NCBI GenBank assembly: GCA_964353135.1
Contig: CAYGTV010000002.1
Coordinates: 67,204 to 131,203 of the forward strand
Length of the DNA: 64,000 bases
DNA from: an uncultured Candidatus Saccharibacteria bacterium
GTDB lineage: Bacteria > Patescibacteriota > Minisyncoccia > Phycocordibacterales > UBA918
Direction: 5' to 3'
In this document: piece by piece, positions 1 through 64,000 of the stretch
Layout of the letters: each line of letters begins with the position of its first letter
How positions within the stretch are numbered: the stretch's first letter is position 1
Position numbers and translations under genes: made by a program
The notes under the pieces: generated by a model
The model's database searches: none
What the model saw: only the letters and a program-made list of their open reading frames with translations
Told to the model about the DNA's origin: nothing

Positions 1-89
1 GTGGTGACGAGAATCAAATTGAATCTAGGTATATAAAACTAAGGTTTGACCAATTAAAAGAAAAATCTATTGCTCATCAACAAGAAAAG

Positions 90-1172
90 GTGAAAGAAGA
101 ACAGGAAAGAAATCAAAAAGAAGAGGCTGAAAGCGCAATACGCGAAGCTGAGATTAAGGAGGAAGAAAAGAAAAAGAAGAAACTAGGAGCTGGTTTTTCT
201 GCTTTTGTATGGATTTTTAGTTTTGTAATAATTTGGAGCAACATTGATTGGGCAAAATCAGTTGGTTTCGATTCAAGTGAAGAAGCTACTCAGGGCTTAA
301 CCGAACTTTTGACGTACTCAGTAATACACATTATTTCTATTTTCTTTGTGTTGGCTAGAGGTAAAAAAATTGACAGACAAACAGAATACTTAGAAGGAGT
401 TAAACCTAAAAGATTGAAAAGTAGCTTCAACATACGTCTTTTAATTGTCTTGTTACTTATCGGAATTATTGTATGGACGATATCACCCATCTTCAACAAT
501 TCACGAGAGGAAGATGTATCAGTGTTCATAAACGATGTAGTAGAAGGAACATCAAACAGCGAAAATCAGGAGCTGGTTAGTGTTATACGAAACTTCAGGG
601 ACTCGATGAGTAAAATAGAGCAAACAACCCTACCAAACACAATGAAATTGTTGGATTCTGATTATTTAGAATACTCGTCTTACTCAACAATTATGAACGT
701 TAGACGTATCAAAGATCTATCCGATAAGGCCTCTCAAGAACAATTACGTCTGCCGTTAGCAAGGAATGAAGTTGTGTCAGAATTTATAGCGGAAGTTAAA
801 AACTCAACGCTTAGTTTAGAGGAGAAGAATGCATTAATAGAACGTATAGCAAAACCTCTAAGCGAAGAAACCATGGCAAGAATCGTAGCTTCAGAAGCAT
901 ATTATGATTCTATTTATGATTTATATAATTTTCTAGAGATTGAATACTATAACTATAAACTTGAAAGAGATACGCTTGGAGGATTTGAAATTATTTTTTC
1001 ATCAGAAGAAAACACGAGAAACTACAATGAATTAATTGAACAACTCAATATCAAGGCGGCAGCACTTGATGTAGCAACATCTAATGAAAACTCTTATATT
1101 CAATCAGGTTTAGATTCAAGCGGTATTGATATGACTACTGAAGAATTTATAGAAACTATGTACGGAAACTAG
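90..1172 (+). CDS. Hypothetical membrane protein with a Lys/Glu-rich N-terminus and 2-3 TM helices; the ORF is open to the window start so the true N-terminus may lie upstream
   Basis: Long ORF in very AT-rich DNA; predicted TM segments (FSAFVWIFSFVIIW, LIVLLLIGIIVW); no recognisable catalytic motif; no in-frame stop between position 1 and 90. Confidence 0.45.
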   Translation: MKEEQERNQKEEAESAIREAEIKEEEKKKKKLGAGFSAFVWIFSFVIIWSNIDWAKSVGFDSSEEATQGLTELLTYSVIHIISIFFVLARGKKIDRQTEYLEGVKPKRLKSSFNIRLLIVLLLIGIIVWTISPIFNNSREEDVSVFINDVVEGTSNSENQELVSVIRNFRDSMSKIEQTTLPNTMKLLDSDYLEYSSYSTIMNVRRIKDLSDKASQEQLRLPLARNEVVSEFIAEVKNSTLSLEEKNALIERIAKPLSEETMARIVASEAYYDSIYDLYNFLEIEYYNYKLERDTLGGFEIIFSSEENTRNYNELIEQLNIKAAALDVATSNENSYIQSGLDSSGIDMTTEEFIETMYGN

Positions 1173-1192
1173 CCGCCCTTCCCCGCCCTTCA

Positions 1193-1221
1193 TTTTGTGG
1201 GGCCCCGGCATCCCCACAAAA
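1193..1221. terminator. Bidirectional hairpin TTTTGTGGGG-loop-CCCCACAAAA between convergent genes, nested in a GC-rich 90-nt element (1171-1259)
   Basis: Perfect 10-bp inverted repeat read from the sequence; outer 8-bp stem AGCCGCCC/GGGCGGCT. Confidence 0.5.
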
Positions 1222-1278
1222 CAAAGCTTCGTAGGCGGTGGAGATAAGGTCGGGCGGCTTCGGCAGTAACTTATAAAA

Positions 1279-2970
1279 TTAATCAGGCACTCCTTCTCTA
1301 TTAGGGTTATTGATCCAAACTTCAATTTCATCAATAAATAGCCAAATGTCATCATCTTCAGGCTTCACATAGTCTTGTTCTTCTGGATCTGATCCAAGAG
1401 TTAAAAAAATATCATTCAGCCATTTTGGTTTGTTGTTAGACCTTTCAACATTCAAACCTGGCAACCAACATTCCAACTCTCCGCACGGAACAATGAATAC
1501 ACCAAACAATTTAAGCTCATTCAAAAACCAAATAACTTCATCTTGATCAGTAGCTTGAAAAGCTTTAATGCCTAACTTTTTGATTTGTTGCCTATCAATT
1601 TGATCTGCTTTTATTTTTATTCGATTTCTTGTTTCCTTCAGCCCATTAAGTCTTACCTCCTCACAATGTAGAAGTGGCCAAACACACCTGAATTCATCCC
1701 CACATATAACATCAAAATCCATTACTGCTACTGCTGGTATTCCAAGCTTTCGAAGTGGAGCTATTATTCTTGGTATTTGTTGCCAGCTGTGAGCATTCAT
1801 AAATAGTACGTCTTCTGCTCCTCGACCAATATCTAAAAGCCTAACGTTTACCTCTTCATATACAGCTCTATCGGAGTCTGCCTCAGTAACAACAACACCT
1901 CTGTGAAAAAGCGCCCTGAGAACATTAGTTGAGCGAAGTAACGGGTCTTGCATCATTTGGGTAATCACTAGCGGTTCTACGGACCTCGCAGTAGAGACAC
2001 CATCAATGTACGTTAGACGAACCAGCCTTACATTACTGTATGATTGTATACACCCCATTAGAAAATCTGAACTATGTGTAGCAACAATCATTGAAGCATC
2101 TCTCTCTCGGACAGTCGACGTTAAAAATTTACCAACACGTCTTGCTAAGGTGGGATGTAAAAATGCCTCAGGTTCATCTACCAAAAGAATCTTGTGAGGC
2201 AAACTCATTGCAGCTGAAACTAACCCAATTGAAGTTCGTAGTCCATCACCTAAATCTGATACTAATGGTGACTTACTATGAAACCTTCTAGATTCAGCAC
2301 CCAATCCTTGTTCTATATCAGAATCTGGCTCATCATCACTAATCCTGACTCTAAAAGAACGCATTCCAGTTGGATCAATAGTGAAATATTTTCCAAATGC
2401 CTCTTCAGTAAATTGACGTACTTTACCTCGAGCATCATCATCTGCAAACAAGGCCCACAGATGGTTTTTGGGATAACCTTCAAGAGGACCAGTTTCTTTT
2501 GGATCAACTAAATCAAAACGAGTTCTACCATCTAGTCTCAAAGTAAAAAGTTTTACGAAGTTAGATAAAATTGGATTTCTAAACCGAACCTTATCTCCGA
2601 ACCAAGAAACTAAAGACGGTTCATGCACCTGCTGATGTAAAGCATTCTCACCAGTCCTAATTACGGGACGAGCTATCCAAAAATGTTCAGGCTGGGCTAT
2701 TTGATTCTCAGGGGGTTCAGTTTGATGAATCTTCATCATTGCTTCAAACTCCTCAAAAGTATCAGGATATATGATCTCAATTTCGTCGAAGACCTTTAAT
2801 ACTGGATTTGCACCAGAACAATATTCTTCGATCTCTCGTAAAGCTAGACTTTTACCAGAATTATTTGGACCAACAATTACTGTTACGTTTGTTATACCAA
2901 TATCCAAAGGATCAGAGCCTGGTTTACTACCAACTTTAAATTTTAGACTTGAAAGGTTTAGTTTGGACAC
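1279..2970 (-). CDS. OLD-family ATP-dependent endonuclease: ABC-type ATPase (AAA_21-like) fused to a C-terminal TOPRIM nuclease domain; candidate antiphage defense protein
   Basis: Walker A GPNNSGKS; OLD-typical Walker B LLVDEPEAFLHP; TOPRIM-like VVVTEADSD ... VAVMDFDV (E then DxD); about 560 aa like class 1 OLD proteins; the gene is AT-rich relative to neighbours. Confidence 0.7.
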   Translation of the reverse strand: MSKLNLSSLKFKVGSKPGSDPLDIGITNVTVIVGPNNSGKSLALREIEEYCSGANPVLKVFDEIEIIYPDTFEEFEAMMKIHQTEPPENQIAQPEHFWIARPVIRTGENALHQQVHEPSLVSWFGDKVRFRNPILSNFVKLFTLRLDGRTRFDLVDPKETGPLEGYPKNHLWALFADDDARGKVRQFTEEAFGKYFTIDPTGMRSFRVRISDDEPDSDIEQGLGAESRRFHSKSPLVSDLGDGLRTSIGLVSAAMSLPHKILLVDEPEAFLHPTLARRVGKFLTSTVRERDASMIVATHSSDFLMGCIQSYSNVRLVRLTYIDGVSTARSVEPLVITQMMQDPLLRSTNVLRALFHRGVVVTEADSDRAVYEEVNVRLLDIGRGAEDVLFMNAHSWQQIPRIIAPLRKLGIPAVAVMDFDVICGDEFRCVWPLLHCEEVRLNGLKETRNRIKIKADQIDRQQIKKLGIKAFQATDQDEVIWFLNELKLFGVFIVPCGELECWLPGLNVERSNNKPKWLNDIFLTLGSDPEEQDYVKPEDDDIWLFIDEIEVWINNPNREGVPD

Positions 2971-3070
2971 CTGGACATCTTATCATCTACAAGAAAATTA
3001 TGTATCTCATACAATATTTGGTTCCAACACTCGCTAACTAGGGGCACCACATAAGGCGATTACGCTACAG

Positions 3071-3108
3071 AACCAAAAACAGCTTTCTGCTGAAAGCTGT
3101 TTTTGGTT
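3071..3108. terminator. Rho-independent terminator hairpin AACCAAAAACAGCTTTC/GAAAGCTGTTTTTGGTT
   Basis: 17-bp perfect stem with flanking T/A runs; sits between the pil operon 3' end and the OLD gene 5' end. Confidence 0.55.
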
Positions 3109-3123
3109 TGATCTGTATAGATA

Positions 3124-3633
3124 CTACTGGCTTAGTTCGGGGACCAGTACCTCATCTCCAGCTGACTCTTCTAGAGGGGTCACCTCGGCTGCCGGCTCCT
3201 CGATAACAATCTCCTCTCCTGGTTCTACAGACTCTTCTTCTGTTACAACTGGGGTACTAGTGGCGGTCGAGGTACTAACCTCAGCAATTGTTGGTTCTGG
3301 AGGTGCTGCTGGTGTTGGCGCAACACTTCCGGCAATGGTTCCAAAATTGGTCGCTCGGATCTCAAACACCGTAAGTGCTTGGTCTACCAGTTCAGCCTGG
3401 TAGCGTGGATTTGCGATGACTATTTCTGTATCAGTTGCCCCGCCATCACGGTTAGAGAGATAGGTATACCCGTTCCAGACTGCTATACCGATGACGATAC
3501 AGCAAGCAACCCCAATACCAATAAACCAGTCTCGTTTTGGATGAAGGATTTTTACTTGTATGTGACCTGAACCCGATTTTGATTTAAATAGGTTTCGCGC
3601 CATTTGCTTGATTTGTTGCGTTGGATTACTCAT
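3124..3633 (-). CDS. Hypothetical bitopic membrane protein with an acidic, Pro/Thr-rich C-terminal tail; last gene of the pilM-N-O operon
   Basis: One TM (WFIGIGVACCIVIGIAVW); 8-nt overlap with the upstream PilO-like gene implies co-transcription. Confidence 0.45.
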   Translation of the reverse strand: MSNPTQQIKQMARNLFKSKSGSGHIQVKILHPKRDWFIGIGVACCIVIGIAVWNGYTYLSNRDGGATDTEIVIANPRYQAELVDQALTVFEIRATNFGTIAGSVAPTPAAPPEPTIAEVSTSTATSTPVVTEEESVEPGEEIVIEEPAAEVTPLEESAGDEVLVPELSQ

Positions 3634-4150
3634 AGGTCAGCACTACTACATCAATCATAACATCAGCCCGCCAAAGCACTCCTGACTGCCTCCGTAATTT
3701 AACTGACACCAACTCAGATACATATGGAATATTTTCGAGCAACCGAATAAAAGCTTCGACCTGGGTTAAGCTACCATTAATTGCGTACCCAACTGAAAGA
3801 TAGGTTTGTTTGTCGTCTCGCTCTATCTCTGTTGGATTGAGAGTTTCAAGTTCTATACCCCGGTCTGCTGCTAGCTGTTCTATGTAGTTAAGAAAGTCGA
3901 TACTATCTGACTGCGATGTTAGGTAGTATGACTGCAATTTATCACGTTCGGCCTGTGTTTCTTGGTCTAACTTTTGCAGGCGTGCAAAAGCTGTTTGCTG
4001 TGATTGATCAATAGCAATCGCTGCGACCTCCTCAGACAAGTCTTCTGACTCAGCTATGATAGTCCGTACACCAAACACAACTAACACCAGCATGGTTGTG
4101 AACAAAAGTGCTGCAATAATCGCTACTCGTTTTGTTTTTCCATTGATCAT
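3626..4150 (-). CDS. pilO: Type IV pilus assembly protein PilO-like
   Basis: N-terminal TM then coiled-coil; position after PilM and PilN; 4-nt overlap with the PilN-like gene. Confidence 0.5.
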   Translation of the reverse strand: MINGKTKRVAIIAALLFTTMLVLVVFGVRTIIAESEDLSEEVAAIAIDQSQQTAFARLQKLDQETQAERDKLQSYYLTSQSDSIDFLNYIEQLAADRGIELETLNPTEIERDDKQTYLSVGYAINGSLTQVEAFIRLLENIPYVSELVSVKLRRQSGVLWRADVMIDVVVLTYE

Positions 4151-4689
4151 AAGCTATCAGGGTTAACTGTTACTGTAATCGTAAAATCAATATCCTGATT
4201 TTGAGCCAGGTTTTCAATAGGCAAATCTACTTGTGTCACATATGGCAGTGACTCAATTCGATCGCGGAATGATGCCAAGGCCTGACGATTTGCGGCTTCC
4301 CCTGTCAATCCGATAGGGGCAAGCCCTTGCAGATCTCGTGAGAGTTGTACACTTGCTATCTCTATCCCCTGCCCGTTAACTGACCAGATATCTACTAGTA
4401 CCGATGACAATTTCACCTGCTCAGTTGTACGGACAATCGTTTTCGCCTCTTGGTTTGATGTATCTAACTCGGCTACCATTTTGTCGTATGCTTCGGTCCT
4501 CTCAATTACGTTAGCTGCGGTTTCAGCGTACGCAGCGCTGGTTCCACTGATCAACAGATAGGTGGGGTACATAAGTAACAGTCCAATAAACAGTGCGGCT
4601 GACCACAAAATTAACCATGCACTAGCTAACCTGATCCAGTACAAACGGACCAATTGCTTTTTTGACTCTGGTGGAATAAGGTTTGTCAT
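4147..4689 (-). CDS. pilN: Type IV pilus assembly protein PilN-like
   Basis: N-terminal NLIPPE motif resembling the PilN INLLP signature, followed by a TM helix; operon context. Confidence 0.55.
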   Translation of the reverse strand: MTNLIPPESKKQLVRLYWIRLASAWLILWSAALFIGLLLMYPTYLLISGTSAAYAETAANVIERTEAYDKMVAELDTSNQEAKTIVRTTEQVKLSSVLVDIWSVNGQGIEIASVQLSRDLQGLAPIGLTGEAANRQALASFRDRIESLPYVTQVDLPIENLAQNQDIDFTITVTVNPDSL

Positions 4690-5774
4690 ACGTTAATTTC
4701 TGAACCTAGCGCCAGCCCTATAGCAGTGGCGTACCCATAGGAATGACGTTGATCAATCGGTGGAATAAAATCATCCAGCGAAAATGTATTGGTCCACACA
4801 TTTCCGCGCGAGGCCTCAACACCCAGTGATTCGGTTAAGTATGCTGGCAAACCTTTTAGGTTGGCACTCCCTCCACAAAGAATTATCTTTTGCAGACGAC
4901 GTTCTGTGTCTGACCCTGTCCGCAGGTGCCAGTATTGCATTTGGGTTACCAGCTCGTCCTTGATCACGGACATGGTTGTCATCAGGGCGTCGTGAACCAA
5001 TGACGATTCCGCACCATGAATGAGCCCTTCAGTATTTTTAAGTTGCGTAAGCTCACTTTCCGGTTTGTCACCAAGCTGCTTACGTAGTGCAGCCGAAAGT
5101 TGATTTCCTCCCATGTCGATAGTCGATGTATAGAGGAGTGTGTTTTTATATACAACCCCAATCCCAGTTCGGGTTTTTCCAAAATCAACCAACATCACGG
5201 CCCCGCTCATGTCAGACGGTATCACTGATCGTGCCATTGCTTGAGCCTCAACCTCAAATGAAAGTGGTTGTAATCCGGCGGCTAGGCACGCCTCGTAGTA
5301 TGTCTGCACAGTTTCTTTGGCGTAGGCAGTAACTGCAACGTGCATTGAGCGATCTTTTTCTCCTGAAAAAGGTAAAACGGTGTAATCAAAAAAAACGTCA
5401 CGGGCAGCTATAGGTACGTTTTCAGCTAGCCTAAATTCCAGCAAACTTCGCATTTCACTCAAAGGTGTACTGCGTTTTAGTTCTGTTTCAAATAAATATG
5501 CCCGTTCTTCAGGTAGTGAGACCCTGATAAACTCAGCCCCTGTTTTTGCTTTGCATTCAGCCAAAATCGCTGTGAGCTGCTGGGGATCGGTCACTTCTCC
5601 GCGACTGAGGACTCCGTTTGGAATCGAAATATCTCCCCAGTTGGACAAATCATACGGATTCTTTTTCCCTGGTTCAAGTTTGACGTATTTTAATGACGTA
5701 TCGGAAATATCCAACCCAATGCTTGGGAGTTTTATATAAGAAGGAACCGAAGGACTAAACAACTTAATAGGCAT
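4686..5774 (-). CDS. pilM: Type IV pilus assembly protein PilM (actin-like ATPase fold)
   Basis: N-terminal SIGLDISDTSLKYV typical of PilM/FtsA-like proteins; about 360 aa; upstream of pilN/pilO. Confidence 0.7.
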   Translation of the reverse strand: MPIKLFSPSVPSYIKLPSIGLDISDTSLKYVKLEPGKKNPYDLSNWGDISIPNGVLSRGEVTDPQQLTAILAECKAKTGAEFIRVSLPEERAYLFETELKRSTPLSEMRSLLEFRLAENVPIAARDVFFDYTVLPFSGEKDRSMHVAVTAYAKETVQTYYEACLAAGLQPLSFEVEAQAMARSVIPSDMSGAVMLVDFGKTRTGIGVVYKNTLLYTSTIDMGGNQLSAALRKQLGDKPESELTQLKNTEGLIHGAESSLVHDALMTTMSVIKDELVTQMQYWHLRTGSDTERRLQKIILCGGSANLKGLPAYLTESLGVEASRGNVWTNTFSLDDFIPPIDQRHSYGYATAIGLALGSEINV

Positions 5775-5826
5775 ACGTACATCTAGTAGTATACGTGCTC
5801 GTCCGCATCAGCGCAGCTGTTTCAAC

Positions 5827-6441
5827 TCACAGTTTAAGCCACACGTAGAGTACTACCAAAACGGCAAATACCACACTGGTGACTCCAAGAGACCGCCGGG
5901 CATAGGTCAGCGCTCGCGGTCCAAACCAATAGGTGCACAGCCCTACAACCGAGTATCTAAATCCACGACCTACCAATGAACCTATTAAAAACCAAACAAT
6001 ACTTCCCTGGGTTATACCAACAACCCACGCGGTCATAGTGTACGGGATTGGTGTGACTGCCCCTACCAGTGTGACTAAAAGCGTATTTGAAGTGTCCATG
6101 GTAGCTGTTAGTATCACAAACTGTTCTTGGATACCCGCTGTCATCATCGATTCCAAGAATCCAAAAAAGTATCGAGCGAGAAACAGGGCTACCACACCAC
6201 CGAGTATCGAAGTTAGCAGTGTGACGACAACAATTAATCCTGCCCGGCTACGGTTTGCCAAAATAGCAGCCACCATAAATGGATCGGTAATAATTGGGAT
6301 CGGCAGAGCTGACTCTACAAAAGAAATAAGTCCTACCACTAGCAACCCCGAACGGGACTCCATCAATGTTTGTGCTCGCGTTACTGTCCTCGTGTTGAGG
6401 ACTTTCTCTACGTGAGTATCAAGTGTTGTCGGCTCAATCAT
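5827..6441 (-). CDS. DedA/VTT-domain family membrane protein
   Basis: FVESALPIPIITDPFMVAAIL motif region and multiple TM helices. Confidence 0.5.
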   Translation of the reverse strand: MIEPTTLDTHVEKVLNTRTVTRAQTLMESRSGLLVVGLISFVESALPIPIITDPFMVAAILANRSRAGLIVVVTLLTSILGGVVALFLARYFFGFLESMMTAGIQEQFVILTATMDTSNTLLVTLVGAVTPIPYTMTAWVVGITQGSIVWFLIGSLVGRGFRYSVVGLCTYWFGPRALTYARRSLGVTSVVFAVLVVLYVWLKL

Positions 6442-6442
6442 A

Positions 6443-7207
6443 CTAATACAATCGAGTCCCAGCAGGCAGTTGGTTGGATGGATTCAAAAGTGCAAACACC
6501 CCACCCTCTTCCCCCGCTAAAATCATCCCTTGGCTTTCGAGTCCTTTTATCTTCCTTGGTGCGAGGTTTGCGATAAATGGACACTGCGTTCCAACCAGTG
6601 TTTGTTCATCTTCGAAAAACTCCCGAATCCCAGAAACAATTTGACGAGGTTGCTCCTCACCAAGGTCCACAGTTAGTTTGAGTAACTTATCTGCGTTTTC
6701 AACCACCTCTACCGCCATGATGGTGCCCAATTTAATTTCAACCGCTGCAAATTGCTCAAACGAAATTTCATTTGATTCAGCCTGTTCTTCGCCTGGTATA
6801 GTTTGTGGTTCCAGCATATTTTTTTGTTTAGTTAAGTAAGATTCTAGAATTAGTGCGGCAGCGGCAGCGTCAGTTTGACCATTGCGCCCAGTGATGGTTG
6901 CTGCTTGCTGGGTCGTCATCTGTTCGGGCTCTAGATGAATTGGCATCGGGAGCTGCAATGTTAGATCGGTGATAAATGACTCAATATTAGTTTGGACAGC
7001 ATTTGGCGCACCATCTAGATTAAGGGATTGTCCAATCACAACTTCTGTCACAGATTTCTCTTCAATCAAAGCAATAATTGTTTTCAATAATGACTGATCG
7101 TTTGGAATCACACCATGAGGAAAAGCCATCACGCCTGACTCATCAGTTAGTGCCAATCCTACTTTTTTAGTTCCATAGTCTATTCCCATGAGTCGCATAG
7201 TTTTCAC
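6443..7207 (-). CDS. ruvX: RuvX/YqgF (RuvC-like pre-16S rRNA nuclease / putative Holliday junction resolvase) fused to a C-terminal CsaA/Myf-type tRNA-binding domain
   Basis: N-terminus MGIDYGTKKVGLALTDE (YqgF signature); C-terminus VEIKLGTIMAVEVVENADKLLKLTVDLGEE...LAPRKIKGLESQGMILA matches the tRNA-binding (EMAP/CsaA) fold. Confidence 0.65.
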   Translation of the reverse strand: MKTMRLMGIDYGTKKVGLALTDESGVMAFPHGVIPNDQSLLKTIIALIEEKSVTEVVIGQSLNLDGAPNAVQTNIESFITDLTLQLPMPIHLEPEQMTTQQAATITGRNGQTDAAAAALILESYLTKQKNMLEPQTIPGEEQAESNEISFEQFAAVEIKLGTIMAVEVVENADKLLKLTVDLGEEQPRQIVSGIREFFEDEQTLVGTQCPFIANLAPRKIKGLESQGMILAGEEGGVFALLNPSNQLPAGTRLY

Positions 7208-7223
7208 AGTTTAGCATGTAGAC

Positions 7224-7264
7224 AAAAACCCGGCGAATTCATATATGAATTCGCCGGGTTTTTG
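7224..7264. terminator. Bidirectional terminator AAAACCCGGCGAATTCATA/TATGAATTCGCCGGGTTTT
   Basis: 19-bp perfect palindrome with A-run upstream and T-run downstream. Confidence 0.6.
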
Positions 7265-7269
7265 TTTGT

Positions 7270-7340
7270 GCTCTCACCAGGAGTCGAACCTGGAGCTCCG
7301 GTACCGCAAACCAACGTTTTATCCATTAAACTATGAGAGC
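7270..7340 (-). tRNA. tRNA, anticodon loop UUGCGGU, so GCG (Arg) tentatively; the anticodon stem has two G-U pairs
   Basis: Reverse complement folds as a cloverleaf: acceptor GCTCTCA/TGAGAGC, D-arm GTTT-AATGGATA-AAAC, T-arm CCAGG-TTCGACT-CCTGG. Confidence 0.7.
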
Positions 7341-7376
7341 CTGATAGTAAAAACCATCAACGTCCAACAATATAAC

Positions 7377-7847
7377 CTAAAACCCAAATAATTCCAGCAC
7401 CTTAACTAAAAACGGTTCCATTAGTTCTTCCTCTACCAGCCTCTCTTTAAGGATATCTTCAATCTCATCAATATGATCTGGTGGTAGCGGCATGACAATC
7501 AGTGGCATCAGACGTTGTTCAGACTTGACCAGCAACTGTGGACCACGAGGATCTTCTTCATCTATAAAATACGAGTCAAGGGTTGAGAATGGGTAGTGTC
7601 GATCTTCAATTTTTATTCCTCTGACTGTGATTGCATAGGGAATAATAGCTGGACGCTTGGCTGCTGACACTGCCAGTGCTCCACCTGACAGTCCGATCAA
7701 CAGTGCAAACAGCACACTGTCAAACATAACTGCTGCCACTACAAGCGCGAGAATAATAATCCCCAAAGCAAAAAACCAGTCATTCCCTTTTTCGACATGA
7801 TGATGCTGTGGCGCCTCCCAAGTTATCGATCGTAGTGCTGGTTCCAT
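7377..7847 (-). CDS. Hypothetical membrane protein
   Basis: ORF with two predicted TM helices near the N-terminus; no motif recognised. Confidence 0.4.
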   Translation of the reverse strand: MEPALRSITWEAPQHHHVEKGNDWFFALGIIILALVVAAVMFDSVLFALLIGLSGGALAVSAAKRPAIIPYAITVRGIKIEDRHYPFSTLDSYFIDEEDPRGPQLLVKSEQRLMPLIVMPLPPDHIDEIEDILKERLVEEELMEPFLVKVLELFGF

Positions 7848-7945
7848 TTGTCTTAAAGTTTATCATATTACATGTGTACTTTTTTTGCTCAATCTGGTAC
7901 TATCTTGGCCACTGATCTGATGCGCTAAACATCTACATATCAACT

Positions 7946-8032
7946 GGAGGGATGGCTGAGTGGTTGAAGGCGGCGGTCTTGAAAACCGTTAAGGGTGAAA
8001 GCTCTTCGAGGGTTCGAATCCCTCTCCCTCCG
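7946..8032 (+). tRNA. tRNA-Ser (anticodon TGA), long variable arm
   Basis: Acceptor GGAGGGA/TCCCTCC, anticodon loop CTTGAAA, T-arm GAGGG-TTCGAAT-CCCTC, total 87 nt. Confidence 0.85.
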
Positions 8033-8057
8033 CATAGTGGGACATCTGTCCCAAAAC

Positions 8058-8093
8058 ACCAAAAACAGCGTTCGCATGAACGCTGTTTTTGGT
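8058..8093. terminator. Terminator hairpin ACCAAAAACAGCGTTC/GAACGCTGTTTTTGGT
   Basis: 16-bp stem; shares the CCAAAAACAGC...GCTGTTTTTGG stem motif with the terminator at 3071-3108. Confidence 0.6.
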
Positions 8094-8241
8094 TCGAACT
8101 TACTGTTTTAGACGAAGTGGTACGAAATCGCAAAATTCCAATTTTAGCTTTGTGTTCTTACGTATTCTCCAGTTCGAACTTTTTGAGGGTTTGTGGGATT
8201 CGAACAATGGAAAGGACCGGTACAGAAATACCGGTCCTAGG

Positions 8242-8475
8242 TTAATTTGGGTGATATGCAGATCTTATGAAACAAAATGTCAGTGGCCAGTAGGTAATAA
8301 CCACCATCGCTGCCAGATAACCAACCAACTCGCCCCTGTAGTATTCGTCAAATTGATTCTGCCAGAAAAATTTAATCTCACCGGTCACAAAAAGTTTCCA
8401 GTAGAATATCATTTTCCCAAATACGTAGATGAGCGCGATTGCGAGAATCAGCCACCCTATCAAATCATTTTGCAT
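8242..8475 (-). CDS. Small hypothetical membrane protein (77 aa, 2 TM)
   Basis: ORF with two hydrophobic helices. Confidence 0.35.
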   Translation of the reverse strand: MQNDLIGWLILAIALIYVFGKMIFYWKLFVTGEIKFFWQNQFDEYYRGELVGYLAAMVVITYWPLTFCFIRSAYHPN

Positions 8476-8805
8476 GTGATCCTCCGTTGGTTTCTACCTG
8501 CGCCTTGAGTGGGCAGAAGGCAACGGACGATCCTAGTCGTAGTAAATCAGAAAATATAATTAAATCAAATATTTAGTCGAGGGGTGATTTGTATAAGCCC
8601 GCATAAAGAAAAGTGTCCGCAAGGGTGCTTTTCTTATTTTTTTGGTGGAGGGAGAGTAAAGCGTGGAGCGCTTTACGCAGGGATTCAAAGCCGCATTGAG
8701 ATAGTTTGGATTCGACAGGCGAACAAAGTATCCAGGGTGGATACTGATCCTGTAAGGATCGAATCACTCTACTAACCCTAAAATCTGTGTTAGCCTTTTC
8801 AGTCC
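8476..8805. other. 330-nt non-coding region with several stable hairpins; candidate small RNA(s) of unknown class
   Basis: Hairpin AAGAAAAG-(loop with GCAA)-CTTTTCTT followed by a T-run; GTAAAGCG-TGGA-CGCTTTAC; GGATTCGAC motif; no ORF. Confidence 0.2.
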
Positions 8806-9252
8806 ATGAATTGCTATACTTATAAAATGAAACACTTACAAGAATTACCGGTAAATACCAGGATTATTATCAGCTCGCTATGGACCGCGATGCTGTTTGT
8901 TTACGCATACATTGATATATTTGCATTTTTTAGAGCCGACGTACTAGAAAACGCACTAGCTGGGAAAGTATTTATTTTTGAAGCCAATCAGCTCTTTTTT
9001 ATTTTCACTACGATATACGTTTTGATTCCAATCAGTATGATAGTTCTGACGTTGGTAGTAAGAGCAAACATTACAAAAATTTGTAACTTAATTATTGCAC
9101 CATTATATATTCTCACTATTGTTGGATCGATGGTTGGTGAAACCTGGATGTATTTCTTGATGGGAAGCACTGCAGAAATCATTATCTTGTGCACCATTAT
9201 ATATCAAGCTACAACCTGGCCATCCACAAAACCAGAACCGATCACTGATTAG
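8806..9252 (+). CDS. Hypothetical multi-pass membrane protein
   Basis: 148-aa ORF with 4 predicted TM helices. Confidence 0.45.
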   Translation: MNCYTYKMKHLQELPVNTRIIISSLWTAMLFVYAYIDIFAFFRADVLENALAGKVFIFEANQLFFIFTTIYVLIPISMIVLTLVVRANITKICNLIIAPLYILTIVGSMVGETWMYFLMGSTAEIIILCTIIYQATTWPSTKPEPITD

Positions 9253-9253
9253 C

Positions 9254-9288
9254 AAAACAAAAAACCGCTCTTGCGGTTTTTTGTTTAC
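9254..9288. terminator. Bidirectional terminator AAAACAAAAAACCGC/GCGGTTTTTTGTTT
   Basis: Inverted repeat between convergent genes. Confidence 0.5.
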
Positions 9289-9301
9289 CTTCTCTTTTTC
9301 G

Positions 9302-9568
9302 CTACTTCTTTGCTTTGACGATCCGGGCAGTCAGTCGTGACTTTTTTCGAGCAGCTGTGTTTTCTTTGATCACGCCTCGTTTTGCTGCTTTGTCGATTGC
9401 TTTGTAAGCAGACGGTAGTAGTTCTTCTGCTTTTTTGATGTCGCCTGCTAGAACAGCTTTATCAACTGACTTGGTAACATCTTTCATTGCTGACTTACGT
9501 CGAATATTGAACACTTTTTTGCGTTCTGATCCTCGTAGTGCTTTTTCGGCTCCTTTAGTAATTGGCAT
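9302..9568 (-). CDS. rpsT: 30S ribosomal protein S20
   Basis: 88-aa basic protein, MPITKGAEKALRGSERKKVFNIRRKS... matches the S20 family. Confidence 0.85.
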   Translation of the reverse strand: MPITKGAEKALRGSERKKVFNIRRKSAMKDVTKSVDKAVLAGDIKKAEELLPSAYKAIDKAAKRGVIKENTAARKKSRLTARIVKAKK

Positions 9569-9762
9569 AAATATATTTCTCTATAGTGGCGGTACTGTAC
9601 CGTATTGATATGGAAAAGGCAAGCCCTCCCAAGCTTTTTTAGTCGTGAATGTTTTGGTACTTATATAACTAGGTCGTGTCCAAATTACCACTTAAAAAGC
9701 CTAGGTGGGCAAGGGTTTTGGGCGCGTGTTTCAAACTATAATCTAGTACAATAGGAAGTACC

Positions 9763-10335
9763 ATGATTCGCCAGTTACGAGGAGAAATAACTCATATTGA
9801 AGAGAATGCACTCATTGTGGATGTAAATGGAGTTGGATACCTGGTCTACACTCCAACCAACACAACTGCCCATACACTGTATGCAGAAACATTGATGCAT
9901 ACGTATCTAGCGGTACGTGAGACGGCGCTTGATCTATACGGATTCTCATCGGTCGTCGAGCGCCGTTTGTTTGAGCTACTACTGAGTGTTCCAAAGATTG
10001 GACCAAAATCGGCCCTTGATGTGATGTGTAAAGCCAGCCCTACCCTCTTGATTGAACAGATCGCCACTGGTGAACCAGTTCAGCTGCAAAAGCTGTCAGG
10101 TATTGGCAAGAAAACGTGCGAAAACATCGTCAATCATCTACACGAAAAACTGGGTGATCTGGCTGAACACATCACCCCAACCGGACCACTAGACAGCAAG
10201 CAGGCAGACGCAATTGATGCGCTGGTTGCACTGGGCTACGATGTGGCATCAGCTCGCGAAACTGTAGCGTCACTCAACACCGACGACAATTCCGTCAACG
10301 ACATTATCACCAAAGCCTTACAAAAATTACCGTAA
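9763..10335 (+). CDS. ruvA: Holliday junction branch migration complex subunit RuvA
   Basis: MIRQLRGEITHIEENALIVDVNGVGYLV N-terminal OB domain; HhH region; about 190 aa. Confidence 0.85.
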   Translation: MIRQLRGEITHIEENALIVDVNGVGYLVYTPTNTTAHTLYAETLMHTYLAVRETALDLYGFSSVVERRLFELLLSVPKIGPKSALDVMCKASPTLLIEQIATGEPVQLQKLSGIGKKTCENIVNHLHEKLGDLAEHITPTGPLDSKQADAIDALVALGYDVASARETVASLNTDDNSVNDIITKALQKLP

Positions 10336-10339
10336 TACT

Positions 10340-11626
10340 ATGAGCGACTTCAGACAAACTGTTAAAAAAATTATCCCGAAAAAAGTATTTACTTTTTTCC
10401 AACCAGCTTACCACTATGCTCTGGCTTATATTGGTGCTGTGAAATACCGACACCCATCACGCGATATTGTTGTAATCGGAGTTACCGGTACAAAAGGAAA
10501 ATCAACTACCACCGAAATACTCGCGCAAATATTGCGCGGCGCTGGATACAAAACCGCTTCACTTTCAACTATTCAGTTTACTTACGGTGAAGAAGTTGAA
10601 CGGAATCTATTTAAGATGACCATGCCAGGACGGTATTTTACCCAGCAGTTTTTGCGCCGGGCGGTTGATGCCGGCTGTACGCACGCCGTAATGGAAATGA
10701 CATCAGAAGGTGCCAAACAATACCGACATAAATTTATCGATGTTGATGCTCTACTGTTTACCAACCTTACCCCAGAGCACATCGAATCACACGGCTCGTT
10801 TGCAAACTACAAAGCAGCCAAATTGCGACTAGCTCAAAATGTAGCCGATAGTCCAAAACGACCACGTACCTTAGTGGCAAACGTCGATGATGAGCACGGT
10901 CAAGATTTTCTTAATTTTGAAGTTGAGCACATCCTCCCCTACCGACTCAACAATCTGACCTTACACTCACTGCAAAAAGATTCAGTGACAATGGTGATCG
11001 GAGGAGTGACTATCCGCGTGCCAATCGTTGGAGTATTTAACGTGTACAACACCCTAGCGGCAATTACCTATGCAAGATCGATTGGGATTTCACTTGAATC
11101 AATCCGTGAAAGCCTGGCAAAATTACCACCAGTGGCTGGACGAGTCGAACAATTTCATTCACCCTCAGGTGCCACAAAGAAAATCACCGCAGTTGTCGAC
11201 TACGCCCACACACCCGATTCACTGACCCAGCTATACCAAGCGTTTGCAAATAAATACAAAATTGGAATCCTGGGGAACACCGGTGGTGGGCGTGACACTT
11301 GGAAACGACCTGAGATGGGGGCGATTGCCGAGCAGTATTGCGACCATGTCATTCTCACCAACGAGGACCCATATGATGAAAACCCTCAATCTATAGTCGA
11401 CCAGATGCGCGACGGAATGAGTGAGGGAGCACCGGTTGAGATCATAATGGATCGCCGGTCAGCTATTAAACACGCCATCAACATCTGCCCAGAAGGTGGC
11501 TATGTGTTGATCAGTGGAAAAGGTACCGATCCATACATCATGGGCCCAAACGGCACCAAACAAGAGTGGAGTGACGCGCAAGTGGTGCGAGAGCTACTTG
11601 GTGAACTTGCTCTAGCTACCGACTAA
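10340..11626 (+). CDS. Mur ligase family protein (MurE/MurF-like catalytic and C-terminal domains, no N-terminal domain)
   Basis: P-loop VIGVTGTKGKSTTTEIL; Mur ligase middle-domain and C-domain motifs; 428 aa. Confidence 0.6.
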   Translation: MSDFRQTVKKIIPKKVFTFFQPAYHYALAYIGAVKYRHPSRDIVVIGVTGTKGKSTTTEILAQILRGAGYKTASLSTIQFTYGEEVERNLFKMTMPGRYFTQQFLRRAVDAGCTHAVMEMTSEGAKQYRHKFIDVDALLFTNLTPEHIESHGSFANYKAAKLRLAQNVADSPKRPRTLVANVDDEHGQDFLNFEVEHILPYRLNNLTLHSLQKDSVTMVIGGVTIRVPIVGVFNVYNTLAAITYARSIGISLESIRESLAKLPPVAGRVEQFHSPSGATKKITAVVDYAHTPDSLTQLYQAFANKYKIGILGNTGGGRDTWKRPEMGAIAEQYCDHVILTNEDPYDENPQSIVDQMRDGMSEGAPVEIIMDRRSAIKHAINICPEGGYVLISGKGTDPYIMGPNGTKQEWSDAQVVRELLGELALATD

Positions 11627-12605
11627 ACAAATTGTAGAACCGATCCTGCAAATTGATCATCCAGGCGTCATTTAAAAATGACGTTGATATATGGATGTAT
11701 GTCATAACCACAAATAGCTGCAGATTGAGTAGAAGATACGCCAAGTCCGGGGTATCTGGCTGAAAAAAATAGTACGCGGCCAGTACAAACGGAGCAGTCG
11801 CTAACACGTTGTGAAAAATAAAAGTCCAATACACCTTTACTCCCCGTTTCTTCATTTCAACCAGATAAAATAGCAACCAGGTCATAAAGTGGTACCCAAC
11901 CACAAACACGTACATATAAATATAAGCCGGTGGTCCATACACAGACACCAAAGTAGTAGTACCGACAATCACCAACAGTAAAAAGATTGTTAATTTTGTG
12001 AACCTATACTTTAGCCACGCTATGAATAGTGTCAGTAGACTCAATCCAAACCCAACCCAAAAAATCTGACTAAAGGCTGCAAGTCCGAGGTAATACTCTT
12101 CAAATATAAATGTCACTGCCATAGTACTGACGTTAGCAAACTGAAGATTCTGATCAAAGAAAAAGGTTTTATCGGGCACTGAGTAGGTTAGTAGCGCAAT
12201 CACAAAAATAGCCAGTGCACACAAATGTAACAAAGGGACTATGTAACCCGTTTGTCGTTCAATCAACGTTTGTTCGTTAAGTAAGCCGTGGAGTAAAAAA
12301 TATAAAAACCCGATAAACAACGCCGCCACAAACCCGACAAAATAAAACAGGGTGAAAGAGAGTCCAATCGAAAATAGTGTTAAAAATATAAATGATCCGA
12401 CATACTGCCAGGGGTTTGGTTTTCTAAAAAAACCTTTGATCTGGTAGTAAAAACCAACTAAAAAATGCCCGTAGCCAAACACAATAATTGCCACCAGAAT
12501 CGCTTGCCATTGCTGGACACTGTTTCCAAAAATCGCATATGTCTGGGCAATACAGATAATTACCCCCAGAAAACTATATAGCTTATTTGCAATGTAGGTG
12601 GTCAT
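11616..12605 (-). CDS. Hypothetical polytopic membrane protein
   Basis: About 9 predicted TM helices; no motif recognised. Confidence 0.4.
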   Translation of the reverse strand: MTTYIANKLYSFLGVIICIAQTYAIFGNSVQQWQAILVAIIVFGYGHFLVGFYYQIKGFFRKPNPWQYVGSFIFLTLFSIGLSFTLFYFVGFVAALFIGFLYFLLHGLLNEQTLIERQTGYIVPLLHLCALAIFVIALLTYSVPDKTFFFDQNLQFANVSTMAVTFIFEEYYLGLAAFSQIFWVGFGLSLLTLFIAWLKYRFTKLTIFLLLVIVGTTTLVSVYGPPAYIYMYVFVVGYHFMTWLLFYLVEMKKRGVKVYWTFIFHNVLATAPFVLAAYYFFQPDTPDLAYLLLNLQLFVVMTYIHISTSFLNDAWMINLQDRFYNLFSR

Positions 12606-12606
12606 A

Positions 12607-14103
12607 TTATCTGGGTATTTCGGTTATCCGTAGTTGCCAGCCATCACCATCAGTCACAATGTCTGGGACAGACACCTCGCCTGTTGGTGTAAACACTTGC
12701 GATGATACCCCATTTCCAGCACTTACGATGTACTGCTGATTCCAGATCGCTTGCACCCGTAACATGCTGGTCAGCTGACTCCAAAGTGAGTACGGCTCAT
12801 TAAACCAAGCATGAGAAACTGGGTGAGCAATAAATGGCACACTCCCCCGCTCACTCAAAACAGTTCGCACCCCCCACGGCGATACACTTTCAAAACAAAA
12901 CAGCATTCCTGGTGAACTATCGGCATGACCACTTTGATCAATGTTTGAGCCAACTGCAAACGCCACCGTTTTTGCAAACTGGTCGACCACTTCATCACGA
13001 CCAAATAACTTCAGTACCTTCATATATAAGGTTGGCATAAATTCACCCTGCGGAACCAAATAGCGTTTGTGTGACTGGTCAATAATACTCTCTTGTCCAT
13101 TGTAGACAAACGATTGTATAACCGCTTTCTCATCATCATCCGCTCGACCACTATCGACAATGACTGTTTCTGCTCCACCAGAACGAAACGCAAACTGGGC
13201 AGCAACTAGGCTCGGTTTACTTTGCTGATCAAAATAGCGCGAGTCCTCGGGTAAAACAATATAATTAGGTTCCATACCAAGCGCGGTTTGCACCGCAAAC
13301 TCTAACTGCGCTTGCGCCTGTTCTCTTCCAGTACTCGTTCGCAATTGATCCAACTTAAAATCAGTATCGACCACTGCCACTGTGTAGGGATCTTTTGTAG
13401 GGCTACTATCAGGTAGTGAAATAAAGCTAGTAATAAATACCAGAACTAGCAGCGCGACTATGTATCCCTTATTTAGTTTCAACGATAGTACGTACAGGAC
13501 CATCACGCTAATTGCCACCATGAGCACACCAAGTGAATATACCCCTGCAATCTGGGCCGCCTGAATTAACAACGGGTGGGCAGCTAGTAGGTACCCCACA
13601 TAACCAAAACTAAAAGCAGTAGTAACCGATCCACCGGGACCAATTGTGATGATTGAAAAAATAAGCGAGCCGAACATTTCACTGGCAATCCACAGAAACG
13701 GAATTGAAAGATATGTAACTACAAGCGACGTGTGTTTTTGTAGTAACCTACAACCAATAGCGAACACTATCCCCGCACTTCCCAGCCACAAAGCAGCCGT
13801 GCTCCACCAGAAAAAAATTAAAATCAGTTGTATATATCCTAAATCAATTCCTATCCATTCAATTGGATACACACTCCAAAACCAAACAAGTGACAGGGCT
13901 GACTTGGTTGTCCAAGCGAGCAAACTACCAAGGACTACGTGTTTAAGTTCAGACTGTCGTAATGCTAGATAAATCGTAGACCCGATACCAGCGATCCCTA
14001 AAAACCAAACCACCGGAATGACAAAACCAATTCCAAGCAACAGCCCGGTGACTGTCCACTGCAGCAACCAACTATTTTTGAAGTAGGTCATGATATATAA
14101 CAA
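12607..14103 (-). CDS. lnt: Apolipoprotein N-acyltransferase-like (Lnt family): polytopic N-terminus plus a carbon-nitrogen hydrolase domain
   Basis: TM-rich N-terminus; IVLPEDSRYF (E), HKRYLVPQGEFMP (K, Lnt KxxLVPFGEY-like), LFCFESV (C) matching the CN-hydrolase E-K-C triad. Confidence 0.6.
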   Translation of the reverse strand: MLYIMTYFKNSWLLQWTVTGLLLGIGFVIPVVWFLGIAGIGSTIYLALRQSELKHVVLGSLLAWTTKSALSLVWFWSVYPIEWIGIDLGYIQLILIFFWWSTAALWLGSAGIVFAIGCRLLQKHTSLVVTYLSIPFLWIASEMFGSLIFSIITIGPGGSVTTAFSFGYVGYLLAAHPLLIQAAQIAGVYSLGVLMVAISVMVLYVLSLKLNKGYIVALLVLVFITSFISLPDSSPTKDPYTVAVVDTDFKLDQLRTSTGREQAQAQLEFAVQTALGMEPNYIVLPEDSRYFDQQSKPSLVAAQFAFRSGGAETVIVDSGRADDDEKAVIQSFVYNGQESIIDQSHKRYLVPQGEFMPTLYMKVLKLFGRDEVVDQFAKTVAFAVGSNIDQSGHADSSPGMLFCFESVSPWGVRTVLSERGSVPFIAHPVSHAWFNEPYSLWSQLTSMLRVQAIWNQQYIVSAGNGVSSQVFTPTGEVSVPDIVTDGDGWQLRITEIPR

Positions 14104-14590
14104 TACCAGCTGTGGTGGCGACGTTCAGCGACTCTTTTACACCCAACATCGGCAGACTCACCACAACATCACATATCTCCATAGTATCTGCTTCTACCCC
14201 TACCACTTCGTTACCTACAAGATACGCAACTTTCTCTGGTATAGAAAATTCTTTAAGTGGTATCGAACTCTCAGATAGCTCCACTGCAGCAACAATAAAT
14301 CCTTCTCCTTGCAGTTGTGCAACTACTTCCACGCTACTTCCAAATTGCTCCCAGGGAATTACATCTACGGCACCGAGTGATGTTTTTACAATCTCTGCCT
14401 GTGGTCGACCAAAGCGATCAATCGGTGTTGGTGTATATCCAACTAGGAAAATTTTATCAACCCCCGCTCCGTCAGCGGTGCGAAACATAGCTCCTACATT
14501 GTGTGCACTTCGTATGTTTTCGAGGATAAGATATTTCATTTCTAGTAGATTACCAGAAGCATAGTCAAAAACGTTTGATTTTAAAATCAA
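14072..14590 (-). CDS. SpoU/TrmH-family RNA 2'-O-methyltransferase
   Basis: NIRSAHNVGAMFRTADGAGVDKIFLVGYTP SPOUT motifs; about 170 aa. Confidence 0.75.
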   Translation of the reverse strand: MILKSNVFDYASGNLLEMKYLILENIRSAHNVGAMFRTADGAGVDKIFLVGYTPTPIDRFGRPQAEIVKTSLGAVDVIPWEQFGSSVEVVAQLQGEGFIVAAVELSESSIPLKEFSIPEKVAYLVGNEVVGVEADTMEICDVVVSLPMLGVKESLNVATTAGIVIYHDLLQK

Positions 14591-14619
14591 AAATGTTATA
14601 GTTTCGCCACAAAAAACAT

Positions 14620-14692
14620 GCGCCCTTAGCTCAGTTGGTAGAGCGGCTCCCTTTTAAGGAGATGGTCCAAGGTTCGAGCCCTTGAGGGCGCA
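14620..14692 (+). tRNA. tRNA-Lys (anticodon TTT)
   Basis: Acceptor GCGCCCT/AGGGCGC, D-arm GCTC-AGTTGGTA-GAGC, anticodon loop CTTTTAA, T-arm CAAGG-TTCGAGC-CCTTG. Confidence 0.85.
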
Positions 14693-14697
14693 CAGCA

Positions 14698-14724
14698 AAA
14701 GAATCCCTGTGGGGATTTTTTGTT
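14698..14724 (+). terminator. Terminator hairpin AATCCC-TGTG-GGGATT followed by TTTTTTG
   Basis: Directly downstream of tRNA-Lys. Confidence 0.5.
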
Positions 14725-14938
14725 TGTGCGCCCTCAGCAAAGTTCATAACTTTGCGTAAGGGCTCGAAAAGAGCGAGTATATCGCCCGGAACGAAGTGAG
14801 GACGATTCGAGTGTCGGGGTCGCGTCGCACAGTAGTTTCAAGTTCAAAGAACGTAGAAAGTACTGATGCAAAGGTGACCGAGCCTCACGTAAATATACTT
14901 AGTGATTCGTGACCACAGTACGCCCAAATCCAAAGCAT

Positions 14939-15634
14939 TTACCCCCTCCCCATCAACACCACCCGAAACACATTCCCCACCACCCCAATCAACAACCCAA
15001 GCAGCAGCAACCCGACAAACCTAGTCAGCACAAAAAAGAATTCACCCAGGGCTGTAACTGGTTCCACCACTGGTATGCCCGCCATGAACACCTTGAGCGA
15101 CCACCACATCCCCGCTGGAATACTTACAAATGCGGCAGTAGTTGGTTCAACCAAATACATCGCCGTACCTGTCACCAGTAATGCAAACGTGAGCGTTACA
15201 AAATAAATCAATACGTTCAACGATAGAACACTCATACTATTTTCATCTGTGACATTGCTTCTAGTAACTTTTGCCAGACGTAACATGCGAAGCAACCTAA
15301 TGATCCGTAGCGCCCGGGCTGATTTGAGGAAGGTAAAGTTACCAAGCCCTAGGAAGGTGGGCAGAATTGCCACCAAGTCGATGTACCCAAAAAAACTCGT
15401 CGGGTATTTCCAGGCTGGTTTACTCGCGACTGTTCGACCAATGTATTCAACCGTAAACAAAAGTACCGCCACCCATTCAATAATTAAAAAAGTCTGACTG
15501 TGTTGCTCTAGCGACGGAACTGTTTCCAGCACCACCGCCACAATCGAAATAATCGTCAGCAAAGCAAAAAAGTCGTTCACATAGTGGGATGTCTTTCCTT
15601 TCTCATCAAAGGCTTGTTGTGCGAGTTGCTTCAT
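14939..15634 (-). CDS. Voltage-sensor-containing ion transport (ion channel family) protein
   Basis: S4-like ARALRIIRLLRMLRLAK; pore-helix-like IPAGMWWSL; no canonical TVGYG filter. Confidence 0.5.
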   Translation of the reverse strand: MKQLAQQAFDEKGKTSHYVNDFFALLTIISIVAVVLETVPSLEQHSQTFLIIEWVAVLLFTVEYIGRTVASKPAWKYPTSFFGYIDLVAILPTFLGLGNFTFLKSARALRIIRLLRMLRLAKVTRSNVTDENSMSVLSLNVLIYFVTLTFALLVTGTAMYLVEPTTAAFVSIPAGMWWSLKVFMAGIPVVEPVTALGEFFFVLTRFVGLLLLGLLIGVVGNVFRVVLMGRG

Positions 15635-15650
15635 ATAAAAAGTGTACCAC

Positions 15651-16355
15651 TTACTTTCCTCCTAACACCCACTGCTCTAGTGCCAAATCAATATCACGAA
15701 TCCCTGCGTGTCCGGCGTGATACAGCTCGATGAGCGACTGGGAAAGATGTGTGACTTCTCCCGGAGCGAATTTAGAAAGTGAGCGTTTTGCTTTGTTATA
15801 GGGAAAATCTTTCATCCCGGCTTCAGCCGCATTCCTAGTTACTTCCGCCAGGCGCAAGGCTTTTAATTGCCACCATAAAATCCCAATCAGTTCTTCAGGC
15901 GCCGAGCCAGCTGCTTTGGCTTCTTGGAGTAGCACCCAGAGTTGCCGACGATCCTTGCTCGCTAGAGCATCAGCCATCGCAAAGGTATTAAAATGTTCAC
16001 TTTTTTTAGCTGTGAATTCTTCTACCGTTGTCGCGTATTTTCCGTACGACTTTTTAGCTGGGGCCAACAGTGCTCTTTCAAGAATCAAAAACGTATTACC
16101 AGACTCGCTCATTTCCTTGAGGTTATTTTTTACCTCTTCAGCGAAATCAGCATTGTCAGCTGGCGTATCGATCACAAACCACTCTTCCCCGCCAAACAGT
16201 GATGAAGCACCTAGTGCATCTGCAATCTGTCCAACAGCATAGCTATTAGCATCGAGTGTGGTGAGCGTTCCTTCTTGTGACAGATTTGTGTCGGCAAAAG
16301 CAGTCGCGGCATCACGCACTTTCTGTCGATCGGTTCCATAGTAAATATGCAGCAT
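15651..16355 (-). CDS. holA: DNA polymerase III delta subunit-like (HolA)
   Basis: MLHIYYGTDRQKV N-terminus and C-terminal FAMADALASKDRRQLWVLLQEA...ELIGILWWQLKAL resembling HolA domain III. Confidence 0.5.
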   Translation of the reverse strand: MLHIYYGTDRQKVRDAATAFADTNLSQEGTLTTLDANSYAVGQIADALGASSLFGGEEWFVIDTPADNADFAEEVKNNLKEMSESGNTFLILERALLAPAKKSYGKYATTVEEFTAKKSEHFNTFAMADALASKDRRQLWVLLQEAKAAGSAPEELIGILWWQLKALRLAEVTRNAAEAGMKDFPYNKAKRSLSKFAPGEVTHLSQSLIELYHAGHAGIRDIDLALEQWVLGGK

Positions 16356-16385
16356 ATGTGTGTATTGTACTCGAGAAGGTGTAGA

Positions 16386-16413
16386 TTGACAAAAGTATAT
16401 TTTTAGGTATAAT
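16386..16413 (+). promoter_or_regulatory. Sigma-70-like promoter TTGACA-16 nt-TATAAT upstream of the 16447 gene
   Basis: Exact consensus hexamers read from the sequence. Confidence 0.45.
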
Positions 16414-16446
16414 ATAGTTTAATCTAACCTATTAGGAGCACTTGAA

Positions 16447-16866
16447 ATGCGCGCACTTGTACTTTCCATCCTTCTTCTTGCCCCTTCATTTTCGCATGCA
16501 GACGAATATGACTGGTTTGAAGAAGACTCTTCTGTCAGTATAGTTATATACGGCCTAAATGAATCAGAATGCTTGCAGGAGTACTTTTCTGCAAAAAACC
16601 ATCTTCTCCAAGAATATGGAGTGGATATGGGTTGGTTTGGGGTTGACGATCATTTTGAAATATTGATCAGAGACTCCATGCCGGAGAAGGCATTCCAAGG
16701 ATTTGGATCTCAAGAAATTTGGGACTGGGTCGGTTTAACCAAAGATGCTACCGAGGGTGAGATCAATGATGCGTGGTGCATTAAAATGCGCCGCCATTAT
16801 TCCTCCATCTTCACTTCAGAATCAGATTCGACGTGGACTAAACTCGTTGATCTCGTAATGAACTAA
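16447..16866 (+). CDS. Small secreted hypothetical protein (signal peptide)
   Basis: N-terminal MRALVLSILLLAPSFSHA signal; strong promoter upstream. Confidence 0.45.
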   Translation: MRALVLSILLLAPSFSHADEYDWFEEDSSVSIVIYGLNESECLQEYFSAKNHLLQEYGVDMGWFGVDDHFEILIRDSMPEKAFQGFGSQEIWDWVGLTKDATEGEINDAWCIKMRRHYSSIFTSESDSTWTKLVDLVMN

Positions 16867-16935
16867 TACAGCCCTGGAACAATCCGTTCTCGGGCTGTTC
16901 TACTTTTTACCTAAAATTACTTCAAACTTTCAAAA

Positions 16936-17928
16936 CTAATCTGTTTCTTTATTTTGAGTTTTATCAACCTGATACTTCTCATTCAAAATTTGAGCAGTAA
17001 GTCCTGATTTTTCATAGATTGCAGCCTCGTGACCGGCATCTTTGTCAACGTACATCACGTAAGAATCAATAACTGTCTCCAGGGCATGATCCATAGCTTC
17101 TCGAGAATTTGTATCAAACCCGATTTCAGTTTCAATTTTTTCTGGAGAAAACGTCCTATCTTTATTAGCTGTTACCAGTATTGTCTTGGTTTGATGATCT
17201 TCGTCTAGAGCCTCTTGGTTAGACTTGAGTGACTCTAATATCGGAATAATATCTGAATTCACAATCCCTGGAATTTCCTTGGTTGCACGATAGATAGGTT
17301 TTTTAGTAATCTCTGTTCCGGTTAGGACTGATTTCATTACTGAACCCATGCGAGTCAGTTCACCAGGTTTAGTAAACGCTCGTTTGGTATTGGTCACTTG
17401 CTGCTCTGCGAGTCCTGCCACCGTACGCCCAACCAACGCACCGCGAGTGTCTTCACCGTGCATACCACCAGGGTTATTTAAAACCAAATCTTCCGCCAGA
17501 CCTGGTCGCAAAGCAGCTATGACTGAAGCAAGAATTGCTCCCTGTGAGTGACCAATAAAATCAGCTCGATCAATACCGGCTGCTTCTAACACCTGGATTA
17601 TTTCTGCAGCTTTACTTTTTATAGTGTCAGAAATATCGAATGCCTCCAAAGCATCAATGTCACCCTGCTCCATCTCTATACCTTTTAGAGGATTCATAAA
17701 TAGTACCTTTCGTCCAGAATCAAACAGATCTTCAACTTCAGCCCGGTATTCTTCTGCACCGGCACCAAATCCACCCAAAAATACCACCCATTGCTCTGAA
17801 ATAATCTCCTCAGGTTTTACTGAAACGAATTCAAGCAACCGCCCGTCAACCTCAACTTTTTGAGAAACAAACTGCTCATCAAATCCCGCTGATACCTGTT
17901 CCTGATCTGTGTGTGACTCAATGCCCAT
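16936..17928 (-). CDS. Alpha/beta-hydrolase fold esterase/lipase
   Basis: Nucleophile elbow GHSQG (FIGHSQGAIL). Confidence 0.6.
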   Translation of the reverse strand: MGIESHTDQEQVSAGFDEQFVSQKVEVDGRLLEFVSVKPEEIISEQWVVFLGGFGAGAEEYRAEVEDLFDSGRKVLFMNPLKGIEMEQGDIDALEAFDISDTIKSKAAEIIQVLEAAGIDRADFIGHSQGAILASVIAALRPGLAEDLVLNNPGGMHGEDTRGALVGRTVAGLAEQQVTNTKRAFTKPGELTRMGSVMKSVLTGTEITKKPIYRATKEIPGIVNSDIIPILESLKSNQEALDEDHQTKTILVTANKDRTFSPEKIETEIGFDTNSREAMDHALETVIDSYVMYVDKDAGHEAAIYEKSGLTAQILNEKYQVDKTQNKETD

Positions 17929-17966
17929 AATTACTTTTTATTGTATTAATACTTTCACCATACTAC

Positions 17967-20384
17967 CTACTTCATCTCATTCCAATTCTCCCCCACTTTC
18001 ACATCAGCCACTAAAGGTACTCCGAATGTTTCTTTTCCTTCTAGCGCTGCCTCCATAATTTTAACCAACTCTGGCACCACACTTTTTACTTCGCTGTCTT
18101 TAACCTCAAACACAAGTTCATCGTGCACCTGTAGGAGCATTCTGACTTCGTCTGATTTTTTTAGCCCTTCGATATAGTCGTGGATTTGTCGCATTGCTAC
18201 CCGCATACAGTCTGCTCCGGTTCCTTGGATTGGGGCGTTGATGGCCATTCGTTCAGCCTGGGCACGAATAAATGGAATGCTAGAAGAAATTCCTGGGAAA
18301 TGCCTCCGTCGGCCAAACATCGTTTCTGTGTAGCCTTTCTCACGGGCGAATGATTTGGTTTCCTCCAGGTACTCGGCCAACCTCGTGAAGGTATTAAAAT
18401 ACGCATTGAGGAATTCCTGAGCTTCGGCTCGGCTGGTTTCCTCACCTAGATTGGTCCGTAGGGCGTTTACCCCCATGCCGTAGAGGATCCCAAAGTTTAT
18501 TACCTTGGCTTTGCGACGCATGTCCGCGGTTACCTCTACCTCACTCACTCCAAACACGCGAGACGCCACCCCACTGTGCACGTCCTGGCCACTTTTAAAA
18601 ATCTCAATCATTGATTTGTCTTGTGACATGATTGCCGCAATCCGGAGCTCAATCTGAGAGTAGTCAATCGCCACCAACTGATACCCTTTTTCTGCCACAA
18701 ACGCCCCCCGGACCATCCTCCCTTCCTCCGTACGAATCGGAATGTTTTGCAAGTTAGGATCTTTGCTGGCCATTCGTCCAGTTGAAGTTCCTGTCTGGAG
18801 TAACGTTGAATGAATCCGTCCATCGGACCCAACCATATCTGGCAAATTATCAATATACGTCGAGACGAGTTTTTTCAGTTCCCGATACCGCAGGATGTCG
18901 GCAATGATCGGGTGCTCATCAATTAGTTTTTCAAGTTCGGACTCTTTGGTACTACGTTGTCCGCCTCCAGTTTTCTTGGCGTTCTTTGGTTTGAGTTCCA
19001 ACGTATCAAATAGTATCTCTCCCATTTGTTTTGGTGAGTTGATGTTAAATTCCACTCCAGCGTGTTTGTAGATTGATGTCTCCAAACTAGCTAACTCGGT
19101 GTGCAATTTTTTAGAAAGTTTTTTGAGGTAACTCGTATCGAGAATGATACCCGTCTTTTTCATTTTTTCTAGCACCGGAATAAGCGGTAGTTCGATATGT
19201 TCATACAACTCCCACAAACCTTCTCCCTGGACCCTTTTTTCCATTGCAGAGATCGTCTCGTTCCACGTAGTCGTCTGCAAAAACGACCGACCATAGTCGA
19301 TGATGTCGTCGTAGGTGGCGTTGGTTCGCTCGCTTTCAAGAAGCCACAACAAGATCGAGGCTTTTTGAATATCAACCTCCCCCACTTTCTGTGCTTCGGC
19401 AGCATTGTCTACTAAAACCACATTAAACAAGCGTTCGATCCTTCCTGTCATATTTCTGAAGCCAAATTCACTAAACAAGTTTTGAATTTGTTCTACTTCT
19501 GCATGCTCGCGCCACTCGGTCGTAGCCAAGTCAAAACTTTCAAGCGCGTCTGTGCGGATGGTCGCCAGCATTTTTGAAAACTCGGCGTCTTCTTTCCCGT
19601 CACGAAGTAACCCAATGATCCGTTTCGTGACTCCCGCTGCAAGGAATTTTTCTTCTCCATCTTTTTTCTCTAACTTTTCATAAATTTGCTCGAGGGTACC
19701 AAAGGTGGTCAGTAGCGTGGTGGCAGTTTTTTCACCAATCCCACGAATTCCCGGGATGTTGTCAGACGCGTCGCCACGCAGTCCTTTGTAATCAACCACC
19801 ATCTTTGGCCCAAACCCAAACCGAGCTTTCACAGCCGCCTCATCATAAATAACTGTGTCGTTAATTCCTCGCTTGAGGGTGAACACTTCCACTCGTTTTT
19901 TATCGACGCACTGCAGGGTATCCATATCACCAGAGGCGATCACCACTCGCAGTTCTGGGGTGGCCTTTGTCAGGTGTGCAATTGTCCCAATCAAGTCATC
20001 TGCTTCAAAGCCAGGTTTCTCAAAGATCGGAATCCCAAAGTATGTAAAGATATCCCGAGCGCGGTTAATCTGAGAAATAAGGGCATCATCAGTTTTTTGT
20101 CGGCCGCCTTTGTATTCTTTGTAGGCTTCGTGACGGTAGGTTGCTTCTGGCAAGTCGTAACAAGCAGCAATGTACTGCGGCTTAAAATCCTCGATGATCT
20201 TAAGCAGCATAGTGGTAACTCCGTACAGAGCACCGGTCGGTTCACCAGTTGGTGACGCAAAGTCTGGCAACGCATGGTACGCCCGATGTAAAATAGCGTG
20301 TGAATCAAGTAGCACAAGCGTTGGGATTTCTTTGCTGGGTTTTTTAGTTGCCATAGTAAAAATAGTATAACTTTTTTGATACAC
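17967..20384 (-). CDS. polA: DNA polymerase I (5'-3' exonuclease plus polymerase domains); true start probably MATKKPS near 20354
   Basis: 5' nuclease motifs, Klenow-like polymerase motifs (RRKAKVINFGILYG, HDELVFE). Confidence 0.9.
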   Translation of the reverse strand: MYQKSYTIFTMATKKPSKEIPTLVLLDSHAILHRAYHALPDFASPTGEPTGALYGVTTMLLKIIEDFKPQYIAACYDLPEATYRHEAYKEYKGGRQKTDDALISQINRARDIFTYFGIPIFEKPGFEADDLIGTIAHLTKATPELRVVIASGDMDTLQCVDKKRVEVFTLKRGINDTVIYDEAAVKARFGFGPKMVVDYKGLRGDASDNIPGIRGIGEKTATTLLTTFGTLEQIYEKLEKKDGEEKFLAAGVTKRIIGLLRDGKEDAEFSKMLATIRTDALESFDLATTEWREHAEVEQIQNLFSEFGFRNMTGRIERLFNVVLVDNAAEAQKVGEVDIQKASILLWLLESERTNATYDDIIDYGRSFLQTTTWNETISAMEKRVQGEGLWELYEHIELPLIPVLEKMKKTGIILDTSYLKKLSKKLHTELASLETSIYKHAGVEFNINSPKQMGEILFDTLELKPKNAKKTGGGQRSTKESELEKLIDEHPIIADILRYRELKKLVSTYIDNLPDMVGSDGRIHSTLLQTGTSTGRMASKDPNLQNIPIRTEEGRMVRGAFVAEKGYQLVAIDYSQIELRIAAIMSQDKSMIEIFKSGQDVHSGVASRVFGVSEVEVTADMRRKAKVINFGILYGMGVNALRTNLGEETSRAEAQEFLNAYFNTFTRLAEYLEETKSFAREKGYTETMFGRRRHFPGISSSIPFIRAQAERMAINAPIQGTGADCMRVAMRQIHDYIEGLKKSDEVRMLLQVHDELVFEVKDSEVKSVVPELVKIMEAALEGKETFGVPLVADVKVGENWNEMK

Positions 20385-20393
20385 TACTCCTAC

Positions 20394-21101
20394 ATGAAAA
20401 TTTTTTATAAAATAACTGGCATAATTCGCAACTGGGGGTTACTAGTTCGCTCACTTATTGCCCGAACACCTGACCGCGTGCGACACAATGTGCCGTACAT
20501 TTCTCAATTTGCTAACCCAGGCTGGGCTGAAATGGTTCTAAAAGATGGACAACCGTTAGCCAAAGATATGCTGTGGCCAGACTCAGGAGCTCAAACAATA
20601 GAAGAATATGAACACTGGGCGTTATCGCTCTGCGGAATGGCTTGCGCTAGTATGGTGCTAGCATTTTTTACCACCAAGACATATAGAACGATTAAACTAG
20701 CCAAAGACGCAACAAAAGCTGGAGTATATACCGAAACAGACGGGGAGATTTCCAGTATGCAGTATCGACCATTTGTAAAATGGATTAAAAAGTTTGACAT
20801 CAAAGCCGTTATCTATACAAAACTGACCCTACGTTCTATCCAAACACTATTAGCAGACGGGGCGCTTATTATTGCGTCGGTAAATCCAAATATCCGTGGG
20901 TTTAACACCGCTCCAAATGCCCAAGTTGGTGGACACCTGGTACTGATTACTGGCTACAATAAAATTGAAAAAACTATAACTATCCAAAACCCCGCAGGAT
21001 TTGAAAATAACCAGAGCCAGGAAAATCACTCTATTCCATTCAAAGAGTGGACGATCTACTTTGCTGGACTAGGGATCTCGGTACAGAGCACTAGGAGATA
21101 A
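20394..21101 (+). CDS. Peptidase C39-like (papain-fold cysteine peptidase) domain protein; start set at the second Met to avoid a 5' overlap with polA
   Basis: VPYISQFANPGW...SLCGMACASMVLAFF (Cys) and GGHLVLITGY (His) resemble the C39_2 domain. Confidence 0.45.
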   Translation: MKIFYKITGIIRNWGLLVRSLIARTPDRVRHNVPYISQFANPGWAEMVLKDGQPLAKDMLWPDSGAQTIEEYEHWALSLCGMACASMVLAFFTTKTYRTIKLAKDATKAGVYTETDGEISSMQYRPFVKWIKKFDIKAVIYTKLTLRSIQTLLADGALIIASVNPNIRGFNTAPNAQVGGHLVLITGYNKIEKTITIQNPAGFENNQSQENHSIPFKEWTIYFAGLGISVQSTRR

Positions 21102-21543
21102 ACACCTCTCTTTCCTCCCCCTCTTTAATACTGATTGTTACTACTACTTTCTCTGCTGGTAGAATGTCAGCAATTTTCTCTGGCCACTCAAGGCATATGA
21201 GTGTACGAGGCGTTTTAAATAATTCCTCGAACCGAAGGGGTCCAACTTCACTGATGTCTTCGATTCGATAGGCATCAATATGAATCAATTGATCAAAATA
21301 CTGATCCCCCTCCAACAGATAGGCTTTCATAATCCCAAACGTTGGACTAACTACTGTCTCGGTCACTCCGAGGTGTTTCGCGAGCTGTTGAGTAAACGTA
21401 GTTTTGCCAGCACCAAGGTCACCAGTGAGCGTGACGAGTGACGAGTGATCAGTCACATTGGTAGCCTGCTCTAGGACAGCATAAATCACTGATCCAAAAT
21501 CAGCTGGAGTTTGCACCTGAAACGTTGTTTCTTTCATTTCCAT
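21091..21543 (-). CDS. tsaE: tRNA threonylcarbamoyladenosine biosynthesis protein TsaE
   Basis: TLTGDLGAGKTTFTQ P-loop and VVSPTF motif; 150 aa. Confidence 0.8.
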   Translation of the reverse strand: MEMKETTFQVQTPADFGSVIYAVLEQATNVTDHSSLVTLTGDLGAGKTTFTQQLAKHLGVTETVVSPTFGIMKAYLLEGDQYFDQLIHIDAYRIEDISEVGPLRFEELFKTPRTLICLEWPEKIADILPAEKVVVTISIKEGEEREVFIS

Positions 21544-21705
21544 ACAGATTAGAGTTTTTATAAACTAGATGCAAGTGTGCCAGTTGGAGAATTTGTGTGA
21601 CTAAGACGTATAGAAGATACGGCGCACGAACATAAATTTGAAACTGGTGCAGGTGCGCTAGTTTTAGAAAGTCTATTATAGCAGGCATGTTACCATTATG
21701 GTGAT

Positions 21706-23439
21706 ATGGTTCAATTCGATGATTCAGATCTCAACGCTAGACTTGCCGGTCTACGTGAAAAAGAAGCAGAACGTGCATCTGCCAACCTCGCTCCTCAGTA
21801 TGGGTACGAGCATATTGACCTGCATGGCTACACTATTAACCCTGAAGCTATCTCTGCAGTTGATGAAAAGCTGGCACGAGCTGCCGAGTTAACTGGGTTT
21901 GAATTACTAAACAAAACTCTATCAGTCGCCATCAAAGATCCAAACAATATTAAAACCAAAGCTGCCCTGCAGACACTCGCAACTAAAGGCTACACTCTCG
22001 ACGTCTTTATGACATCGTCCGCCAGCCTTGAGCACGCTTGGGAACGTTACTCAGATATCACCAATGCGACAGCATCAAAAAAAGGTACGTTCGAAATAAG
22101 TGCAAAGGACATTCTGGAGCTTACCAAACGTATCCATAAAGAGTCAGATATCGCGGTAATCCTCAGTGAGATTAATAGTGCTAACAACAGCTACCGAATA
22201 TCGGCTACCCTGGAACTGATTTTTGCTGGCGCACTTGCTTTGCGCGCTTCTGACATCCACATCGAACCAGAAGATAGCGCTATCAGGCTACGGTACCGCT
22301 TTGATGGGGTGCTACACGACATTATTGACCTAGACACATATATGTATGGGCGAATGATGTCTCGCTTGAAATTGCTATCGGGCATGGTGCTCAATACAAA
22401 AGCAGAGGCTCAGGACGGTCGATTTACCTTTGAAACTGGAGAAAAAGAAGTAGAAGTGCGTTCATCAGTGATCCCTGGGGCTTACGGAGAATCAATCGTG
22501 ATGCGTTTGCTTGACCCAACTGTGGCCAGTTTTGCAATGGATAAACTTAACCTCAACCAACACATTGCTGGCGTGGTTAAAAATGAACTTAAAAAACCAA
22601 ACGGTCTCATTATTACCACTGGACCAACTGGATCTGGTAAAACGACCGCCTTGTACGCTTTTCTACAAGAAGTGCACGGCGAAGGAGTCAAAATCATCAC
22701 GATTGAAAATCCGGTTGAATACAAAGTGGAGGGAATTGTACAAACTCAGGTTGAGGGTGACTACACATTTTCGTCCGGTCTGCGTGCCCTGCTGCGGCAG
22801 GACCCTGACGTGATCCTCATTGGAGAGATTCGTGATGCTGAGGTAGCATCCACTGCCATGCACGCCGCTCAAACTGGCCACCTCGTGCTCACCACGATGC
22901 ACACCAACAGTGCGGTTGCAGCATTTGTCAGACTGATAGACCTGGGGGTAGATGCTCGGATGTTTGGGAGTGCGGTTAACCTAGTGCTTGGGCAGCGACT
23001 AGTGCGATTGCTGTGTTCTGAGTGTAAGGTCCCTCACACCCCTACTGAGGAAGAATCACGCATCATTTCAGCTGTGCTAAGTGACCATCCACATCCTGAC
23101 ACTGTCCCTATGGCCAGTGAAATATATACTGCTCCTGGCTGTGAAATCTGTAGCAACACTGGGTTCAAAGGAAGAAGTGGTATTTATGAGGCTATCCTCA
23201 TGGACGAGGCAGTAGAAGCAGTTGTGTTAAATGACCCACGAGAACACATGATCCTAGACGCAGCCAAACCACAAGGCATCCCAACCATGCTGCATGATGG
23301 TATGGAAAAAGTACTACTAGGACTCACCTCAATGGAGGAGTTAGAACGAGTGATCGAGCTTCCTAGAATACTTCAAAGTGCAATCTCTCCTAAAGAGACA
23401 CCAAAAACTGACGACGATTTCCTTTCACACGTAGTGTAG
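21706..23439 (+). CDS. pilB: Type IV pilus / type II secretion assembly ATPase (PilB/GspE family)
   Basis: GSPII_E N-terminal domain, Walker A TGPTGSGKTT, Asp/His boxes, C-terminal tetracysteine CxxC...CxxC. Confidence 0.8.
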   Translation: MVQFDDSDLNARLAGLREKEAERASANLAPQYGYEHIDLHGYTINPEAISAVDEKLARAAELTGFELLNKTLSVAIKDPNNIKTKAALQTLATKGYTLDVFMTSSASLEHAWERYSDITNATASKKGTFEISAKDILELTKRIHKESDIAVILSEINSANNSYRISATLELIFAGALALRASDIHIEPEDSAIRLRYRFDGVLHDIIDLDTYMYGRMMSRLKLLSGMVLNTKAEAQDGRFTFETGEKEVEVRSSVIPGAYGESIVMRLLDPTVASFAMDKLNLNQHIAGVVKNELKKPNGLIITTGPTGSGKTTALYAFLQEVHGEGVKIITIENPVEYKVEGIVQTQVEGDYTFSSGLRALLRQDPDVILIGEIRDAEVASTAMHAAQTGHLVLTTMHTNSAVAAFVRLIDLGVDARMFGSAVNLVLGQRLVRLLCSECKVPHTPTEEESRIISAVLSDHPHPDTVPMASEIYTAPGCEICSNTGFKGRSGIYEAILMDEAVEAVVLNDPREHMILDAAKPQGIPTMLHDGMEKVLLGLTSMEELERVIELPRILQSAISPKETPKTDDDFLSHVV

Positions 23440-23465
23440 GTTGCTGGAACATTAGATTCAAAAAG

Positions 23466-23503
23466 GCAAACACCTCGCGGTCAAGACCGCGAGGTGTTTT
23501 TCT
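23466..23503. terminator. Terminator hairpin AAACACCTCGCGGTC/GACCGCGAGGTGTTT plus T-run
   Basis: Perfect inverted repeat downstream of pilB. Confidence 0.55.
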
Positions 23504-23822
23504 ATGATACATTCGATAAGTAAAAAGATTCGTTCGTTTCAGCTCAAGAAGATAACTCTCTAAACAAGACTTCCGCATTGAAAGTGAATGCCGCGCTAAG
23601 GAAGTTTGTCAGCGCTCCCGGTCTAGGCCGGGTGCCAAAAACCCCTCGCAACGCATCCAAGTTGTTTAGAGAGTTATATTCTGGAGTGAGAGGAATCAGT
23701 GATGAACCAGACGGTCCAGCACGTAGGAGCTATCGAATCCCATATACATTAGCACAGATAAAATATTTGTCAACACCTAGAGCAGCGTTTTTGTTTTGCT
23801 GGTACAATATTGAAGAACGCTT

Positions 23823-24812
23823 ATGACTGACAAACCGAAAACCATCACGCGCGATGATGCACAAAACCTCGATCGCACTCTACGACCACAAACTTGGGAG
23901 GAGTATATTGGTCAAGCTAAAATCAAAGAGAACCTGCGAATCTTGCTGACTGCTGCCAAAGAACGTGGCCATGCAGCTGAACATATTTTGCTCTATGGGC
24001 CGCCAGGGCTTGGAAAAACCACATTGTCTAACTTGGTAGCCAAGACTCTTGGTACAAATATGAAAACCACCTCCGGCCCGGCGATTGAAAAGGTTGGTGA
24101 CCTGGCAGCAATCCTAACCAACCTTACTCCTGGTGATGTGTTGTTTATCGACGAGATCCATAGACTGAGTAAAAGCATCGAGGAGGTCCTCTACCCCGCC
24201 ATGGAGTCAGGGGTGCTTGATATCATCATCGGCAAAGGGCCCTCGGCTCGCACCGTACAGCTCGAACTACCTCCATTTACCATGGTGGCTGCCACCACTC
24301 GCATCTCACTCTTATCAAGTCCTCTGCGGTCACGGTTTTCTGGTGGAACGTTTCGGCTCGAGTTCTATAGTGACGATGAAATTGGACAGATCCTCGGTCG
24401 GTCAGCCGAACTACTTGGAATGGACCCCACCCCTGAAGTCATCAGTCAGATCGCTCGTCGATGTCGAGCTACTCCCCGTACAGCTAACTATTTGCTCAAA
24501 CGTTGCCGCGACCTCGCTCAACTAGAAGGAACTGATTTAACTGCTGAAATTATCGACGAGACATTTAGGTTGCTCGAAATTGACACCTTGGGATTAGGCG
24601 CCCCTGACCGAGCCGTGCTTGATGTGATTATTAATAAGTTCAACGGTGGTCCAGTTGGACTAAACACCATTGCAGCCGCCACCGGCGAAGAACCGTCAAC
24701 CATCGAAGATGTCATAGAACCCTACTTGATACGTCACGGCTTGATTGAACGAACTCCCCGGGGTCGAACTGCCAGTCCTGAAGCCTATAGTCATTTAGAG
24801 AACTTACGTTAG
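23823..24812 (+). CDS. ruvB: Holliday junction branch migration DNA helicase RuvB
   Basis: AAA+ motifs LLYGPPGLGKTTL and DEIHRL. Confidence 0.9.
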   Translation: MTDKPKTITRDDAQNLDRTLRPQTWEEYIGQAKIKENLRILLTAAKERGHAAEHILLYGPPGLGKTTLSNLVAKTLGTNMKTTSGPAIEKVGDLAAILTNLTPGDVLFIDEIHRLSKSIEEVLYPAMESGVLDIIIGKGPSARTVQLELPPFTMVAATTRISLLSSPLRSRFSGGTFRLEFYSDDEIGQILGRSAELLGMDPTPEVISQIARRCRATPRTANYLLKRCRDLAQLEGTDLTAEIIDETFRLLEIDTLGLGAPDRAVLDVIINKFNGGPVGLNTIAAATGEEPSTIEDVIEPYLIRHGLIERTPRGRTASPEAYSHLENLR

Positions 24813-24817
24813 GTTTT

Positions 24818-25471
24818 ATGGAAAAATTTACTCCCCAAGAAAGCATAATACATAATCAGAAAAAGATTGAAGACCAAGAACATATGAGCAGTGGTCAAAA
24901 ACTTATTAGGTATGTACTAGCTAACATCAAACCCACTGAACATATACAAAGGTATGGAAATAAAAGCAACGAGCAAAGTAAACGAGAAACACTCAATCAA
25001 TCTGTCGCTGAACACGTAGCTTCTATGACAGAAATCCTTGAATTTCTTGTATCTCAAGAAAGCGAGGGAACCTTTGCCGAGCTCGATACTGAAAAAATGC
25101 GAAAAATGATTAGGTTCCACGATAGACATGAAATTCTTATTGATGATTTGGTATACAAAAGTGACCAATACCGGGCAGAGGAAGCTATTGCTGAGCATAC
25201 CAACGCTGATTTTTTGAAAAAGGTTGGTTTTTCTGATGCGCCAGCTATAATGGAAGAATATCAACTGGGAGAATCTGATGAGGTTAAAATAGTGAAAGCA
25301 ATAGATCGATTAGAAGCGTATACAACAAAGATGCATGGGGACCCGAGATCAATTATAGAAAACCGAGTAAGCGATGCTATTGAAATAGCGGAAAATATCA
25401 AACACATTTCCCCAACCCTATACCACGCCAGTATTTTAGCGATTCGCTGGCTACAAAAACAGAACGAGTAA
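24818..25471 (+). CDS. HD-domain phosphohydrolase (YfbR-like 5'-deoxynucleotidase family), tentative
   Basis: AEHVASM (His), RFHDRHEILIDDL (HD...D) motif spacing. Confidence 0.4.
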   Translation: MEKFTPQESIIHNQKKIEDQEHMSSGQKLIRYVLANIKPTEHIQRYGNKSNEQSKRETLNQSVAEHVASMTEILEFLVSQESEGTFAELDTEKMRKMIRFHDRHEILIDDLVYKSDQYRAEEAIAEHTNADFLKKVGFSDAPAIMEEYQLGESDEVKIVKAIDRLEAYTTKMHGDPRSIIENRVSDAIEIAENIKHISPTLYHASILAIRWLQKQNE

Positions 25472-25482
25472 CTAATTAAAAT

Positions 25483-26022
25483 ATGTCAGGACACAATAAA
25501 TGGTCAAAAATTAAACATAAAAAAGGTGCAACCGACGCTCAGCGCAGCAAGCTATTCTCGAGGCATTCATCTCTCATTACGATGGAGGTTAAAAAAGCTG
25601 GTGGTAGCGCTGACTCGGCCAATGTTATAGCTGCGGTTGATCGAGCGAAAAAGGATTCCATGCCCAAAGACGCAATCGAGCGAGCGCTAGCAAAAGGTTC
25701 GGGTACTGGAGCAGCCAATATGGAGGAGGTTCTCTACGAAGGGTACGGCCCAGGGGGTGTTCCCCTTCTCATTGAGGCAGTGACCGACAACAACAACCGT
25801 ACGGCTCCAGAAATTAAACACATCTTTAGCAAGGCTGGAATAGAACTTGGTGTACCAGGCTCGGCTGCGTGGGCATTTACCAAAGGTGCAGAGGGGTACA
25901 CTCCTAACAACCCAATGGAACTAGACGATGCAACAGGAGAAAAATTGGCTGACTTTGTAGAGAAACTAGAAGAGCAAGACGACGTCACTAACGTCTACAC
26001 GGGCGCTGACACCCCTGAATAA
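25483..26022 (+). CDS. yebC: YebC/PmpR-family transcriptional regulator (shortened form)
   Basis: MSGHNKWSKIKHKKGATDAQRSKLFS N-terminus; in the conserved yebC-ruvC context. Confidence 0.8.
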   Translation: MSGHNKWSKIKHKKGATDAQRSKLFSRHSSLITMEVKKAGGSADSANVIAAVDRAKKDSMPKDAIERALAKGSGTGAANMEEVLYEGYGPGGVPLLIEAVTDNNNRTAPEIKHIFSKAGIELGVPGSAAWAFTKGAEGYTPNNPMELDDATGEKLADFVEKLEEQDDVTNVYTGADTPE

Positions 26023-26024
26023 TT

Positions 26025-26486
26025 ATGTCCCTTTGGAACATTCGTTGGTTTAAATTACGAGGTCTCACTTTTGCAAATCTGCAAAAAATATGCGGGTTTA
26101 TTTTACAGATCCCAGTACCCCCAAAATTTTCGGTTGGGTGTTTTATCGAACAAGATGGAAAGTATCTTGTGATAGACCTAACATATCGTACTGGGGTCGC
26201 TTTTCCTGGAGGAATGATTGTCCCTGGAGAAAATGTAGAATCGGCACTAAAACGTGAGGTATTCGAAGAAACTGGATTAACCGTTACTGACTATACCTAC
26301 ATAGAATCATGCGAGGATATACAATACGGCCTATCGGTTATCGCCCTGGCGTTTTCTGTTACAGCGACGGGGACATTGAGTGACTCAACCGAGGGCACTC
26401 CTATTTGGATGAGTCCTGAAGAGATTCAAGAAAAGATAACGTATAACAACTGGAAAAAAATGTTCACTAACTATCTACAGCGGTAA
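26025..26486 (+). CDS. NUDIX hydrolase
   Basis: Nudix box GGMIVPGENVESALKREVFEETGL. Confidence 0.7.
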   Translation: MSLWNIRWFKLRGLTFANLQKICGFILQIPVPPKFSVGCFIEQDGKYLVIDLTYRTGVAFPGGMIVPGENVESALKREVFEETGLTVTDYTYIESCEDIQYGLSVIALAFSVTATGTLSDSTEGTPIWMSPEEIQEKITYNNWKKMFTNYLQR

Positions 26487-26487
26487 C

Positions 26488-26967
26488 ATGAGAGTCCTTG
26501 GGGTTGATCCTGGATATGACCGTGTTGGTCTGGCTGTCATGGAATACGAAAACGGTATCGAGAAGTTACTCTTTTCAATGTGCTTAGAAACTAACAAAGC
26601 AGACCATATACACCTACGCCTCCAACAAGTTGGAGATACGATTACTAAACTAGTTACAGAACACCAGGTTGATACCCTTGGTATCGAAACACTCTTTTTC
26701 AACAAAAACGTTAAGACCGCCATGAGTGTAGCCGAAGCTCGCGGAATCATTATTTATACTGCCCTCCAAGCTGGATGTCAGATTTATGAGTTCAGCCCGC
26801 AGACAATTAAAATCGCCACTACGGGCTATGGCAACAGTGACAAGGTCGCAATGATGACAATGGTAAAACAATTAGTACCCGACGTTCCACCAAACGCCCT
26901 TGACGACGAGTACGATGCAATTGCTGTTGGTATTACCTGCCTTGCACATCACGGAAGAAGCGTATAG
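26488..26967 (+). CDS. ruvC: Crossover junction endodeoxyribonuclease RuvC
   Basis: MRVLGVDPGYDRVGLAVME catalytic N-terminus; 159 aa. Confidence 0.85.
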   Translation: MRVLGVDPGYDRVGLAVMEYENGIEKLLFSMCLETNKADHIHLRLQQVGDTITKLVTEHQVDTLGIETLFFNKNVKTAMSVAEARGIIIYTALQAGCQIYEFSPQTIKIATTGYGNSDKVAMMTMVKQLVPDVPPNALDDEYDAIAVGITCLAHHGRSV

Positions 26968-27042
26968 AATCGTCCCAATTGTGCACCTAATCAGTTGCTT
27001 ACCGCACATGAATTTGATACAACATATACGTAAAAACTTTGT

Positions 27043-27306
27043 ATGGTAGATGAAACAAACACAGACGAAGAACTAGAAGAAATGGACGATGAGGATGCGT
27101 CATTGGGTGACGATATACTCGATGAGGTTGCAGGAGATGAAGTTGATGAAGAAGACGAGCCAGAAGGGTTTGGACACATCGACGATAAGGATGTGAAGGA
27201 GGTGTCAGAAAATGAAGATGAAGACGAGGAAGAAGATGACGCTGCTCTAGAGGACGACGCCGAAGACGTCGACTACGACAGCTTCGACGATATAGACGAG
27301 ATGTAG
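27043..27306 (+). CDS. Hyper-acidic small protein (87 aa, more than 50% Asp/Glu)
   Basis: ORF followed by its own terminator; MVDETNTDEELEEMDDED...; the opposite-strand ORFs here are mirror artefacts. Confidence 0.45.
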   Translation: MVDETNTDEELEEMDDEDASLGDDILDEVAGDEVDEEDEPEGFGHIDDKDVKEVSENEDEDEEEDDAALEDDAEDVDYDSFDDIDEM

Positions 27307-27310
27307 CAAT

Positions 27311-27340
27311 AAAAAAACCGATCATCCGATCGGGTTTTTT
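27311..27340. terminator. Terminator AAAAAAACCGATC-ATCC-GATCGGGTTTTTT
   Basis: Perfect stem with T-run. Confidence 0.6.
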
Positions 27341-27449
27341 ATTGTTGCTCCCTGCACTGCACTCGAAAATGAAAACGGCTAACGCCTTTTCATTTCGCTC
27401 GTTACGTTTGGTAGTAACTCTTGCTAATCACCTTTGATTGCAAACAAAA

Positions 27450-28691
27450 CTATTTTTTAATTAGTACGCACAACTGTTTCTTCCCTCTTCTAAGCAACGC
27501 CAGTCCAGCTGAAAAATGTTCTTCACCTAACTGTAAATCTGTATCTGTGACTTTCTCTTCCTGGAGGGTGATAGCATTACTTTCAATAAATGTTCGAGCT
27601 TCACGTTTACTGGTTGCCAGTTCAGCACAAACCAGCACATCAACCAAACTGTCACCCACTGTAACCTCTGCAGTTGGTGCTGAAGCGACTAGGACAGCTT
27701 TTGCTTGTGTAGAAATACCAACAACCGAACCACCTCCAAACAACAGTTCTGAGACCTCGAGAGCGGCTTGTGCTGCAGCCACACCGTGAACTAGCACCGT
27801 TACTTCAAACGCTAATTTCTTTTGCGCTGCACGCGCTCCTGGATTCATCTCGAAATCCTTTTCAATAGCTGTAATTTCTTCTAGTGGAAGGAAAGTAAAC
27901 AGTTTCAAATAATCAATTGAACTCTCGTCGCTGGCGTTGAGCCAGAACTGATAGAATTCATAGGGTGTAGTTTTCTCTGGATCAAGCCACACTGCATTTC
28001 CTTCACTTTTTCCGAACTTCTTTCCGGTGGCTTTATCAACCACTAGCGGTAGGGTCAATGCATACACAGTGTGCTGATCCTTTCGTCGAACTAAATCAAC
28101 CCCAGCGATAATGTTGCCCCACTGATCAGAACCACCAATCTGTACATCACATCCAAATTGTCGGTGCAACTCTAAATAGTCATATCCTTGAATCAAAGGA
28201 TACGCAAACTCTGTATAAGATAAACCAATCTCACTCGTAAGCCGTTTTGCAATCGCTTCTTTTTTCATTAATTCATTCACCGTGAAATGTTTTCCTATAT
28301 CTCGCAAGAAATCGAGTAGCTTGATATTTTTAAACCAATCGTAGTTATTTACAATCTGAAGGTCATCGACTCCGATTAAATGTTTTGCTTGCACCTGCAA
28401 TTTTTCAACCCGTCGGGTTATTTCTTCTTCAGGCAAGAGAGGACGCTCTACATCTGGCTTTGGATCACCAATTCGTCCAGTTGCTCCACCAGCCAACATG
28501 ATCACCTTGTGTCCAGCGATCGCTAAATGCCGCATCAACATATACCCCACAAAGTTCCCAGCATGAATTGATTCAGCAGTTGGATCTACGCCAAAATAAA
28601 TCGTTCGTTTTGGTCCGTCGAGAATTTCCTCTATATCCGCCGAGGTTTGATGGATAAATCCTCGCTCCGTGAGTTCTTGGTGCAATTTCAT
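27450..28691 (-). CDS. tyrS: Tyrosine--tRNA ligase
   Basis: Class I HIGH-like AESIHAGN, KMSKS-like KFGKSEGN, C-terminal S4-like domain. Confidence 0.9.
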   Translation of the reverse strand: MKLHQELTERGFIHQTSADIEEILDGPKRTIYFGVDPTAESIHAGNFVGYMLMRHLAIAGHKVIMLAGGATGRIGDPKPDVERPLLPEEEITRRVEKLQVQAKHLIGVDDLQIVNNYDWFKNIKLLDFLRDIGKHFTVNELMKKEAIAKRLTSEIGLSYTEFAYPLIQGYDYLELHRQFGCDVQIGGSDQWGNIIAGVDLVRRKDQHTVYALTLPLVVDKATGKKFGKSEGNAVWLDPEKTTPYEFYQFWLNASDESSIDYLKLFTFLPLEEITAIEKDFEMNPGARAAQKKLAFEVTVLVHGVAAAQAALEVSELLFGGGSVVGISTQAKAVLVASAPTAEVTVGDSLVDVLVCAELATSKREARTFIESNAITLQEEKVTDTDLQLGEEHFSAGLALLRRGKKQLCVLIKK

Positions 28692-28770
28692 AACGAAATA
28701 ATGCTAGCACACATTCGTATAAAGGTGTCTAGACAACACATGCTACTATTGCTATATATAGTCTCATTAT

Positions 28771-31038
28771 ATGAAAAAAACACAGGAGTGGTTTAAAAAA
28801 AACTGGAAAGAGGTCATCATTGACGGCCTTATTTTGTTTTTTGCTGGTTTTATTATTGTGTCAGCCGGAATCCTGATCTGGATCTCGAGTCTGCAAATTC
28901 CTGACCTCTCTGCATTTGATGAACGTCGAGTCCTACAGTCAACTAAAATCTACGACCGAACCGGTGAAGTACTACTCTATGACCTACATGAGGACGTAAA
29001 GCGAACCATAGTCCCTCTCGAAGATATGTCGCGCCACATAAAAAATGCGACAGTCGCAATTGAAGATGATCAGTTCTACAACCACTTTGGGATCGACGTG
29101 AGAGCAATCATCCGCGCTGCTGTAAGTAACTTTCAAGATGGTGACTTATTAGGTGGCCAAGGTGGATCAACAATCACCCAGCAGGTGATCAAAAACTCTG
29201 TTTTAGAGCGTGATAAAAAACTGAGTCGAAAAGTAAAAGAAGCGATTCTTTCAATTAAACTTGAACGAGAACTTACTAAAGAAGAAATCCTAGAGGTGTA
29301 TCTAAATGAATCACCATACGGTGGAACTATTTATGGAGTAGAGGAAGCCTCCCAGAGCTTTTTTGGAAAGAAGGCTGCAGACCTAACCCTCCCTGAGGCA
29401 GCCTACCTTGCTGCCCTACCTCAGGCTCCTAGTTACCTCTCACCATTTGGTAACAACAAAGACGCTCTAGATCGACGACAACAACTTGTGCTTGATCGGA
29501 TGCGTATCAACGGATTTATTACAGTCGAAGAATATGAAGCAGCAAAAGACGTTGAAGTAACATTTAGCACTGGTGCTATTACTGGTATCAAAGCTCCTCA
29601 CTTTGTCATGACAATTATCGAAGAACTGACCGAGCAGTTTGGAGAAGAAGCAATGGCTGAACAAGGGCTTCGAATCATCACCACTCTTGATTACGAACTA
29701 CAGGCAGCTGCAGAAGAAATCGTACAGCGTAAAGCACTGGAAAACGCTGATAAATTTAAAGCCTCAAACGCAGGATTGGTCGCAACTGATCCCCAAACTG
29801 GAGACGTTCTAGTTATGGTTGGGTCTCGTAACTATTTTGACGAGGAAATTGATGGTCAGTTCAATATTGCTCTGGCGAGTCGCCAGCCAGGTTCGTCAAT
29901 TAAACCGTTTGTGTACGCTAACGCGTGGCGAAAAGGTTATCTACCAGCCACCATCTTGTTTGATGTACCAACCCAATTCTCACCGGCTTGTGAAGCGTGG
30001 GATACAACGTCTGATTCACCATGTTATGCACCAAGAAACTACAACAACAAATTTGTGGGGCCAATCAGTATGCGAAATGCACTCGCACAATCACTAAACA
30101 TCCCGGCCGTTAAAACCCTGTATCTCGCCGGCCTAACTGACACTCTTAAATTTGTAAACGATATGGGACTCACAACTCTCAATGACCCAGACCGATATGG
30201 GCTGACATTGGTTCTTGGTGGCGGTGAAGTACGACTCAAAGACATGACTCACGCGTATGGAATCTTTGCCAACGGTGGTATTCGAGCTGTACCAAGAAGT
30301 ATCCTTCGAATCGAAGACACAAACGGCAATATTATCGAAGAACGAGATGTCGTTGAGCAGCGGGTACTAGAAGAGAACATTGCCAACATGGTAAGTGACG
30401 TACTGTCAGACAATGTAGCCCGTGCACCACTATGGGGTTCATTTTCACTAGTAAACTTTGGTGACCGTGATGTAGCTATCAAATCTGGTAGTACTAACAA
30501 CCTCCGTGATGCTTGGATTATGGGCTATGCCCCCAATATGGCAGTTGGGGCCTGGGTTGGTAACAACGACAACGCTCCTATGGGCGGGGGTCTTTCAGGA
30601 CTGATTACTACTCCAATGTGGCGAGAATTTATGGATATAGCACTTGAAAAAGTTGAGGTGCAGACGTTTACCCAGCCACAAATCAATACCGCAGGTGTAA
30701 AACCAGTCATCCGTGGTCAATACATCAACACCGAACTACTCTTGCAAGCCTTACAGGAAACGGAAGGAGGAGCATCAATTGATGTGGGGCAAGTGTACGG
30801 AAACATTCACTCAATTCTGCATTTCGTAAACAAAAATGACCCAACTGGACCAGCTCCACTCAACCCAGCTAGTGACCCAGCGTATGTTAACTGGGAATAC
30901 GGGGTGCAGAACTGGAACAAAGAAACCTTTGGTTCACTCTTCCCTAGTGAAGAACCAACAGTAGAAGAGCAACCAGCAGAAGACGTACCGACAGAAGAAG
31001 AACCGAGCAACAACCGTCGCTCATCCCGTAATCGCTAA
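28771..31038 (+). CDS. Class A penicillin-binding protein (PBP1A; glycosyltransferase GT51 plus transpeptidase)
   Basis: N-terminal TM; GT51 motif EDDQFYNHFG; transpeptidase SSIKPF (SxxK), KSGSTNN (KTG-like). Confidence 0.85.
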   Translation: MKKTQEWFKKNWKEVIIDGLILFFAGFIIVSAGILIWISSLQIPDLSAFDERRVLQSTKIYDRTGEVLLYDLHEDVKRTIVPLEDMSRHIKNATVAIEDDQFYNHFGIDVRAIIRAAVSNFQDGDLLGGQGGSTITQQVIKNSVLERDKKLSRKVKEAILSIKLERELTKEEILEVYLNESPYGGTIYGVEEASQSFFGKKAADLTLPEAAYLAALPQAPSYLSPFGNNKDALDRRQQLVLDRMRINGFITVEEYEAAKDVEVTFSTGAITGIKAPHFVMTIIEELTEQFGEEAMAEQGLRIITTLDYELQAAAEEIVQRKALENADKFKASNAGLVATDPQTGDVLVMVGSRNYFDEEIDGQFNIALASRQPGSSIKPFVYANAWRKGYLPATILFDVPTQFSPACEAWDTTSDSPCYAPRNYNNKFVGPISMRNALAQSLNIPAVKTLYLAGLTDTLKFVNDMGLTTLNDPDRYGLTLVLGGGEVRLKDMTHAYGIFANGGIRAVPRSILRIEDTNGNIIEERDVVEQRVLEENIANMVSDVLSDNVARAPLWGSFSLVNFGDRDVAIKSGSTNNLRDAWIMGYAPNMAVGAWVGNNDNAPMGGGLSGLITTPMWREFMDIALEKVEVQTFTQPQINTAGVKPVIRGQYINTELLLQALQETEGGASIDVGQVYGNIHSILHFVNKNDPTGPAPLNPASDPAYVNWEYGVQNWNKETFGSLFPSEEPTVEEQPAEDVPTEEEPSNNRRSSRNR

Positions 31039-31310
31039 AGGATTACTTTCGGAGCATTCTTTATACCCATCTCACCCTCTAAACGGCTAAGTATGGCCGT
31101 TTTATGGTGTTGCAGTTCTGACTTTAAAACACTGGGTACCTTGAGGGCAATCGTTTTATTTCCGACGCTATAAGAAACTTGTTCTTTGGTTATTTCAAAA
31201 GGAGTAATCTCGCACACGATTTCAGCCACTCTTTTTTCAACCGAAGCCTGTGGTGGAACCAGGATTTTTTGGTACCGAGCAAATAATGAACCTAGGTGTT
31301 TCATTTCCAT
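31035..31310 (-). CDS. DUF721/DciA-like small protein downstream of dnaN
   Basis: 91 aa; conserved position; C-terminal TIALKVPSVLKSELQHHKTAILSRLEGEMG resembles DUF721. Confidence 0.5.
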   Translation of the reverse strand: MEMKHLGSLFARYQKILVPPQASVEKRVAEIVCEITPFEITKEQVSYSVGNKTIALKVPSVLKSELQHHKTAILSRLEGEMGIKNAPKVIL

Positions 31311-31322
31311 ACACCAGGGGAA

Positions 31323-32417
31323 TTATTTGTTCATCGGCATGACGAGATATCGCTGATTGGTGTCATTTACCCCATGCAAGATCATCGGCCTACCAATCCC
31401 AGCAAAACTTAGTTTGAGTGAGTCCCCTGAAATATGTGACAACGGATCCATAATAAACTGCTGATTAAAATTAAGAGAAAGCTCCTCCCCTTCTACAGTC
31501 GCCTTAATTGTGTCAGTTGTGTGTCCGACCTCATTATTTTGGGAAGACACCGTCAGGTTATTGTCGCTAATAACCAGTGTCACCTGCCTAAATTTATTCA
31601 AGAAAATATTGGTCTTTTTAAATGACTGCTGTAGGTCACTCTTGAGAAGAGTGACGTAGGTGACGTACTCTTTAGGGATAATTTGCTCATAATCTGGAAA
31701 TGAACCTGTCACCAACCTGGTAGAAACATACACCCCACCAGGAAACCGTAAAGCACACTGATTGTCATCCATACCAAAAAGCGGATCCTCACCAACAGCA
31801 TCACATATCCGAGCCAGCTCCAGAGCATTTTTCTGTGGCACCATAAATGACTCTGTAAGAGTAAGTCCTTTTTGAGAAACAGTCTTCTCCATCAATCGAA
31901 ACGAATCAGTTGCAACAAATGTTAATGAGTGTTCTTTCTTTTGTTGGATAAACACACTACCTAGTTCAGGTTTGATAGACGTCTGAGAAGCCGCAAACGC
32001 CACGCTCTTGATCCCAAACGCAAATTGGGCACCCTGCAGGGTGTTACCCAAATCTGTGAGCTGCTGAACCACGGGGAACTCTTCCGGGGAGAATAGTTTA
32101 ATTGAAGTGTTAGAGGTTTTGCTTTCAATTTGTAGAACCTGTTCTTCCATCCGGAGAGTGATTTTCTCCTGAGAGATAAACTGAATACTTTGTAGAAAGA
32201 TTTGTGTTGGTACAGCCACCACACCAGTTTCAACAACTTCTCCTGATAGAGGAATTTCAAGATTAATCTCTAGGTTAGTTGCTTGGAGTGTAATCTGACT
32301 TTCTCGCGCCTCAATCCGAACACACTGCAGCACAGGCAAAGTGACATGTTTGGTGCTAATGCGCCCAACTAGCTCTAGAGCTTTTTGTAGTTCACTGTGG
32401 AGAAGGGTTATTTCCAT
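31323..32417 (-). CDS. dnaN: DNA polymerase III beta sliding clamp
   Basis: About 365 aa with a three-domain clamp pattern; immediately downstream of dnaA. Confidence 0.85.
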   Translation of the reverse strand: MEITLLHSELQKALELVGRISTKHVTLPVLQCVRIEARESQITLQATNLEINLEIPLSGEVVETGVVAVPTQIFLQSIQFISQEKITLRMEEQVLQIESKTSNTSIKLFSPEEFPVVQQLTDLGNTLQGAQFAFGIKSVAFAASQTSIKPELGSVFIQQKKEHSLTFVATDSFRLMEKTVSQKGLTLTESFMVPQKNALELARICDAVGEDPLFGMDDNQCALRFPGGVYVSTRLVTGSFPDYEQIIPKEYVTYVTLLKSDLQQSFKKTNIFLNKFRQVTLVISDNNLTVSSQNNEVGHTTDTIKATVEGEELSLNFNQQFIMDPLSHISGDSLKLSFAGIGRPMILHGVNDTNQRYLVMPMNK

Positions 32418-32736
32418 ATTTTTATATTAACTTATTTTACTCTTTATTATTAGTGCTGTGGAGATGTGCAAAAGTCTCATCCGGTGTTGTAATAAAGGCT
32501 GTAATCATGTGGGTAAATTGCGTAGAGCTGTGGGTGGTCCGACAAATGACGGGGAGTACCTGTGTATTACTTTTTGGAAAAATTATAACCTGTTGGTAAG
32601 TCGGGTTATTTGTAGGGGTATTCCCCAGTAATCCCCGATTGTTCTAGGTAGTAATCCTCAGGTTACTCATGGCTGTATACAGGGTTACTCACATTGACTT
32701 GTTTAAAATAATCGCCCTAACGTTAGGGCGATTATT
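32418..32736. promoter_or_regulatory. dnaA-dnaN intergenic region with degenerate DnaA-box-like TGTGG(A/G) motifs and the dnaA terminator hairpin (32706-32738)
   Basis: TGTGGAGAT, TGTGGGTAA, TGTGGGTGG read from the sequence; hairpin ATCGCCCTAACGTTAGGGCGAT. Confidence 0.35.
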
Positions 32737-34122
32737 TTATTTCAAGAGTAGCCGCACCTGAGTAATTTCTTCTTCCAGCTCGGTGTCCCCTTTTAATTCA
32801 TTTTTTATCTTCTCACAGGAATGGATGACAGTTGTATGGTCTCGGCCTCCCAATTTCTTGCCAATGGCTGGGTATGAAATTTGGAAGTCTTCACGCAAAA
32901 TATACATAATGATCTGGCGTGGTTTTACAACTTCTTTACGTCGAGTCTTTTCGTAGATGCTGGCGTGGTCAATATCGTAGTAGCGAGCTACTTTCTCCAC
33001 TACGTCTGTGATGGCGAGAGTTTTGCGTGGTCGCGAGCTGTTTTTAATGATGGTTCGGACCTCTTCGATAGAAAGCACCCTCCCTAGCAGCTGTGACTGG
33101 CACATGATGCTGTTGAGAGCACCCTCTAGCTCTCGCACGTTCCCCTCAATCGTAGCTGCCAGGTGGTCGACTACGTCATCTGCTAGGGTGATGCTGTTTT
33201 GGGCAGCTTTTGCTCGCAAAATAGCCGCTCGTGATTCGATATCTGGGGCTGGTAGGTCAACAATCATTCCTTGGGCAAACCGTGATTGTAGTCGCTCTTC
33301 CATCCCGTTTAAGAGGGCTGGGTGAATGTCACTTGAGAACACAATTTGTTTGTTGTTGTCGTGTAGAGCATTAAACAAGTGAAAGAGTTCCTCCTGAGTT
33401 TTTTCTTTGGTGGCTAGGAACTGCACGTCGTCCATAATTAAAACGTCGTACTGGCGGTAGCGGTCTTTGAAATTATTAGCGCTTCCACTTTGGAGTGAGT
33501 TAAAGTAATCAACCGCAAACCGCTCTGAGGTTACGTAAAATACTTTCTTGCCAGTTTTTTTGATATGGTTTCCTACCGCTTGGATCAAGTGAGTCTTACC
33601 ATGACCAGTTTTTCCGTAGATAAATAATGGGTTGTAGGTAATTCCGGGTTTTTCACTGACAGTTTTGGCAGCTGCGTGTGCTAAAGCATTATAGGGCCCA
33701 ACCACAAACGTATCAAATGAGTATTTTGGGTTGAGGTTATCACTCTTGTTGATGTAGTACTCCTCTAGCGGTAGGGCAGCGTTAACTGTTTGGTTTTTGT
33801 TTGATTCCTGCTTTCGTTCATTTCGCTGCGCTACGATATATTCCACACTTCGTACGTGAGGCGTGATTTCACGTAGGGTTTTGAGGATCATCGTTTGGAA
33901 TTTGTCCTGCAGCCAGTCTTTAACAAATACACTTGGTACACCAATAGTAGCCAGGCCGTCTTCGAGGGTGACGATATGCGTGTCTCGGAACCAGGTTTTA
34001 AAGTTGGCGGTTGTGATTGCCAATTCAATTTTTACCAATGCATCATCCCACAACTGTTTTACATCAACCTGTTCAGTTTTGACGATGCTATTTGTTTGGT
34101 GTGAAGAGGTGATTGGATTCAT
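32737..34122 (-). CDS. dnaA: Chromosomal replication initiator DnaA
   Basis: AAA+ GKTGHGKTHLIQAVGN; C-terminal DnaA-box-binding HTH domain. Confidence 0.9.
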   Translation of the reverse strand: MNPITSSHQTNSIVKTEQVDVKQLWDDALVKIELAITTANFKTWFRDTHIVTLEDGLATIGVPSVFVKDWLQDKFQTMILKTLREITPHVRSVEYIVAQRNERKQESNKNQTVNAALPLEEYYINKSDNLNPKYSFDTFVVGPYNALAHAAAKTVSEKPGITYNPLFIYGKTGHGKTHLIQAVGNHIKKTGKKVFYVTSERFAVDYFNSLQSGSANNFKDRYRQYDVLIMDDVQFLATKEKTQEELFHLFNALHDNNKQIVFSSDIHPALLNGMEERLQSRFAQGMIVDLPAPDIESRAAILRAKAAQNSITLADDVVDHLAATIEGNVRELEGALNSIMCQSQLLGRVLSIEEVRTIIKNSSRPRKTLAITDVVEKVARYYDIDHASIYEKTRRKEVVKPRQIIMYILREDFQISYPAIGKKLGGRDHTTVIHSCEKIKNELKGDTELEEEITQVRLLLK

Positions 34123-34424
34123 ACAGAAATACGTTCGTAGTTTGCATTATACGCTCTCTATTACTCCTGTAAATATTTTTGTTTTTTGTAATAGATTCCC
34201 AGAACAAATTCATCTTATAAATTCGCAACTGGGGATAGCTTGTGGATAGCGATGGAACAACTGTAAAGGCTGGAATCTTTGCGGTTTTGGGCGTCTAGCA
34301 ACATCAGTGGATGCATAATTTTCAACTCCACATAAAATTCTCCCTACCAACTATTTTATTGCAACTACATTTCCTTGCAAAGTGCGAAATTTTCGGTATA
34401 GTTACGGCCACTAAACACACATGT
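34123..34424. promoter_or_regulatory. Candidate oriC / dnaA promoter region: DnaA box TGTGGATAG, an AT-rich tract, divergent rpmH promoter
   Basis: TTGTGGATAGCG at about 34241; AT-rich stretch about 34165-34200; classic rpmH / dnaA arrangement. Confidence 0.4.
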
Positions 34425-34574
34425 ATGCCAAAACGAACGTATCAACCAAAAAAGCGAAAGCGAGCAACTACTCACGGCTTCCTGGCTCGCTCAGCGACAC
34501 CAAGTGGTCGTAAGATCATCCAAGCCCGACGCCGAAAAGGCCGAGCACAACTGACTGTCAAAAAGGCACGTTAG
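34425..34574 (+). CDS. rpmH: 50S ribosomal protein L34
   Basis: [45 protein letters not shown] matches the L34 family; internal ATG within the longer predicted ORF. Confidence 0.85.
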
Positions 34575-34579
34575 CGAAC

Positions 34580-34614
34580 AAAACCCCGAGGACAGACCTC
34601 GGGGTTTTTGTTTT
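34580..34614 (+). terminator. Terminator/attenuator AAAACCCCGAGG-loop-CCTCGGGGTTTT after rpmH
   Basis: 12-bp GC-rich stem plus T-run. Confidence 0.6.
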
Positions 34615-34625
34615 AAATGCCTCCT

Positions 34626-34664
34626 TATCTGTGTATCATATATGATACACAGATAGAGTTTTTT
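34626..34664 (+). promoter_or_regulatory. 30-bp perfect palindrome TATCTGTGTATCATA|TATGATACACAGATA followed by a T-run; second hairpin between rpmH and rnpA
   Basis: Read directly from the sequence; ends 22 nt before the rnpA start. Confidence 0.5.
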
Positions 34665-34685
34665 AATTTTGTATAATAGTCACAC

Positions 34686-35018
34686 ATGTTAGCTAAAAAT
34701 CAGCGTCTCTCTAAAAAACAGTTCGATGAGTATTTTAAAACTGGAAAACGGTTTCATTTTACCCATTGCGCTATCATCTATACTCCCCTTCCAACCCTGC
34801 ACGGCTCAGTGGTGGTCGGAAAAAAAGTGTCCAAAAAAGCGGTAACACGAAATGCAATCCGGCGTCGAGTGTATGCTCAAATCCGTAACGTGTGTAACAT
34901 GCATGATGCAACGGGGGTGTTTATTATTATCATCAAACCAGCATACACACAGCTATCTCGCAAAGCTGCCCTGGCTGACCTCAACGCCCACATTGCAGAC
35001 GTGATTAAAAAAACGTAA
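34686..35018 (+). CDS. rnpA: Ribonuclease P protein component
   Basis: 110-aa basic protein directly after rpmH; RNase P protein family pattern. Confidence 0.8.
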   Translation: MLAKNQRLSKKQFDEYFKTGKRFHFTHCAIIYTPLPTLHGSVVVGKKVSKKAVTRNAIRRRVYAQIRNVCNMHDATGVFIIIIKPAYTQLSRKAALADLNAHIADVIKKT

Positions 35019-35032
35019 ACTGAGCAGCAATT

Positions 35033-35761
35033 ATGTTTAATTATATTTGGCACACGTTCTTCTTTGACCCAGTGTACAACTCATTAGTTTTTTTTATTGA
35101 TGTTATTCCTGGGGGGGATGTTGGTCTAGCGATTATTGCAACCGTATTTCTAGTAAAAACCATCCTCTTCCCGATCTCAATAAAAGCTGCTCAGACTCAG
35201 CGGATCATGAAAGAAATTGAGCCGCAATTAAAAGAGCTCAAAGAAACCCACAAAGACGACCGTGAAGCTCAAGCCAAAGCCATGATGGAGATCTACCGCG
35301 ATGCGGGGATGAATCCGTTTGCTAGTATCATCCTGATTTTTATCCAAATTCCAGTGGTGATTGCGTTGTATTTTTCTGTCTATAAGGGTGGCGGTATTCC
35401 TCTGCCAGCGATCAACACAGACATTTTATATAGCTTTGTAGCCGAGCCGATCACTATTTCGATGAATTTTCTAGGGATGATCGATATCACACAGCGGAGT
35501 GTGTTACTCGCCATTGCTGCCGCTGTGACACAGTTTTTTGTAGTCAGTGTCACGATGCCAAAACTCCCTCCAAAAGTAGAGGGAGCCGAGCCAAGCATGA
35601 AAGACGATTTTATGCGCAACATGCAGGTACAAATGAAGTACGTCATGCCGATTTTAATCGGAGTAGTGGCCTACACTATTTCAGCTGCAATTGCTCTCTA
35701 CTTCCTTGTGAGCAACATCGTTGCCCTAATTCAAGAAGTGTTTGTTAGGAAGCATCGGTAG
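35033..35761 (+). CDS. yidC: Membrane protein insertase YidC (short, Gram-positive type)
   Basis: 5-TM core; conserved position after rnpA. Confidence 0.8.
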   Translation: MFNYIWHTFFFDPVYNSLVFFIDVIPGGDVGLAIIATVFLVKTILFPISIKAAQTQRIMKEIEPQLKELKETHKDDREAQAKAMMEIYRDAGMNPFASIILIFIQIPVVIALYFSVYKGGGIPLPAINTDILYSFVAEPITISMNFLGMIDITQRSVLLAIAAAVTQFFVVSVTMPKLPPKVEGAEPSMKDDFMRNMQVQMKYVMPILIGVVAYTISAAIALYFLVSNIVALIQEVFVRKHR

Positions 35762-35767
35762 GAAATA

Positions 35768-36700
35768 CTAAGAATTTACAAAACAAGTTACTTGATTTGG
35801 TCCAAAAGCGGTAGTGGTAACATAATTAGCGTTAGCCAGGCAGTTCTCTGTAATTTGTTCACATGTATCTGTTCCGGCTAGGTCGCAGGGAAGTGTTATA
35901 GGTGTTGTTCCAAACCTTGGGTCGTTAGGATCGGCAATAATTTCATCTAATGTCACATACCCAGTTTCGTCAAAATCTGCTGGATAGGTACAAACGTCGC
36001 TCATCCATAAATTTCTTTCCTCTAAAACTCCACCTCGAGAGCCACAAGACACTAAACAATCGCTTCCAGAAAATCCACCTATCCAAGATCCTCGGCTACA
36101 CGTGACCCTTAGACACCCAGCGTCGCTAGCACATATTTCTTCTGCTGCAGTTGGAGCAGGAACACAAACTAAGATCTCAGCTGCAGTTTCATTATTTGTT
36201 TCAGACCTAATAGTTCTACCTTCTTCAGCCCTACAGCCTTGAATAAAAACGGCTACGGCGTCTACGTCATTAGCAGGTATCGTTTGATTATCTGCAACTC
36301 GTGCCAGTATAATATTACCTTGTGCATCTCTTTGTGCCTCAGGTGTTGCAACCTGTGAAATATCCGGATTAAAACTAGTCAACTCAGGATTAATAACAGT
36401 CAAGATAAGAACCGCAGACATAACGATTAGCAAACCAAACAAAGCTCCTTGTATATCTTTTTTAGCCTCCCCCTTTTGGGTGACAATGTCAGTAAACATG
36501 TATTTGAGTCCTGCAATGATGATTTTAACTACCGCTAGTAGTGCAGCAATACTAATGAACATCACGTAGACTGCTTGAATATAAGCGTCAAAACTACCGC
36601 TAGCACCCTGCTCCACTCCAGGAATACCAACTAGAAAATTTTGGGCATAGGTAGTTGCTGGTAGTGTAACCAGTACTACGAGAAGAAAGAAAAATTTCAT
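35768..36700 (-). CDS. Secreted/membrane protein with a VirB2/TrbC pilin-like N-terminus (signal peptide plus two hydrophobic helices) fused to a Cys-rich C-terminal domain
   Basis: MKFFFLLVVLVTLPATTYA signal; helices YIQAVYVMFISIAALLAVVKIIIAGL and ALFGLLIVMSAVLILTVI; 18 Cys in the C-terminal 180 aa. Confidence 0.4.
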   Translation of the reverse strand: MKFFFLLVVLVTLPATTYAQNFLVGIPGVEQGASGSFDAYIQAVYVMFISIAALLAVVKIIIAGLKYMFTDIVTQKGEAKKDIQGALFGLLIVMSAVLILTVINPELTSFNPDISQVATPEAQRDAQGNIILARVADNQTIPANDVDAVAVFIQGCRAEEGRTIRSETNNETAAEILVCVPAPTAAEEICASDAGCLRVTCSRGSWIGGFSGSDCLVSCGSRGGVLEERNLWMSDVCTYPADFDETGYVTLDEIIADPNDPRFGTTPITLPCDLAGTDTCEQITENCLANANYVTTTAFGPNQVTCFVNS

Positions 36701-36706
36701 ACTAAT

Positions 36707-37912
36707 TTAGTTAGAGGTAGTTTCATTGATAATATTTCTGTATACCCAGAGGGTTTCATCAACTTTATTTTGAAAAAAGAAATTTGAGTCATTTTGCCCA
36801 AACTGAGGGTTAGTGAGATCAACTTGACGCCCTGTAGCGTCTTCAGGTGCGATAATAAATCTCCCTAAATCACGAGTAAAACTGTATTCCCACAACAGAT
36901 CGTTGCTTGTACGTGTTCCTCTGTACCAGTCATCGGGTGTATTTGGAGATGGATTGAAAGAGTCTACGCCGCAAATCACCGCTGTAGTATTAGTTTTTCC
37001 AAATGCGCATTTTTCAGGCATGAAAGTCACAGGTGTCTGATTTGGAATAAGTTCACCGACACCAATACTAAATGTGGAGTATGTACTGTCAATTACTTCA
37101 CTGTAGATTATGAACTCATCAGACCCTAATGCCGACAAACCATAGCCAGTGGCATTGAGTCGAGTGACTTGCCCATTAGTGTAAGAGTATACGTATCCCT
37201 CTAGCTCCCTGGTGGTTTTAGGGTATACAATATGCGGCCCAGCATTAGTATGATGCCAAGCAATGGTTGCTTCGACAAACGGCACGGTGAACAAGGTTGA
37301 TATGTCACTTGTGCGAGGGTTGTATTTTTTTACTATCAACTCCCCCACCCCTTCGGTAGCAAACAAAAATTCATTTTCAGCTGTTGCTGTAAAAGACACA
37401 ATTGCTTCGTTTAGTTCAAAGTTACTCAGGCGATCAGTAGTAGTACTAATGGTTCCCAATACAAAACTAGCACGAGGTCCGGTGTCGGATTGCATAAGAA
37501 CATGTTTTCCATCAGGTGTAATTGCAGCGGTAGTAGCAAGAGGGATAGTTGTAGCAGAAATTCGTTCTGATTCTTCGGTAAACAGGTTGATTTCATAGAT
37601 ATGACCAGTTCCTGATTCAACATACCGTACAACTGGATCAGATGTGCTGGCAACTATTATTTCAGCAAAACCTGCCACGGGGGTGGTTGTTAACTGTCGT
37701 AGGCGTTCAATTTGGTCAGATGGTTCTTCAGTTTCTTCTGGAACGGGTTCTTCATCAGGAATAATTACTGTTGGGTCAGTAGAATCACCAAAACCAAAGT
37801 CATTAAATGAAACGTTGTCACTGGTTGTGCCGGTAAATAGAATATATGCCCAGATCCCGATCAAGATCAGTACTATTGCAATTCCTCCGGTAATCAATAG
37901 GGTACGTTTCAT
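36707..37912 (-). CDS. Hypothetical secreted/anchored protein (N-terminal TM, acidic linker, beta-rich domain)
   Basis: Signal-anchor LLITGGIAIVLILIGIWAYILF; no motif recognised; operon with 35768 and 37916 genes. Confidence 0.4.
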   Translation of the reverse strand: MKRTLLITGGIAIVLILIGIWAYILFTGTTSDNVSFNDFGFGDSTDPTVIIPDEEPVPEETEEPSDQIERLRQLTTTPVAGFAEIIVASTSDPVVRYVESGTGHIYEINLFTEESERISATTIPLATTAAITPDGKHVLMQSDTGPRASFVLGTISTTTDRLSNFELNEAIVSFTATAENEFLFATEGVGELIVKKYNPRTSDISTLFTVPFVEATIAWHHTNAGPHIVYPKTTRELEGYVYSYTNGQVTRLNATGYGLSALGSDEFIIYSEVIDSTYSTFSIGVGELIPNQTPVTFMPEKCAFGKTNTTAVICGVDSFNPSPNTPDDWYRGTRTSNDLLWEYSFTRDLGRFIIAPEDATGRQVDLTNPQFGQNDSNFFFQNKVDETLWVYRNIINETTSN

Positions 37913-37915
37913 AGA

Positions 37916-38893
37916 TTAAAAATTCACTACTACACTATCTTCAACACCTTGTAATATCTCTGATAGCGATCGCACATGGAAGTTAAGCACAGTCCGCCCC
38001 CCAATCCCTGCCCGACTAAGCGTTATTTCGTAGGGATTTAAAACACCATTATCGGTTTCAATTTTGTTGATTTCCCACTGGGCTATATCGGGACGATTGA
38101 ACACCCGAGTATCGAGGTTGAATGGTTCAGCTTGGAGTGTTAGCACATTGCCAACTAGTGAGGTATTTGACTGTAGAGGTCGATTTTTTATGCCATAGAG
38201 TGAGTGTTTTTCGTAGAATGCAAGTTCTGGCTGTACGCTAGTCATCCTAACTGCCCGTCTAGCCAAAGTGTTTCCTTGCAGGTCAGCTACGTTTACGATC
38301 AATACCGGCGCAGATCCGCGCGGTGTTTCGAATGACATTTTGTTTCCGCCACGAATTGCCCCGTTTTCTAGGGTTTGTTGATCTACTGTCCATGTATATA
38401 CCAGCTGGTTTGAATTTAGGAAGTTTGTACCATTATGTAGAAGTGCGGTTGCATTGACTTGGCTCGTATAGCTTGGCAGCGCTCGCCCCTCATACCAATC
38501 TGGAACCCGGGTTTGTGGTTCGATGATAATATCGATATAGATTGGATTAATAGTGCGGGTGATGGTCTGTGTCGTACCTTGAGGAGTTTGTAGCGTGGCT
38601 ACGATAGTTGCATTACTCCCAGCTGCCCCGGCTACTAGTTCTGCAGTACGCTGGTTAGAAAAAACCTCGACCACTTCCCCAGCATAGGTCCAGGTAATCT
38701 CTGATCCAAATAAACTACCACTGTAGTCATCGATTGAGGCAGTAAAGGGTTCCCCTGGTCCAGGAAAACTAGGGCTGAGGGTGATTGAAGCTTCGCGGTT
38801 GTTGCTGGTGAGACTTTGGAAATTCCCTACCTGAGCAAGGCTAACAGCTGGAAGGATTGTAAGTAGAAATAGTAAGCAGTAGCGGTACCACAT
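37916..38893 (-). CDS. Hypothetical secreted protein (signal peptide)
   Basis: MWYRYCLLFLLTILPAVSLAQ signal; first gene of a three-gene operon. Confidence 0.4.
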   Translation of the reverse strand: MWYRYCLLFLLTILPAVSLAQVGNFQSLTSNNREASITLSPSFPGPGEPFTASIDDYSGSLFGSEITWTYAGEVVEVFSNQRTAELVAGAAGSNATIVATLQTPQGTTQTITRTINPIYIDIIIEPQTRVPDWYEGRALPSYTSQVNATALLHNGTNFLNSNQLVYTWTVDQQTLENGAIRGGNKMSFETPRGSAPVLIVNVADLQGNTLARRAVRMTSVQPELAFYEKHSLYGIKNRPLQSNTSLVGNVLTLQAEPFNLDTRVFNRPDIAQWEINKIETDNGVLNPYEITLSRAGIGGRTVLNFHVRSLSEILQGVEDSVVVNF

Positions 38894-39142
38894 ATACCAT
38901 ATATAGTAGCAGAAGTGAGGTATACAATAGCCAAGTTATACGTAGTATCCACAATTTATACACAGGTTGTCCGCAGAAATGAGTGGATGAAAGCAGTTGC
39001 TGTTTTTAGCAATATGTGGTATACATGTACCTAGGACTGCTTGCAGTCAAATAGTTTTTCCACAGTGTGTGGTCCCCCACATACAAATTGTAACCTGCGG
39101 CACAGAATATTGTCCGCTATCACCACTAGAAAGGAGCTCCTT

Positions 39143-39451
39143 ATGGAACTCAAAACTATTGCGTTGGCAGCCGCATTCGCTGTCGTTGGTTCGTCGCCTG
39201 TATTGGCTCAGGACATTGTCCTTGCCTCTGTTTCGTCCAGCGATGAAGTAGAAATTTTGCCTGCTGGTCCATCTCCCTGGTGCGCCCAAAATGGTAATGA
39301 TGGTTGCTACCAGACCATGTTCATTGAATCGGGGCCAATTCTCGCAAGTGCTTCAGCCAAGTCTTCCAAAAACTTTGCTGCCGAAAATGGCTACGGCGAT
39401 CTGGAACAAGTGCACGTCGCAGCAATGACCCCTTACTTCTTTAAAGACTGA
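39143..39451 (+). CDS. Small secreted protein (signal peptide, two Cys)
   Basis: SD AAAGGAG before ATG; MELKTIALAAAFAVVGSSPVLAQ signal; terminator at 39470-39500. Confidence 0.45.
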   Translation: MELKTIALAAAFAVVGSSPVLAQDIVLASVSSSDEVEILPAGPSPWCAQNGNDGCYQTMFIESGPILASASAKSSKNFAAENGYGDLEQVHVAAMTPYFFKD

Positions 39452-39504
39452 GTTGATTTCGATCAACAACAAAAGCGACAAGTCCGTTTTACAGCGGGCT
39501 TGTT

Positions 39505-40350
39505 TTAATTTGGGTGTTTCCAAACTAATCTGATCCATGAAAGTATGAATGGATAAATCGGAAAAGCTGAGCCAACTACTGCTAGCAAGAACAACATCTT
39601 TTTTTTCAATCCCTTTTCTCCGCTCAGTGATTTAATCCCGGTTGTGCTATAGATAAACCAAACTAGCATTAATTGTAATACGCCTAATAAAAATACAAAT
39701 GCAAATGGTATGATCATTAGTCTAATTGGGTCGAAAGCAAAACCAAAGAAGTTTTCCGTCGCTATGCTGATTAATCTACTGACTCCAATCGCACCTTCAC
39801 CGACTAACATAATAACCTGCCCAGCTAATGTTATAAACTCTGTGCCTAACGGAATTTCGGCAATGTAGTTATATATGTATAATGTGATTGCTAGTCCTAC
39901 AATACTCATAAGAGCAAATGGTAATTGAATAGCGAAATACCAAAATATTACCCAACTGCCAACCCAGGCATTGATCGCTGTAACTTTAGTTCTGCCAAGC
40001 AGCAGATTTGAATTTTTGGCTTTATGTTCTACTTTTTTACGAACTAGTGGCATTCGACCGGGTTGGTAGTTCGGTTCCTGGTTAGTGTTCGCGTACTCCC
40101 TCTGTACTCGGTTGATCTCGTTTGGTCGGAGGTTGGTGTACCGCTCTGTAGCATCATACTGCTTAGAAAAAGCCTCGTCTGTGGTTTCATGAAAAGGATT
40201 TTGATCAGTATCAGTATTTACAGATTGTCTTTTTCTACGGGGAACTGTATTGCGACGTCTTGCATCACGTCTGATGTTTCCAGGGTTAGAGCCTGCTCCT
40301 GGTGAAGGGGGTATTTGTCTAGTTTCAAGTTGGACGTTAGAGACTTGCAT
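39505..40350 (-). CDS. Hypothetical membrane protein with a disordered basic N-terminus and 4-5 TM helices, adjacent to the T4SS cluster
   Basis: ORF; TM-rich C-terminal half; separated from VirB4 by a terminator. Confidence 0.4.
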   Translation of the reverse strand: MQVSNVQLETRQIPPSPGAGSNPGNIRRDARRRNTVPRRKRQSVNTDTDQNPFHETTDEAFSKQYDATERYTNLRPNEINRVQREYANTNQEPNYQPGRMPLVRKKVEHKAKNSNLLLGRTKVTAINAWVGSWVIFWYFAIQLPFALMSIVGLAITLYIYNYIAEIPLGTEFITLAGQVIMLVGEGAIGVSRLISIATENFFGFAFDPIRLMIIPFAFVFLLGVLQLMLVWFIYSTTGIKSLSGEKGLKKKMLFLLAVVGSAFPIYPFILSWIRLVWKHPN

Positions 40351-40382
40351 TGATTATATTTTACACCACAAGTCATAACAAT

Positions 40383-40415
40383 AAACGGTGGCGAACACTG
40401 CTCGCCACCGTTTAT
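40383..40415. terminator. Terminator AAACGGTGGCGA-ACACTGC-TCGCCACCGTTT
   Basis: 12-bp perfect stem downstream of the VirB4 ATPase gene. Confidence 0.55.
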
Positions 40416-40425
40416 TGTGTCCGTG

Positions 40426-42234
40426 TTACATCCCGGCTGCTTCCAATTCCTCGCGGGCTTTTTTGATTGCCATGAGTTGCGATGGGTCCGAGGTGATGAT
40501 TTGATCCTCGGTGTAGCTGGCGATGATTTTGATGGCGACGTGTTTGAGTCCAGCAAAGAAGATCCCCTCCCCTACGTTTGATTCCAGCAGTAGGAATTTT
40601 TCCTCGTCGGTTAGGTTAAAGGTTTTCTGGATGTTATCGATCGCTGTTGGCGATTGTTTCATCAGTAGCTGGATGCTGGAGTTGGTGATCATCGGGACAC
40701 CGTAAGGTGAGCGCAGGAAGTCATCCACATCCTGAGTGATAGTAGCGATCCCCAGGTAGTACTTTCGACCGCGCTTTGCAAGTGAGAACAAGAACGATGC
40801 AGTGTCTTCGCTTTTCATCATCCACCACGCCTCGTCGATCACCATCAGACGCTTGGCCAGTCGTCTACGGACACTTCCCCAGATAAAGTTGGTGATGATG
40901 TACATGGCGATGGTTTTTAATTCGTCCTCCATGTCACGCAAACTGAACACCACAAATTTTTGGTTGATGTCGACGTTGGTTGGTTGGTTCATGAACCCGG
41001 CCCAGGTTCCACTGGTGTATTTTTGTAGTCTAGCAATCAGTGAGGCACTGCCGTCCATGCCGGCTAGAACCATTTCAAAGTCAGACAGTAGTGGTGGTTC
41101 CATGTCAGAAAAGTCAGCGTCACCAGTGATGTCCTTGAGGGCATAGGTTTCCTGGATTGCGAGGTCGAGGATGGTCTCTTCCTCCGGTGTCAATGCGGTG
41201 TATTCGTTGTTTCCGCCGAGCATGAGCCGAAACAGTCCAATGAGTTCGATGATGTGTGAACGCAGCACGTCGCGGGGATCCTCGTCGCTCGCTGGTGGCG
41301 GGAGGTCAAACGGATTAACGTGGTGGTTGGATGAAAGTGAGATGTTGAAAAACCGACCACCGGTGGCTTCTGCCAAGTACTCGTATTCACGCTCTGGGTC
41401 GAGCACGATCACCTCGGTCCCAAACATTAGTGATCGCAGGATTTCTAGTTTCAGACCGTATGACTTCCCGGCACCAGAGGTCGCAAACGTTACCGAGTTG
41501 TAGTTGGTGAGACTATATCGATCAAACAAAATGAGTGACGAGTTGTGCCGGTTGATACCGTACAAAATCCCAGTGTCCGAAGTGAGGTCGAACGAAGTAA
41601 ACGGAAAGAAGCTCGACAGTGGCGACGAATTGAATTTGCTGTGCACCTGTAGGATGTCATCGTTGAGCGGAAAGACACTTTTAATCCCCTGCTCTTGTTG
41701 GAATAGAGCTGGTTTCATATTGATCAGCCTTGAGTCGAGCATACCCCGGATGTCGTTTTCTACTTTGTTGATGGCAGCTTCGTCTGGACCGTAGATTGAA
41801 ATATAAAACCCAACGTCAAACAGCTTTTCTTCTGACTGTTGTAGTTTGTCTCGGAGTTCTTCGAGGTTACGGTACGATGCCTCGAGCTGTGGATCACGCA
41901 CTTCCCCACGCTCTTGCTTGATACTGATCTGGCTTTGTACCTCGGCTACTTTTTTCTGGAACTTTTTTAAGGAAGCGGCCGTGTCTACTGGGTGAATGAA
42001 AATCGAAACATCGATTTCCTTGGCCAGGTTTAATACTGGTTCAATCCATCCGTCGTTGAGATACCGTGGATAGTTTACCGCGTAGTATGTCCGGGCATTT
42101 ACCCCACTGATGTTGATTGCCCGCGGACTGATTTTGATTGCAGAGGGTGCAATAACATCAGTCAAAGTCATAAGCTGATCTTTGAATGGGTCATCTTTTT
42201 TATTGGGCGGTTGGAGGAAGTCTAAAAAAGCCAT
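40426..42234 (-). CDS. VirB4/TraC-family conjugation-type ATPase, C-terminal (ATPase) part
   Basis: Walker A TSGAGKSYGLK, Walker B MVIDEAWWMM, VirB4 family motifs; 602 aa covers only the C-terminal two-thirds of a typical VirB4. Confidence 0.8.
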   Translation of the reverse strand: MAFLDFLQPPNKKDDPFKDQLMTLTDVIAPSAIKISPRAINISGVNARTYYAVNYPRYLNDGWIEPVLNLAKEIDVSIFIHPVDTAASLKKFQKKVAEVQSQISIKQERGEVRDPQLEASYRNLEELRDKLQQSEEKLFDVGFYISIYGPDEAAINKVENDIRGMLDSRLINMKPALFQQEQGIKSVFPLNDDILQVHSKFNSSPLSSFFPFTSFDLTSDTGILYGINRHNSSLILFDRYSLTNYNSVTFATSGAGKSYGLKLEILRSLMFGTEVIVLDPEREYEYLAEATGGRFFNISLSSNHHVNPFDLPPPASDEDPRDVLRSHIIELIGLFRLMLGGNNEYTALTPEEETILDLAIQETYALKDITGDADFSDMEPPLLSDFEMVLAGMDGSASLIARLQKYTSGTWAGFMNQPTNVDINQKFVVFSLRDMEDELKTIAMYIITNFIWGSVRRRLAKRLMVIDEAWWMMKSEDTASFLFSLAKRGRKYYLGIATITQDVDDFLRSPYGVPMITNSSIQLLMKQSPTAIDNIQKTFNLTDEEKFLLLESNVGEGIFFAGLKHVAIKIIASYTEDQIITSDPSQLMAIKKAREELEAAGM

Positions 42235-42239
42235 ATAAA

Positions 42240-42872
42240 TTATTGTACATTAGGAGCCGCACCGGTTGGATCGCCAGGGTTATATAAATGGTAGTACAAC
42301 TCAACTAGTTCGTCCTTTTGTAGTCTCATGGTTCGAACCCCAACCCCAGCCAGTCCCTGAGTGACCATACCAACTCTCTGTTCTAACTGTAGGCGGTGTT
42401 CTTCGAATTGTTGATCGTTGGTTAGGGCTGCTGTACTACCGCCACTAAATAAACTAGTAACACCCTTTTGCAGGTTTAGTTTGGTAGGTGAATATGGAAT
42501 AACCACAAAGAAGCTCTTGCTCATCACATCAACGTCAGTTGTAAACGAACGAATGAATTCCATGTATTCAGCCAGCTGGATCTTCATTAGGTCGTTGTCC
42601 TGCTTCCCTTCCATACTTGCAAGTAAACCAAGGTATGGTTCGATGTTCAATTTTCTTGATTGTACATAGATTTGTAAACTGAAATCAAGGGTATTTAAAA
42701 AACTTTGGAACTGTTGCAGGATGGCTTTTTGTTCATCGAGTGATTTGAGGGCAAAGTTAACTGATGAAGCCAGCAGCACCATGAGCATTTCTCCATCACG
42801 CTTAATAACCACACCATCTTTGATGTCGCGGATTGGAACAAAACGTTGAGTGGCTGCTTTTTGGTTTGGCAT
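42240..42872 (-). CDS. VirB4-family N-terminal domain encoded as a separate ORF
   Basis: FVPIRDIKDGVVIKRDGEMLMVL...SLDEQKAILQQFQSFLNTL matches the N-terminal region of VirB4/TraC-like ATPases; stop codon 5 nt before the ATPase ORF start, in a different frame. Confidence 0.6.
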   Translation of the reverse strand: MPNQKAATQRFVPIRDIKDGVVIKRDGEMLMVLLASSVNFALKSLDEQKAILQQFQSFLNTLDFSLQIYVQSRKLNIEPYLGLLASMEGKQDNDLMKIQLAEYMEFIRSFTTDVDVMSKSFFVVIPYSPTKLNLQKGVTSLFSGGSTAALTNDQQFEEHRLQLEQRVGMVTQGLAGVGVRTMRLQKDELVELYYHLYNPGDPTGAAPNVQ

Positions 42873-42873
42873 A

Positions 42874-43299
42874 CTATTCTGGTTTTTGCATAGCTTGTAA
42901 TTCGAGTTTTCTGGTCAGTGAGGTGATGCTCTTGTGTGATGAACCGCGGTTGCTAGGAGTTACAGCATACGATGAGGTTGGTTCTGATTTTATTTTGGTC
43001 TCATCTTTGTACACAACGTCAGCTTTTTGATGCCAGAGGTATAGTTTGTCATTGGTGACGTAGTTGTACACGGCCTCCAAGAAGTAAGAAAATGGTCGGT
43101 TGTTGACTGGGAAAAAGGCCAGTGCGGCAGCCAAGAGAGCAATCGGTAGTCCTAGTAGTACAAATACAATGAACGGAAATATGAAAAACATTACAACCGC
43201 TGCACCCACGCCACCACCGAGGTACACAAATTGCCGCCAGGTCAGTGGTCCAAAGATCTTGTCCTCGATTTCAATAAATTGTGGTACTTCAAACCGCAT
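42874..43299 (-). CDS. PrgI-family (VirB3-like) small membrane protein of Gram-positive-type T4SS
   Basis: N-terminus MRFEVPQFIEIEDKIFGPLTWRQFVYL, characteristic of PrgI-family proteins; two TM helices. Confidence 0.7.
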   Translation of the reverse strand: MRFEVPQFIEIEDKIFGPLTWRQFVYLGGGVGAAVVMFFIFPFIVFVLLGLPIALLAAALAFFPVNNRPFSYFLEAVYNYVTNDKLYLWHQKADVVYKDETKIKSEPTSSYAVTPSNRGSSHKSITSLTRKLELQAMQKPE

Positions 43300-43447
43300 C
43301 CGAATAGAAATAACTATGGCTTACTGCCAGTAGTTGTGTGTTGAGTAATAATGGTCGACCAAGTATTCATACGTATATCTGTGTCCTGTTATTTCTAACA
43401 GGACACGTAGATACTAGTAGTATACACTGCGTCGACTATAGAACCGG

Positions 43448-44017
43448 CTATTTTTCAGGAGTGCCCCACTGGGCAGTGGTGTTTTTCTCAGCGTTTCCTT
43501 GACCATTGAGAATGGTCTCTTGGCTGGCAGCCTGGTGCACCGGTTCTTCTTCGGTACGGATAGTTTCCATATCGTGAGCCATTGTTCGGATTGGTTGGAG
43601 TTGCTTGAATGCTGCTTCGGTTTCAGCTAACTCAGCCGCAAGGGTGTCCTGACTGTCAGTGGATACTTTTGTCATCTCAGCAGGCTGAGGTTGTGTAGTA
43701 ATTGGTACTGGGGTGTTTGTTGGTTGATTGAGCGGAGCGAGGAAATCAAGCACATCTGCTGTGATTCTCATAGCGTCTGGTTGCGATATCTGGAGACGTT
43801 CTACAAATAGTTCTGGAAGTTTTTCCTGCGGAACCAGCCCAAGAATAACGTCGCCAACGGCAACTAAAAAATGCAAATGTCTATCTTGATCCGATATACC
43901 ATGTCGCTGGGAAATAGTATACAAAGCTTGGCCGTTTTCTGATCCTTCGTATAGCGATCGCTGCTTGGCAGTTGCTGTGTTGTAGGCATCTTCACGTTGT
44001 TCGTCGGTGAAATTCAT
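43448..44017 (-). CDS. Hypothetical protein in the T4SS cluster
   Basis: ORF co-oriented and tightly spaced with the VirB6-like gene; no motif. Confidence 0.35.
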   Translation of the reverse strand: MNFTDEQREDAYNTATAKQRSLYEGSENGQALYTISQRHGISDQDRHLHFLVAVGDVILGLVPQEKLPELFVERLQISQPDAMRITADVLDFLAPLNQPTNTPVPITTQPQPAEMTKVSTDSQDTLAAELAETEAAFKQLQPIRTMAHDMETIRTEEEPVHQAASQETILNGQGNAEKNTTAQWGTPEK

Positions 44018-44022
44018 AAATT

Positions 44023-46440
44023 TTATTCGTTGAAGAAATCCTCCTTGGCTTTTTTAGAAGTTATGTAAGCTGCCATCCGTGGATCGTTTTGTTTGTAGAA
44101 CTTTATTGCTCCTGCTAGGTCCGTTCGTTCATCTGCAGTCATTTCACTCTTGCCTTGGTTCGCTGCACGAGCAATCGCCTTCATCATATCCACTGTCATA
44201 TTGTTACCAACCTCGGTGAGTGTCCCTGTTTTACGGTCAAAGAACGTCTCAAGTGGTAGTTTACCAATTGTTTCGGTGTTGGATTTAATATATTTTTCAC
44301 GTTGTTTTTTGAGAACGTCACCAGTAAGTGGTGTAGCAGCTGTGGTTGTCCCGTCAAATTTATTCTTTGCATCCTTATTTTGAATGTCAACCCGGCCCTT
44401 ACTGATGATATTTTCAATTCCCTTTGAACGTGTTGCAGATATTTTATCGTATTGTTCAATGCTGATTTTACCTGAGTCTTTGAGTGTCTCTAGTTGTTTT
44501 TCTGATAATTGTGAAGCAATAGCCTCAGTATTGAGTCTCTCAAATGAGAAGTTGCTCAACTCTTCGTTAGATAATCTGCTAACCATTTTAGCAAGACCTT
44601 CCATAGCATCTGCTAGCTCCTCAGCTTCTGACCCGACGTCGTTGAGTACCTTCTCAAACCCAGCAAAGCGCGCAGTTTCTCGACCCGCCCCCATGTCTTT
44701 CTTTTGTTGTCGAGTGAAGTCCCCAGTCTCTCCAAGAGCTTTGATTTGCTCAGCTGATAGTTTGCCAAGTATTTCAGGTGAGTTGCGGACATTTTCGCTT
44801 AGGCGCCGCAACTCTGCCGTTGACATTTTACCAACCACACCGCCAATTTTAGTGTTAGCTTCGTCAATTTTTTTACGTACGTCACGCCGTTCGTCTGGAG
44901 TCAAGGTATTACCAGGAGCTAGCTTTGCTTCTTCCTCTTTTAGTTTCTTGCGCTCTTCTCTAAGAGTTTTTTCTCGATCAAATTCATCGCCGTTTTGGTT
45001 AAATGAGTTGTTTTGTCTTGCGATTCGTTCTCGTTGTTGATCAATAGTTTCAGAACCTAAAACGCTGGCACGGGTACCTCTATCAAGTCCTGCTCCAACA
45101 GTACTATCAAGTCCACGAGCAGCTGCACGCCCAATCGCGCCCTTATTACCAGCCCAAGCAGTGACACGATTGAGTTGACGACGGCTGACTTCGCTACCTT
45201 CATTGATACCACGAGCCATATAACCACCGGCTCCCCGGCCAACTCCCCGAGCAGCGTAACTACCGACAGCACCATAGGCAGCGAGTGGACGTCGTACAGC
45301 CCCGCGCACTCGAGAGTTAACACCATTGCTTACTTTTGCCATCACTCCACTACCATCTGAGGCAAGTTTTCCTGCAACTTGTACTGCAGCAATAAGGAAA
45401 CCAGCAGAAAGAATAAACGGTCCAAGCCCTCCGGCAAAGTTCGCAGCAATTTCTGACACAGTTCCTGTTGGGTTAAATACGTCGCTATTTTGCTGTGTTA
45501 GGTTTCCTAGTCCTCCCCCCTGGGCCGAACCACCTGCCCCAACTCCGTCACCAAAGAAGTTATCAAGTATTGATGCTGCAAAAAATATCATAATGATATA
45601 TACCGGTGCGTAGAATGATTGTTTTAGAAACCCTGACCAGTATTTGTCACTCATGTTTTTGAAGCCTGGGAATATCCAACCTAGGAACATAAAAGGCGAA
45701 AGCACCATGTATACCGATAGCGCAATAAAGCGAATGATAAGCATAATTCCACCAACACCAAACGCAAAAGCACCGATGATGTTAATGATTCCAATACCAA
45801 ATATATACGACCACGGAGCTGCCCCGTCACCGTCTAAACCAGGTGCGTTTTCTCCACTAAAGTTAATCGTTGAAATACCCATTAACCGGAAGAATGTATC
45901 GCCAACTCGGACAGATGTTGGGTTGCCATCAAGGTCATCGCCAATTGTGTCAAAACCAGCAACAGCAATTTCCGAGGCAAGGATGTTGGTGAAATCAACT
46001 ACAAATTTAGTGATAAACAAACTAAAGTTGATTAGAAGAGCGGCGATTATTAGTGAGACGAGCGTCTTTTTGGTTTGAGAATCATCACTGTTGAGGATCA
46101 TCTTGAAGCCAATGTACACGAGACCAAAAATAAACAAGATATTGAATAGGTCTCTAACCAGTACCCAAAGTTGGTCAACCGCAAGTCCGACTCCACCAGA
46201 GTTGTAAATTGAACCAAAATTGATTACAAACGTGTTGATCCCGTAGTCCAGTAGTGAACCTCCAACCCAAAGTAGCCACCCAGTTAAGTTTGAGATTACA
46301 AAGAAGAGAATTCCTTCGATTGTATCCTGGGCAAAAGCCACCTGTGGGAACAAAGCCAACATAGCTACTCCAAACAAACTCAGGATAGTTATCCATAGTG
46401 TTAGTTTGTTTTCGAGTAGGAAATGCTTCATAAGTATCAA
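44023..46440 (-). CDS. VirB6/TrbL-like polytopic membrane protein with a Gly-rich linker and long C-terminal coiled-coil extension
   Basis: Signal/TM then 6+ TM helices; C-terminal about 400 aa hydrophilic, K/E-rich repeats. Confidence 0.55.
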   Translation of the reverse strand: MILMKHFLLENKLTLWITILSLFGVAMLALFPQVAFAQDTIEGILFFVISNLTGWLLWVGGSLLDYGINTFVINFGSIYNSGGVGLAVDQLWVLVRDLFNILFIFGLVYIGFKMILNSDDSQTKKTLVSLIIAALLINFSLFITKFVVDFTNILASEIAVAGFDTIGDDLDGNPTSVRVGDTFFRLMGISTINFSGENAPGLDGDGAAPWSYIFGIGIINIIGAFAFGVGGIMLIIRFIALSVYMVLSPFMFLGWIFPGFKNMSDKYWSGFLKQSFYAPVYIIMIFFAASILDNFFGDGVGAGGSAQGGGLGNLTQQNSDVFNPTGTVSEIAANFAGGLGPFILSAGFLIAAVQVAGKLASDGSGVMAKVSNGVNSRVRGAVRRPLAAYGAVGSYAARGVGRGAGGYMARGINEGSEVSRRQLNRVTAWAGNKGAIGRAAARGLDSTVGAGLDRGTRASVLGSETIDQQRERIARQNNSFNQNGDEFDREKTLREERKKLKEEEAKLAPGNTLTPDERRDVRKKIDEANTKIGGVVGKMSTAELRRLSENVRNSPEILGKLSAEQIKALGETGDFTRQQKKDMGAGRETARFAGFEKVLNDVGSEAEELADAMEGLAKMVSRLSNEELSNFSFERLNTEAIASQLSEKQLETLKDSGKISIEQYDKISATRSKGIENIISKGRVDIQNKDAKNKFDGTTTAATPLTGDVLKKQREKYIKSNTETIGKLPLETFFDRKTGTLTEVGNNMTVDMMKAIARAANQGKSEMTADERTDLAGAIKFYKQNDPRMAAYITSKKAKEDFFNE

Positions 46441-46448
46441 TCGTTTCT

Positions 46449-47909
46449 TTAGTTGGTTTGAGTACTGCTGGTTGCTGTGGTTGTGCTTAGTCTATCTAGA
46501 ACGGCATTTAAGCCTCTACTGTCAACAGGATCAATACCAATAAGACTCATTTGTTCTCTCCACTCGTTTAGGTTTCGACTTTTTCGTCCATCGTCAGTGA
46601 TATCAAGGTTAGAGTACTCGATAAATATTGCAATTTGGCGATCAGATGTTGCACTGTCGTATTCAGTTAGCAGACTTGTAAGTGCAGTGATGTTGTCGTT
46701 ACTAATAAATATTTCATTAGCAATTTCTTCATTTAGTATAGCTGCTACGTCTCGTGCCCCTTGAGGATTTTCATCGTCTAGTATGAACTCTGTAAGTAGA
46801 TCAAGTAATAGCTGACTCTCTAATCGATAATTTCTTTCAGAGCGTAATGCGTCAGAAAGATTGTCTCTCGCAGTCCCAGTGATGTTGCCTGATCCATCAA
46901 TACTTTCCTGATACAGAGCGTCAAGGTATGAACCATCATAACCGCCGTAACTCTGTCCGGTGTTACCAGATAGCCCAAGTAGCCCAGCTGCTCCGGAAAT
47001 AGCCTGGTTTGCAAGTGCACCTAACAGTTCCCCAATGTATTCGTTGACTTCATCCGCTTCCACTAAAACGTCTTGTCCAGCGCCTAGAACTTTGTTTAGT
47101 TGGCCAGCAATTGTTACGCCTGGAGTAGTGATTGTGCAGTTTTCTTCGTTTGTACCTTCGATGAGTTCACACACTGATTGAGACAGGAAACCTCCGCCAA
47201 ATTCCAGTAGCTGTAGCTCCTCCCCCTGGGCATTGATGAGTCGGGCTCGCCCAGCTGCTTGTGCGCTGAGTACTGCACCATAGGGTGTGTACGTTTGGGG
47301 TGTGGCGGTGATAGTCAGCCAGTCAGCCAGCCCTCGCCCTGGATCAGTACCATCGATGAATCCTTGGATGTTATCGATCACCCCGCTGAGGGTACAGGTT
47401 GGCGCGGATTGTTCTCCGTCTCTTCCCTGTTGGTATTGCACAGCGACTGCAATTTGAACATCTAGCCGGAACGGCGCACAAATAAAGGATCCGACGTCAC
47501 CCAATTCACTGATGAATTGTCCAAATTCTTGGTCTGCCACGTCTGTGAGGAACCCTCGTAGATCAGTCACAAATGCTGGTCGTCCTTGGAAGCCGGAGTT
47601 TACCCAGTTTAAAAATTCGTTTGCCATCATACTGATCGCACGTTTAGCCAAAGACCACGCAATTCCGTCTAGACTGATACTCTTACCCCAACCAAGAGTT
47701 TCTGTTGCAGCCGATATAGTTTCTTGGGCGGTTGACCAAAAGTTCTGCAAGGTATTTCTTGGGTCAAATACAACACTACCACTGGCTGCCGCTTCGACAG
47801 TCTCTACCTGACTAGTTGGTGCTTGTGGCACATAAACCATCACAAAGGCAAACACAACAAAAATTGTGCCAACTAGTAATTTTTTTAAAGCTAGAAAAAG
47901 AGTATCCAT
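46449..47909 (-). CDS. Hypothetical secreted protein (signal peptide) in the T4SS cluster
   Basis: N-terminal hydrophobic signal FVVFAFVMVYVP; 4-nt spacing to neighbours. Confidence 0.4.
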   Translation of the reverse strand: MDTLFLALKKLLVGTIFVVFAFVMVYVPQAPTSQVETVEAAASGSVVFDPRNTLQNFWSTAQETISAATETLGWGKSISLDGIAWSLAKRAISMMANEFLNWVNSGFQGRPAFVTDLRGFLTDVADQEFGQFISELGDVGSFICAPFRLDVQIAVAVQYQQGRDGEQSAPTCTLSGVIDNIQGFIDGTDPGRGLADWLTITATPQTYTPYGAVLSAQAAGRARLINAQGEELQLLEFGGGFLSQSVCELIEGTNEENCTITTPGVTIAGQLNKVLGAGQDVLVEADEVNEYIGELLGALANQAISGAAGLLGLSGNTGQSYGGYDGSYLDALYQESIDGSGNITGTARDNLSDALRSERNYRLESQLLLDLLTEFILDDENPQGARDVAAILNEEIANEIFISNDNITALTSLLTEYDSATSDRQIAIFIEYSNLDITDDGRKSRNLNEWREQMSLIGIDPVDSRGLNAVLDRLSTTTATSSTQTN

Positions 47910-47913
47910 ATTA

Positions 47914-48804
47914 TTAAGAATTAAATTCTGGGCTAAAGATTATGAATGATAAAGCTGGATCATTTGGGCCAACAAGCGATGCGTATGGTTCCAGGATCAA
48001 GTACATATTTTCTAGCGCAATTCGTAGTCCTAGTGCATCGTCTTGGTAGCGTTTGATGCGCACAAGCGCGAGGGCTGGGTCTTCGGCTGCGATCACCATT
48101 GCTCCAATGCTCTCGTGTAGGGCGTTAAAGGTATTAATTAGATCAAGGTGTTGCTTTACAGCAATCGCAGGAACAGGAACAGTTAATGCAATATCGCGCA
48201 TGTTTTTGTATGCTTCAGAAATGTTATTAAGCTCGTCAATGTATGACTGATCTGGGGTTATATCTTTGAGAGCGTCAGATAGAATATCGATCTCCCCTCG
48301 ACCGTTATTAATATTGTTATTGGTGATAGTCAGGGCAATAGTATTGGCGTAATCGAGTATGTCTGCGTCCTCCCATTGTGTTAGTACAGTAATATCTGGC
48401 ACATCATATAAATCATATGCTGCCTGGCTGGTCATGGTATCTATAGCGCGACCGACCACTTCTTCTTGGGTTCGTCCAAAAGGTCCAGCGGTTTTTGACC
48501 TAACTAGATCCTCGATAAAATCAATTCCAAGCTGACCAGTAAGTGTGTCTGGTAGCTCATAGTCTGTGTCTACTTGATCAAGAATGATTGGGGCTGTAGT
48601 AACAAACTCGTCCCGCCAGTCCTCGATACCATTGCGGTCTTCATCGAGAACCTCGATTGCGACCCGGGGCTGTGCCACAACCACCGCAGCTGGTTGACTT
48701 TGAAAATTCGATACACCAAAGTTGCTTAGTACGTAGGCACCAGCAACCAGTGCAAATCCAACTAAACAAGCGCCGATAACGCGCGGATTAAAATTCCGTT
48801 CCAT
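47914..48804 (-). CDS. Bitopic membrane protein, first gene of the T4SS cluster (possible VirB8-like scaffold)
   Basis: Short cytoplasmic N-terminus, one TM (VIGACLVGFALVAGAYVL), about 260-aa ectodomain. Confidence 0.3.
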   Translation of the reverse strand: MERNFNPRVIGACLVGFALVAGAYVLSNFGVSNFQSQPAAVVVAQPRVAIEVLDEDRNGIEDWRDEFVTTAPIILDQVDTDYELPDTLTGQLGIDFIEDLVRSKTAGPFGRTQEEVVGRAIDTMTSQAAYDLYDVPDITVLTQWEDADILDYANTIALTITNNNINNGRGEIDILSDALKDITPDQSYIDELNNISEAYKNMRDIALTVPVPAIAVKQHLDLINTFNALHESIGAMVIAAEDPALALVRIKRYQDDALGLRIALENMYLILEPYASLVGPNDPALSFIIFSPEFNS

Positions 48805-48882
48805 AGTATTTAGTATAGCAGTCGTACATCAGCCAGACTGCAGTTACTACCTATATATGTGTCTATCTGTGGAAAATTGCCT

Positions 48883-49683
48883 CTATTTTCTCTGTAAAAG
48901 TCTAATCAGATCAATAAAATTAGTAATAGAGAGGTCCTCTGCCCTACTCTCTGCAACTAATCCTAATGTTGTGAGTGAATGACCCACAGATTCTTTTTGA
49001 AATAATTTTGCCAGGTTGCCTGCCAGTTGTTTGCGTTTTTGTCCAAAACCAGCGTGTACCACATCAAAAAAAACATCGTCAGATATACCGTGCAGCCTAG
49101 AACGATTGATGTTATAGATTGCGACAATGGCTGAGTCGACTGCCGGTGGCGGCGTAAAGTGTCCGCGTTTAATAGTATCAATGTATGCAGGTTCACCAAA
49201 GACTTTGACTGACAGTGAGAGGATGGATTCTTTTGGATCTCTTGCAATCCGCTCGGCCACCTCTTTTTGAATCAAAAAGACCAGGGTGTTTGGCTGGATG
49301 TCAGACTCCAGGCACTGACGAAATAGAAGCCCAGAAATATAATATGGAATGTTGGCCACTACTTTAAAGGCTTGATCAACTAAGCCAAACATAGCCATGT
49401 CGAGTTTCCGCGCATCATGATGATGTATGACTAGTTGCCCGTTTGTGATTTCGTTTACAAATGTTTCTTTGAGTGAATCGATTGCCCGCAGGTCGGCTTC
49501 GACGGCGATTACGTTGCATCCTCGCTTCAGAATTTCCGCCGTTAGGATCCCGGTCCCTGGCCCGATTTCAAGCACAGTCTCTCCAACCGCTAGGTTAGCA
49601 GCGTCACACATTTTTTTAGGCACAAAGTCACTGTTCAGAAAGTGTTGCCCGAGGGACTTTTTGTGTTCAAACTTTTCTTTCAC
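48883..49683 (-). CDS. rsmA: 16S rRNA (adenine1518/1519-N6)-dimethyltransferase RsmA/KsgA
   Basis: SAM motif LEIGPGTGILT; KsgA family length and pattern. Confidence 0.85.
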   Translation of the reverse strand: MKEKFEHKKSLGQHFLNSDFVPKKMCDAANLAVGETVLEIGPGTGILTAEILKRGCNVIAVEADLRAIDSLKETFVNEITNGQLVIHHHDARKLDMAMFGLVDQAFKVVANIPYYISGLLFRQCLESDIQPNTLVFLIQKEVAERIARDPKESILSLSVKVFGEPAYIDTIKRGHFTPPPAVDSAIVAIYNINRSRLHGISDDVFFDVVHAGFGQKRKQLAGNLAKLFQKESVGHSLTTLGLVAESRAEDLSITNFIDLIRLLQRK

Positions 49684-49709
49684 AAATGTAGCGTACGCGG
49701 AATCGGAAA

Positions 49710-51686
49710 TTAATCAAGATACACCGTTGTCTCGTACCCGCTGCTATCCCCTCCTCCACCAAAGCCCTTTGGTTCTGATGCTTCTACATGTTCGCCACTA
49801 ATGTCATTGATGAACTGTGATGGAAGATTTACTTTTTGCTGCCCAAAGATGGTTCGCATGTGGGCGTAGGTGAGATAGATTTTTTTCTCGGCTCGGGTGA
49901 GGGCAACATAGAACAAACGTCGCTCTTCTTCTTTGTCAGTTTTTCCATCGTCGAGGCGTTCATGTGGAAAGAGTCCTTCTTCGAGACCAGTGATAAACAC
50001 ATATGGAAACTCGAGCCCTTTAGCGGCGTGAATGGTCATCAGTCGGACAGCGTTTTGTTCTTCTTTATCTTTGAGTTCATCTTGGTCAGATTGCAGCGCT
50101 GCGGTTTCCAGCAGCATCTCGACTGCTTCAGTTGGGTCGACCGTATCAAACCGACTCGCAAGCGTAACGAGCTCGCGCAAGTTTTCGATTCGCTCTAACG
50201 CTTCTTCGGTTCCCTCTTCTTTCAAGTGATCTTCGATGCCAGATCGCTTCATGATGAATTTGATTGTTTCAGATAGCGTTTTTTCTGTAGCTGCTTTAGC
50301 GATATCCATCATGATGTCATCAAACTTTTTTACTTTAGCTTGAGCGCCAGCGTTAAGTTCAGATCGTTTCCCTTCGATTACTTTAAGCATCGTGACTTTC
50401 CCAATCCCACGAGCTGGGGTGTTGATTACCCGAGTCATGTCAGCATTACTACCTGGGTTTAAAGCTAGCCTGAGGTATGACAGTACATCCTTCACTTCTT
50501 TTCGTTCGAAAAATTTAGTCCCGAGTAATTGGTACGGGATTTCAAAATTGAGGAATGCTTCCTCAAGGGCACGTGATTGAAAGTTTGTTCGATACAACAC
50601 GGCGATGTTGCTTGGATCAGCACCATCATTGATCAGCTCTTGGGCTGTCATTGCGATGTATTCCGCTTCGTCGTATCCAGTCATCCCGGCGTAGAGGGTA
50701 ATTTTTTCACCTTCGTGATTGTTGGTAAAAACATTTTTCTCAACTCGGTTTTTATTTTTCTTGATGATGTCGTTACTCGCTGCGATGATGGTTTGGGTCG
50801 ACCGGTAATTTTCTTCGAGCAAGATAGTCGTTGAGTTTGGGAAGTGGTTTTCAAATTGAAGCACATTTTTAATATCCGCACCTCGCCAACTGTAGATGTT
50901 TTGGTCGATGTCGCCTACTACACATATATTGTGTGCGTCTCCAGCCAGTAGCTCGGCAATTCGAAATTGCACTTTGTTGGTGTCCTGGTACTCGTCAACG
51001 TGAATGTATTTGTAACGGGCCTGAAGAGTCTCACGCACGGTTTTATTTTCCTCGAGCATGCGTAGAGTCTTTACTAAAAGATCATCAAAATCGAGTGACT
51101 GCTCTTTATATAATATGTCTTCGTATTTTTCCCAGACTTGTGCCACGACTTCTTCGAAAAACGATCCAGCGGCGTCACTGTACGCCAGACGTGAAACCGC
51201 ATCCCCTTTAGCGCGACTAATCGCAGAGATAATTTTCCGTGGTTCAAATTCTTTGGGGTTATAGCCGGCTTGCTCGATTCCTTGTTTCACAGCTTTTTGG
51301 CTGTCACTGCGATCATAAATGGTGAAGTGCCGGCGCAACCCAACCGCGTCGTGAAACTCACGCAGTAGCCGTACTCCCAGCGCGTGGAAAGTCGTAACCA
51401 CTGGTTGGCTGTCTAGTACCGCCCGGTTAGAAGGGGGGAACTTGTGGGTGAGTGCCACCGCTCGTTCACGCATTTCACTCGCTGACTTGTTGGTAAATGT
51501 CATCGCGAGAATATTGTGCGGTGCAGTCCCCTGATGGATGAGGTGTACGATCCGATGCGTGATCACTCTAGTTTTTCCTGACCCAGCACCAGCCAAAACC
51601 ATCACTGGTCCTTCGGTATGCAACACCGCTTGTTTTTGTGGTTCGTTTAATCCATTGGTGTAGGGTAGCTCTGGAGTGTCGGTCAT
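49710..51686 (-). CDS. pcrA: ATP-dependent DNA helicase UvrD/PcrA family
   Basis: Motif I AGAGSGKTRVITHRI, motif II VDEYQDTN, SF1 motifs throughout. Confidence 0.85.
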   Translation of the reverse strand: MTDTPELPYTNGLNEPQKQAVLHTEGPVMVLAGAGSGKTRVITHRIVHLIHQGTAPHNILAMTFTNKSASEMRERAVALTHKFPPSNRAVLDSQPVVTTFHALGVRLLREFHDAVGLRRHFTIYDRSDSQKAVKQGIEQAGYNPKEFEPRKIISAISRAKGDAVSRLAYSDAAGSFFEEVVAQVWEKYEDILYKEQSLDFDDLLVKTLRMLEENKTVRETLQARYKYIHVDEYQDTNKVQFRIAELLAGDAHNICVVGDIDQNIYSWRGADIKNVLQFENHFPNSTTILLEENYRSTQTIIAASNDIIKKNKNRVEKNVFTNNHEGEKITLYAGMTGYDEAEYIAMTAQELINDGADPSNIAVLYRTNFQSRALEEAFLNFEIPYQLLGTKFFERKEVKDVLSYLRLALNPGSNADMTRVINTPARGIGKVTMLKVIEGKRSELNAGAQAKVKKFDDIMMDIAKAATEKTLSETIKFIMKRSGIEDHLKEEGTEEALERIENLRELVTLASRFDTVDPTEAVEMLLETAALQSDQDELKDKEEQNAVRLMTIHAAKGLEFPYVFITGLEEGLFPHERLDDGKTDKEEERRLFYVALTRAEKKIYLTYAHMRTIFGQQKVNLPSQFINDISGEHVEASEPKGFGGGGDSSGYETTVYLD

Positions 51687-51854
51687 AATGCGGCTATCAT
51701 AGCATGATTGCTTGACGTACGAATTTAATTGGTTATTATCAGTTATGAACCTATGAATACAAATTCATTTTACATGCATCGCCGATGGAAAAGCCTTGAG
51801 GAGGTGTGTGTTTACGTGTTTGATAAATAATTTATAGAATAAAACTCAAAACAA

Positions 51855-51897
51855 AACCGCCTTCTCATTTATGTGAGAGGCGGTTTTGTTTTGATAC
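51855..51897 (+). terminator. Terminator-like hairpin AAACCGCCTTCTCA-TTTA-TGTGAGAGGCGGTTTT in the 5' leader of the 51985 gene
   Basis: Perfect stem plus T-run; a second hairpin CGCTGGTGG...CCACCAGCG at 51911-51937 and a third GGCGCC...GGCGCC follow. Confidence 0.45.
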
Positions 51898-51984
51898 TCG
51901 TTGTCGATACGCTGGTGGGGTCTAGAAGCCACCAGCGTGGCGCCAACGGGGCGCCAGTTCTTTACAACGAAGGAGTGAGGCAGA

Positions 51985-53063
51985 TGCCGCTACTAATCGA
52001 AAATAACTATGACGATGTGTCTTTGATGGATCTGGTTTCTTTGCGTGAGCAGGGGTACTCAGTTCTCAAGTCACCACATGTTGGTAATCAGCATCCGAGC
52101 AATTTGGTTTGCGCCGCTTTGGGTATATCACTTGAAATGGTGTCTTTTACTCAAGGGGTTCGCGATGTTAATTTTCACCCACATTTGCGGATTGCAGGTG
52201 GGTGTAGCAAGGAGTTGTACAGTCCTGCTACGTGGACACCATTTGCGTCAGTAGAAGAAGCAAGAGAAATCTCTATGATTTCTTTCTTTCCACCATCGCT
52301 GTATGCAAGTAAAGTGTCTGCAACCACCTATCACCAATCGTCAGTCCAGGAATTATTTCCAAATACGGAAGTGATTACGGATATGGAACGCATGCAAATG
52401 TATCCGGCTCTGGCAGCGACTGTACTACATGTAACAAATCAGGTGATTCGGGGTATGTGGTACCGACACGTGAGCAAGGATGGTGTAGTGACAAAACAGA
52501 CACAAAGTTACTTGTCAGCTAGTACGCTTGAAACTGATATATTTCAATTCAGTAACAATGCGTCAGGATGGGTTGTTCCAAATTTGGTGCACATCATTTT
52601 TGATTTGGTTTACCAAACGTTGTCTTCTGGTCGGGATGTTGTGTACCACTTATCAGGTCCACAAATGGTGCAATACGTTGGTGGGTATGCAGATAAGTTG
52701 GAATTAATGTATGACGCACTACGTCAGCATATTCCAGCCTTACCCCTGACATTGAAAGCGCGGATTGTGCCAGTTGCAGCTGCAAGGTTTATGACTGTGC
52801 CTGAACGTGTGGAAGCCCTAGCCACATTTGCTGAGGTTCGTGACCAGCTGCAAAACTCAGTAGTAGCACGTGAATTTGTGACACAGTATCCAGAATTTAC
52901 TCAATCAATTGAGTCTGGTACGACTTTGTCGCAATATGATTTCAAGGATATGCGTGATATCAAAATGGATGCGTGGATGCTTGTCGCACCACTGTCAGAA
53001 GTTACTGCGCTGTATGAAAGTCTCACCCACGTTGCACGCTCACCCGCATTACCGGCGGCTTAA
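51985..53063 (+). CDS. Hypothetical protein; start set at MPLLIEN after a good SD (the longer predicted ORF includes the structured leader)
   Basis: AAGGAGTGAGGCAG-ATG; 359 aa; no motif recognised. Confidence 0.4.
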
Positions 53064-53123
53064 TAAATCGGTGGGCAGCTTAGCTGCCCACCTTTCTATA
53101 CTATTATTAGTTAAAATTACTTT

Positions 53124-54059
53124 ATGAAAATTTTTGATTTGCACCAAGACTTGTTGACTCACCTGCGCTTTGGAGAGCAGTTTGGTCAGTCGCCCCAAAC
53201 TAGCTGGGATGATATTAAAAAAAGTGATATCGATTTAGTAATCGCGACTGCGTTCCCCTGTCCTCCCGGTGATGATCAGTATCATAATTCTGTTCCTGAT
53301 TTAATTACAGAAGAATTACAGATGTATGTCGATTATTTACAAGAGCAACTAGATTGGAAATTAGTCGCTGGTGCTGCTGACCTAGATTCAAAAAAGCAAA
53401 AAATTATTTTGCACCTAGAGGGCCTCAATGTGTTTAATGGTTCTGCCGCTGATTGGAAACAATTACATGACTGGGTCGCACTTGGGGTTCGTTCAGTCGG
53501 GACGCATTGGAATGTAGAAAACAAATTGGGCGGCGGTACTCTGCAGCCAGAGGTTGGGTTGACTGATCTGGGTCGCGAAGTGGTTCAGTACCTAGAAAAT
53601 CAAAATCTCATTTTTGATTTGGCACATATGGGTCGTCAAGGATTTATGGATGCGGCAACTATCACTAGCCGTCCGTTGTATGTGAGTCACGGAAACGCCG
53701 ATGCGATTTGTCCAAACGTTCGTAACTACACTGACACCCAATTGAAAATGATCGCAGCGACTGATGGTGTGATTGGAGTATTTTTTGCTAATACTTTTGT
53801 AGTTGGTAAAAATAAACCAGGAGCTATCACTGACATAGTTGCGCACATTAATTACATTCGTGATTTGATTGGAGCGCGACACATTGCAATTGGTAGTGAC
53901 TTAGGTGGCATCATTTCTGGTGGTATTGATGACCTTGGACACGTAGCTGAATTATCTAATTTGTGCACGGCTTTACAAGAAGCTAACTACACAGAATCAG
54001 ATATTGAAGCGATCTTGTACCAGAACGCCAAGCGAGTTTTGGAAAGCCACTTAGGTTGA
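53124..54059 (+). CDS. Membrane dipeptidase (peptidase family M19)-like amidohydrolase
   Basis: N-terminal FDLHQDLL, LAHMGRQGF...YVSHGNADAICPNVRNYTDTQLKMIAATDGVIGVFF matching M19 metal-binding regions. Confidence 0.6.
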   Translation: MKIFDLHQDLLTHLRFGEQFGQSPQTSWDDIKKSDIDLVIATAFPCPPGDDQYHNSVPDLITEELQMYVDYLQEQLDWKLVAGAADLDSKKQKIILHLEGLNVFNGSAADWKQLHDWVALGVRSVGTHWNVENKLGGGTLQPEVGLTDLGREVVQYLENQNLIFDLAHMGRQGFMDAATITSRPLYVSHGNADAICPNVRNYTDTQLKMIAATDGVIGVFFANTFVVGKNKPGAITDIVAHINYIRDLIGARHIAIGSDLGGIISGGIDDLGHVAELSNLCTALQEANYTESDIEAILYQNAKRVLESHLG

Positions 54060-54075
54060 TGTAAACAAAATAGAA

Positions 54076-54103
54076 AAAGCCCGGCGCTTGCGCCGGGCTT
54101 TTG
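54076..54103. terminator. Bidirectional terminator AAAAAGCCCGGCG-CTTG-CGCCGGGCTTTT
   Basis: Perfect stem between convergent genes. Confidence 0.55.
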
Positions 54104-54120
54104 GTTACTTGTTAAGAACC

Positions 54121-54726
54121 TCAAAGATCTTTTTTGTATTCATTCCAGAGAGGGAGCCAATCGTCACGGGTGACCGACAGAATGATTTCGTCATGTCGTT
54201 CACCAAACCGATAGAACCTGCTACGCAACCGAGCTTCTTCTACATACCCACACTTCTTGCTGTATGCAGCTGAGCGGCCATTGAATCCAATCACTCGTGA
54301 CTCAACAAGATGCAATCCAATAAAATTGAACGCATAGTCAAGCAAGACCATCTTGGCGTCGGTACCGTACCCTTGGTTACGATACTTTTCATCAAAGATA
54401 ACTGATCCTGTGGTGGCAGTGCCATTGATTGGATCAATGTGGTGCAATCCCATGGTGCCGATCAAGACGCCTTCCAAAGTGCAGATAGCGACTGTGATGT
54501 CGTCAGCACTTGGCTTCTGTTTGCTTTTAATCCAGTCTTCTTCGTACCCCAAACCTTTTGGAACAGAAGTGGCTAGAAATTGGTAGGCGTCTGGATTATT
54601 TATGCCACGATAAATCGCAGGCGCATCTGTCATTTCCAGTGGGCACAGCATGGCTTTTTTGCCCTTGCGCCAAAAGACACGATTTTCTTTGGTAACTTCA
54701 TTCATGACGTTTCCTTTCTTTGTCAT
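54121..54726 (-). CDS. GNAT-family N-acetyltransferase (RimL/RimJ-like)
   Basis: Acetyl-CoA binding motif region RNQGYGTDA. Confidence 0.7.
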   Translation of the reverse strand: MTKKGNVMNEVTKENRVFWRKGKKAMLCPLEMTDAPAIYRGINNPDAYQFLATSVPKGLGYEEDWIKSKQKPSADDITVAICTLEGVLIGTMGLHHIDPINGTATTGSVIFDEKYRNQGYGTDAKMVLLDYAFNFIGLHLVESRVIGFNGRSAAYSKKCGYVEEARLRSRFYRFGERHDEIILSVTRDDWLPLWNEYKKDL

Positions 54727-54774
54727 TTCGAGTTTGGGTTGGGTGTTGAGCGGCGATAGTCGCCGCTCAACTTT

Positions 54775-55599
54775 TCAGAACGACATTCTTTGACGATCGT
54801 ACAAATCACGAAAGGTTGGGGATACCTTGTAGAGCCCCTCGAAGTCGTTCGTTACCGCTTCTATTTGAGGTTCGTTTGGAGCACACTCATGTGGCATCTT
54901 AAGACACACAAACTTCGTGCACTGCCGCAGTGTTGCAAACTTGTGCGCAATCACCACCGCTGTAACGCCCATCTTCATGACCTCGTCGATGCCGTCTTGT
55001 ACTTCTGCCTCGGTCTTAGGATCTTGTGCAGAAGTTACTTCGTCGAGCAAGAGTACTTTGGGACGCTTCAAGATGGCTCGGGCGATTAAGAGACGCTGTC
55101 TCTCGCCGCCCGAAAGCTCCATACCATAGCGGCCGACTTCTGCACCAAGTCCTCCCTTTTCGGCAAAACGTTGCCAGAGTCTGCCGCTGATAGCTTGGAT
55201 AACACCAATAATCTCTTCGTCAGTGACAGTGTTTCGTCTTTGATCAGAGAGACCGTAGAGCATATTTTCTTTCACCGTCCCACTCATGGTTACCGAGTCT
55301 TGTTCGATTGACGCTAGATACCGCTTTACGTGAGACAAGTTTTGCCGGGCATAGTCACGACCATTAATGTAGACCGTGCCTTTGCTTGGATTAAAGTCGC
55401 GTTGTAAGAGTGACTTTAACGTTGACTTCCCTGCTCCACTTTCACCGATGAGCGCTACTCGCTCACCGGCACCGATAGTCAGATTGATATTTCTGAGTAC
55501 CGCCTCACCATTTGGGTAGGTGTGTGTGACGTTACGTAGTTCGAATCTGATCGAGTTCTTCATCATCTTCCTCCAAGATAAAGTCGTCACCCTCAGCAT
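54775..55599 (-). CDS. ABC transporter ATP-binding protein (NBD only); true start probably MKNSIRF near 55563
   Basis: Walker A GESGAGKST, signature LSGGERQRL, Walker B LLLDEVTSA. Confidence 0.8.
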   Translation of the reverse strand: MLRVTTLSWRKMMKNSIRFELRNVTHTYPNGEAVLRNINLTIGAGERVALIGESGAGKSTLKSLLQRDFNPSKGTVYINGRDYARQNLSHVKRYLASIEQDSVTMSGTVKENMLYGLSDQRRNTVTDEEIIGVIQAISGRLWQRFAEKGGLGAEVGRYGMELSGGERQRLLIARAILKRPKVLLLDEVTSAQDPKTEAEVQDGIDEVMKMGVTAVVIAHKFATLRQCTKFVCLKMPHECAPNEPQIEAVTNDFEGLYKVSPTFRDLYDRQRMSF

Positions 55600-56716
55600 A
55601 GTGTGATTCGGACGGGATTATGAGCTTTGCTTTGATTCCTGAGGCTCGCTCGGTGTTTTCGATTAGGTGACGCTGTAAGGAACCAATGCGCCAGAGTTGA
55701 TCTTTTACGAAGTTTAGCCAGAGATACATAGCCGCATAAAGTCCAGCTTCCCAGTTGGCCGAAAGGCCATATAAGAGCACGGCAACCATAACGCCGATGT
55801 TCGCAAATGAGCGAAATAGGTCGACGATTTGGAAGTCTCGACCCCAAAGAATGAAGTCAGGATCAAGTACCGCTTTCAACTTTTCGTAGATAGTCCGTTG
55901 CACGAACTGTTCCGTGCCAGTCACCTTTACCTGGCTAAACTGCACCCAACGTTCGCTGGTCCAAGCTTGAGCCTTGCGCCACCGTTCATCGATCTCTTTG
56001 ATGCGGCCACTGAAGTAGTGGTTTACCAAAAAGAAAAAGACCATGTTGATTACAATCAGTCCGGTGACGATTAGTCCAACCACCCAGTCGTTTAGTGTGA
56101 TGTACACCAAAGATGAGAGCAAGATAGCCACTGCTTCTGAACCCTCGAACAACACTGCGTACTGAATGTTAGCCACTTTGTCTTTGAGGATTTCAATTTG
56201 CTCAGGGCTTACACCAGTTTCTGCGCTTTTGAGCTCACCATGAGTTTTTCGGAACTGCAGTTCCGAAAGTCGGACAGGAATGTGCAATGTATTGTGGTTC
56301 CAGGCCCACTCGCGATGCGCACTTTGCCAAGCAAGGACTAACCTTGCGATTATCCAAAACAGTCCGATTTGTATAATCTGGTTGTACGCCTCTGATTGTC
56401 CTCCTTGGCCGATGGCTGTGATCAGCTGGTTCAGTGAATTCACAACCTCCATGCTGATAAGCATGCCAAGCAGCATTAATGCCAGAGCATACAGCGCATG
56501 CCGCCGCCCTTCAGGCGGTAACAGCTCATGCCATATCCACTTAAAGGTATCGATGGCCTCAGCAAAACTTTGCCAGGCCTCCGCTATGAAGTGTTTCGTT
56601 TGTGTGTAGTGCGTCATTATGACCCTCCTGTTGTCGAAGAACGTTGCAATTACTAGGTTTTTAGGCCCAAAAGAACAAAAGCAGCTTGTCGGTGAGACAA
56701 GCTGCTTTGAGGACAC
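55532..56716 (-). CDS. ABC exporter transmembrane domain protein (type I exporter TMD, 6 TM)
   Basis: Six TM helices with exporter-like topology; directly upstream of and overlapping the NBD gene. Confidence 0.7.
   Translation of the reverse strand: MSSKQLVSPTSCFCSFGPKNLVIATFFDNRRVIMTHYTQTKHFIAEAWQSFAEAIDTFKWIWHELLPPEGRRHALYALALMLLGMLISMEVVNSLNQLITAIGQGGQSEAYNQIIQIGLFWIIARLVLAWQSAHREWAWNHNTLHIPVRLSELQFRKTHGELKSAETGVSPEQIEILKDKVANIQYAVLFEGSEAVAILLSSLVYITLNDWVVGLIVTGLIVINMVFFFLVNHYFSGRIKEIDERWRKAQAWTSERWVQFSQVKVTGTEQFVQRTIYEKLKAVLDPDFILWGRDFQIVDLFRSFANIGVMVAVLLYGLSANWEAGLYAAMYLWLNFVKDQLWRIGSLQRHLIENTERASGIKAKLIIPSESHYAEGDDFILEEDDEELDQIRTT

Positions 56717-64000: not shown

Follow-up and report, generated by a model that had tools for sequence, protein, structure and literature searches.

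The gene at positions 1279-2970 of the window, the whole 64,000-nucleotide stretch of DNA that was analysed, encodes a real single-gene OLD-type ATPase-nuclease that is a candidate for anti-phage defence. The gene is accessory cargo at the att-proximal end of an integrated element of ~6.7 kb, and the locus is probably best read as an intact Class-1-type OLD nuclease carried by this element in a Patescibacteria chromosome. The host, one of the ultra-small Patescibacteria, probably belongs to the class Paceibacteria on the evidence of its PilM relatives. An earlier note on this DNA had proposed a standalone OLD-family ATPase-TOPRIM nuclease, a proposal upheld by significant TOPRIM/OLD matches in Pfam, PADLOC, phmmer, Foldseek and hhalign, and the open reading frame and motifs that it named all lie where it had placed them. 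The features of the locus are collected in Table 1.

Table 1. Features of the OLD locus and its element (window coordinates unless contig L001 is named)
Feature	Coordinates	Strand	Basis or remark
Membrane-protein gene TM433, 3' part (389/433 codons)	1..1172	+	full gene on L001
GC-rich (63%) extended hairpin between convergent OLD and TM433 genes	1171..1259	.	folding
OLD-family ATPase-TOPRIM nuclease gene	1279..2970	-	563 aa, GTG start; element cargo; ORF, Pfam, PADLOC
Second metal-site motif G497-E498-L-E500 and K514	1429..1479	-	homologue conservation; hhalign to P2 Old
TOPRIM D418-x-D420	1711-1719	-	invariant, 67 homologues
TOPRIM core, residues 354-420	1711..1911	-	PF20469; invariant E363, D367, D418, D420
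TOPRIM E363 and D367	1870-1884	-	invariant, 67 homologues
H-loop H299	2074-2076	-	invariant in homologues
Walker B D265-E266 and D-loop H272 (DEPEAFLHP)	2152..2178	-	invariance; TsOLD/P2 counterparts
Walker A / P-loop G34-PNNSG-K40-S41	2848..2871	-	invariant residues; aligns with TsOLD P-loop
OLD 5' untranslated and putative promoter region	2971..3037	-	inside element, tRNA-end remnant to GTG start
tRNA-Arg(TCT) 3'-end remnant CTAGGGGCACCA, proposed element/chromosome junction (attL)	3038..3049	+	
Perfect 17-bp inverted repeat (I3) with A and T tracts; pil operon terminator	3071..3108	.	chromosomal flank, outside element
Large serine integrase	L001 9406-10932		Resolvase 8e-35, Recombinase 2e-10, Zn_ribbon_recom 2e-4; PHROG integrase 1e-86
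tRNA-Arg(TCT)	L001 10892-10966		overlapped by last ~13 integrase codons, opposite strand

Domains, fold and catalytic residues

The Pfam search that the earlier note had called for returned AAA_21 (3e-13), AAA_15 (3e-10) and OLD-like_TOPRIM (PF20469; 4.5e-6, its 27.5 bits lying above the cut-off of 23.2), the last covering the full model over residues 354-420; DUF4435, the AriB-type TOPRIM, gave no match at E<=1. The best PADLOC model is Old (6e-20), and its best stretch spans residues 258-425 only, so automated callers might miss the system. The top PDB match by sequence is the OLD protein of Thermus scotoductus (TsOLD, 6p74; phmmer, 5e-8), and the family profile of OLD homologues, run against PDB sequences, detected TsOLD at 9e-9 and no other OLD class at E<=1e-3. 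The AF2 model has a pLDDT of 93.7 and places three helices (residues 425-487) between the DxD and GELE motifs. Its top Foldseek match is likewise 6p74 (7e-13), followed by Eco8 OLD and GajA, with low TM-scores of 0.36-0.44, so that the fold agreement with solved OLDs is domain-level and not rigid-body. Using hhalign, the family profile aligns with phage P2 Old (probability 92.6%, E 5e-7, 23% identity, 320 columns). Even the closest of the characterised relatives are very remote, with 17% identity for TsOLD.

Conservation of the catalytic positions was counted over 67 homologues of 42-61% identity. Residues G34, P35, N36, G39, K40 and S41 of the Walker A motif GPNNSGKS (34-41) are invariant, as are D265, E266, P267 and H272 of DEPEAFLHP (265-273) and the H-loop residue H299. 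The counterparts of the Walker B, D-loop and H-loop residues are E276/H283/H310 in TsOLD and D299/H306/H332 in P2 Old, residues on which activity depends (PMC7049728). Within VVVTEADSD (359-367) and MDFDV (417-421), residues E363, D367, D418 and D420 align to TsOLD E377/D381/D431/D433 and, by hhalign, to P2 E398/E402/D453/D455. At the second metal site, E500 is present in all 67 homologues, E498 in 65 and K514 in 55; these three fall on P2 Old D541/E543/K550-551 (hhalign), mutation of which abolishes activity (PMC7049728). Judged from these alignments, all predicted ATPase and two-metal nuclease residues established for TsOLD and P2 Old are fully or almost fully conserved.

The integrative element and its tRNA-Arg(TCT) site

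The AT-rich islet around the OLD gene had been taken to end at position 1. It is instead the right-hand end of the ~6.7 kb element, which passes the left edge of the window and continues for ~3.6 kb leftward. The left half was read from contig L001 of a second assembly, which shares 7,258 bases with the window and does not differ from it in any of them. On L001 the genes follow in the order OLD, TM433, p279, rolling-circle Rep, p70 and a large serine integrase, whose gene overlaps tRNA-Arg(TCT), the element lying between the pil operon and this tRNA gene. Its backbone comprises p279, the Rep (an HUH replication initiator with a weak RepSA Pfam match), the small p70 and the integrase, with OLD and TM433 in a variable cargo slot. 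Against a background of 50 window ORFs (GC 0.450 +/- 0.026), the AT-richness described for the cargo pair is evident, with GC values of 0.385 for OLD (z -2.4; GC3 0.252) and 0.334 for TM433 (z -4.4); the GC z-scores range from -2 to -4.4, with GC and GC3 lying 2-4 sd off.

The proposed right-hand junction, attL, is marked by a putative remnant of the tRNA gene. Nine bases at 3041-3049 are identical to the tRNA-Arg(TCT) 3' end in the same orientation, and TAGGGGC of the remnant can pair with 7/7 bases of the tRNA 5' acceptor strand. The chance of such a tRNA-end match in the 153-nt spacer is estimated at ~0.002. This 9-bp remnant was spotted by eye and missed by local alignment of the whole tRNA; it is backed by the closest relative, L002, which carries tRNA-Arg 3' fragments at the corresponding place. 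A direct-repeat search of the locus found no long att repeats, nor was a circular junction seen.

Horizontal acquisition, as had been suggested from composition, is supported by the relatives. OLD is missing from the syntenic site in 53/53 of them and is not a syntenic core gene, its composition departs from that of the host, and element genes were found downstream of pilMNO in none of the 53; tRNA-Arg(TCT) itself lies within ~1 kb of the pil cluster end in 13 of the 20 relatives scanned. The backbone recurs with different cargo and a different tRNA target: a related element has the same integrase/tRNA overlap at tRNA-Glu, and the cargo elsewhere consists of toxin-antitoxin-like genes (SocA_Panacea) in one copy and uncharacterised genes in another. 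The window holds no second copy of the element genes, and no transfer gene was detected in the element. A prophage identity was considered and is unsupported, since there are no Rep relatives among viral contigs and no capsid, portal or Zot-like matches in PHROGs. The pSAM2-type integrative elements of actinomycetes are rolling-circle, tRNA-integrating elements with a tyrosine integrase, and the RepSA Pfam family takes its name from pSAM2. The present element resembles them in its HUH initiator and site-specific integration at the 3' end of a tRNA gene, but differs in its large serine integrase, its size of only ~6.7 kb, the failure to detect a transfer gene and its Patescibacteria host.

Records of the wider OLD clade (~563 aa) come from Alphaproteobacteria, Bryobacterales and Patescibacteria. 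At least three members, the nearest OLD homologues included, adjoin large serine recombinases, which form the most frequent family among 453 flanking ORFs of 85 OLD-homologue loci, at four loci only. These neighbours fit a spread of the clade on mobile elements. A tblastn search of a phage database with OLD gave a sole match, at 25% identity, in a Mycobacterium prophage.

Such a setting raises the alternative that OLD serves the element itself, through stabilisation or addiction, replication or sibling exclusion, and not host phage defence. This is unlikely, although OLD is element-encoded and adjoins the att site, its closest homologues also lie beside serine recombinases, other backbone copies carry the toxin-antitoxin-like cargo, and OLD ATPases with non-defence roles exist, a reported case being the archaeal OLD-family ATPase Cran1 (PMC12796447). 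Three related backbones (L146, L152 and L154) lack OLD, so it is dispensable for the element, and element genes are missing from most OLD-homologue loci. Moreover, excluding competing elements amounts in practice to P2 Old-type defence.

The membrane protein, the hairpins and OLD transcription

The neighbouring ORF, given before as 90-1172, is cut by the window edge. The complete TM433 gene occupies L001 6087-7388, encodes 433 aa and starts 129 nt left of window position 1. The protein has no Pfam, PHROG or PADLOC match, and Foldseek returned nothing below E 0.3 for its AF2 model (pLDDT 67 overall, 75-93 in the C-terminal domain). In six of the seven TM433-homologue loci read, a full-length homologue lies immediately upstream of AAA_13/PDC-S06, in the order HTH - TM418 - PDC-S06; PDC-S06 is a PrrC-like ABC-ATPase defence candidate different from OLD.

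The suggestion that TM433 is a partner or effector of OLD fails the co-occurrence check, with a TM433 homologue at 0/85 OLD-homologue loci and OLD at 0/7 TM433-homologue loci; by this gene-neighbourhood comparison TM433 is not a conserved OLD partner. A two-gene system in which TM433 acts as sensor, anchor or effector is accordingly unlikely, even though the two genes are neighbours and both AT-rich cargo, and the position of TM433 homologues before PDC-S06 hints at work with ABC-ATPases. The genes are convergent with a strong hairpin between them and hence form no operon, and a related element without OLD has at this place a different membrane protein that shares the 66-aa N-terminal domain only. 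A speculative extension, about equally doubtful, takes TM433-type proteins as a reusable membrane module that pairs with ABC-ATPase nucleases, OLD here and PDC-S06 elsewhere, the locus then being a membrane-coupled two-component OLD defence shuttled by a mobile element; the N-terminal domain of TM433 would be intracellular and its helical domain extracellular. If true, a two-component OLD variant would be moved among ultra-small bacteria by an undescribed ~5-7 kb element family, combining tRNA-gene integration, rolling-circle replication and swappable defence or toxin-antitoxin cargo.

The two hairpins had been described as bracketing the gene pair, an arrangement that does not hold. The 1171-1259 hairpin lies between the convergent genes and is a probable bidirectional terminator (-43.6 and -47.8 kcal/mol on the two strands, z -2.35 and -2.53), whereas the inverted repeat at 3071-3108 is the terminator of the pil operon and lies upstream of OLD (-29 kcal/mol; z -8.1 on one strand and -7.4 on the other). 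The former has no Rfam family, and a repeated or mobile motif was rejected in view of its single occurrence in the window and the lack of any relative in the fetched loci. Rfam searches of 1-3300 and of the L002 repeats gave sub-threshold chance matches and tRNA only.

An own promoter had also been ascribed to the OLD gene. The upstream terminator suggests independent transcription, but a consensus scan for a sigma-70 promoter found no minus-strand match in 2971-3070. The missing consensus promoter, together with a small streamlined genome in which cargo may be transient, could point to an inactive relic, decaying without function. Such decay is very unlikely, as the full-length ORF aligns collinearly to its homologues over 99-100% of its length, the catalytic residues are all intact and the model folds confidently.

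Relation to known OLD systems and proposed mechanism

The protein is assigned as a Class-1-type, single-gene OLD because the 85 homologue loci show no recurring partner, be it a helicase, a reverse transcriptase or another gene. The best solved relative by both sequence and fold is the Class 1 TsOLD, which has the same ATPase motif variants, including the D-loop and H-loop histidines, and the same TOPRIM ligands. Differences include the length (528 aa in TsOLD, 563 aa here), the Walker B motif, in which TsOLD has Glu replacing the Asp of the D-E found here, and a poor global superposition (TM 0.36-0.38), probably because the domain orientation differs. [quoted passage not shown] As here, its gene is accessory and non-essential, has no partner and lies at one end of an integrated element; it acts in lysogenic conversion, and its carrier is a tailed prophage as against the rolling-circle/serine-integrase element of this locus. 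P2 Old is triggered by RecBCD inhibition and acts on the tRNA-Thr anticodon arm (PMC12445682). Class 1 Vc OLD of Vibrio cholerae is alike by description, as a bacterially encoded single-gene OLD; its defence needs both ATPase and nuclease residues, it has nickase activity, and it is inhibited by the phage protein Oad1 (PMC12392090). E. coli YbjD, a Class 1 OLD by recent proposal, reaches an hhalign probability of 3.9% and is therefore not a close relative.

GajA (Gabija, Class 2) and the retron-Eco8 OLD (Class 3) share the ATPase-TOPRIM fold (Foldseek 6e-11 to 5e-9), and PADLOC GajA models match at up to 1e-13, but neither protein is among the PDB sequences detected by the family profile at E<=1e-3. 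Class 2 differs from Class 1 in having a helical insert in TOPRIM and a helical domain at the C-terminus. Gabija was rejected: OLD is followed by a hairpin and the convergent TM433 gene, no GajB-like helicase domain occurs within ~4.2 kb upstream (L001 end) or ~6.8 kb downstream of OLD, in line with the earlier note, and none recurs in the 85 loci. A retron effector was likewise rejected, with no reverse transcriptase among the OLD neighbours, no Rfam retron family in 1-3300, and a score of 27.7 bits, below the cut-off of 250, for the NCBIfam retron Eco8 effector model. The fused PARIS (AriA-AriB in one polypeptide, Class 4) that had been offered as an alternative shares the order of ATPase and then TOPRIM and draws PADLOC matches (AriA models 3e-17, AriAB 2e-11), but is highly improbable, as these matches are limited to the Walker B region (residues 237-309; AriAB 261-309), DUF4435 is absent from the Pfam matches while OLD-like_TOPRIM scores above its cut-off, and neither AriA nor AriB came up when the family profile was run against PDB sequences (E<=1e-3).

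For the preferred Class-1-type nuclease, a mechanism can be proposed because of its homology with P2 Old, TsOLD and Vc OLD; we infer its defence activity, trigger and substrate on this ground. The protein would be made constitutively, and its ABC-type ATPase head (K40, D265/E266, H272, H299) may sense, or be licensed by, an infection-related cue. This head would govern the TOPRIM two-metal nuclease site, with E363/D418/D420 as putative metal A ligands, D367/E498/E500 as putative metal B ligands, and K514 as a possible general-acid or stabilising residue. The substrate could be DNA, nicked or degraded as by TsOLD and Vc OLD, or a tRNA anticodon arm, cleaved as by P2 Old. Cleavage would stop a rival phage or mobile element, perhaps to the detriment of the cell.

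The locus is a further example of a known OLD type and not a new system. OLD-type defence had been described as barely known from ultra-small bacteria, a view overtaken by a large-scale survey of CPR defence repertoires (PMC12259885). Understanding of how OLD proteins work is left unchanged, and the main yield is candidates for experiments. Class 1 is the least understood OLD class; DefenseFinder places it in ~0.45% of genomes, and defence activity has been demonstrated only for P2 Old and Vc OLD (PMC12392090). To this class the locus contributes divergent proteins of ~563 aa that form a clade and retain the full catalytic set. It also puts on record a compact family of integrative elements in Paceibacteria, the probable host class, about whose mobile elements and phage interactions little is known.

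Architecture and classification of the OLD protein

All four motifs that the earlier note claimed for the OLD protein are present, with GPNNSGKS at residues 34-41, DEPEAFLHP at residues 265-273, VVVTEADSD at residues 359-367, and MDFDV at residues 417-421. The Pfam check it proposed returned AAA_21 (3e-13), AAA_15 (3e-10), and OLD-like_TOPRIM (PF20469; 4.5e-6, 27.5 bits against a cut-off of 23.2), the last matched over its whole 67-position model at residues 354-420. PADLOC ranks Old first (6e-20); the AriA, NsnB, and GajA models come next and mostly match the Walker B region alone. NCBIfam gave no match above model cut-offs.

The nearest sequence with a solved structure comes from Thermus scotoductus, a Class 1 OLD (TsOLD; 6p74, 5e-8), whose alignment with the protein extends from Walker B, past the TOPRIM glutamate, to the DxD. 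E. coli YbjD is not close. Within an alignment of the OLD protein and 66 homologues of 42-61% identity (n=67), the ATPase residues G34, P35, N36, G39, K40, S41, D265, E266, P267, H272, and H299 and the TOPRIM/nuclease residues E363, D367, D418, D420, and E500 are invariant, whereas E498 occurs in 65/67 and K514 in 55/67. Mutation has shown that ATPase/nuclease activity needs K34, E276, H283, H310, E377, D381, D431, and D433 in TsOLD, and K37, D299, H306, H332, E398, E402, D453, D455, D541, E543, and K550 in P2 Old (PMC7049728). The conserved residues of the family are the counterparts of these required positions. Profile-profile comparison of this alignment with P2 Old (probability 92.6%, E 4.7e-7, 320 columns) places GELE (498-500) on P2 GDIE (541-543) and K514 on K550/551.

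The OLD classes are told apart by their gene context (PMC10568477, PMC12392090). Neither a helicase nor a reverse transcriptase was found among the genes of the locus, nor a retron RNA at it. Across 85 homologue loci, 453 ORFs fall no further than 4 kb from the OLD gene; in a clustering of these, the most frequent neighbour family, a large serine recombinase, occurred at only 4/85 loci and the second at 3/85. Because these partners are missing and no neighbour recurs widely, the protein is a single-gene, Class-1-type OLD, in agreement with the earlier proposal of a standalone OLD lacking a Gabija-type helicase. The proposed alternative, a fusion of the two PARIS genes, is not supported: the Pfam search found no DUF4435 match in the protein, the AriA models reach little beyond Walker B, and in a PDB sequence search with the family profile, Class 1 was the sole OLD class matched at E<=1e-3. 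The protein is a new divergent member among already known OLD nucleases, and NCBI already lists at least one homologue from Patescibacteria, under the name 'AAA family ATPase'.

An insertion beside the pil operon

An exact-protein look-up located a 12.8 kb contig, L001, that equals the window at all 7,258 shared bases and reaches 5.5 kb past its left edge. The convergent plus-strand ORF annotated earlier as 90-1172 does end at 1172, but its full protein has 433 aa (TM433). The islet is AT-rich, as described, but it is not confined to 1-3110 and continues past the window's left edge. The features are listed in the table.

Features of the OLD locus, its continuation in L001, and the loci of TM433 homologues
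Feature	Location	Strand	Description
TM433 gene, 3' part	window 1-1172	plus	membrane protein
GC-rich element	window 1171-1259		89 nt, 63% GC; folds at -44 / -48 kcal/mol on the two strands, z about -2.4
OLD ORF	window 1279-2970	minus	563 aa, GTG start
tRNA-end remnant CTAGGGGCACCA	window 3038-3049		between OLD start and pil terminator
pil terminator hairpin	window 3071-3108		perfect 17-bp inverted repeat, -29 kcal/mol, z about -8
p279	L001, beyond TM433		no family
Rep	L001		260-aa HUH rolling-circle initiator; REP_ORF2-G2P 8e-20, PHROG rolling-circle initiator 5e-28
p70	L001		small ORF between Rep and integrase
Large serine integrase	L001 9406-10932		508 aa; Resolvase 8e-35, Recombinase, Zn ribbon; PHROG integrase 1e-86
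HTH-TM418-AAA_13 loci	L059 233-4011; L060; L061; L062 157-3846; L063; L064

The OLD gene (GC 0.385, GC3 0.252) and the TM433 gene (GC 0.334) are AT-rich, as claimed, against the 50 other window ORFs (GC 0.450 +/- 0.026, GC3 0.411 +/- 0.061). Low-GC ORFs also occur elsewhere in the window, at 24818-25471 (0.381) and 11616-12605 (0.393). The GC-rich element forms an extended hairpin within an island of 33-39% GC and has no second copy in the window or in any fetched locus. It is a probable bidirectional terminator, and its composition suggests an origin separate from that of the flanking genes.

In L001, the 3'-most 41 nt of the integrase gene overlap tRNA-Arg(TCT) on the opposite strand (L001 9406-10966, left of the window). 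The final ~13 integrase codons and the 3' part of the tRNA gene are reverse complements, which would place the attachment site within the 3' end of the integrase gene. In a 64%-identical relative (L146 1197-2751), the tRNA overlapped in this way is tRNA-Glu(TTC). Nine bases of CTAGGGGCACCA equal the 3' end of tRNA-Arg(TCT) in the same orientation, the remnant is able to pair with the 5' acceptor strand of that tRNA, and we estimate the chance of such a tRNA match within the OLD-pil spacer at ~0.002. The gene order of L001, this remnant, and relatives without the element downstream of pil together indicate that the ~6.7 kb from window ~3049 leftwards to the tRNA is an insertion at the 3' end of tRNA-Arg(TCT).

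The 53 relatives collected via PilM (best 81% identity) are Patescibacteria, labelled mostly Paceibacteria, Kaiserbacteria, and Nomurabacteria. OLD, the membrane protein, p279, and Rep are absent from the fetched loci of all of them. The integrase finds matches at three loci only (26-27% identity), all ~4-7 kb upstream of pilM, so in these relatives the pil operon is not followed by any part of the element. The absence of OLD at 53/53 loci and its atypical composition bear out the earlier suggestion of horizontal acquisition, as opposed to a syntenic core gene.

Among 20 scanned relatives, tRNA-Arg(TCT) lies downstream of the pil cluster on the same strand in 16 and within about 1 kb of the cluster end in 13. 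In L002, the locus of the closest relative, the pil-tRNA-Arg(TCT) spacer contains a 208-bp tandem repeat (12604-13038) of 2.1 copies, 95% identical, whose unit starts with ~19 nt of the tRNA 3' end and closes with a terminator-like hairpin. These repeats, which match no Rfam family, resemble a mini-element, or the scars left by integration, at this site. In three other relatives, ~3 kb of unrelated genes separate the pil operon from the tRNA, encoding by our reading a kinase-like and a transposase-like protein (L009 12828-14911), an MBL-fold and a Fic-like protein (L012 4553-7187), and MarR-like, fasciclin-like, and membrane proteins (L013 12655-15418). Since unrelated genes occupy the same interval in other relatives, the site looks like a variable hotspot.

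Carrier family and cargo

Rep has 393 homologues, many from 4-6 kb contigs; the few source-named matches are Pacebacteria or Campbellbacteria. The backbone p279-Rep-p59/70-integrase (L001 7452-10932) is kept in related copies (L146-L159), with identities of 62-64% for the integrase, about 70% for Rep, and 56-62% for p70. Left of p279, one copy (L152) carries a metallo-beta-lactamase-fold protein and membrane proteins of 162 and 223 aa, the latter having only a 66-aa N-terminal domain in common with TM433, and another (L154) carries an HTH-SocA_Panacea (antitoxin-like) pair and small ORFs. Because related copies hold other cargo there, OLD is accessory cargo rather than backbone. Its position at the end of the element compares with that of P2 old. 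That gene serves lysogenic conversion, is non-essential, and lies at the prophage end, in a locus known as a hotspot of other defence genes (PMC10568477).

Among OLD homologues whose surroundings could be read, the two closest (L055, L056) also adjoin large serine recombinases. In L055 (2397-5983), a p70-like p67 is followed by an integrase (46% identical) and, 70 nt downstream, by OLD (60% identical), which matches the order the element would be predicted to take if circularised. Another homologue (L057 6001-7692) has a GC of 0.456 within a 0.652-GC locus where no mobile-element genes were called, an apparent further horizontal acquisition within the clade.

The membrane protein and the proposed role of OLD

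TM433 matches no family in Pfam, PHROG, or PADLOC and has six homologues only. Six of the seven TM433-homologue loci share the order HTH-TM418-AAA_13, in which an XRE/CapH-like HTH protein of 64-65 aa and the TM433 homologue (TM418) accompany an AAA_13 protein of 733-754 aa, identified as PADLOC candidate PDC-S06 (3e-232), whose C-terminal region is PrrC-like. An OLD gene is absent from all seven loci and a TM433 homologue from all 85 OLD-homologue loci; with the two never together among these homologue loci, the earlier idea of the membrane protein as an OLD partner is not supported. Such a partnership is retained as a minority possibility because TM433-type genes recurrently adjoin ABC-type ATPases. 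By the positive-inside rule, the K/E-rich N-terminal domain of TM433 is predicted to be cytoplasmic and its ~225-aa helical C-terminal domain outside; its structure was modelled with low overall confidence (pLDDT 67), and the fold search gave nothing significant.

OLD itself is an intact ATPase-TOPRIM protein with a complete set of catalytic residues, carried without a partner as mobile-element cargo. By analogy with TsOLD, P2 Old, and Vc OLD, its ABC head would bind or hydrolyse ATP and thereby gate a two-metal TOPRIM nuclease, which may nick or degrade DNA or cleave the anticodon arm of tRNA, and this cleavage would stop a competing phage or element. The earlier view that such defence is barely described in ultra-small bacteria is not supported, as CPR defence repertoires have already been surveyed, with Paceibacteria showing the highest reported diversity (PMC12259885). 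A literature search found no description of the TM418-PDC-S06 association or of the element family, and both, the latter as a small tRNA-integrating rolling-circle/serine-integrase family with swappable cargo, may be of interest to researchers of CPR mobile elements.

Follow-up and report, generated by a model that had tools for sequence, protein, structure and literature searches.

A RuvX/YqgF nuclease domain fused to a Trbp111/MetRS-C-type tRNA-binding OB domain in Patescibacteria

The window, by which we mean the whole 64,000-nucleotide stretch of DNA that was analysed, carries on its minus strand a gene in which a RuvX/YqgF domain is followed by a tRNA-binding OB domain. The gene lies between a tRNA gene and a gene for a DedA/VTT-family membrane protein, and RuvA, RuvB and RuvC are encoded in the same window. 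The features of the locus are the following.

5827..6441, minus strand: gene for a DedA/VTT-family membrane protein, downstream of the fusion (ATG at 6439-6441)
6443..7198, minus strand: whole fusion gene, from the ATG at 7198 (MRLMGIDYG...), 251 codons, TAG stop at 6443-6445
6812..7198, minus strand: RuvX/YqgF RNase H-fold nuclease domain, aa 1-129 (Pfam, NCBIfam, structure alignments, AF2, Foldseek)
7178-7180, 6923-6925 and 6869-6871, minus strand: predicted catalytic carboxylates D7, E92 and D110, respectively (HMMER alignment to characterised YqgF)
6767..6811, minus strand: flexible linker, about aa 130-144 (...KQKN-M-LEPQTIPGEEQAESNE) (AF2, homologue linkers, split-gene junctions)
6446..6766, minus strand: Trbp111/MetRS-C-type tRNA_bind OB domain, aa 145-251, including both dimer flanks (profiles, alignment to 8vtz and 6wq6, Foldseek)
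6554-6556 (codon of R215), minus strand: predicted 3'-CA pocket, made up of K171, R215, I217, K218, S222 and M225 (alignment to Trbp111)
7224-7263, minus strand: 20-bp perfect terminator-like hairpin between tRNA-Arg(GCG) and the fusion, with an A-run before it and a U-run after it
7268-7340, minus strand: tRNA-Arg(GCG), upstream of the fusion (Rfam)
9763-10335, strand opposite to the fusion: RuvA
23823-24812: RuvB
26488-26967: RuvC (PF02075, E 4.6e-31)

In the ORF list and its translation, the open reading frame at 6443..7207 (minus strand) encodes 254 amino acids from a GTG at 7207 to the TAG at 6443-6445. Homologue N-termini (consensus MRYLGIDYG, MR[LY]LGIDYG) align at the ATG at 7198, which is therefore the likely start of the gene; residue numbering throughout refers to the resulting 251-aa protein. 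A database protein identical to the fusion is called from the ATG at 7189, and an identical protein occurs on an independent Logan contig. Neither a stop codon nor a change of frame separates the RuvX half from the OB half. The earlier note had read the region as a single ORF, and this was borne out by the continuous frame and a negative frameshift check: the locus holds one intact gene for a two-domain protein. The DedA start codon lies 1 nt past the stop codon of the fusion, so the two genes are probably translationally coupled; pilM, pilN and pilO come next, in an order that is syntenic in relatives. Upstream, the hairpin following tRNA-Arg (fold energy -35.8 kcal/mol, z -10.4) lies about 25 nt from the fusion ATG; it was found by direct folding and was not flagged in a scan for consensus promoters and terminators. 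Rfam detected three tRNAs only in the window, with no RNase P RNA or other structured RNA.

The N-terminal half matches the Pfam profile PF03652 (RuvX) over positions 1-133 of 134 (E 7e-25; 88.3 bits against a cut-off of 29.2) and the NCBIfam model TIGR00250 (RNAse_H_YqgF) with 49.1 bits (cut-off 43.25), and its sequence matches in the PDB (1nu0, 7ess, 1vhx and 7w89) have E values of 1e-6 to 4e-5. In the AF2 model, strands at residues 2-8, 12-18, 25-32, 50-57 and 87-91 and helices at 37-48, 67-82 and 109-129 (pLDDT about 95) follow the beta-beta-beta-alpha-beta-alpha-beta-alpha order of the RNase H-like fold, and Foldseek aligned this half to known YqgF structures with a TMt of 0.83 for 7w89 and 0.71 for 7ess. 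The RNase H-like fold of about 125 aa is common to the fusion and to E. coli YqgF (1nu0/1ovq), D. radiodurans YqgF (7w89), M. tuberculosis RuvX (7ess) and B. subtilis YrrK (1vhx), as are the Asp of the GxDxG motif, the Glu of beta5 and the Asp of the C-terminal helix (D-x-A-A-A). Unlike the fusion, the characterised RuvX proteins carry no C-terminal OB domain. By HMMER alignment, D7, E92 and D110 correspond to D22, E106 and D122 of D. radiodurans YqgF (DrYqgF); the 61 to 120 homologues compared all have E92 and D110, and at least 90% of them have D7. Mutation of the DrYqgF residues impairs (D22A) or blocks (E106A, D122A) RNase activity (PMC9601230).

This half had been described as a canonical YqgF/RuvX, which is accurate for the full-length domain and its three carboxylates but not for the D-E-R-[LF]-[ST]-[ST] motif. 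At the corresponding site (E90-P91-E92-Q93) the protein reads P-E-Q-M-T-T, in which the Glu and Thr-Thr alone are kept; the Asp has gone, and two residues upstream stands a conserved Glu. Because the usual DER reads PEQ, the RuvX half is not fully canonical. Where characterised RuvX proteins have DER, the fusion and Paceibacteria RuvX have an [EQ]-x-E variant that is clade-wide, in fused and split proteins alike; we found no RuvX motif that co-varies with the presence of the OB domain. Neither the Asp nor the Arg of DER belongs to the residues with a demonstrated catalytic role (PMC9601230).

The C-terminal half matches PF01588 (tRNA_bind) over the entire profile, positions 1-96 of 96 (E 5e-26; 91 bits against a cut-off of 27), and passes the NCBIfam model TIGR00399 (metG_C_term) marginally, with 117.8 bits against 116.65. 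Its best PDB sequence match is MetRS-C/Trbp111 (E about 3e-20), AF2 predicts a confident OB domain (pLDDT about 95), and Foldseek identified a Trbp/EMAP II-like OB barrel, with a TMt of 0.88 to 8vtz, 0.93 to 1mkh and 0.90 to 2cwp, while 5h34 also falls within 0.88-0.93 (rmsd 1.2-3.9 A). Pfam, NCBIfam, AF2 and Foldseek thus agree with the two domain identities proposed earlier, YqgF/RuvX and tRNA_bind, including a complete RuvX domain, a strong tRNA_bind match and an intact OB fold.

The subtype of the OB domain is MetRS-C/Trbp111, which replaces the label of CsaA/EMAP type that the domain had been given. The match to Aquifex aeolicus Trbp111 (deposited as 'MetRS beta subunit'; 1pyb, 8vtz) is full-length at 39% identity, and bacterial MetRS-C domains (1mkh, 5h34, 6wq6) are about 50% identical with the flanks covered. 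Arc1p, AIMP1 (EMAP II) and CsaA have the OB subclass (Trbp/EMAP II-like) in common with the fusion, but proteins of the EMAP II type are monomeric and carry an additional pseudo-dimer domain, whereas the fusion terminates at the Trbp111 C-terminus; EMAP II/Arc1p structures were aligned over about 100 of 165-175 residues with a TMt of 0.52-0.57 (Foldseek). It is highly improbable that the domain is a CsaA-like export chaperone placed on RuvX with a peptide as its ligand. The CsaA fold is similar (Foldseek TMt 0.84-0.90) and there are weak sequence matches, but the CsaA profiles stay far under their cut-offs (TIGR02222, 37.2 bits against 119.65; NF007496, 47.3 against 171), as YgjH-type models in NCBIfam likewise do, while metG_C_term passes and the residues that contact the tRNA 3'-CA are conserved.

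Those contact residues form the predicted pocket. K171, R215, I217, S222 and M225 correspond to Trbp111 K33, R75, I77, S82 and M85 and are invariant or nearly so in homologues, whereas Trbp111 Phe78 is replaced by K218 here and by Lys or Arg in the family; MetRS-C in 6wq6 likewise has an Arg. In Trbp111, K33, R75, I77, F78, S82 and M85 capture C75-A76 of the tRNA, with Phe78 stacking on C75, and F78A is the mildest mutant (PMC11286949). The 2024 Trbp111-tRNA co-crystal structure overturned the elbow-binding model by revealing recognition of the single-stranded 3'-terminal CA; the OB domain refuses internal CA, 3' extensions and a 3' phosphate, and binds DNA tails as well as RNA (PMC11286949). 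The description of the appended domain as a structure-specific RNA-binding module is therefore outdated, since what Trbp111 recognises is the 3'-terminal CA and not the shape of the tRNA (PMC11286949). The dimer-flank residues I145, F150, P240 and G247 are also present and conserved, in an alignment that spans residues 7-112 of the 113 in Trbp111. Trbp111 dimerises so tightly that its Kd is estimated at about 3e-17 M, and it has served to dimerise fusion constructs (cf. 7d8r/7d8s); Trbp-type OB domains on aminoacyl-tRNA synthetases improve tRNA loading and raise the local tRNA concentration. Whereas Trbp111 is free-standing and MetRS-C is attached to an aminoacyl-tRNA synthetase, the OB domain here is attached to a nuclease. 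No metG gene was found in the window or among the Patescibacteria loci listed. Because active-site and pocket residues are both conserved, the ordinary activities of the two halves are apparently under selection.

The AF2 model of the whole protein, made with 61 homologues, contains two confident domains (mean pLDDT 90.2, pTM 0.53) connected by a segment with pLDDT below 50 at residues 131-141, and no interface between the RuvX and OB domains was predicted. The pTM of 0.53 and the disorder of residues 131-141 argue against a fixed inter-domain orientation. Linkers in 107 fused homologues vary from 9 to 51 aa (median 22) and are not conserved in sequence; Glu, Ala and Pro make up 19%, 13% and 11% of their residues. 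Met131 (6806-6808) aligns with the codon at which the separate OB gene starts in split relatives. The clade of the window keeps this Met in the context 'KQ[KR]NM', where the split relative L001 has its OB start codon, and on this alignment the conserved linker Met marks the former OB start codon. Some split relatives already have an OB gene extended by acidic residues at its N-terminus, or a RuvX with an acidic tail. The linker Met at the old start codon, these acidic extensions and the tight packing of the separate genes in split loci show that the fusion arose by loss of a stop codon, which merged neighbouring genes for RuvX and a Trbp111-like protein of ~110 aa.

All of the best 120 matches in a search of 5.8 billion proteins contain both domains, at 42-100% identity, and those few that carry names are Paceibacteria or Parcubacteria MAG proteins. 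The automatic names vary between 'YqgF', 'tRNA-binding protein' and 'methionine--tRNA ligase subunit beta'. At 90% identity there are at least 120 fused protein clusters (JGI, ENA, NCBI, Logan). An exhaustive search of 1.84 billion representatives clustered at 50% identity yielded about 18 clusters in which the fusion is full-length, along with many close relatives that stand alone, either as RuvX (about 125-135 aa) or as OB (about 110-150 aa). The earlier note had called for a survey of related phyla and held that this is not the standard architecture; the survey narrows the latter statement to model bacteria, since the architecture is common in Parcubacteria/Paceibacteria.

Split and fused loci were compared in a sample, not a census, of GTDB species genomes by means of stop-to-stop ORFs and domain HMMs. 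In database labels these Patescibacteria loci belong to Parcubacteria, Paceibacterota, Kaiser-, Nomura-, Taylor- and Lloydbacteria, Minisyncoccia and 'uncultured Saccharibacteria'. The window and its relatives have a conserved block of MurLig, RuvA, S20, a hypothetical membrane protein, ruvX, OB, DedA/VTT, pilM, pilN, pilO, RluD and L19. Within the sample, at least 34 loci have ruvX and a Trbp111-like gene of ~110 aa as separate genes, which directly adjoin in 31 of the 34, with spacers of -14 to +231 nt (including overlaps of 4, 8, 11 and 14 nt), a TAA, TAG or TGA stop codon for ruvX and an ATG start codon for OB. Other genes lie between ruvX and OB in at least three loci (L027, L043 and L045), among them a HigB/HigA-like toxin-antitoxin pair in L027. 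At least six loci have RuvX only (L019, L021, L023, L033, L037 and L038), and L034, at the same syntenic position, has OB only. One fused locus, L003, has an in-frame TAG within the OB domain.

Most of the related GTDB loci sampled thus hold two separate genes, as would be expected if the fused form were two genes joined artificially by frameshift, misassembly or read-through. We give this explanation almost no credence. The frame is continuous in the window, the identical protein and the fused clusters come from independent sources, and two fused genes from independent assemblies were correctly re-translated from their own DNA and occupy the identical syntenic slot. For the window itself, a frameshift or two-gene artefact is ruled out by the continuous frame together with the independent assemblies.

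A single origin of the fusion was unsupported. The split protein of L006 is 64% identical to the query, compared with 42-49% for the fused proteins P0049-P0120, and a neighbour-joining tree of 235 columns, which is indicative only, likewise mixes fused with split forms; more than one fusion or fission event has therefore taken place. RuvX has also been joined to its other neighbour at the same locus, in the RuvX-DedA/VTT fusions P0157 and P0247 (synteny verified for P0157). Each of these two is a single-member, single-contig cluster, whereas the clades of RuvX-OB fusions are large and deep. Shikimate kinase and a serine hydrolase are further fusion partners of this OB type.

What the fusion does can be approached from its parts. 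The RuvX/YqgF family is nearly universal and essential in bacteria, with a disputed role as resolvase, pre-16S nuclease or transcription factor. Characterised YqgF proteins from RuvC-bearing organisms are RNases; DrYqgF is an RNA 5'-3' exo/endonuclease and E. coli YqgF (EcYqgF) processes pre-16S rRNA. The reading that we favour, at a probability of roughly one half, is that the fusion processes RNA as a dimeric nuclease and that its OB domains keep hold of CCA-type 3' ends. These domains would homodimerise like those of Trbp111/MetRS-C, and the dimer would capture the CCA tails of mature tRNA or other 3'-CA ends. Two flexibly tethered RuvX RNase domains would thereby be kept near CCA-ended RNA, with the OB domain enriching substrate locally as it does for MetRS, and the most likely role would be in the maturation or turnover of stable RNA (the pre-16S 5' end or tRNA-containing precursors). 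From the conserved residues and the characterised relatives we infer dimerisation, RNA binding and nuclease activity of the fusion. The idea, put forward earlier, that the appended domain serves a role in 16S processing because it is fused to RuvX is plausible but no more than that. A point against the favoured reading is that 16S rRNA is not known to have a CA end.

Cooperation between the two domains is favoured by a ruvX-OB pairing that is old and widespread and by a fused state that has been kept through deep divergence. Adjacency of the two genes is no specific sign of coupling, because the whole block is syntenic, and the fusion alone is no proof of it either, because of the interleaved forms, the RuvX-DedA fusions and the lineages with a single gene. 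A neutral fusion of neighbouring genes, in which the domains still act independently and the tethering is tolerated, is the main competing explanation, to which we assign somewhat less than even odds. RuvX would then be an essential pre-rRNA/RNA nuclease and the OB domain a tRNA 3'-end chaperone or a factor acting in trans like a MetRS beta subunit. Such independence would fit the RuvX-VTT fusions at the same locus, the at least two independent fusion/fission events, the loci with RuvX only, OB only or inserted genes, the RuvX motif that is independent of OB presence, the AF2 model without an interface and the fusion of the OB type to unrelated enzymes. It accounts less well for the depth and abundance of the RuvX-OB fusions (about 18 clusters at 50% identity, with identities down to 42%) when the RuvX-VTT fusions are just two isolated clusters, for the strong constraint on both domains when fused, and for the fact that elsewhere this OB type is typically found on tRNA-acting enzymes.

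The complete RuvA, RuvB and RuvC in the window bear on a further reading, according to which the fusion is a Holliday junction resolvase and the OB domain mainly an ultra-stable dimeriser that pairs the RuvX sites, as in M. tuberculosis RuvX, and perhaps holds 3' DNA tails. We judge this improbable. Resolvase activity has been reported for M. tuberculosis (MtYqgF) and HpYqgF, and MtYqgF and BsYqgF form dimers in crystals (PMC9601230); the Trbp111 dimer is exceedingly tight and serves as a fusion dimeriser, Trbp111 binds DNA tails (PMC11286949), and ruvA is syntenic at a distance of 2.5 kb. But ruvA is on the opposite strand with tRNA genes and other genes in between, DrYqgF acts on neither DNA nor junctions, EcYqgF is an enzyme of rRNA processing, and conservation extends to the CA-pocket residues and not to the dimer flanks alone. 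With the genes for RuvA, RuvB and RuvC all present in the window, RuvX is unneeded as a Holliday junction resolvase, and a replacement of a missing RuvC by RuvX is ruled out; a resolvase role of the fusion is unlikely.

A more specific form of the favoured RNA-processing reading, which we put forward very tentatively, is that tRNA 3' ends guide the RuvX nuclease of Parcubacteria, with the OB dimer sitting on CCA tails and placing the RuvX active site at a nearby 5' leader or spacer. Docking sites could be free tRNA, rRNA-tRNA precursors or ribosome-associated tRNA. If true, this would supply a simple recruitment mechanism, and the repeatedly selected ruvX-OB pairing would constitute Rosetta-stone evidence that the substrate of RuvX is stable RNA near tRNA and not Holliday junctions. 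More generally, a RuvX that lies beside, or is fused to, a 3'-CA reader leads to the hypothesis that CCA-ended RNA is its substrate or landmark, and the fusion offers a compact natural protein in which this hypothesis could be tested.

In the searchable literature we found no publication on the RuvX/YqgF-tRNA-binding-domain architecture, nor on RuvX in Patescibacteria, and nothing pertinent on RuvC and Holliday junctions in the candidate phyla radiation, although hundreds of fused sequences exist in public databases under inconsistent automatic names. Each half belongs to a known family as an ordinary member, and it is their combination that is unusual. Being real, common and unmentioned in the searched papers, the fusion is a useful hint, though no proof, that RuvX acts on RNA. 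The locus also illustrates how compact genomes of the candidate phyla radiation merge neighbouring genes (RuvX-OB, RuvX-DedA), which calls for caution in deriving function from a fusion alone, since mergers of neighbours here can clearly be incidental. A distant precedent for a YqgF-like domain and an OB-fold RNA-binding domain in one polypeptide is provided by Tex and Spt6. The OB domain of Tex is an S1 domain and not of the Trbp/EMAP II type, and Tex is a large multidomain protein whose architecture is not homologous to the RuvX-OB fusion. In an analysis of the RNase H-like superfamily Tex adjoins RuvX, and its YqgF-like domain lacks the third carboxylate.

Fusion of ruvX with a downstream neighbor is not restricted to the OB-domain gene. 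In two relatives that lack the OB gene (database proteins P0157 and P0247), RuvX is instead joined to the downstream DedA/VTT membrane protein, and the synteny around P0157 is the same pilM...RluD-L19 order as at the fusion-gene locus.

P0157 and P0247 (locus L081, 1935-2906): RuvX-DedA/VTT fusions, 323 and 345 aa

The ruvX locus is therefore a site of recurrent merging of adjacent genes. Other states of the ruvX/OB junction were also observed. In L027, a Nomurabacteria genome, a toxin-antitoxin pair (HigB/RelE-like plus XRE, HigA-like) is inserted precisely at the ruvX/OB junction (2472-3099), and L045 and L043 carry other insertions at the same point. L003 (23-907) encodes a ruvX-OB fusion nearly devoid of linker (...YLDKQKNNMKDKISYEDY...), in which the OB domain is broken by an in-frame TAG; the gene may be a pseudogene, or the TAG may be recoded or a sequencing error.

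The MetRS-C-type OB domain has other fusion partners too: in P0222 and P0237 these are a shikimate kinase (283 aa) and a Ser_hydrolase/alpha-beta hydrolase (298 aa). In the Woesearchaeota MAG L047 (9974-11808), a stand-alone 114-aa OB gene adjoins, on the opposite strand, a 497-aa MetRS without a C-terminal OB domain, which is a split MetRS alpha/beta-like arrangement.

On the nuclease side, [EQ]-x-E (in many cases E-P-E) takes the place of the canonical D-E-R motif of RuvX throughout the clade, in the Paceibacteria RuvX proteins of loci L001-L046 and in the window protein (aa 90-93). This variant retains the catalytic Glu and has lost the Asp, with a new Glu or Gln upstream. DER is retained in L068 and in the non-Patescibacteria locus L053.

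Two features directly precede the fusion gene in the window.

7224-7340, minus strand: tRNA-Arg(GCG) and hairpin
7377-7847, minus strand: predicted membrane protein, 156 aa, no Pfam match

The membrane protein gene is syntenic in 22 related loci. The tRNA has no encoded CCA (3' end ...GAGAGCA|CAAAC). After it comes a perfectly paired 20-bp hairpin between runs of A and U; with a fold energy of -35.8 kcal/mol (z -10.4), it resembles a bidirectional terminator. Only ~25 nt separate the hairpin from the fusion-gene ATG, which is preceded by TGcTAAACT, an extended -10-like sequence; this arrangement would imply a near-leaderless mRNA.

The window also encodes the Holliday junction genes, with RuvA 13 kb apart from the RuvB-RuvC cluster.

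9763-10335, plus strand: RuvA, beside a Mur ligase
23823-26967, plus strand: RuvB, HD-domain protein, YebC/TACO1, NUDIX, RuvC

RuvX thus coexists with a complete RuvABC set in this organism.

Elsewhere in the window, sizeable ORFs (234-498 aa) at 90-1172, 11616-12605, 12607-14103 and 15651-16355 lack Pfam matches at E <= 1e-4. The pilMNO genes are followed downstream by an OLD-family nuclease of 563 aa (1279-2970, minus strand), a likely defence gene whose product combines AAA_21/AAA_15 ATPase and OLD-like TOPRIM domains. YidC is encoded at 35033-35761. dnaN adjoins dnaA (31323-34122, minus strand), which puts the probable origin region of the chromosome near 34 kb in the window.

Follow-up and report, generated by a model that had tools for sequence, protein, structure and literature searches.

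What do the three genes between the T4SS genes and yidC in the chromosome of an ultra-small Paceibacteria bacterium encode, and do their products belong to the T4SS? We examined a 64 kb stretch of DNA (the window) in which three open reading frames, here termed g1, g2 and g3, had been described as an operon for secreted proteins. The three are present as described and lie co-directionally on the minus strand, with spacers of only 3 nt (g1/g2) and 6 nt (g2/g3). Each product begins with a hydrophobic segment in hydropathy analysis (residues 4-25 of g1, 1-31 of g2 and 1-19 of g3), in keeping with the expectation that all of them carry a signal peptide or anchor. No enzymatic motifs had been claimed, and g1 and g2 indeed match no enzymatic Pfam or NCBIfam family. 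All three proteins represent conserved families, each with 200-300 relatives in databases.

From the gene layout, the promoter of this unit presumably lies in the non-coding region upstream of g1, within which a promoter scan returned matches not above shuffled expectation. Farther upstream, transcription of the preceding T4SS genes probably stops at a predicted hairpin, which would make g1-g3 a separate unit here.

Table 1. Features of the three-gene unit and its surroundings (positions in the 64 kb window)
Feature	Position	Strand	Residues	Description
g1	37916..38893	-	325 aa	secreted protein
g2	36707..37912	-	401 aa	bitopic protein
g2 TM anchor	37832-37906	-	3-27	
g2 linker	37715-37831	-	28-66	acidic, disordered
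g2 propeller	36728-37714	-	67-395	seven-bladed beta-propeller (model)
g3	35768..36700	-	310 aa	pre-pilin: VirB2/T4SS_pilin head fused to Cys-rich variable tail
g3 constant head	36377..36700	-	1-108	signal peptide, two helices, conserved INPELT motif
g3 hypervariable tail	35771..36376	-	109-310	linker and Cys modules A, B, C
g3 tail linker		-	about 109-150	
g3 module A	36164-36235	-	C156...C179	
g3 module B	35990-36133	-	190-237	six Cys
g3 module C	35783-35887	-	272-306	four Cys
Presumed promoter region	38894..39145	.		non-coding, upstream of g1; from gene layout
Hairpin	39477..39504	.		12-bp stem, between convergent m281 gene and small plus-strand ORF; consensus match only
m281	39505-40350	-		membrane protein
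VirB4	40426-42234	-		CD1110 family NF045971, 348.4 bits (cut-off 325)
TrsD-like	42240-42872	-	210 aa	weak match to VirB4 N-terminus and TrsD
PrgI/VirB3	42874-43299	-		PF12666, 8e-11
189-aa protein	between PrgI/VirB3 and VirB6/TrbL-like genes	-	189 aa	
VirB6/TrbL-like	44023-46440	-	805 aa	weak TrbL/VirB6 match
Two unknown proteins	last listed of the upstream T4SS genes (39505..48804)	-	486 aa, 296 aa	
dnaA	32737-34122			
rnpA	34686-35018			
yidC	35033-35761			convergent to g3
ksgA	48883-49683			

A conserved place in the T4SS locus

Genes for VirB4, PrgI/VirB3 and a TrbL/VirB6-like protein stand directly upstream of the trio, as the predicted adjacency to a T4SS implies, with VirB4 3.7 kb upstream of g3 on the same strand. 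In locus L038, an orthologue of these T4SS proteins carries the Pfam label TraC-like. No relaxase or coupling protein was detected among the approximately 45 window ORFs scanned.

The association with the T4SS cluster also extends across genomes. The order ksgA, VirB6-like, PrgI, TrsD, VirB4, (m281), g1, g2, pilin, followed by yidC-rnpA-dnaA, recurs in virtually every one of about 115 independent, related loci (L002-L036, L040-L119). It is invariant from ksgA through virB4, (m281) and the trio to yidC-rnpA-dnaA in the 35 genome loci found through g2. Among the 80 metagenome loci found through the pilin, those with enough flank contain g1 and g2 in 37 of 38 cases, virB4 in 25 of 25, and yidC with dnaA in 38 of 38. 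Moreover, g1 lies between virB4 and the pilin gene wherever the flank is long enough. The homologues therefore did not prove to be housekeeping lipoproteins unlinked to T4SS genes. A few pilin-head genes occur outside the locus (L069/L070). A mobile-element origin was considered and set aside, as relatives are absent from PLSDB plasmids, PHROGs and IMG/VR. We conclude that g1-g2-g3 are a fixed part of the Paceibacteria chromosomal origin-proximal T4SS locus.

The constant head of g3 is a VirB2-type pilin

The head of g3 identifies this protein as a homologue of VirB2/TrbC-type T4SS pilins, composed of a signal peptide and a two-helix hairpin. The signal peptide (residues 1-19, with cleavage between TYA and QN) is type I-like, and hydropathy places further hydrophobic segments at residues 37-73 and 81-110. 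Two helices (37-71 and 77-103, pLDDT 85-91) are predicted by AlphaFold2; they are joined by a short Lys-containing loop, and the second (77-103/108) ends in the conserved INPELT motif. Residues 36-103 match the Pfam T4SS_pilin family PF18895 (E=3.8e-6), with a score for g3 alone that is barely over the gathering cut-off (27.3 versus 26.6 bits), whereas the match to TrbC/VirB2 (PF04956) is weak and falls under its cut-off (15.4 versus 27.9 bits). When 73 relatives were tested, all matched PF18895 and 49 matched TrbC/VirB2 at E<=0.01. Across the family, all 12,656 ordered pairs of heads can be aligned by BLAST. The VirB2/TrbC topology that the original prediction proposed is thus borne out by the family match and by two confident helices, and g3 is not a plain signal peptide followed by a single anchor.

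A role at the pilus tip, which had also been suggested, is unlikely. Because g3 is the only VirB2-like gene in the window, and the single one in most related loci too, it is more probably the major pilus subunit.

The tail of g3 is a hypervariable mosaic of cysteine modules

The hairpin is followed by a C-terminal extension of about 200 aa, rather than the 180-aa domain first described, of which about 150 aa bear cysteines. The number of cysteines in g3 is 12 and not 18; all are in the tail, between residues 156 and 306. Their count is even in 111 of 113 relatives, and likewise in 34 of 37 independently collected tails, although the number per relative ranges from 2 to 20. Cysteine makes up 4.6% of tail residues versus 0.1% of head residues. 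These figures support, if indirectly, the notion of an extracytoplasmic, disulfide-rich C-terminal part.

The tail is a mosaic of small Cys modules with an even number of cysteines, and its length varies from 58 to 324 aa, as judged by hydropathy, among the 120 relatives listed. The Cys pattern of module B recurs in 21 of 113 tails, compared with 0.9 expected from shuffles, and a leave-one-out HMM of this module scores g3 at 22.6 bits, above all 1000 shuffles. Matches to module C were found only on other pilin heads. Relatedness among tails is visible only through such Cys-spacing patterns and the leave-one-out HMM, and not in single-sequence searches. When the tail or any of modules A-C was the phmmer query, the tails of the 113 relatives gave one partial match in all. 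In 1.84 billion proteins (1.84e9), nothing matched the whole g3 tail, and the tail alone yielded two partial matches.

We also looked for a known fold in this region. At E<=0.01, no Pfam family matches the tail of any of the 73 relatives, and a search of PDB folds with the low-confidence tail model gave no significant match; neither the knottin nor the EGF fold, nor any other known Cys-rich fold, was detected. In the AlphaFold2 model of g3, built from the 73-sequence alignment, only the hairpin is confident. Tail pLDDT ranges from 33 to 80 and drops below 50 at residues 187-248, such that a fold or disulfide map of the tail cannot be claimed from this model.

Divergence is far more rapid in the tail than in the head or the neighboring genes. 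Compared with its closest relatives, g3 has a head that is 86-90% identical, and the accompanying proteins are 85% (g1) and 72-73% (g2) identical, whereas tail identity is 18-25%, the level of shuffled sequences. BLAST matches are obtained for 4.6% of tail pairs versus 100% of head pairs. The same change is apparent in DNA, where identity to the nearest relatives falls from about 0.8 to 0.1-0.45 between about 36390 and 35770, and recovers in yidC. The breakpoint is sharp and lies about 10 residues past INPELT, with a semi-conserved stretch directly after this motif. Paralogue pairs have heads that are 93-100% identical and tails that are 36-52% identical, and in locus L037 a run of 349 identical nucleotides gives way to unrelated sequence.

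g1 and g2 are conserved, predicted extracytoplasmic proteins

In g1, a signal peptide occupies about residues 1-20 (38834-38893 of the window) and ends at SLA, before QV. The family is conserved over its full length (201 matches, 41-85% identity), and A20 and Q21 are invariant. The Ig-like BiPBP_C family is matched by 14 of 25 family members and Big_7 or PKD by others, and g1 is therefore probably a secreted protein with Ig-like beta-sandwich domains. The structural model shows g2 as a seven-bladed beta-propeller that a flexible acidic linker tethers to the membrane; the propeller contains two invariant cysteines (C302 and C314). Its layout of TM segment, linker and domain had led us to consider a VirB10-like or VirB8/TcpC-like fold, neither of which agrees with the seven blades of the model.

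Family and profile searches revealed no homology of g1 or g2 to any known T4SS component. We take these two conserved, non-variable proteins to be partners of the pilin in structure or assembly at the envelope (for example a base, collar or minor subunit) rather than effectors.

A model for display of the variable tail, and its alternatives

On balance, we judge it probable that g1-g2-g3 constitute the distal extracytoplasmic module of the Paceibacteria origin-proximal T4SS, in which the g3 pilin displays a variable, disulfide-stabilized host-recognition domain. We infer display of the tail and a role in adhesion or host attachment. The g3 pre-pilin would be inserted by Sec/YidC, and cutting of the signal peptide after Ala19 would leave both termini outside and the Lys-containing loop in the cytoplasm. 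The tail would be oxidized to about six disulfides by MdbA/VKOR-type machinery; an MdbA-like oxidoreductase and VKOR are enriched in CPR (10.1101/335083). The VirB4 machine would then pull hairpins from the membrane and polymerize them. Solved structures of conjugative pili have the loop between the helices facing the lumen and the termini at the outside (PMC12037004), and thus each g3 subunit would show its variable tail on the filament surface. There the tails could form a layer for host recognition or adhesion, or a variable coat, and they would be shaped by cassette-like recombination and by diversifying selection. A search for silent tail cassettes in the window found none. Pilins of related Saccharibacteria T4SSs are essential (PMC10633639).

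A bolder version of this model, which is possible but which we advance only tentatively, is a monoderm "bottle-brush" T4SS pilus in which each VirB2-type subunit bears a hypervariable, disulfide-knotted receptor-binding domain. The host range of these epibionts might be determined, and quickly altered, through recombinational swapping of tail modules at the conserved INPELT junction, and g1 and g2 might be unrecognized envelope-spanning parts that replace the missing VirB8/9/10-type components. Against the favored model as well, pili have not, to our knowledge, been observed for a Paceibacteria T4SS, and we know of no precedent for polymerization of a VirB2-type subunit with a 20-kDa domain. 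From the parameters of the H-pilus (outer diameter 90 Å, C5 symmetry, rise 12.1 Å; PMC12037004), we roughly estimate that about 7 nm2 of surface is available per subunit, compared with a cross-section of about 10 nm2 for a 20-kDa globule. A fully decorated filament would therefore leave little room between the domains, and the linker of about 45 residues would be needed.

The steric problem of placing so large a C-terminal domain on each subunit is one reason to consider that g3 does not polymerize. The hairpin would instead be a membrane anchor, a short wall-spanning conduit or an inner-membrane T4SS component, and the tail an adhesin or receptor on the cell envelope. Gram-positive-type (MPF_FATA-like) T4SSs are generally without pili (PMC12102498; PMC12857230), and g3 found no solved conjugative pilin in structure searches or in a profile comparison with PDB sequences. 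Nonetheless, the heads are 57-90% identical across the family and have 22 invariant positions, loop residues among them, which exceeds what a mere anchor needs. The gene is also placed in the T4SS cluster like virB2, and reviews hold that Patescibacteria T4SSs are likely to elaborate pili. We consider a non-polymerizing g3 unlikely, though it deserves serious attention.

Alternatively, the tail could be a pro-region that is cleaved during pilin maturation, after which it would either be lost or be secreted to act as a variable, disulfide-rich effector or signal. C-terminal processing is known for VirB2-family pilins, in that TrbC loses 27 residues and TrhA 5 (PMC12037004), and the semi-conserved stretch after INPELT could be a processing site. 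However, the peptides known to be removed have 4-27 residues and not 60-330, and the cluster showed no TraF/TrhF-type peptidase. Nor is there an immunity-like gene after g3, as the next gene is the convergent yidC. In 94 of 113 relatives the tail ends with a Cys located 1-6 residues from the C-terminus, which resembles a structural element of a domain that is kept. Such processing of the whole tail strikes us as improbable.

We find it harder still to regard g1, g2 and possibly g3 as general envelope-biogenesis proteins of the yidC-rnpA-rpmH-dnaA neighborhood that have no functional part in the T4SS. It is by position alone that g1 and g2, with no homology to known T4SS components, are tied to this system. 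Since the position of the trio is perfectly linked both to virB4 and to yidC and dnaA, and equally tightly, synteny alone cannot separate these two associations. Against this very unlikely interpretation, g3 is a T4SS pilin homologue, and the trio shares the strand of the T4SS genes, with minimal spacers, and runs convergently to yidC. In 13 loci the pilin gene separates g1 from g2, and the g1 and g2 families were recovered only from Paceibacteria carrying this T4SS. Finally, binding of Zn or Fe-S clusters by the tail cysteines in place of disulfides, as the short spacings C-x4-C, C-x3-C and C-x5-C might suggest, is scarcely credible, given that the predicted topology (signal peptide and two TM helices) puts the tail outside the cell, that even parity over 2 to 20 cysteines is the expectation for disulfides and not for metal sites, and that the tail has neither a CxxCH motif nor a match to a known metal-binding Pfam family.

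Implications

In the literature, the essential T4SS that Patescibacteria carry near the origin is openly said to be of unknown function (PMC11665869). The constant head and variable tail of the Paceibacteria pilin point to a testable host-recognition determinant in a huge and mostly uncultured bacterial group, and display of the tail, which we favor, would widen the concept of VirB2-family pilins from tiny single-domain subunits to one that displays a domain of about 20 kDa. The sharp, recombination-like tail boundary could serve as a marker for strain-level variation of host range in metagenomes. In addition, g1 and g2 are two conserved, unannotated candidates for envelope-spanning parts missed by homology searches (a VirB8-like component, for example). 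Should the tail turn out not to be displayed on a filament, what is left is a variable surface protein on a pilin-like hairpin anchor, which would be a modest result.

Comparison with known systems

Chromosomal T4SSs of Patescibacteria with VirB2-like pilins near dnaA have been published (Wang et al. 2023, PMC10633639; Quinonero-Coronel et al. 2025, PMC12102498), and the locus described here belongs to the same system, with an MPF_FATA-like VirB4, TrsD, PrgI/VirB3, VirB6 and a VirB2-like pilin. It also shares the Paceibacteria position next to dnaA/rnpA/rpmH/ksgA (PMC12102498). The Cys-rich extension, g1 and g2 are not mentioned in the parts of these accounts available to us (PMC10633639, PMC12102498). 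The locus, its VirB2-like pilins and its proximity to dnaA were already known (2023-2025), and we found no published description of the constant-head/variable-tail architecture of the pilin. The same parts of these papers assign pilin diversity to arrays in which 2-11 divergent paralogues are found, chiefly those of Saccharimonadia and Microgenomatia, whereas in the loci studied here a single pilin gene is usual and diversity is concentrated in its fused tail.

The g3 protein resembles VirB2/TrbC/TraA pilins (PF04956) and the CPR-specific T4SS_pilin family (PF18895) in its signal peptide, two helices, short charged loop and location in a VirB4/VirB3/VirB6 cluster. Classical mature conjugative pilins have about 70-80 aa and no extra domain, and some are cyclized. 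In contrast, mature g3 has about 291 aa, including the hypervariable Cys-rich ectodomain, and the organism is monoderm. The 310-aa g3, like the 120 relatives listed, does not have the small single-domain size (mature about 70-120 aa), and no plasmid relative of g3 was found in PLSDB. The Mbov_0395 family of Mycoplasma ICEs (NF045849) matches residues 40-103 of g3 weakly (E=0.0088, 15.7 bits, family cut-off 40) and likewise pairs a VirB2-like hairpin protein with the T4SS of a wall-less or monoderm cell, but its members have about 80 aa and are tail-less. The model of g2 shares 5-13% identity with seven-bladed propellers (WD40-like, TolB-type, integrin alpha and polysaccharide lyases) and no catalytic or family motif; an N-terminal membrane tether and a T4SS context are foreign to those proteins.

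There is a parallel in design with type IV pilins (PilE/PilA), in which a conserved hydrophobic N-terminal module for polymerization is joined to a variable, disulfide-containing, exposed C-terminal globule that varies by recombination. We rejected an assignment of g3 to this class, because it has a type I signal peptide (TYA before Q), no prepilin-peptidase site, and two TM helices rather than a single alpha1 helix. In addition, no silent cassettes for g3 were found in the window. The resemblance is therefore one of analogy and not homology, with a conserved hydrophobic module and a variable Cys-bearing C-terminal part in both. The bottle-brush arrangement, if correct, would parallel the antigenic variation of type IV pilins by convergence.

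Organization of the g1-g2-g3 locus

Genes g1, g2 and g3 close the T4SS locus of the window on the minus strand, with spacers of 3 nt (g1/g2) and 6 nt (g2/g3). A convergent yidC lies 6 nt from the end of g3 and is followed by rnpA, rpmH and dnaA. In the window genome and its closest relatives, an opposite-strand ORF and a hairpin keep g1 apart from m281, a membrane-protein gene; in most other genomes the trio comes directly after m281 or virB4. Because the ORF and hairpin set it apart from m281, the trio plausibly forms its own transcription unit in the window genome. Promoter-like matches upstream of the trio are no more frequent than expected by chance. The small ORF has a signal-peptide-like N-terminus and two cysteines, matches no family, and shares the hairpin with the convergent m281. 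In the closest relatives (L037-L039) the corresponding position holds a called gene of 90-96 aa, but in most other loci it is taken up by a short spacer alone.

Features of the T4SS locus and of other regions of the window
Feature	Position (nt)	Strand	Description
g1	37916-38893	minus	325 aa
g2	36707-37912	minus	401 aa
g3	35768-36700	minus	310 aa
Small ORF	39146-39451	plus	101 aa
Hairpin	39477-39504		12-bp stem
m281	39505-40350	minus	Upstream of trio; membrane protein with four to five TM
VirB4 ATPase	40426-42234	minus	602 aa; NCBIfam CD1110 family, 348 bits (cut-off 325)
TrsD-like or VirB4-N-like protein	42240-42872	minus	210 aa
PrgI/VirB3		minus	Upstream T4SS gene; PF12666, 8e-11
189-aa protein		minus	Upstream T4SS gene
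TrbL/VirB6-like protein		minus	Upstream T4SS gene; 805 aa; weak match, 2.2e-4
Two unknowns, then ksgA		minus	Upstream end of T4SS genes
OLD-family nuclease	1279-2970	minus	AAA_21/AAA_15 ATPase with OLD-like TOPRIM domain
PilM	4686-5774	minus	Type IV pilus gene, then three small co-directional ORFs (region 3124-5774)
PilB-type T2SSE ATPase	21706-23439	plus	Type IV pilus gene
LysM + Peptidase_M23 protein	57257-58171	plus	About 8 kb beyond T4SS cluster

The trio is linked to T4SS genes across relatives

A scan for the g2 family, taking one genome per species, recovered 35 loci from Paceibacteria, Kaiserbacteria, Nomurabacteria and Parcubacteria MAGs. Wherever the flank is long enough, the order is ksgA-p296-p486-VirB6-like-(p189)-PrgI-TrsD-VirB4-(m281)-g1-g2-pilin, then convergent yidC-rnpA and dnaA, with g1-pilin-g2 as the order of the trio in 13 loci. 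Metagenome contigs were scanned independently, with the pilin head as anchor, and yielded 80 loci. Both g1 and g2 are present in 37 of the 38 with at least 3.5 kb upstream, virB4 in all 25 with at least 6.5 kb upstream, and yidC and dnaA in all 38 with at least 4 kb downstream.

The original prediction of a secreted-protein operon adjoining the T4SS would be contradicted by homologues located away from T4SS genes. Given the synteny in both scans, there are essentially none: the one exception is an unlinked pilin-head paralogue elsewhere in a genome (L069/L070). This protein (L069 1457-2689, also in L070) has 410 aa and a Gly-rich tail with 8 Cys, and its gene neighbors an HExxH metallopeptidase-like gene, a SIMPL-like gene, nusG and rplK. 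Searches of plasmids, phage protein families and viral contigs revealed no relatives. The same synteny ties the trio equally to yidC and dnaA; g1 and g2 are assigned to the T4SS by their strand, by their close spacing and by the loci in which the pilin gene lies between them.

Hydropathy confirms the predicted N-terminal segments: g1 and g3 start with a signal peptide, g2 with a signal anchor. In the g1 family, 14 of 25 members match the Ig-like BiPBP_C domain weakly and others match Big_7 or PKD; g1 is probably a secreted multi-Ig-like protein. Both g1 and g2, the latter a predicted membrane-tethered beta-propeller, are conserved over their full length and constant in size, and therefore fit structural partners better than variable effectors.

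A VirB2-type pilin head

The VirB2-like hairpin proposed for the last gene is borne out. Behind its signal peptide, g3 has two long hydrophobic helices in the hydropathy profile, and residues 36-103 match the Pfam family T4SS_pilin (PF18895) with 27.3 bits (gathering cut-off 26.6); the TrbC/VirB2 match is weak. Among aligned relatives, PF18895 is matched by 73 of 73 and TrbC by 49 of 73, and on these profile scores the assignment is marginal for g3 alone but robust for the family. AlphaFold2 places helices at residues 37-71 and 77-103 (pLDDT 85-91). Fold and sequence searches of solved structures returned no conjugative pilins, a result that we regard as uninformative for a bare helical hairpin. 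The head of g3 is homologous to T4SS pilins.

A constant head is joined to a hypervariable tail

The best 120 relatives of g3 are built alike: behind the signal peptide come a two-helix head and a tail of 58-324 aa, in which virtually all cysteines reside. Each of the 12,656 ordered head pairs can be aligned, in most cases with 50-70% identity, whereas a BLAST match is obtained for only 4.6% of the tail pairs. The two relatives closest to the window are 86-90% identical to it in the pilin head, 85% in g1 and 72-73% in g2, but 18-25% in the pilin tail, a value to be read against the up to 25% identity that shuffled tails reach in the same alignment. Nucleotide identity is 0.7-0.85 along g1, g2 and the head, falls to 0.1-0.45 from about 36390 to 35770 (the tail), and returns to 0.8-0.9 in yidC. 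The tail is thus hypervariable, with a sharp boundary to the head. When its 200 residues were compared with 1.84 billion representative proteins, two matches were found, both pilin-headed and both to the last 60 tail residues only.

Within g2, the C-terminal third (window 36750-37130) has a nucleotide identity of 0.54-0.61 to the closest relatives, versus ~0.75 in g1 and the remainder of g2. The final propeller blades, those adjoining the pilin gene, evolve faster. Two pilin genes, with heads 93-100% identical and different tails, are present in some relatives. At L025 (7649-8749 and 8795-9886) the heads are 100% and the tails 52% identical, and at L031 (9104-9940 and 11121-11972) these values are 93% and 36%. 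The L037 copies (3070-3975 and 3914-4693) are identical over the first 349 nt and unrelated beyond. The second copy reaches an N-gap (4681-4690) and may therefore be an artefact, with two strain variants joined during scaffolding, and not a genuine tandem.

Tail cysteines and modules

The core of the original prediction, the fusion of a VirB2-like hairpin with an extracellular, disulfide-rich module and its link to the T4SS, holds. The cysteine number does not: g3 has 12 cysteines rather than 18, at residues 156, 179, 190, 196, 201, 215, 219, 237, 272, 280, 287 and 306, all behind the hairpin. Cysteines make up 4.6% of tail and 0.1% of head residues. Their count, ranging from 2 to 20, is even in 111 of 113 tails, and is even and non-zero in 34 of 37 tails from the g2-collected loci. 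A cysteine falls in the final nine residues of 94 of 113 tails, versus about 38 in shuffles.

By eye and by spacing pattern, we delimited three modules in the g3 tail: A (C156...C179), B (residues 190-237; six cysteines, C-x5-C-x4-C-x13-C-x3-C-x17-C) and C (residues 272-306; four cysteines, C-x7-C-x6-C-x18-C). The module B pattern recurs in 21 of 113 tails, versus 0.9 in shuffles. An HMM trained on other carriers, with the window protein left out, gives the window tail 22.6 bits, more than any of 1000 composition-matched shuffles (maximum 15.6), and finds module B in about 27 tails, sometimes twice. The tail is a mosaic built from small cysteine modules. Within the 64 kb window, silent copies of these modules were not found. 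No Pfam family matches any tail of the relatives and the AlphaFold2 model of the tail is of low confidence (residues 187-248 with pLDDT <50), such that no known cysteine-rich fold can be assigned.

In the tails of a subgroup of pilin relatives (P0004, P0019, P0023, P0033, P0056, P0059, P0112 and P0119), each with 10 Cys in total, module B contains an additional Gly/Ala-rich hydrophobic stretch of ~25-35 residues. This stretch may be a third element that interacts with the membrane or resembles a fusion peptide.

A possible mode of tail display

MdbA-like oxidoreductases and VKOR are enriched in CPR genomes (10.1101/335083), which makes oxidation of the tail to about six disulfides plausible. 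Cleavage by a type I signal peptidase after Ala19 would leave the N-terminus of g3 outside, and two membrane passes would then place the tail outside as well, with the Lys-containing loop in the cytoplasm. F-pilus structures have the loop at the lumen and the termini at the outer side. The same placement is seen in solved conjugative pili, whose termini, at the side opposite the lumen, are the site of cyclisation (PMC12037004). If g3 polymerises like its homologues, the surface of the filament would carry the tail of each subunit.

H-pilus parameters (outer diameter 90 A, C5, rise 12.1 A; PMC12037004) give a rough estimate of ~7 nm2 of surface per subunit, versus a cross-section of ~10 nm2 for a 20-kDa globule. 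A full coat of tails, possible but crowded, would need the linker of ~45 residues to carry the domains outward. This crowding is the main physical argument for the alternative that g3 does not polymerise. That the T4SS pilus is decorated with exchangeable tails, which determine host range, is a tentative proposal, which we hold to be somewhat improbable; the 'tip' role originally suggested for the cysteine-rich part is unlikely. Selection, acting on recognition of the host surface or on evasion of host or phage recognition, best accounts for the hypervariability of an exposed domain in an obligate epibiont.

Relation to known Patescibacteria systems

The type IV pilus genes and the T4SS mean that the same 64 kb carries parts of both filament systems thought important for the epibiotic lifestyle. 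Wall hydrolases of the LysM/Peptidase_M23 type, as also encoded in the window, may replace VirB1 in Patescibacteria (PMC12102498, 2025). The OLD-family nuclease is a possible anti-phage defence gene.

Patescibacteria T4SS have already been published, with monoderm-type VirB4, TrsD, PrgI and VirB6, without relaxase, and with a Paceibacteria position near dnaA, rnpA, rpmH and ksgA (PMC10633639, PMC12102498, PMC12857230). VirB4 of the window is split, a protein resembling its N-terminal part or TrsD being encoded directly upstream of the ATPase body, which is the TrsD arrangement described there. The same studies detected VirB2-like pilins by exactly PF18895 and PF04956, and reported that pilin diversity takes the form of divergent paralogues in arrays, chiefly in Saccharimonadia and Microgenomatia (PMC10633639, PMC12102498, PMC12857230). 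The searchable open article texts mention neither a cysteine-rich C-terminal pilin extension and its hypervariability nor the families of g1 and g2. The finding itself is real. The T4SS around it is a known system, and the architecture of the pilin, together with its two partner families, appears to be an undescribed variant.

Follow-up and report, generated by a model that had tools for sequence, protein, structure and literature searches.

A chromosomal type IV secretion locus, almost certainly the relaxase-less system of the Patescibacteria clade, beside the replication origin of a Paceibacteria genome

The gene cluster analysed here is almost certainly a chromosomal, relaxase-less type IV secretion system (T4SS) of the Patescibacteria clade, located beside the replication origin of a Paceibacteria genome. 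We consider it highly probable that this T4SS descends from monoderm (MPF-FATA) conjugation machinery, has shed the DNA-processing module and is passed on vertically as a core locus near the origin. The system is already known and not new, since publications cover the T4SS itself, its setting in Paceibacteria and the view that it is not conjugative (PMC12102498, PMC10633639, PMC12857230). Quinonero-Coronel et al. (2025) described the same repertoire (VirB4, TrsD, PrgI, VirB6 and VirB2-like) with no relaxase and reported the dnaA/dnaN/ksgA neighbourhood of the T4SS for Paceibacteria (PMC12102498), Wang et al. (2023) found the T4SS genes of Southlakia epibionticum to be essential for epibiotic growth (PMC10633639), and a 2025 T4SS review covers the Patescibacteria system (PMC12857230). 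A sequence-only reading of the window (the whole 64-kb stretch of DNA) had proposed a Gram-positive-type T4SS-like cluster more likely to serve host interaction or uptake than conjugation. Our analysis confirms that the cluster is real and supports the interpretation; its functional part, an inference by analogy, agrees with the published reading.

ORF calling recovered all eight minus-strand genes of that proposal between 39505 and 48804, with successive gaps of 4, 8, 5, 148, 1, 5 and 75 bp. The eight genes stood but the extent did not: three further co-oriented genes downstream of 39505, including a VirB2-like pilin, had been overlooked, and the tight cluster comprises 11 genes (35768–48804; Table 1). 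Four components are recognisable (PrgI/VirB3, a TrsD-like VirB4 N-domain ORF, a VirB4 ATPase ORF and an extended VirB6/TrbL), beside several lineage-specific membrane and secreted proteins.

Table 1. Genes of the T4SS cluster, with the evidence behind each assignment (positions in the window).
Feature	Coordinates	Strand	Basis
p296, bitopic membrane protein, 296 aa	47914..48804	-	one N-terminal TM (9-27)
p486, secreted/membrane-anchored, 486 aa	46449..47909	-	N-terminal signal/TM
Extended VirB6/TrbL-like polytopic membrane protein, 805 aa	44023..46440	-	TrbL PF04610, orthologues
p189, small soluble protein, 189 aa	43448..44017	-	no TM; position between VirB6 and PrgI
PrgI-family (VirB3-like) membrane protein, 141 aa	42874..43299	-	Pfam PF12666
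TrsD-like protein, separate VirB4 N-terminal domain, 210 aa	42240..42872	-	VirB4_plasma, conju_CD1110, TrsD profiles
VirB4-family ATPase, central and C-terminal P-loop domains, 602 aa	40426..42234	-	conju_CD1110
p281, 4-TM membrane protein, basic N-terminus, 281 aa	39505..40350	-	TM/composition; positional orthologue
p325, secreted, Ig-like repeats	37916..38893	-	signal peptide; profile match PDB 3shs
p401, membrane-anchored extracytoplasmic protein, probably beta-propeller	36707..37912	-	TM; weak TolB matches
VirB2-like pilin module with ~200-aa C-terminal domain	35768..36700	-	Pfam T4SS_pilin PF18895

Profile searches upheld the earlier PrgI, split VirB4 and VirB6-like calls. The PrgI protein scores 42.8 bits against PF12666 (cut-off 27), its profile finds the proteins annotated as PrgI on two Gram-positive plasmids, and it is present in 77/80 related loci. 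The TrsD-like ORF matches NCBIfam VirB4_plasma (positions 100-259, E=2.5e-10), conju_CD1110 (positions 4-102) and TrsD (E=1.4e-3), and a protein identical to it carries a precomputed Pfam PF26593 (TraC-like) match. For the ATPase ORF the best curated model is conju_CD1110 (positions 182-733 of 752; 348 bits, cut-off 325), accompanied by Pfam P-loop_TraG (88.7 bits), AAA_10 and the VirB4 C-domain structure PDB 4ag5 (E=3e-38). On a 783-aa C. perfringens plasmid VirB4 the profiles of the two ORFs lie side by side, covering residues 35-193 and 201-754. The split is fixed across the related loci: the TrsD-like protein is a separate ORF in 79/80 of them, and the VirB4 ORFs, of 578-712 aa, are never fused to it. 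VirB4 is 67-90% identical across the 80 species. Among the matches listed, the nearest relatives are metagenomic proteins (85-97% identical), those with names being labelled Kaiserbacteria, Parcubacteria or Nomurabacteria, and the best-ranked plasmid VirB4s (Streptomyces, Embleya, Pontibacillus, Priestia, Clostridium, Brevibacillus and Enterococcus) are 28-36% identical; all 2,064 matching plasmid records fall below 60% identity.

Because the VirB6-like protein of the window falls under the Pfam cut-off for TrbL (E=2.2e-4, 21.5 bits, cut-off 25.9), its predicted VirB6 membership rests on orthologues, of which 10/33 match TrbL (best E 2e-8) and one matches TrbL_4. A signal peptide and ~6-7 TM segments extend to residue ~353, overlapping a Gly/Ala/Arg-rich linker (300-460) that leads into a 345-aa charged C-terminal region (461-805). 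The 400-aa coiled-coil extension of the sequence-only reading was overstated. With 24 Gly and 6 Pro, a longest Gly/Pro-free stretch of 41 residues and a K+E content of 22%, the tail is not a continuous coiled coil but a charged region that is broken up by Gly and Pro and shows heptad-like periodicity locally. Pfam, NCBIfam and orthologue profile searches found no family resembling the tail, and a hydrophilic tail of 269-599 aa is found in 31/33 VirB6 orthologues. Since the Arg-rich linker precedes it, the positive-inside rule suggests that the tail is cytoplasmic.

The pilin-like protein matches T4SS_pilin just above threshold (27.3 bits, cut-off 26.6) and consists of a signal peptide and 2 TM segments (residues 1-~112) followed by a domain with 12 Cys. 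The N-terminal module recurs in 63/80 loci, within ORFs of 122-615 aa, and the C-terminal part found no match in any of the 80 loci; a wider search returned 10,290 representatives at E<=1e-3, almost all listed matches covering residues ~1-125 only. Judged from these comparisons, the Cys-rich domain is hypervariable and the membrane module conserved. Upstream, p325 carries three W..NG-containing repeats, its 36-sequence profile matches the Ig-like T4 Hoc protein (E=3.2e-7), and it occupies the same position in 70/80 loci. Its neighbour p401 (TM 6-24; 66/80 loci) is probably an extracytoplasmic beta-propeller, a suggestion drawn from weak TolB beta-propeller matches at E ~2e-3.

TM and composition analyses agree with the earlier description of the first protein as bitopic, the second as secreted and the last as a basic-N-terminus membrane protein. 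The bitopic p296 is a four-helix-bundle protein, marked by an ectodomain that is all-alpha and by the conserved motif DxDxDGxxDW. In p486, found in 53-55/80 loci, a 62-sequence alignment shows a conserved N-terminal domain with 4 invariant Cys and the motifs WxNSGFQGxPAF and ADEINE, followed by a C-terminal helical bundle (AF2 is confident only for residues ~345-465); it matched nothing in Pfam or NCBIfam, nor in the PDB by profile or Foldseek. A conserved N-terminal domain of ~95 aa and a disordered-looking C-terminus make up p189, which has no Pfam or NCBIfam match; almost every related locus has a TM-less ORF of similar size between VirB6 and PrgI, in many cases with the same N-terminal motif. 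The basic N-terminus of p281 (1-125) is disordered-looking in composition, and in the 12 closest related loci that we examined, the gene after VirB4 is a positional orthologue of 247-379 aa whose sequence has diverged. Profile, AF2 and Foldseek searches gave no fold or family match for p486, p189 or p281, and Pfam, NCBIfam and profile searches gave no family assignment for these three or for p296, p325 and p401. Unassigned genes of this kind are coloured grey in Fig. 6 of the published survey (PMC12102498). Profile and fold searches of the cluster detected no VirB8-like fold, no hydrolase and no recognised DNA-binding or nuclease component.

The genomic setting bears directly on whether this is an ordinary conjugative element (an ICE or integrated plasmid) with its relaxase, coupling protein and integrase beyond the window, a reading that the homology of VirB4, PrgI and VirB6 to Gram-positive conjugative plasmids, and their colinear order, would favour. 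However, the flanks are housekeeping genes (pcrA-ksgA-[11 genes]-yidC-rnpA-rpmH/dnaA-dnaN), and orthologues, where detectable, lie in this same order in each of 80 species-level Paceibacteria genomes. Profiles detected no relaxase, T4CP or integrase among the ~50 window ORFs scanned, and T4CPs and relaxases of Gram-positive plasmids, used as tblastn queries, returned nothing in the window, in line with the earlier statement that neither a relaxase nor a coupling protein is visible. Within ~10 kb of virB4, neither the window nor any of 81 related loci showed a T4CP or relaxase homologue, whereas canonical Gram-positive loci keep T4CP, relaxase and hydrolase within a few kb of virB4. Flanking direct repeats of att type were likewise not found, and the GC content of the locus is unremarkable. 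The ordinary ICE is thus largely refuted and very improbable. Conserved gene order in 80 genomes, together with a VirB4 more conserved than DnaA (median identity in the same loci 69% and 58%; PcrA 64%, KsgA 47%), argues that this is a vertically inherited core chromosomal locus and not an ICE. The earlier reading had overlooked the proximity to dnaA; the M23/LysM protein that it placed nearby lies at 57257-58171, 8.45 kb from the cluster. Genes for type IV pili (PilM, PilO and PilB-like) are separately encoded in the window.

The split VirB4, the departed DNA-processing genes and the many unrecognisable components might also suggest that an ancient conjugative element is decaying here and no longer has a function. 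Yet every ORF is intact and tightly spaced, both VirB4 halves are kept in 79-80/80 species, VirB4 conservation exceeds that of DnaA and the orthologous system is essential in Southlakia. The conservation data refute this reading, and we give it practically no credence.

By sequence, the cluster encodes a cytoplasmic-membrane translocon made of the PrgI/VirB3 anchor, the two-polypeptide VirB4 ATPase and the extended VirB6 channel protein, along with the 4-TM p281 and an extracytoplasmic set of p296, p486, p325, p401 and the VirB2-like pilin module. Building on established T4SS biology, we propose that PrgI holds a VirB4 hexamer at the membrane next to VirB6, with TrsD complementing VirB4 in trans. 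ATP hydrolysis would supply the energy for extracting and assembling the VirB2-like subunit and for translocation through the VirB6 channel. The extracytoplasmic proteins would cross the wall and touch the host cell, the variable pilin ectodomain being the likeliest host-recognition element. By analogy with Southlakia, the machine may support life as an epibiont through the transfer of proteins or other macromolecules to or from the host, and not through conjugation of DNA. Analysis of the window yielded no substrate, effector or coupling protein. We would give about an even chance to transport at the contact with the host, as opposed to adhesion alone. T4SS essentiality has been demonstrated in one Saccharimonadia species only (PMC10633639). 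Another part of the genome may carry a VirD4-like gene, which most Patescibacteria possess, usually distant from virB4 (PMC12102498); its presence would bring DNA transfer or uptake back into consideration.

Patescibacteria lack de novo nucleotide synthesis, and the machine could instead import DNA or other macromolecules, like archaeal Ced or H. pylori ComB, feeding such a cell with nucleic acids or other macromolecules of the host. Import T4SSs need no relaxase, and in Southlakia comEC is dispensable for growth while the T4SS is essential, for which reason another acquisition route has been postulated (PMC12102498, PMC12857230). VirB4 also matches CedB weakly (E=4.7e-9), but the score is 35 bits, where the equivalog cut-off is 700, and only the P-loop region is covered. 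Against import also stand the lack of a DNA-binding or nuclease component recognised in the cluster by Pfam and NCBIfam, and the window's own type IV pilus genes, type IV pili being the providers of competence in Saccharibacteria (PMC12857230). Transport direction is not readable from sequence, and we regard import as unlikely. The same doubtful standing belongs to a mainly adhesive, pilus-biogenesis organelle in which VirB4, PrgI and VirB6 would only assemble the VirB2-like protein and display it, with its variable ectodomain and the Ig-like and propeller-like proteins, for attachment to the host, and would translocate no substrate. The VirB2-like gene, unusual in monoderm T4SSs (PMC12857230), its hypervariable ectodomain on a conserved membrane module, the surface proteins and the lack of a nearby T4CP all fit adhesion. 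However, type IV pili are already available for it in the genome, the extreme conservation of VirB4 and the large VirB6 with its conserved hydrophilic tail fit a translocon at least equally, and a 200-aa domain on VirB2 may clash with canonical pilus packing.

Among known systems, the locus shares with the Patescibacteria-clade T4SS its VirB4, adjacent TrsD-like gene, PrgI/VirB3, extended VirB6 and VirB2-like pilin(s), the lack of a relaxase or T4CP nearby and, as in Paceibacteria, the position near dnaA/dnaN/ksgA. The order PrgI, TrsD-like, VirB4 equals SEML1_0010, 0009, 0008 in the Southlakia cluster (SEML1_0006-0019), which differs in its array of six short pilins (~127-139 aa), where this locus has a single long pilin-like gene whose Cys-rich ectodomain is variable, in its NTF2-like (VirB8-like) protein, undetectable here, and in the peptidase/lysozyme genes adjoining virB4. 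The MPF-FATA conjugative T4SSs of Firmicutes and Actinobacteria (CD1110-family VirB4 loci, pCF10 Prg/Pcf and pGO1 Trs with TrsD/TrsE) have homologous VirB4 and PrgI and share the VirB6, PrgI, VirB4 gene order, and the pGO1 subclass has a separate TrsD-type N-domain protein. In contrast to this chromosomal core locus, they are mobile elements with divergent VirB4s that encode T4CP, relaxase, MobC and an SLT/lysozyme hydrolase, and a VirB2-like pilin is absent from monoderm conjugative systems (PMC12857230). Extended VirB6 proteins (Rickettsiales RvhB6 and F TraG-type; PMC12857230) likewise join a polytopic N-terminal region to a large hydrophilic C-proximal domain, although the tail described here lacks family similarity and follows an Arg-rich linker. 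Bordetella Ptl, Brucella VirB, archaeal Ced and H. pylori ComB also function without a relaxase, and the first two without a T4CP (PMC12102498). Ptl, Brucella VirB and ComB differ in being diderm systems with VirB7/9/10 core complexes, Ced is archaeal, and no specific homology to the four was found beyond VirB4. They show that machinery built around VirB4 can be used for transport other than conjugation.

The PrgI, split VirB4 and VirB6-like proteins recognized in an earlier, sequence-only reading of this DNA are borne out by profile searches, VirB6 through its orthologues, and the cluster that encodes them is longer than first described. The eight ORFs listed originally all exist, on the minus strand within 39505-48804, with intergenic gaps of 1–148 bp; the end placed at 39505 was wrong, three more co-oriented genes carrying the cluster to 35768.

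Coordinates of the cluster and of the other features discussed in the text (window positions).
Feature	Position	Strand	Description
Cluster	35768-48804	minus	11 co-oriented genes
p296	47914-48804	minus	Protein with a TM helix
p486	46449-47909	minus	Conserved N-terminal domain
VirB6	44023-46440	minus	805 aa
p189	43448-44017	minus	Lies between VirB6 and PrgI
PrgI	42874-43299	minus	141 aa
TrsD-like	42240-42872	minus	210 aa
VirB4	40426-42234	minus	602 aa
p281	39505-40350	minus	Directly after VirB4
p325	37916-38893	minus	Secreted
p401	36707-37912	minus	N-terminally anchored
Pilin-like gene	35768-36700	minus	VirB2-like
Pilin-like C-terminal domain	35768-36365	minus	~200 aa, 12 cysteines
ksgA	48883-49683	minus	Upstream of the cluster
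Cluster with ksgA and pcrA	35768-51686	minus	16 kb
dnaA/rpmH junction	~34.1-34.4 kb		Divergent
Insert between p325 and p281	38894-39504		611 bp
DnaA-box-like 9-mers	38945-39064		Three in 120 bp
Insert ORF (ATG)	39144-39451	plus	102 aa
Hairpin	39477-39504		12-bp stem
M23/LysM protein	57257-58171		Nearest hydrolase to the cluster
PilO-like gene	3626-4150		Type IV pilus; two unassigned neighbours (region 3626-5774)
PilM	4686-5774		Type IV pilus gene
PilB/T2SSE ATPase	21706-23439		Type IV pilus gene
OLD-family nuclease	1279-2970		563 aa; AAA_21/AAA_15 ATPase and OLD-like TOPRIM domains
Peptidase_C39-like protein	20376-21101		241 aa; adjoins polA

The 602-aa VirB4 scores 348 bits on the NCBIfam model conju_CD1110 (curated cut-off 325, model positions 182-733 of 752), 97 bits on VirB4_CagE and 167 bits on TraC-F, and the crystallised VirB4 C-terminal domain 4ag5 matches it with E=3e-38. 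Directly upstream, the 210-aa ORF corresponds to VirB4_plasma positions 100-259 (E=2.5e-10) and also matches conju_CD1110 positions 4-102 and TrsD (E=1.4e-3). In a 783-aa Clostridium perfringens plasmid VirB4, the orthologue profile of the 210-aa ORF covers residues 35-193 and that of the 602-aa ORF residues 201-754, so that the two ORFs together make one complete VirB4. This split recurs in 79 of 80 related loci, in which the VirB4 ORFs measure 578-712 aa. Among the 120 nearest proteins listed, VirB4 identity is 85-97% and those with names carry the labels Kaiserbacteria, Parcubacteria or Nomurabacteria; the best-ranked plasmid-borne VirB4s, from monoderm hosts throughout, are 28-36% identical. 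Judged by similarity, the ATPase has monoderm (MPF-FATA) affinity and its closest relatives are patescibacterial. An archaeal Ced-type DNA-import ATPase was also considered and rejected, the CedB equivalog model giving 35.4 bits, over residues 435-506 only, against a cut-off of 700.

The 141-aa ORF, 1 bp from the TrsD-like gene, is a PrgI-family (VirB3-like) protein (PF12666, 42.8 bits against a cut-off of 27). On its own the 805-aa protein falls below the Pfam TrbL cut-off (21.5 against 25.9 bits); TrbL is matched by 10 of its 33 orthologues (best E 2e-8) and TrbL_4 by one. The protein begins with a signal peptide, has about 6-7 hydrophobic segments up to residue ~353, and continues with a Gly/Ala/Arg-rich linker and a 345-aa charged region. 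Since a hydrophilic tail, 444 aa long here, is conserved in 31 of the 33 orthologues (269-599 aa, median 354 aa), we assign the protein to the extended VirB6 class, which is defined by at least five hydrophobic helices and a large hydrophilic central or C-proximal domain. The tail had been described as a 400-aa coiled coil, which overstates its regularity: 24 Gly and 6 Pro interrupt residues 461-805, leaving no stretch free of both that is longer than 41 residues, and heptad-like periodicity rises above that of shuffled sequences only locally.

A scan of one genome per species gave 579 confirmed relatives, of which we compared the best 80 loci. All 80 are Patescibacteria (labelled Paceibacteria, Kaiserbacteria, Nomurabacteria, Adlerbacteria or Campbellbacteria), some of the records carrying the depositor label 'Saccharibacteria'. 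In tblastn searches of these 80 loci the order pcrA-ksgA-p296-p486-VirB6-(p189)-PrgI-TrsD-VirB4-(p281)-p325-p401/pilin-yidC-dnaA-dnaN is preserved to the extent that the contig covers the region and orthologues can be detected; p401 and the pilin gene swap places between loci. VirB4 has a median identity of 69% (range 67-90%), as compared with 58% for DnaA, 64% for PcrA and 47% for KsgA in the same loci. The flanks are core chromosome. Upstream, ksgA lies 78 bp away and is followed by a UvrD/PcrA helicase; directly downstream come the opposite-strand genes yidC, rnpA and rpmH, with dnaA and dnaN beyond them. Elsewhere the window holds housekeeping genes (PolA, RuvABC, Mur ligase, TyrRS, PBP1, PNPase) together with type IV pilus genes.

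An ordinary ICE, bounded by an integrase, a relaxase and att sites, was an alternative raised by the sequence-only reading. No relaxase or coupling protein, as that reading had noted, and no integrase family is found among the ~50 window ORFs scanned, and the T4CP, FtsK and TraG-D families have no match in the 64-kb window. By tblastn, neither the window nor any of 81 related loci has a match to two Gram-positive relaxases or MobC, and two CD1115-family T4CPs gave no match either; more broadly, homologues of the T4CP, relaxase, MobC, SLT and lysozyme proteins of two canonical Gram-positive loci are absent from the window and from ~10 kb around related virB4s. A coupling-protein copy may possibly lie at a distance in the same genome (cf. 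PMC12102498). At the cluster flanks, direct repeats are short and at chance level only, and the GC content of the cluster (0.44-0.48) resembles that of the rest of the window, with no compositional anomaly. We therefore reject an ICE, given housekeeping flanks without direct repeats, integrase, relaxase or T4CP, conserved synteny and a composition that is not foreign. The conserved order, the constraint on VirB4, the lack of a T4CP or relaxase nearby and the distance to monoderm plasmid VirB4s together indicate, on sequence grounds, that this system belongs to the core chromosome, is inherited vertically under strong constraint and derives from monoderm conjugation machinery.

The last gene of the cluster, 3.7 kb downstream of virB4 and in the same orientation, matches Pfam T4SS_pilin (VirB2-like, PF18895) with 27.3 bits against a cut-off of 26.6. 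Its product consists of a signal peptide, two TM helices and the cysteine-rich C-terminal domain. The N-terminal VirB2-like module occurs in 63 of the 80 loci, usually as one copy, in ORFs of 122-615 aa, whereas the C-terminal domain has no homologue in any of the 80. Searched against 1.84 billion representatives, the protein gave 10,290 matches at E<=1e-3; among the matches listed, almost all are confined to query residues ~1-125, in proteins of 156-461 aa. A widespread N-terminal module joined to an unmatched C-terminal domain points to an architecture in which a conserved VirB2-like membrane module carries a hypervariable ectodomain, and host recognition has its clearest candidate in this ectodomain.

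The remaining proteins are less familiar. The family profile of p325, a secreted protein, matches the Ig-like T4 Hoc protein (E=3.2e-7), and p401 has weak TolB beta-propeller matches (E ~2e-3), making it a probable propeller protein. The well-conserved N-terminal domain of p486, with four invariant cysteines, was left unmodelled by AF2 (62-sequence alignment, pLDDT 59); Foldseek found no match to p486 in the PDB at E<=0.001, and a profile search of PDB sequences returned nothing credible. The predicted model of p296 is a helical bundle and not NTF2, and its sole PDB profile match, to a glucoamylase linker, is spurious. After the TM helix of p296, at residues ~54-65, stands a nearly invariant DxDxNGxEDWRD motif, which we take to resemble a calcium-binding loop. 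Across related loci p189 and p281 diverge fast; even so, nearly all loci inspected have a soluble p189-like ORF in the VirB6-PrgI interval, and inspection of the 12 closest loci showed a p281-like ORF with four TM helices directly after VirB4. HMMs of all 11 families, run against all plus-strand ORFs from two canonical conjugative loci of Gram-positives, gave matches for PrgI, VirB4 and TrsD alone, the TrsD profile aligning with the N-terminus of VirB4; the other families stayed at or below 13 bits, typical of TM or compositional noise, and we did not accept an 11-bit match of p281 to the ORF that follows the hydrolase in the C. perfringens locus. Profile scans detect no hydrolase domain in any of the 11 cluster genes. 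A VirB8-like component is likewise not detected there, although the p486 domain that AF2 left unmodelled may conceal a divergent hydrolase or VirB8 analogue. The hydrolase nearest to the cluster is the M23/LysM protein pointed out earlier.

The sequence itself shows which translocon parts are present, in what order and how well conserved, and that no DNA-processing genes lie nearby; established T4SS biology suggests how they might work together. PrgI would anchor a VirB4 hexamer beside the VirB6 channel, the TrsD-like N-domain would complement that hexamer in trans, VirB4 would power VirB2-like subunit assembly and translocation, and the extracytoplasmic proteins would bridge the wall to the host. 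By analogy, we infer a role for the machine in epibiotic interaction, and give transport at the host interface about an even chance of being that role. The transport might be export of effectors. Two live rivals are import of host macromolecules, and adhesion only, in which the machine would mainly mediate attachment. A more specific variant, built on domain layout and conservation patterns, strikes us as unlikely. Here, in Paceibacteria, a single VirB2-like module with a rapidly diversifying, disulfide-rich ectodomain would act as host-range determinant instead of the pilin arrays of Saccharimonadia, and the translocon would work without a T4CP, its substrates being received in the cytoplasm by the conserved hydrophilic VirB6 tail and the adjacent small soluble p189-type protein in place of the missing coupling protein.

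Several other observations concern the surroundings of these genes. An insert separates p325 from p281, a gap of a few to ~70 bp in the 12 closest loci inspected. On the opposite strand it carries an ORF of 102 aa that has a good RBS (AAAGGAG), encodes a signal peptide, lacks any homologue in the 80 loci and is followed by a hairpin; that hairpin excepted, promoter and terminator consensus scans are at chance level. Upstream of this ORF are three DnaA-box-like 9-mers with one mismatch to TTATCCACA. Window-wide, such 9-mers number 12, below the shuffled expectation of 17.8, so oriC cannot be placed from the boxes. The cumulative GC skew reaches its minimum at ~31-38 kb. The cluster, ksgA and pcrA are all on the minus strand directly to the right of the dnaA/rpmH junction, an arrangement that is the same in related genomes; if oriC is at this junction, replication meets transcription of these strongly conserved genes head-on. 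The only hits of Rfam and tRNA scans were three tRNAs, none of them near the cluster. The PilM, PilO-like and PilB genes indicate a separate T4P system beside the T4SS. The window also encodes a Peptidase_C39-like protein and an OLD-family nuclease, a kind of enzyme that often occurs in defence systems.

Systems of this kind have been described in the lineage. Quinonero-Coronel et al. (2025) found VirB4 in 2,417 of 3,035 Patescibacteria genomes surveyed, most of these VirB4s forming a monophyletic clade nested in MPF-FATA, with TrsD, PrgI/VirB3, VirB6 and VirB2-like pilins nearby and almost no relaxases; in Paceibacteria the virB4 neighbourhood is rich in dnaA, dnaN, rnpA, ksgA and rpmH (PMC12102498). 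By Tn-seq, Wang et al. (2023) showed that T4SS genes of Southlakia epibionticum are essential for epibiotic growth, including PrgI, a TrsD-like gene, VirB4, an extended VirB6 and a pilin array, in a system without coupling and relaxase proteins (PMC10633639). In a 2025 review on the diversity and nomenclature of T4SSs, the Patescibacteria systems count as a recognised newcomer class (PMC12857230). Because the system is published in these papers, the earlier proposal of a host-interaction or uptake machine and not a conjugative element agrees with the current view (PMC12102498, PMC10633639, PMC12857230): the feature is real and was interpreted correctly, but both the type of system and its occurrence in this lineage were known before. 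The Patescibacteria T4SS is among the few conserved envelope machines of a lineage holding a large share of bacterial diversity, and the single species tested cannot live as an epibiont without it. What the window contributes is not a new kind of system but a clean, complete Paceibacteria example of 11 genes with defined boundaries, fixed by its flanks as core chromosome beside dnaA. Its residual value is in Paceibacteria specifics, namely the single long variable pilin-like protein, the conserved VirB6 tail, a cluster in which neither VirB8 nor a hydrolase is recognisable, and conserved accessory proteins including the Ig-repeat and probable propeller proteins. The TrsD/VirB4 split fixed across the 80 loci, the VirB6 tail and the hypervariable pilin C-terminal domain are details that could guide experiments, as are the Ig-repeat and probable propeller proteins and the cluster's lack of a detectable VirB8-like protein or hydrolase. 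With the Patescibacteria-clade T4SS the window shares VirB4, an adjacent TrsD-like protein, PrgI/VirB3, VirB6 and a VirB2-like pilin; like that system it is without a relaxase, and it lies in the chromosome near dnaA, dnaN and ksgA, the Paceibacteria pattern.
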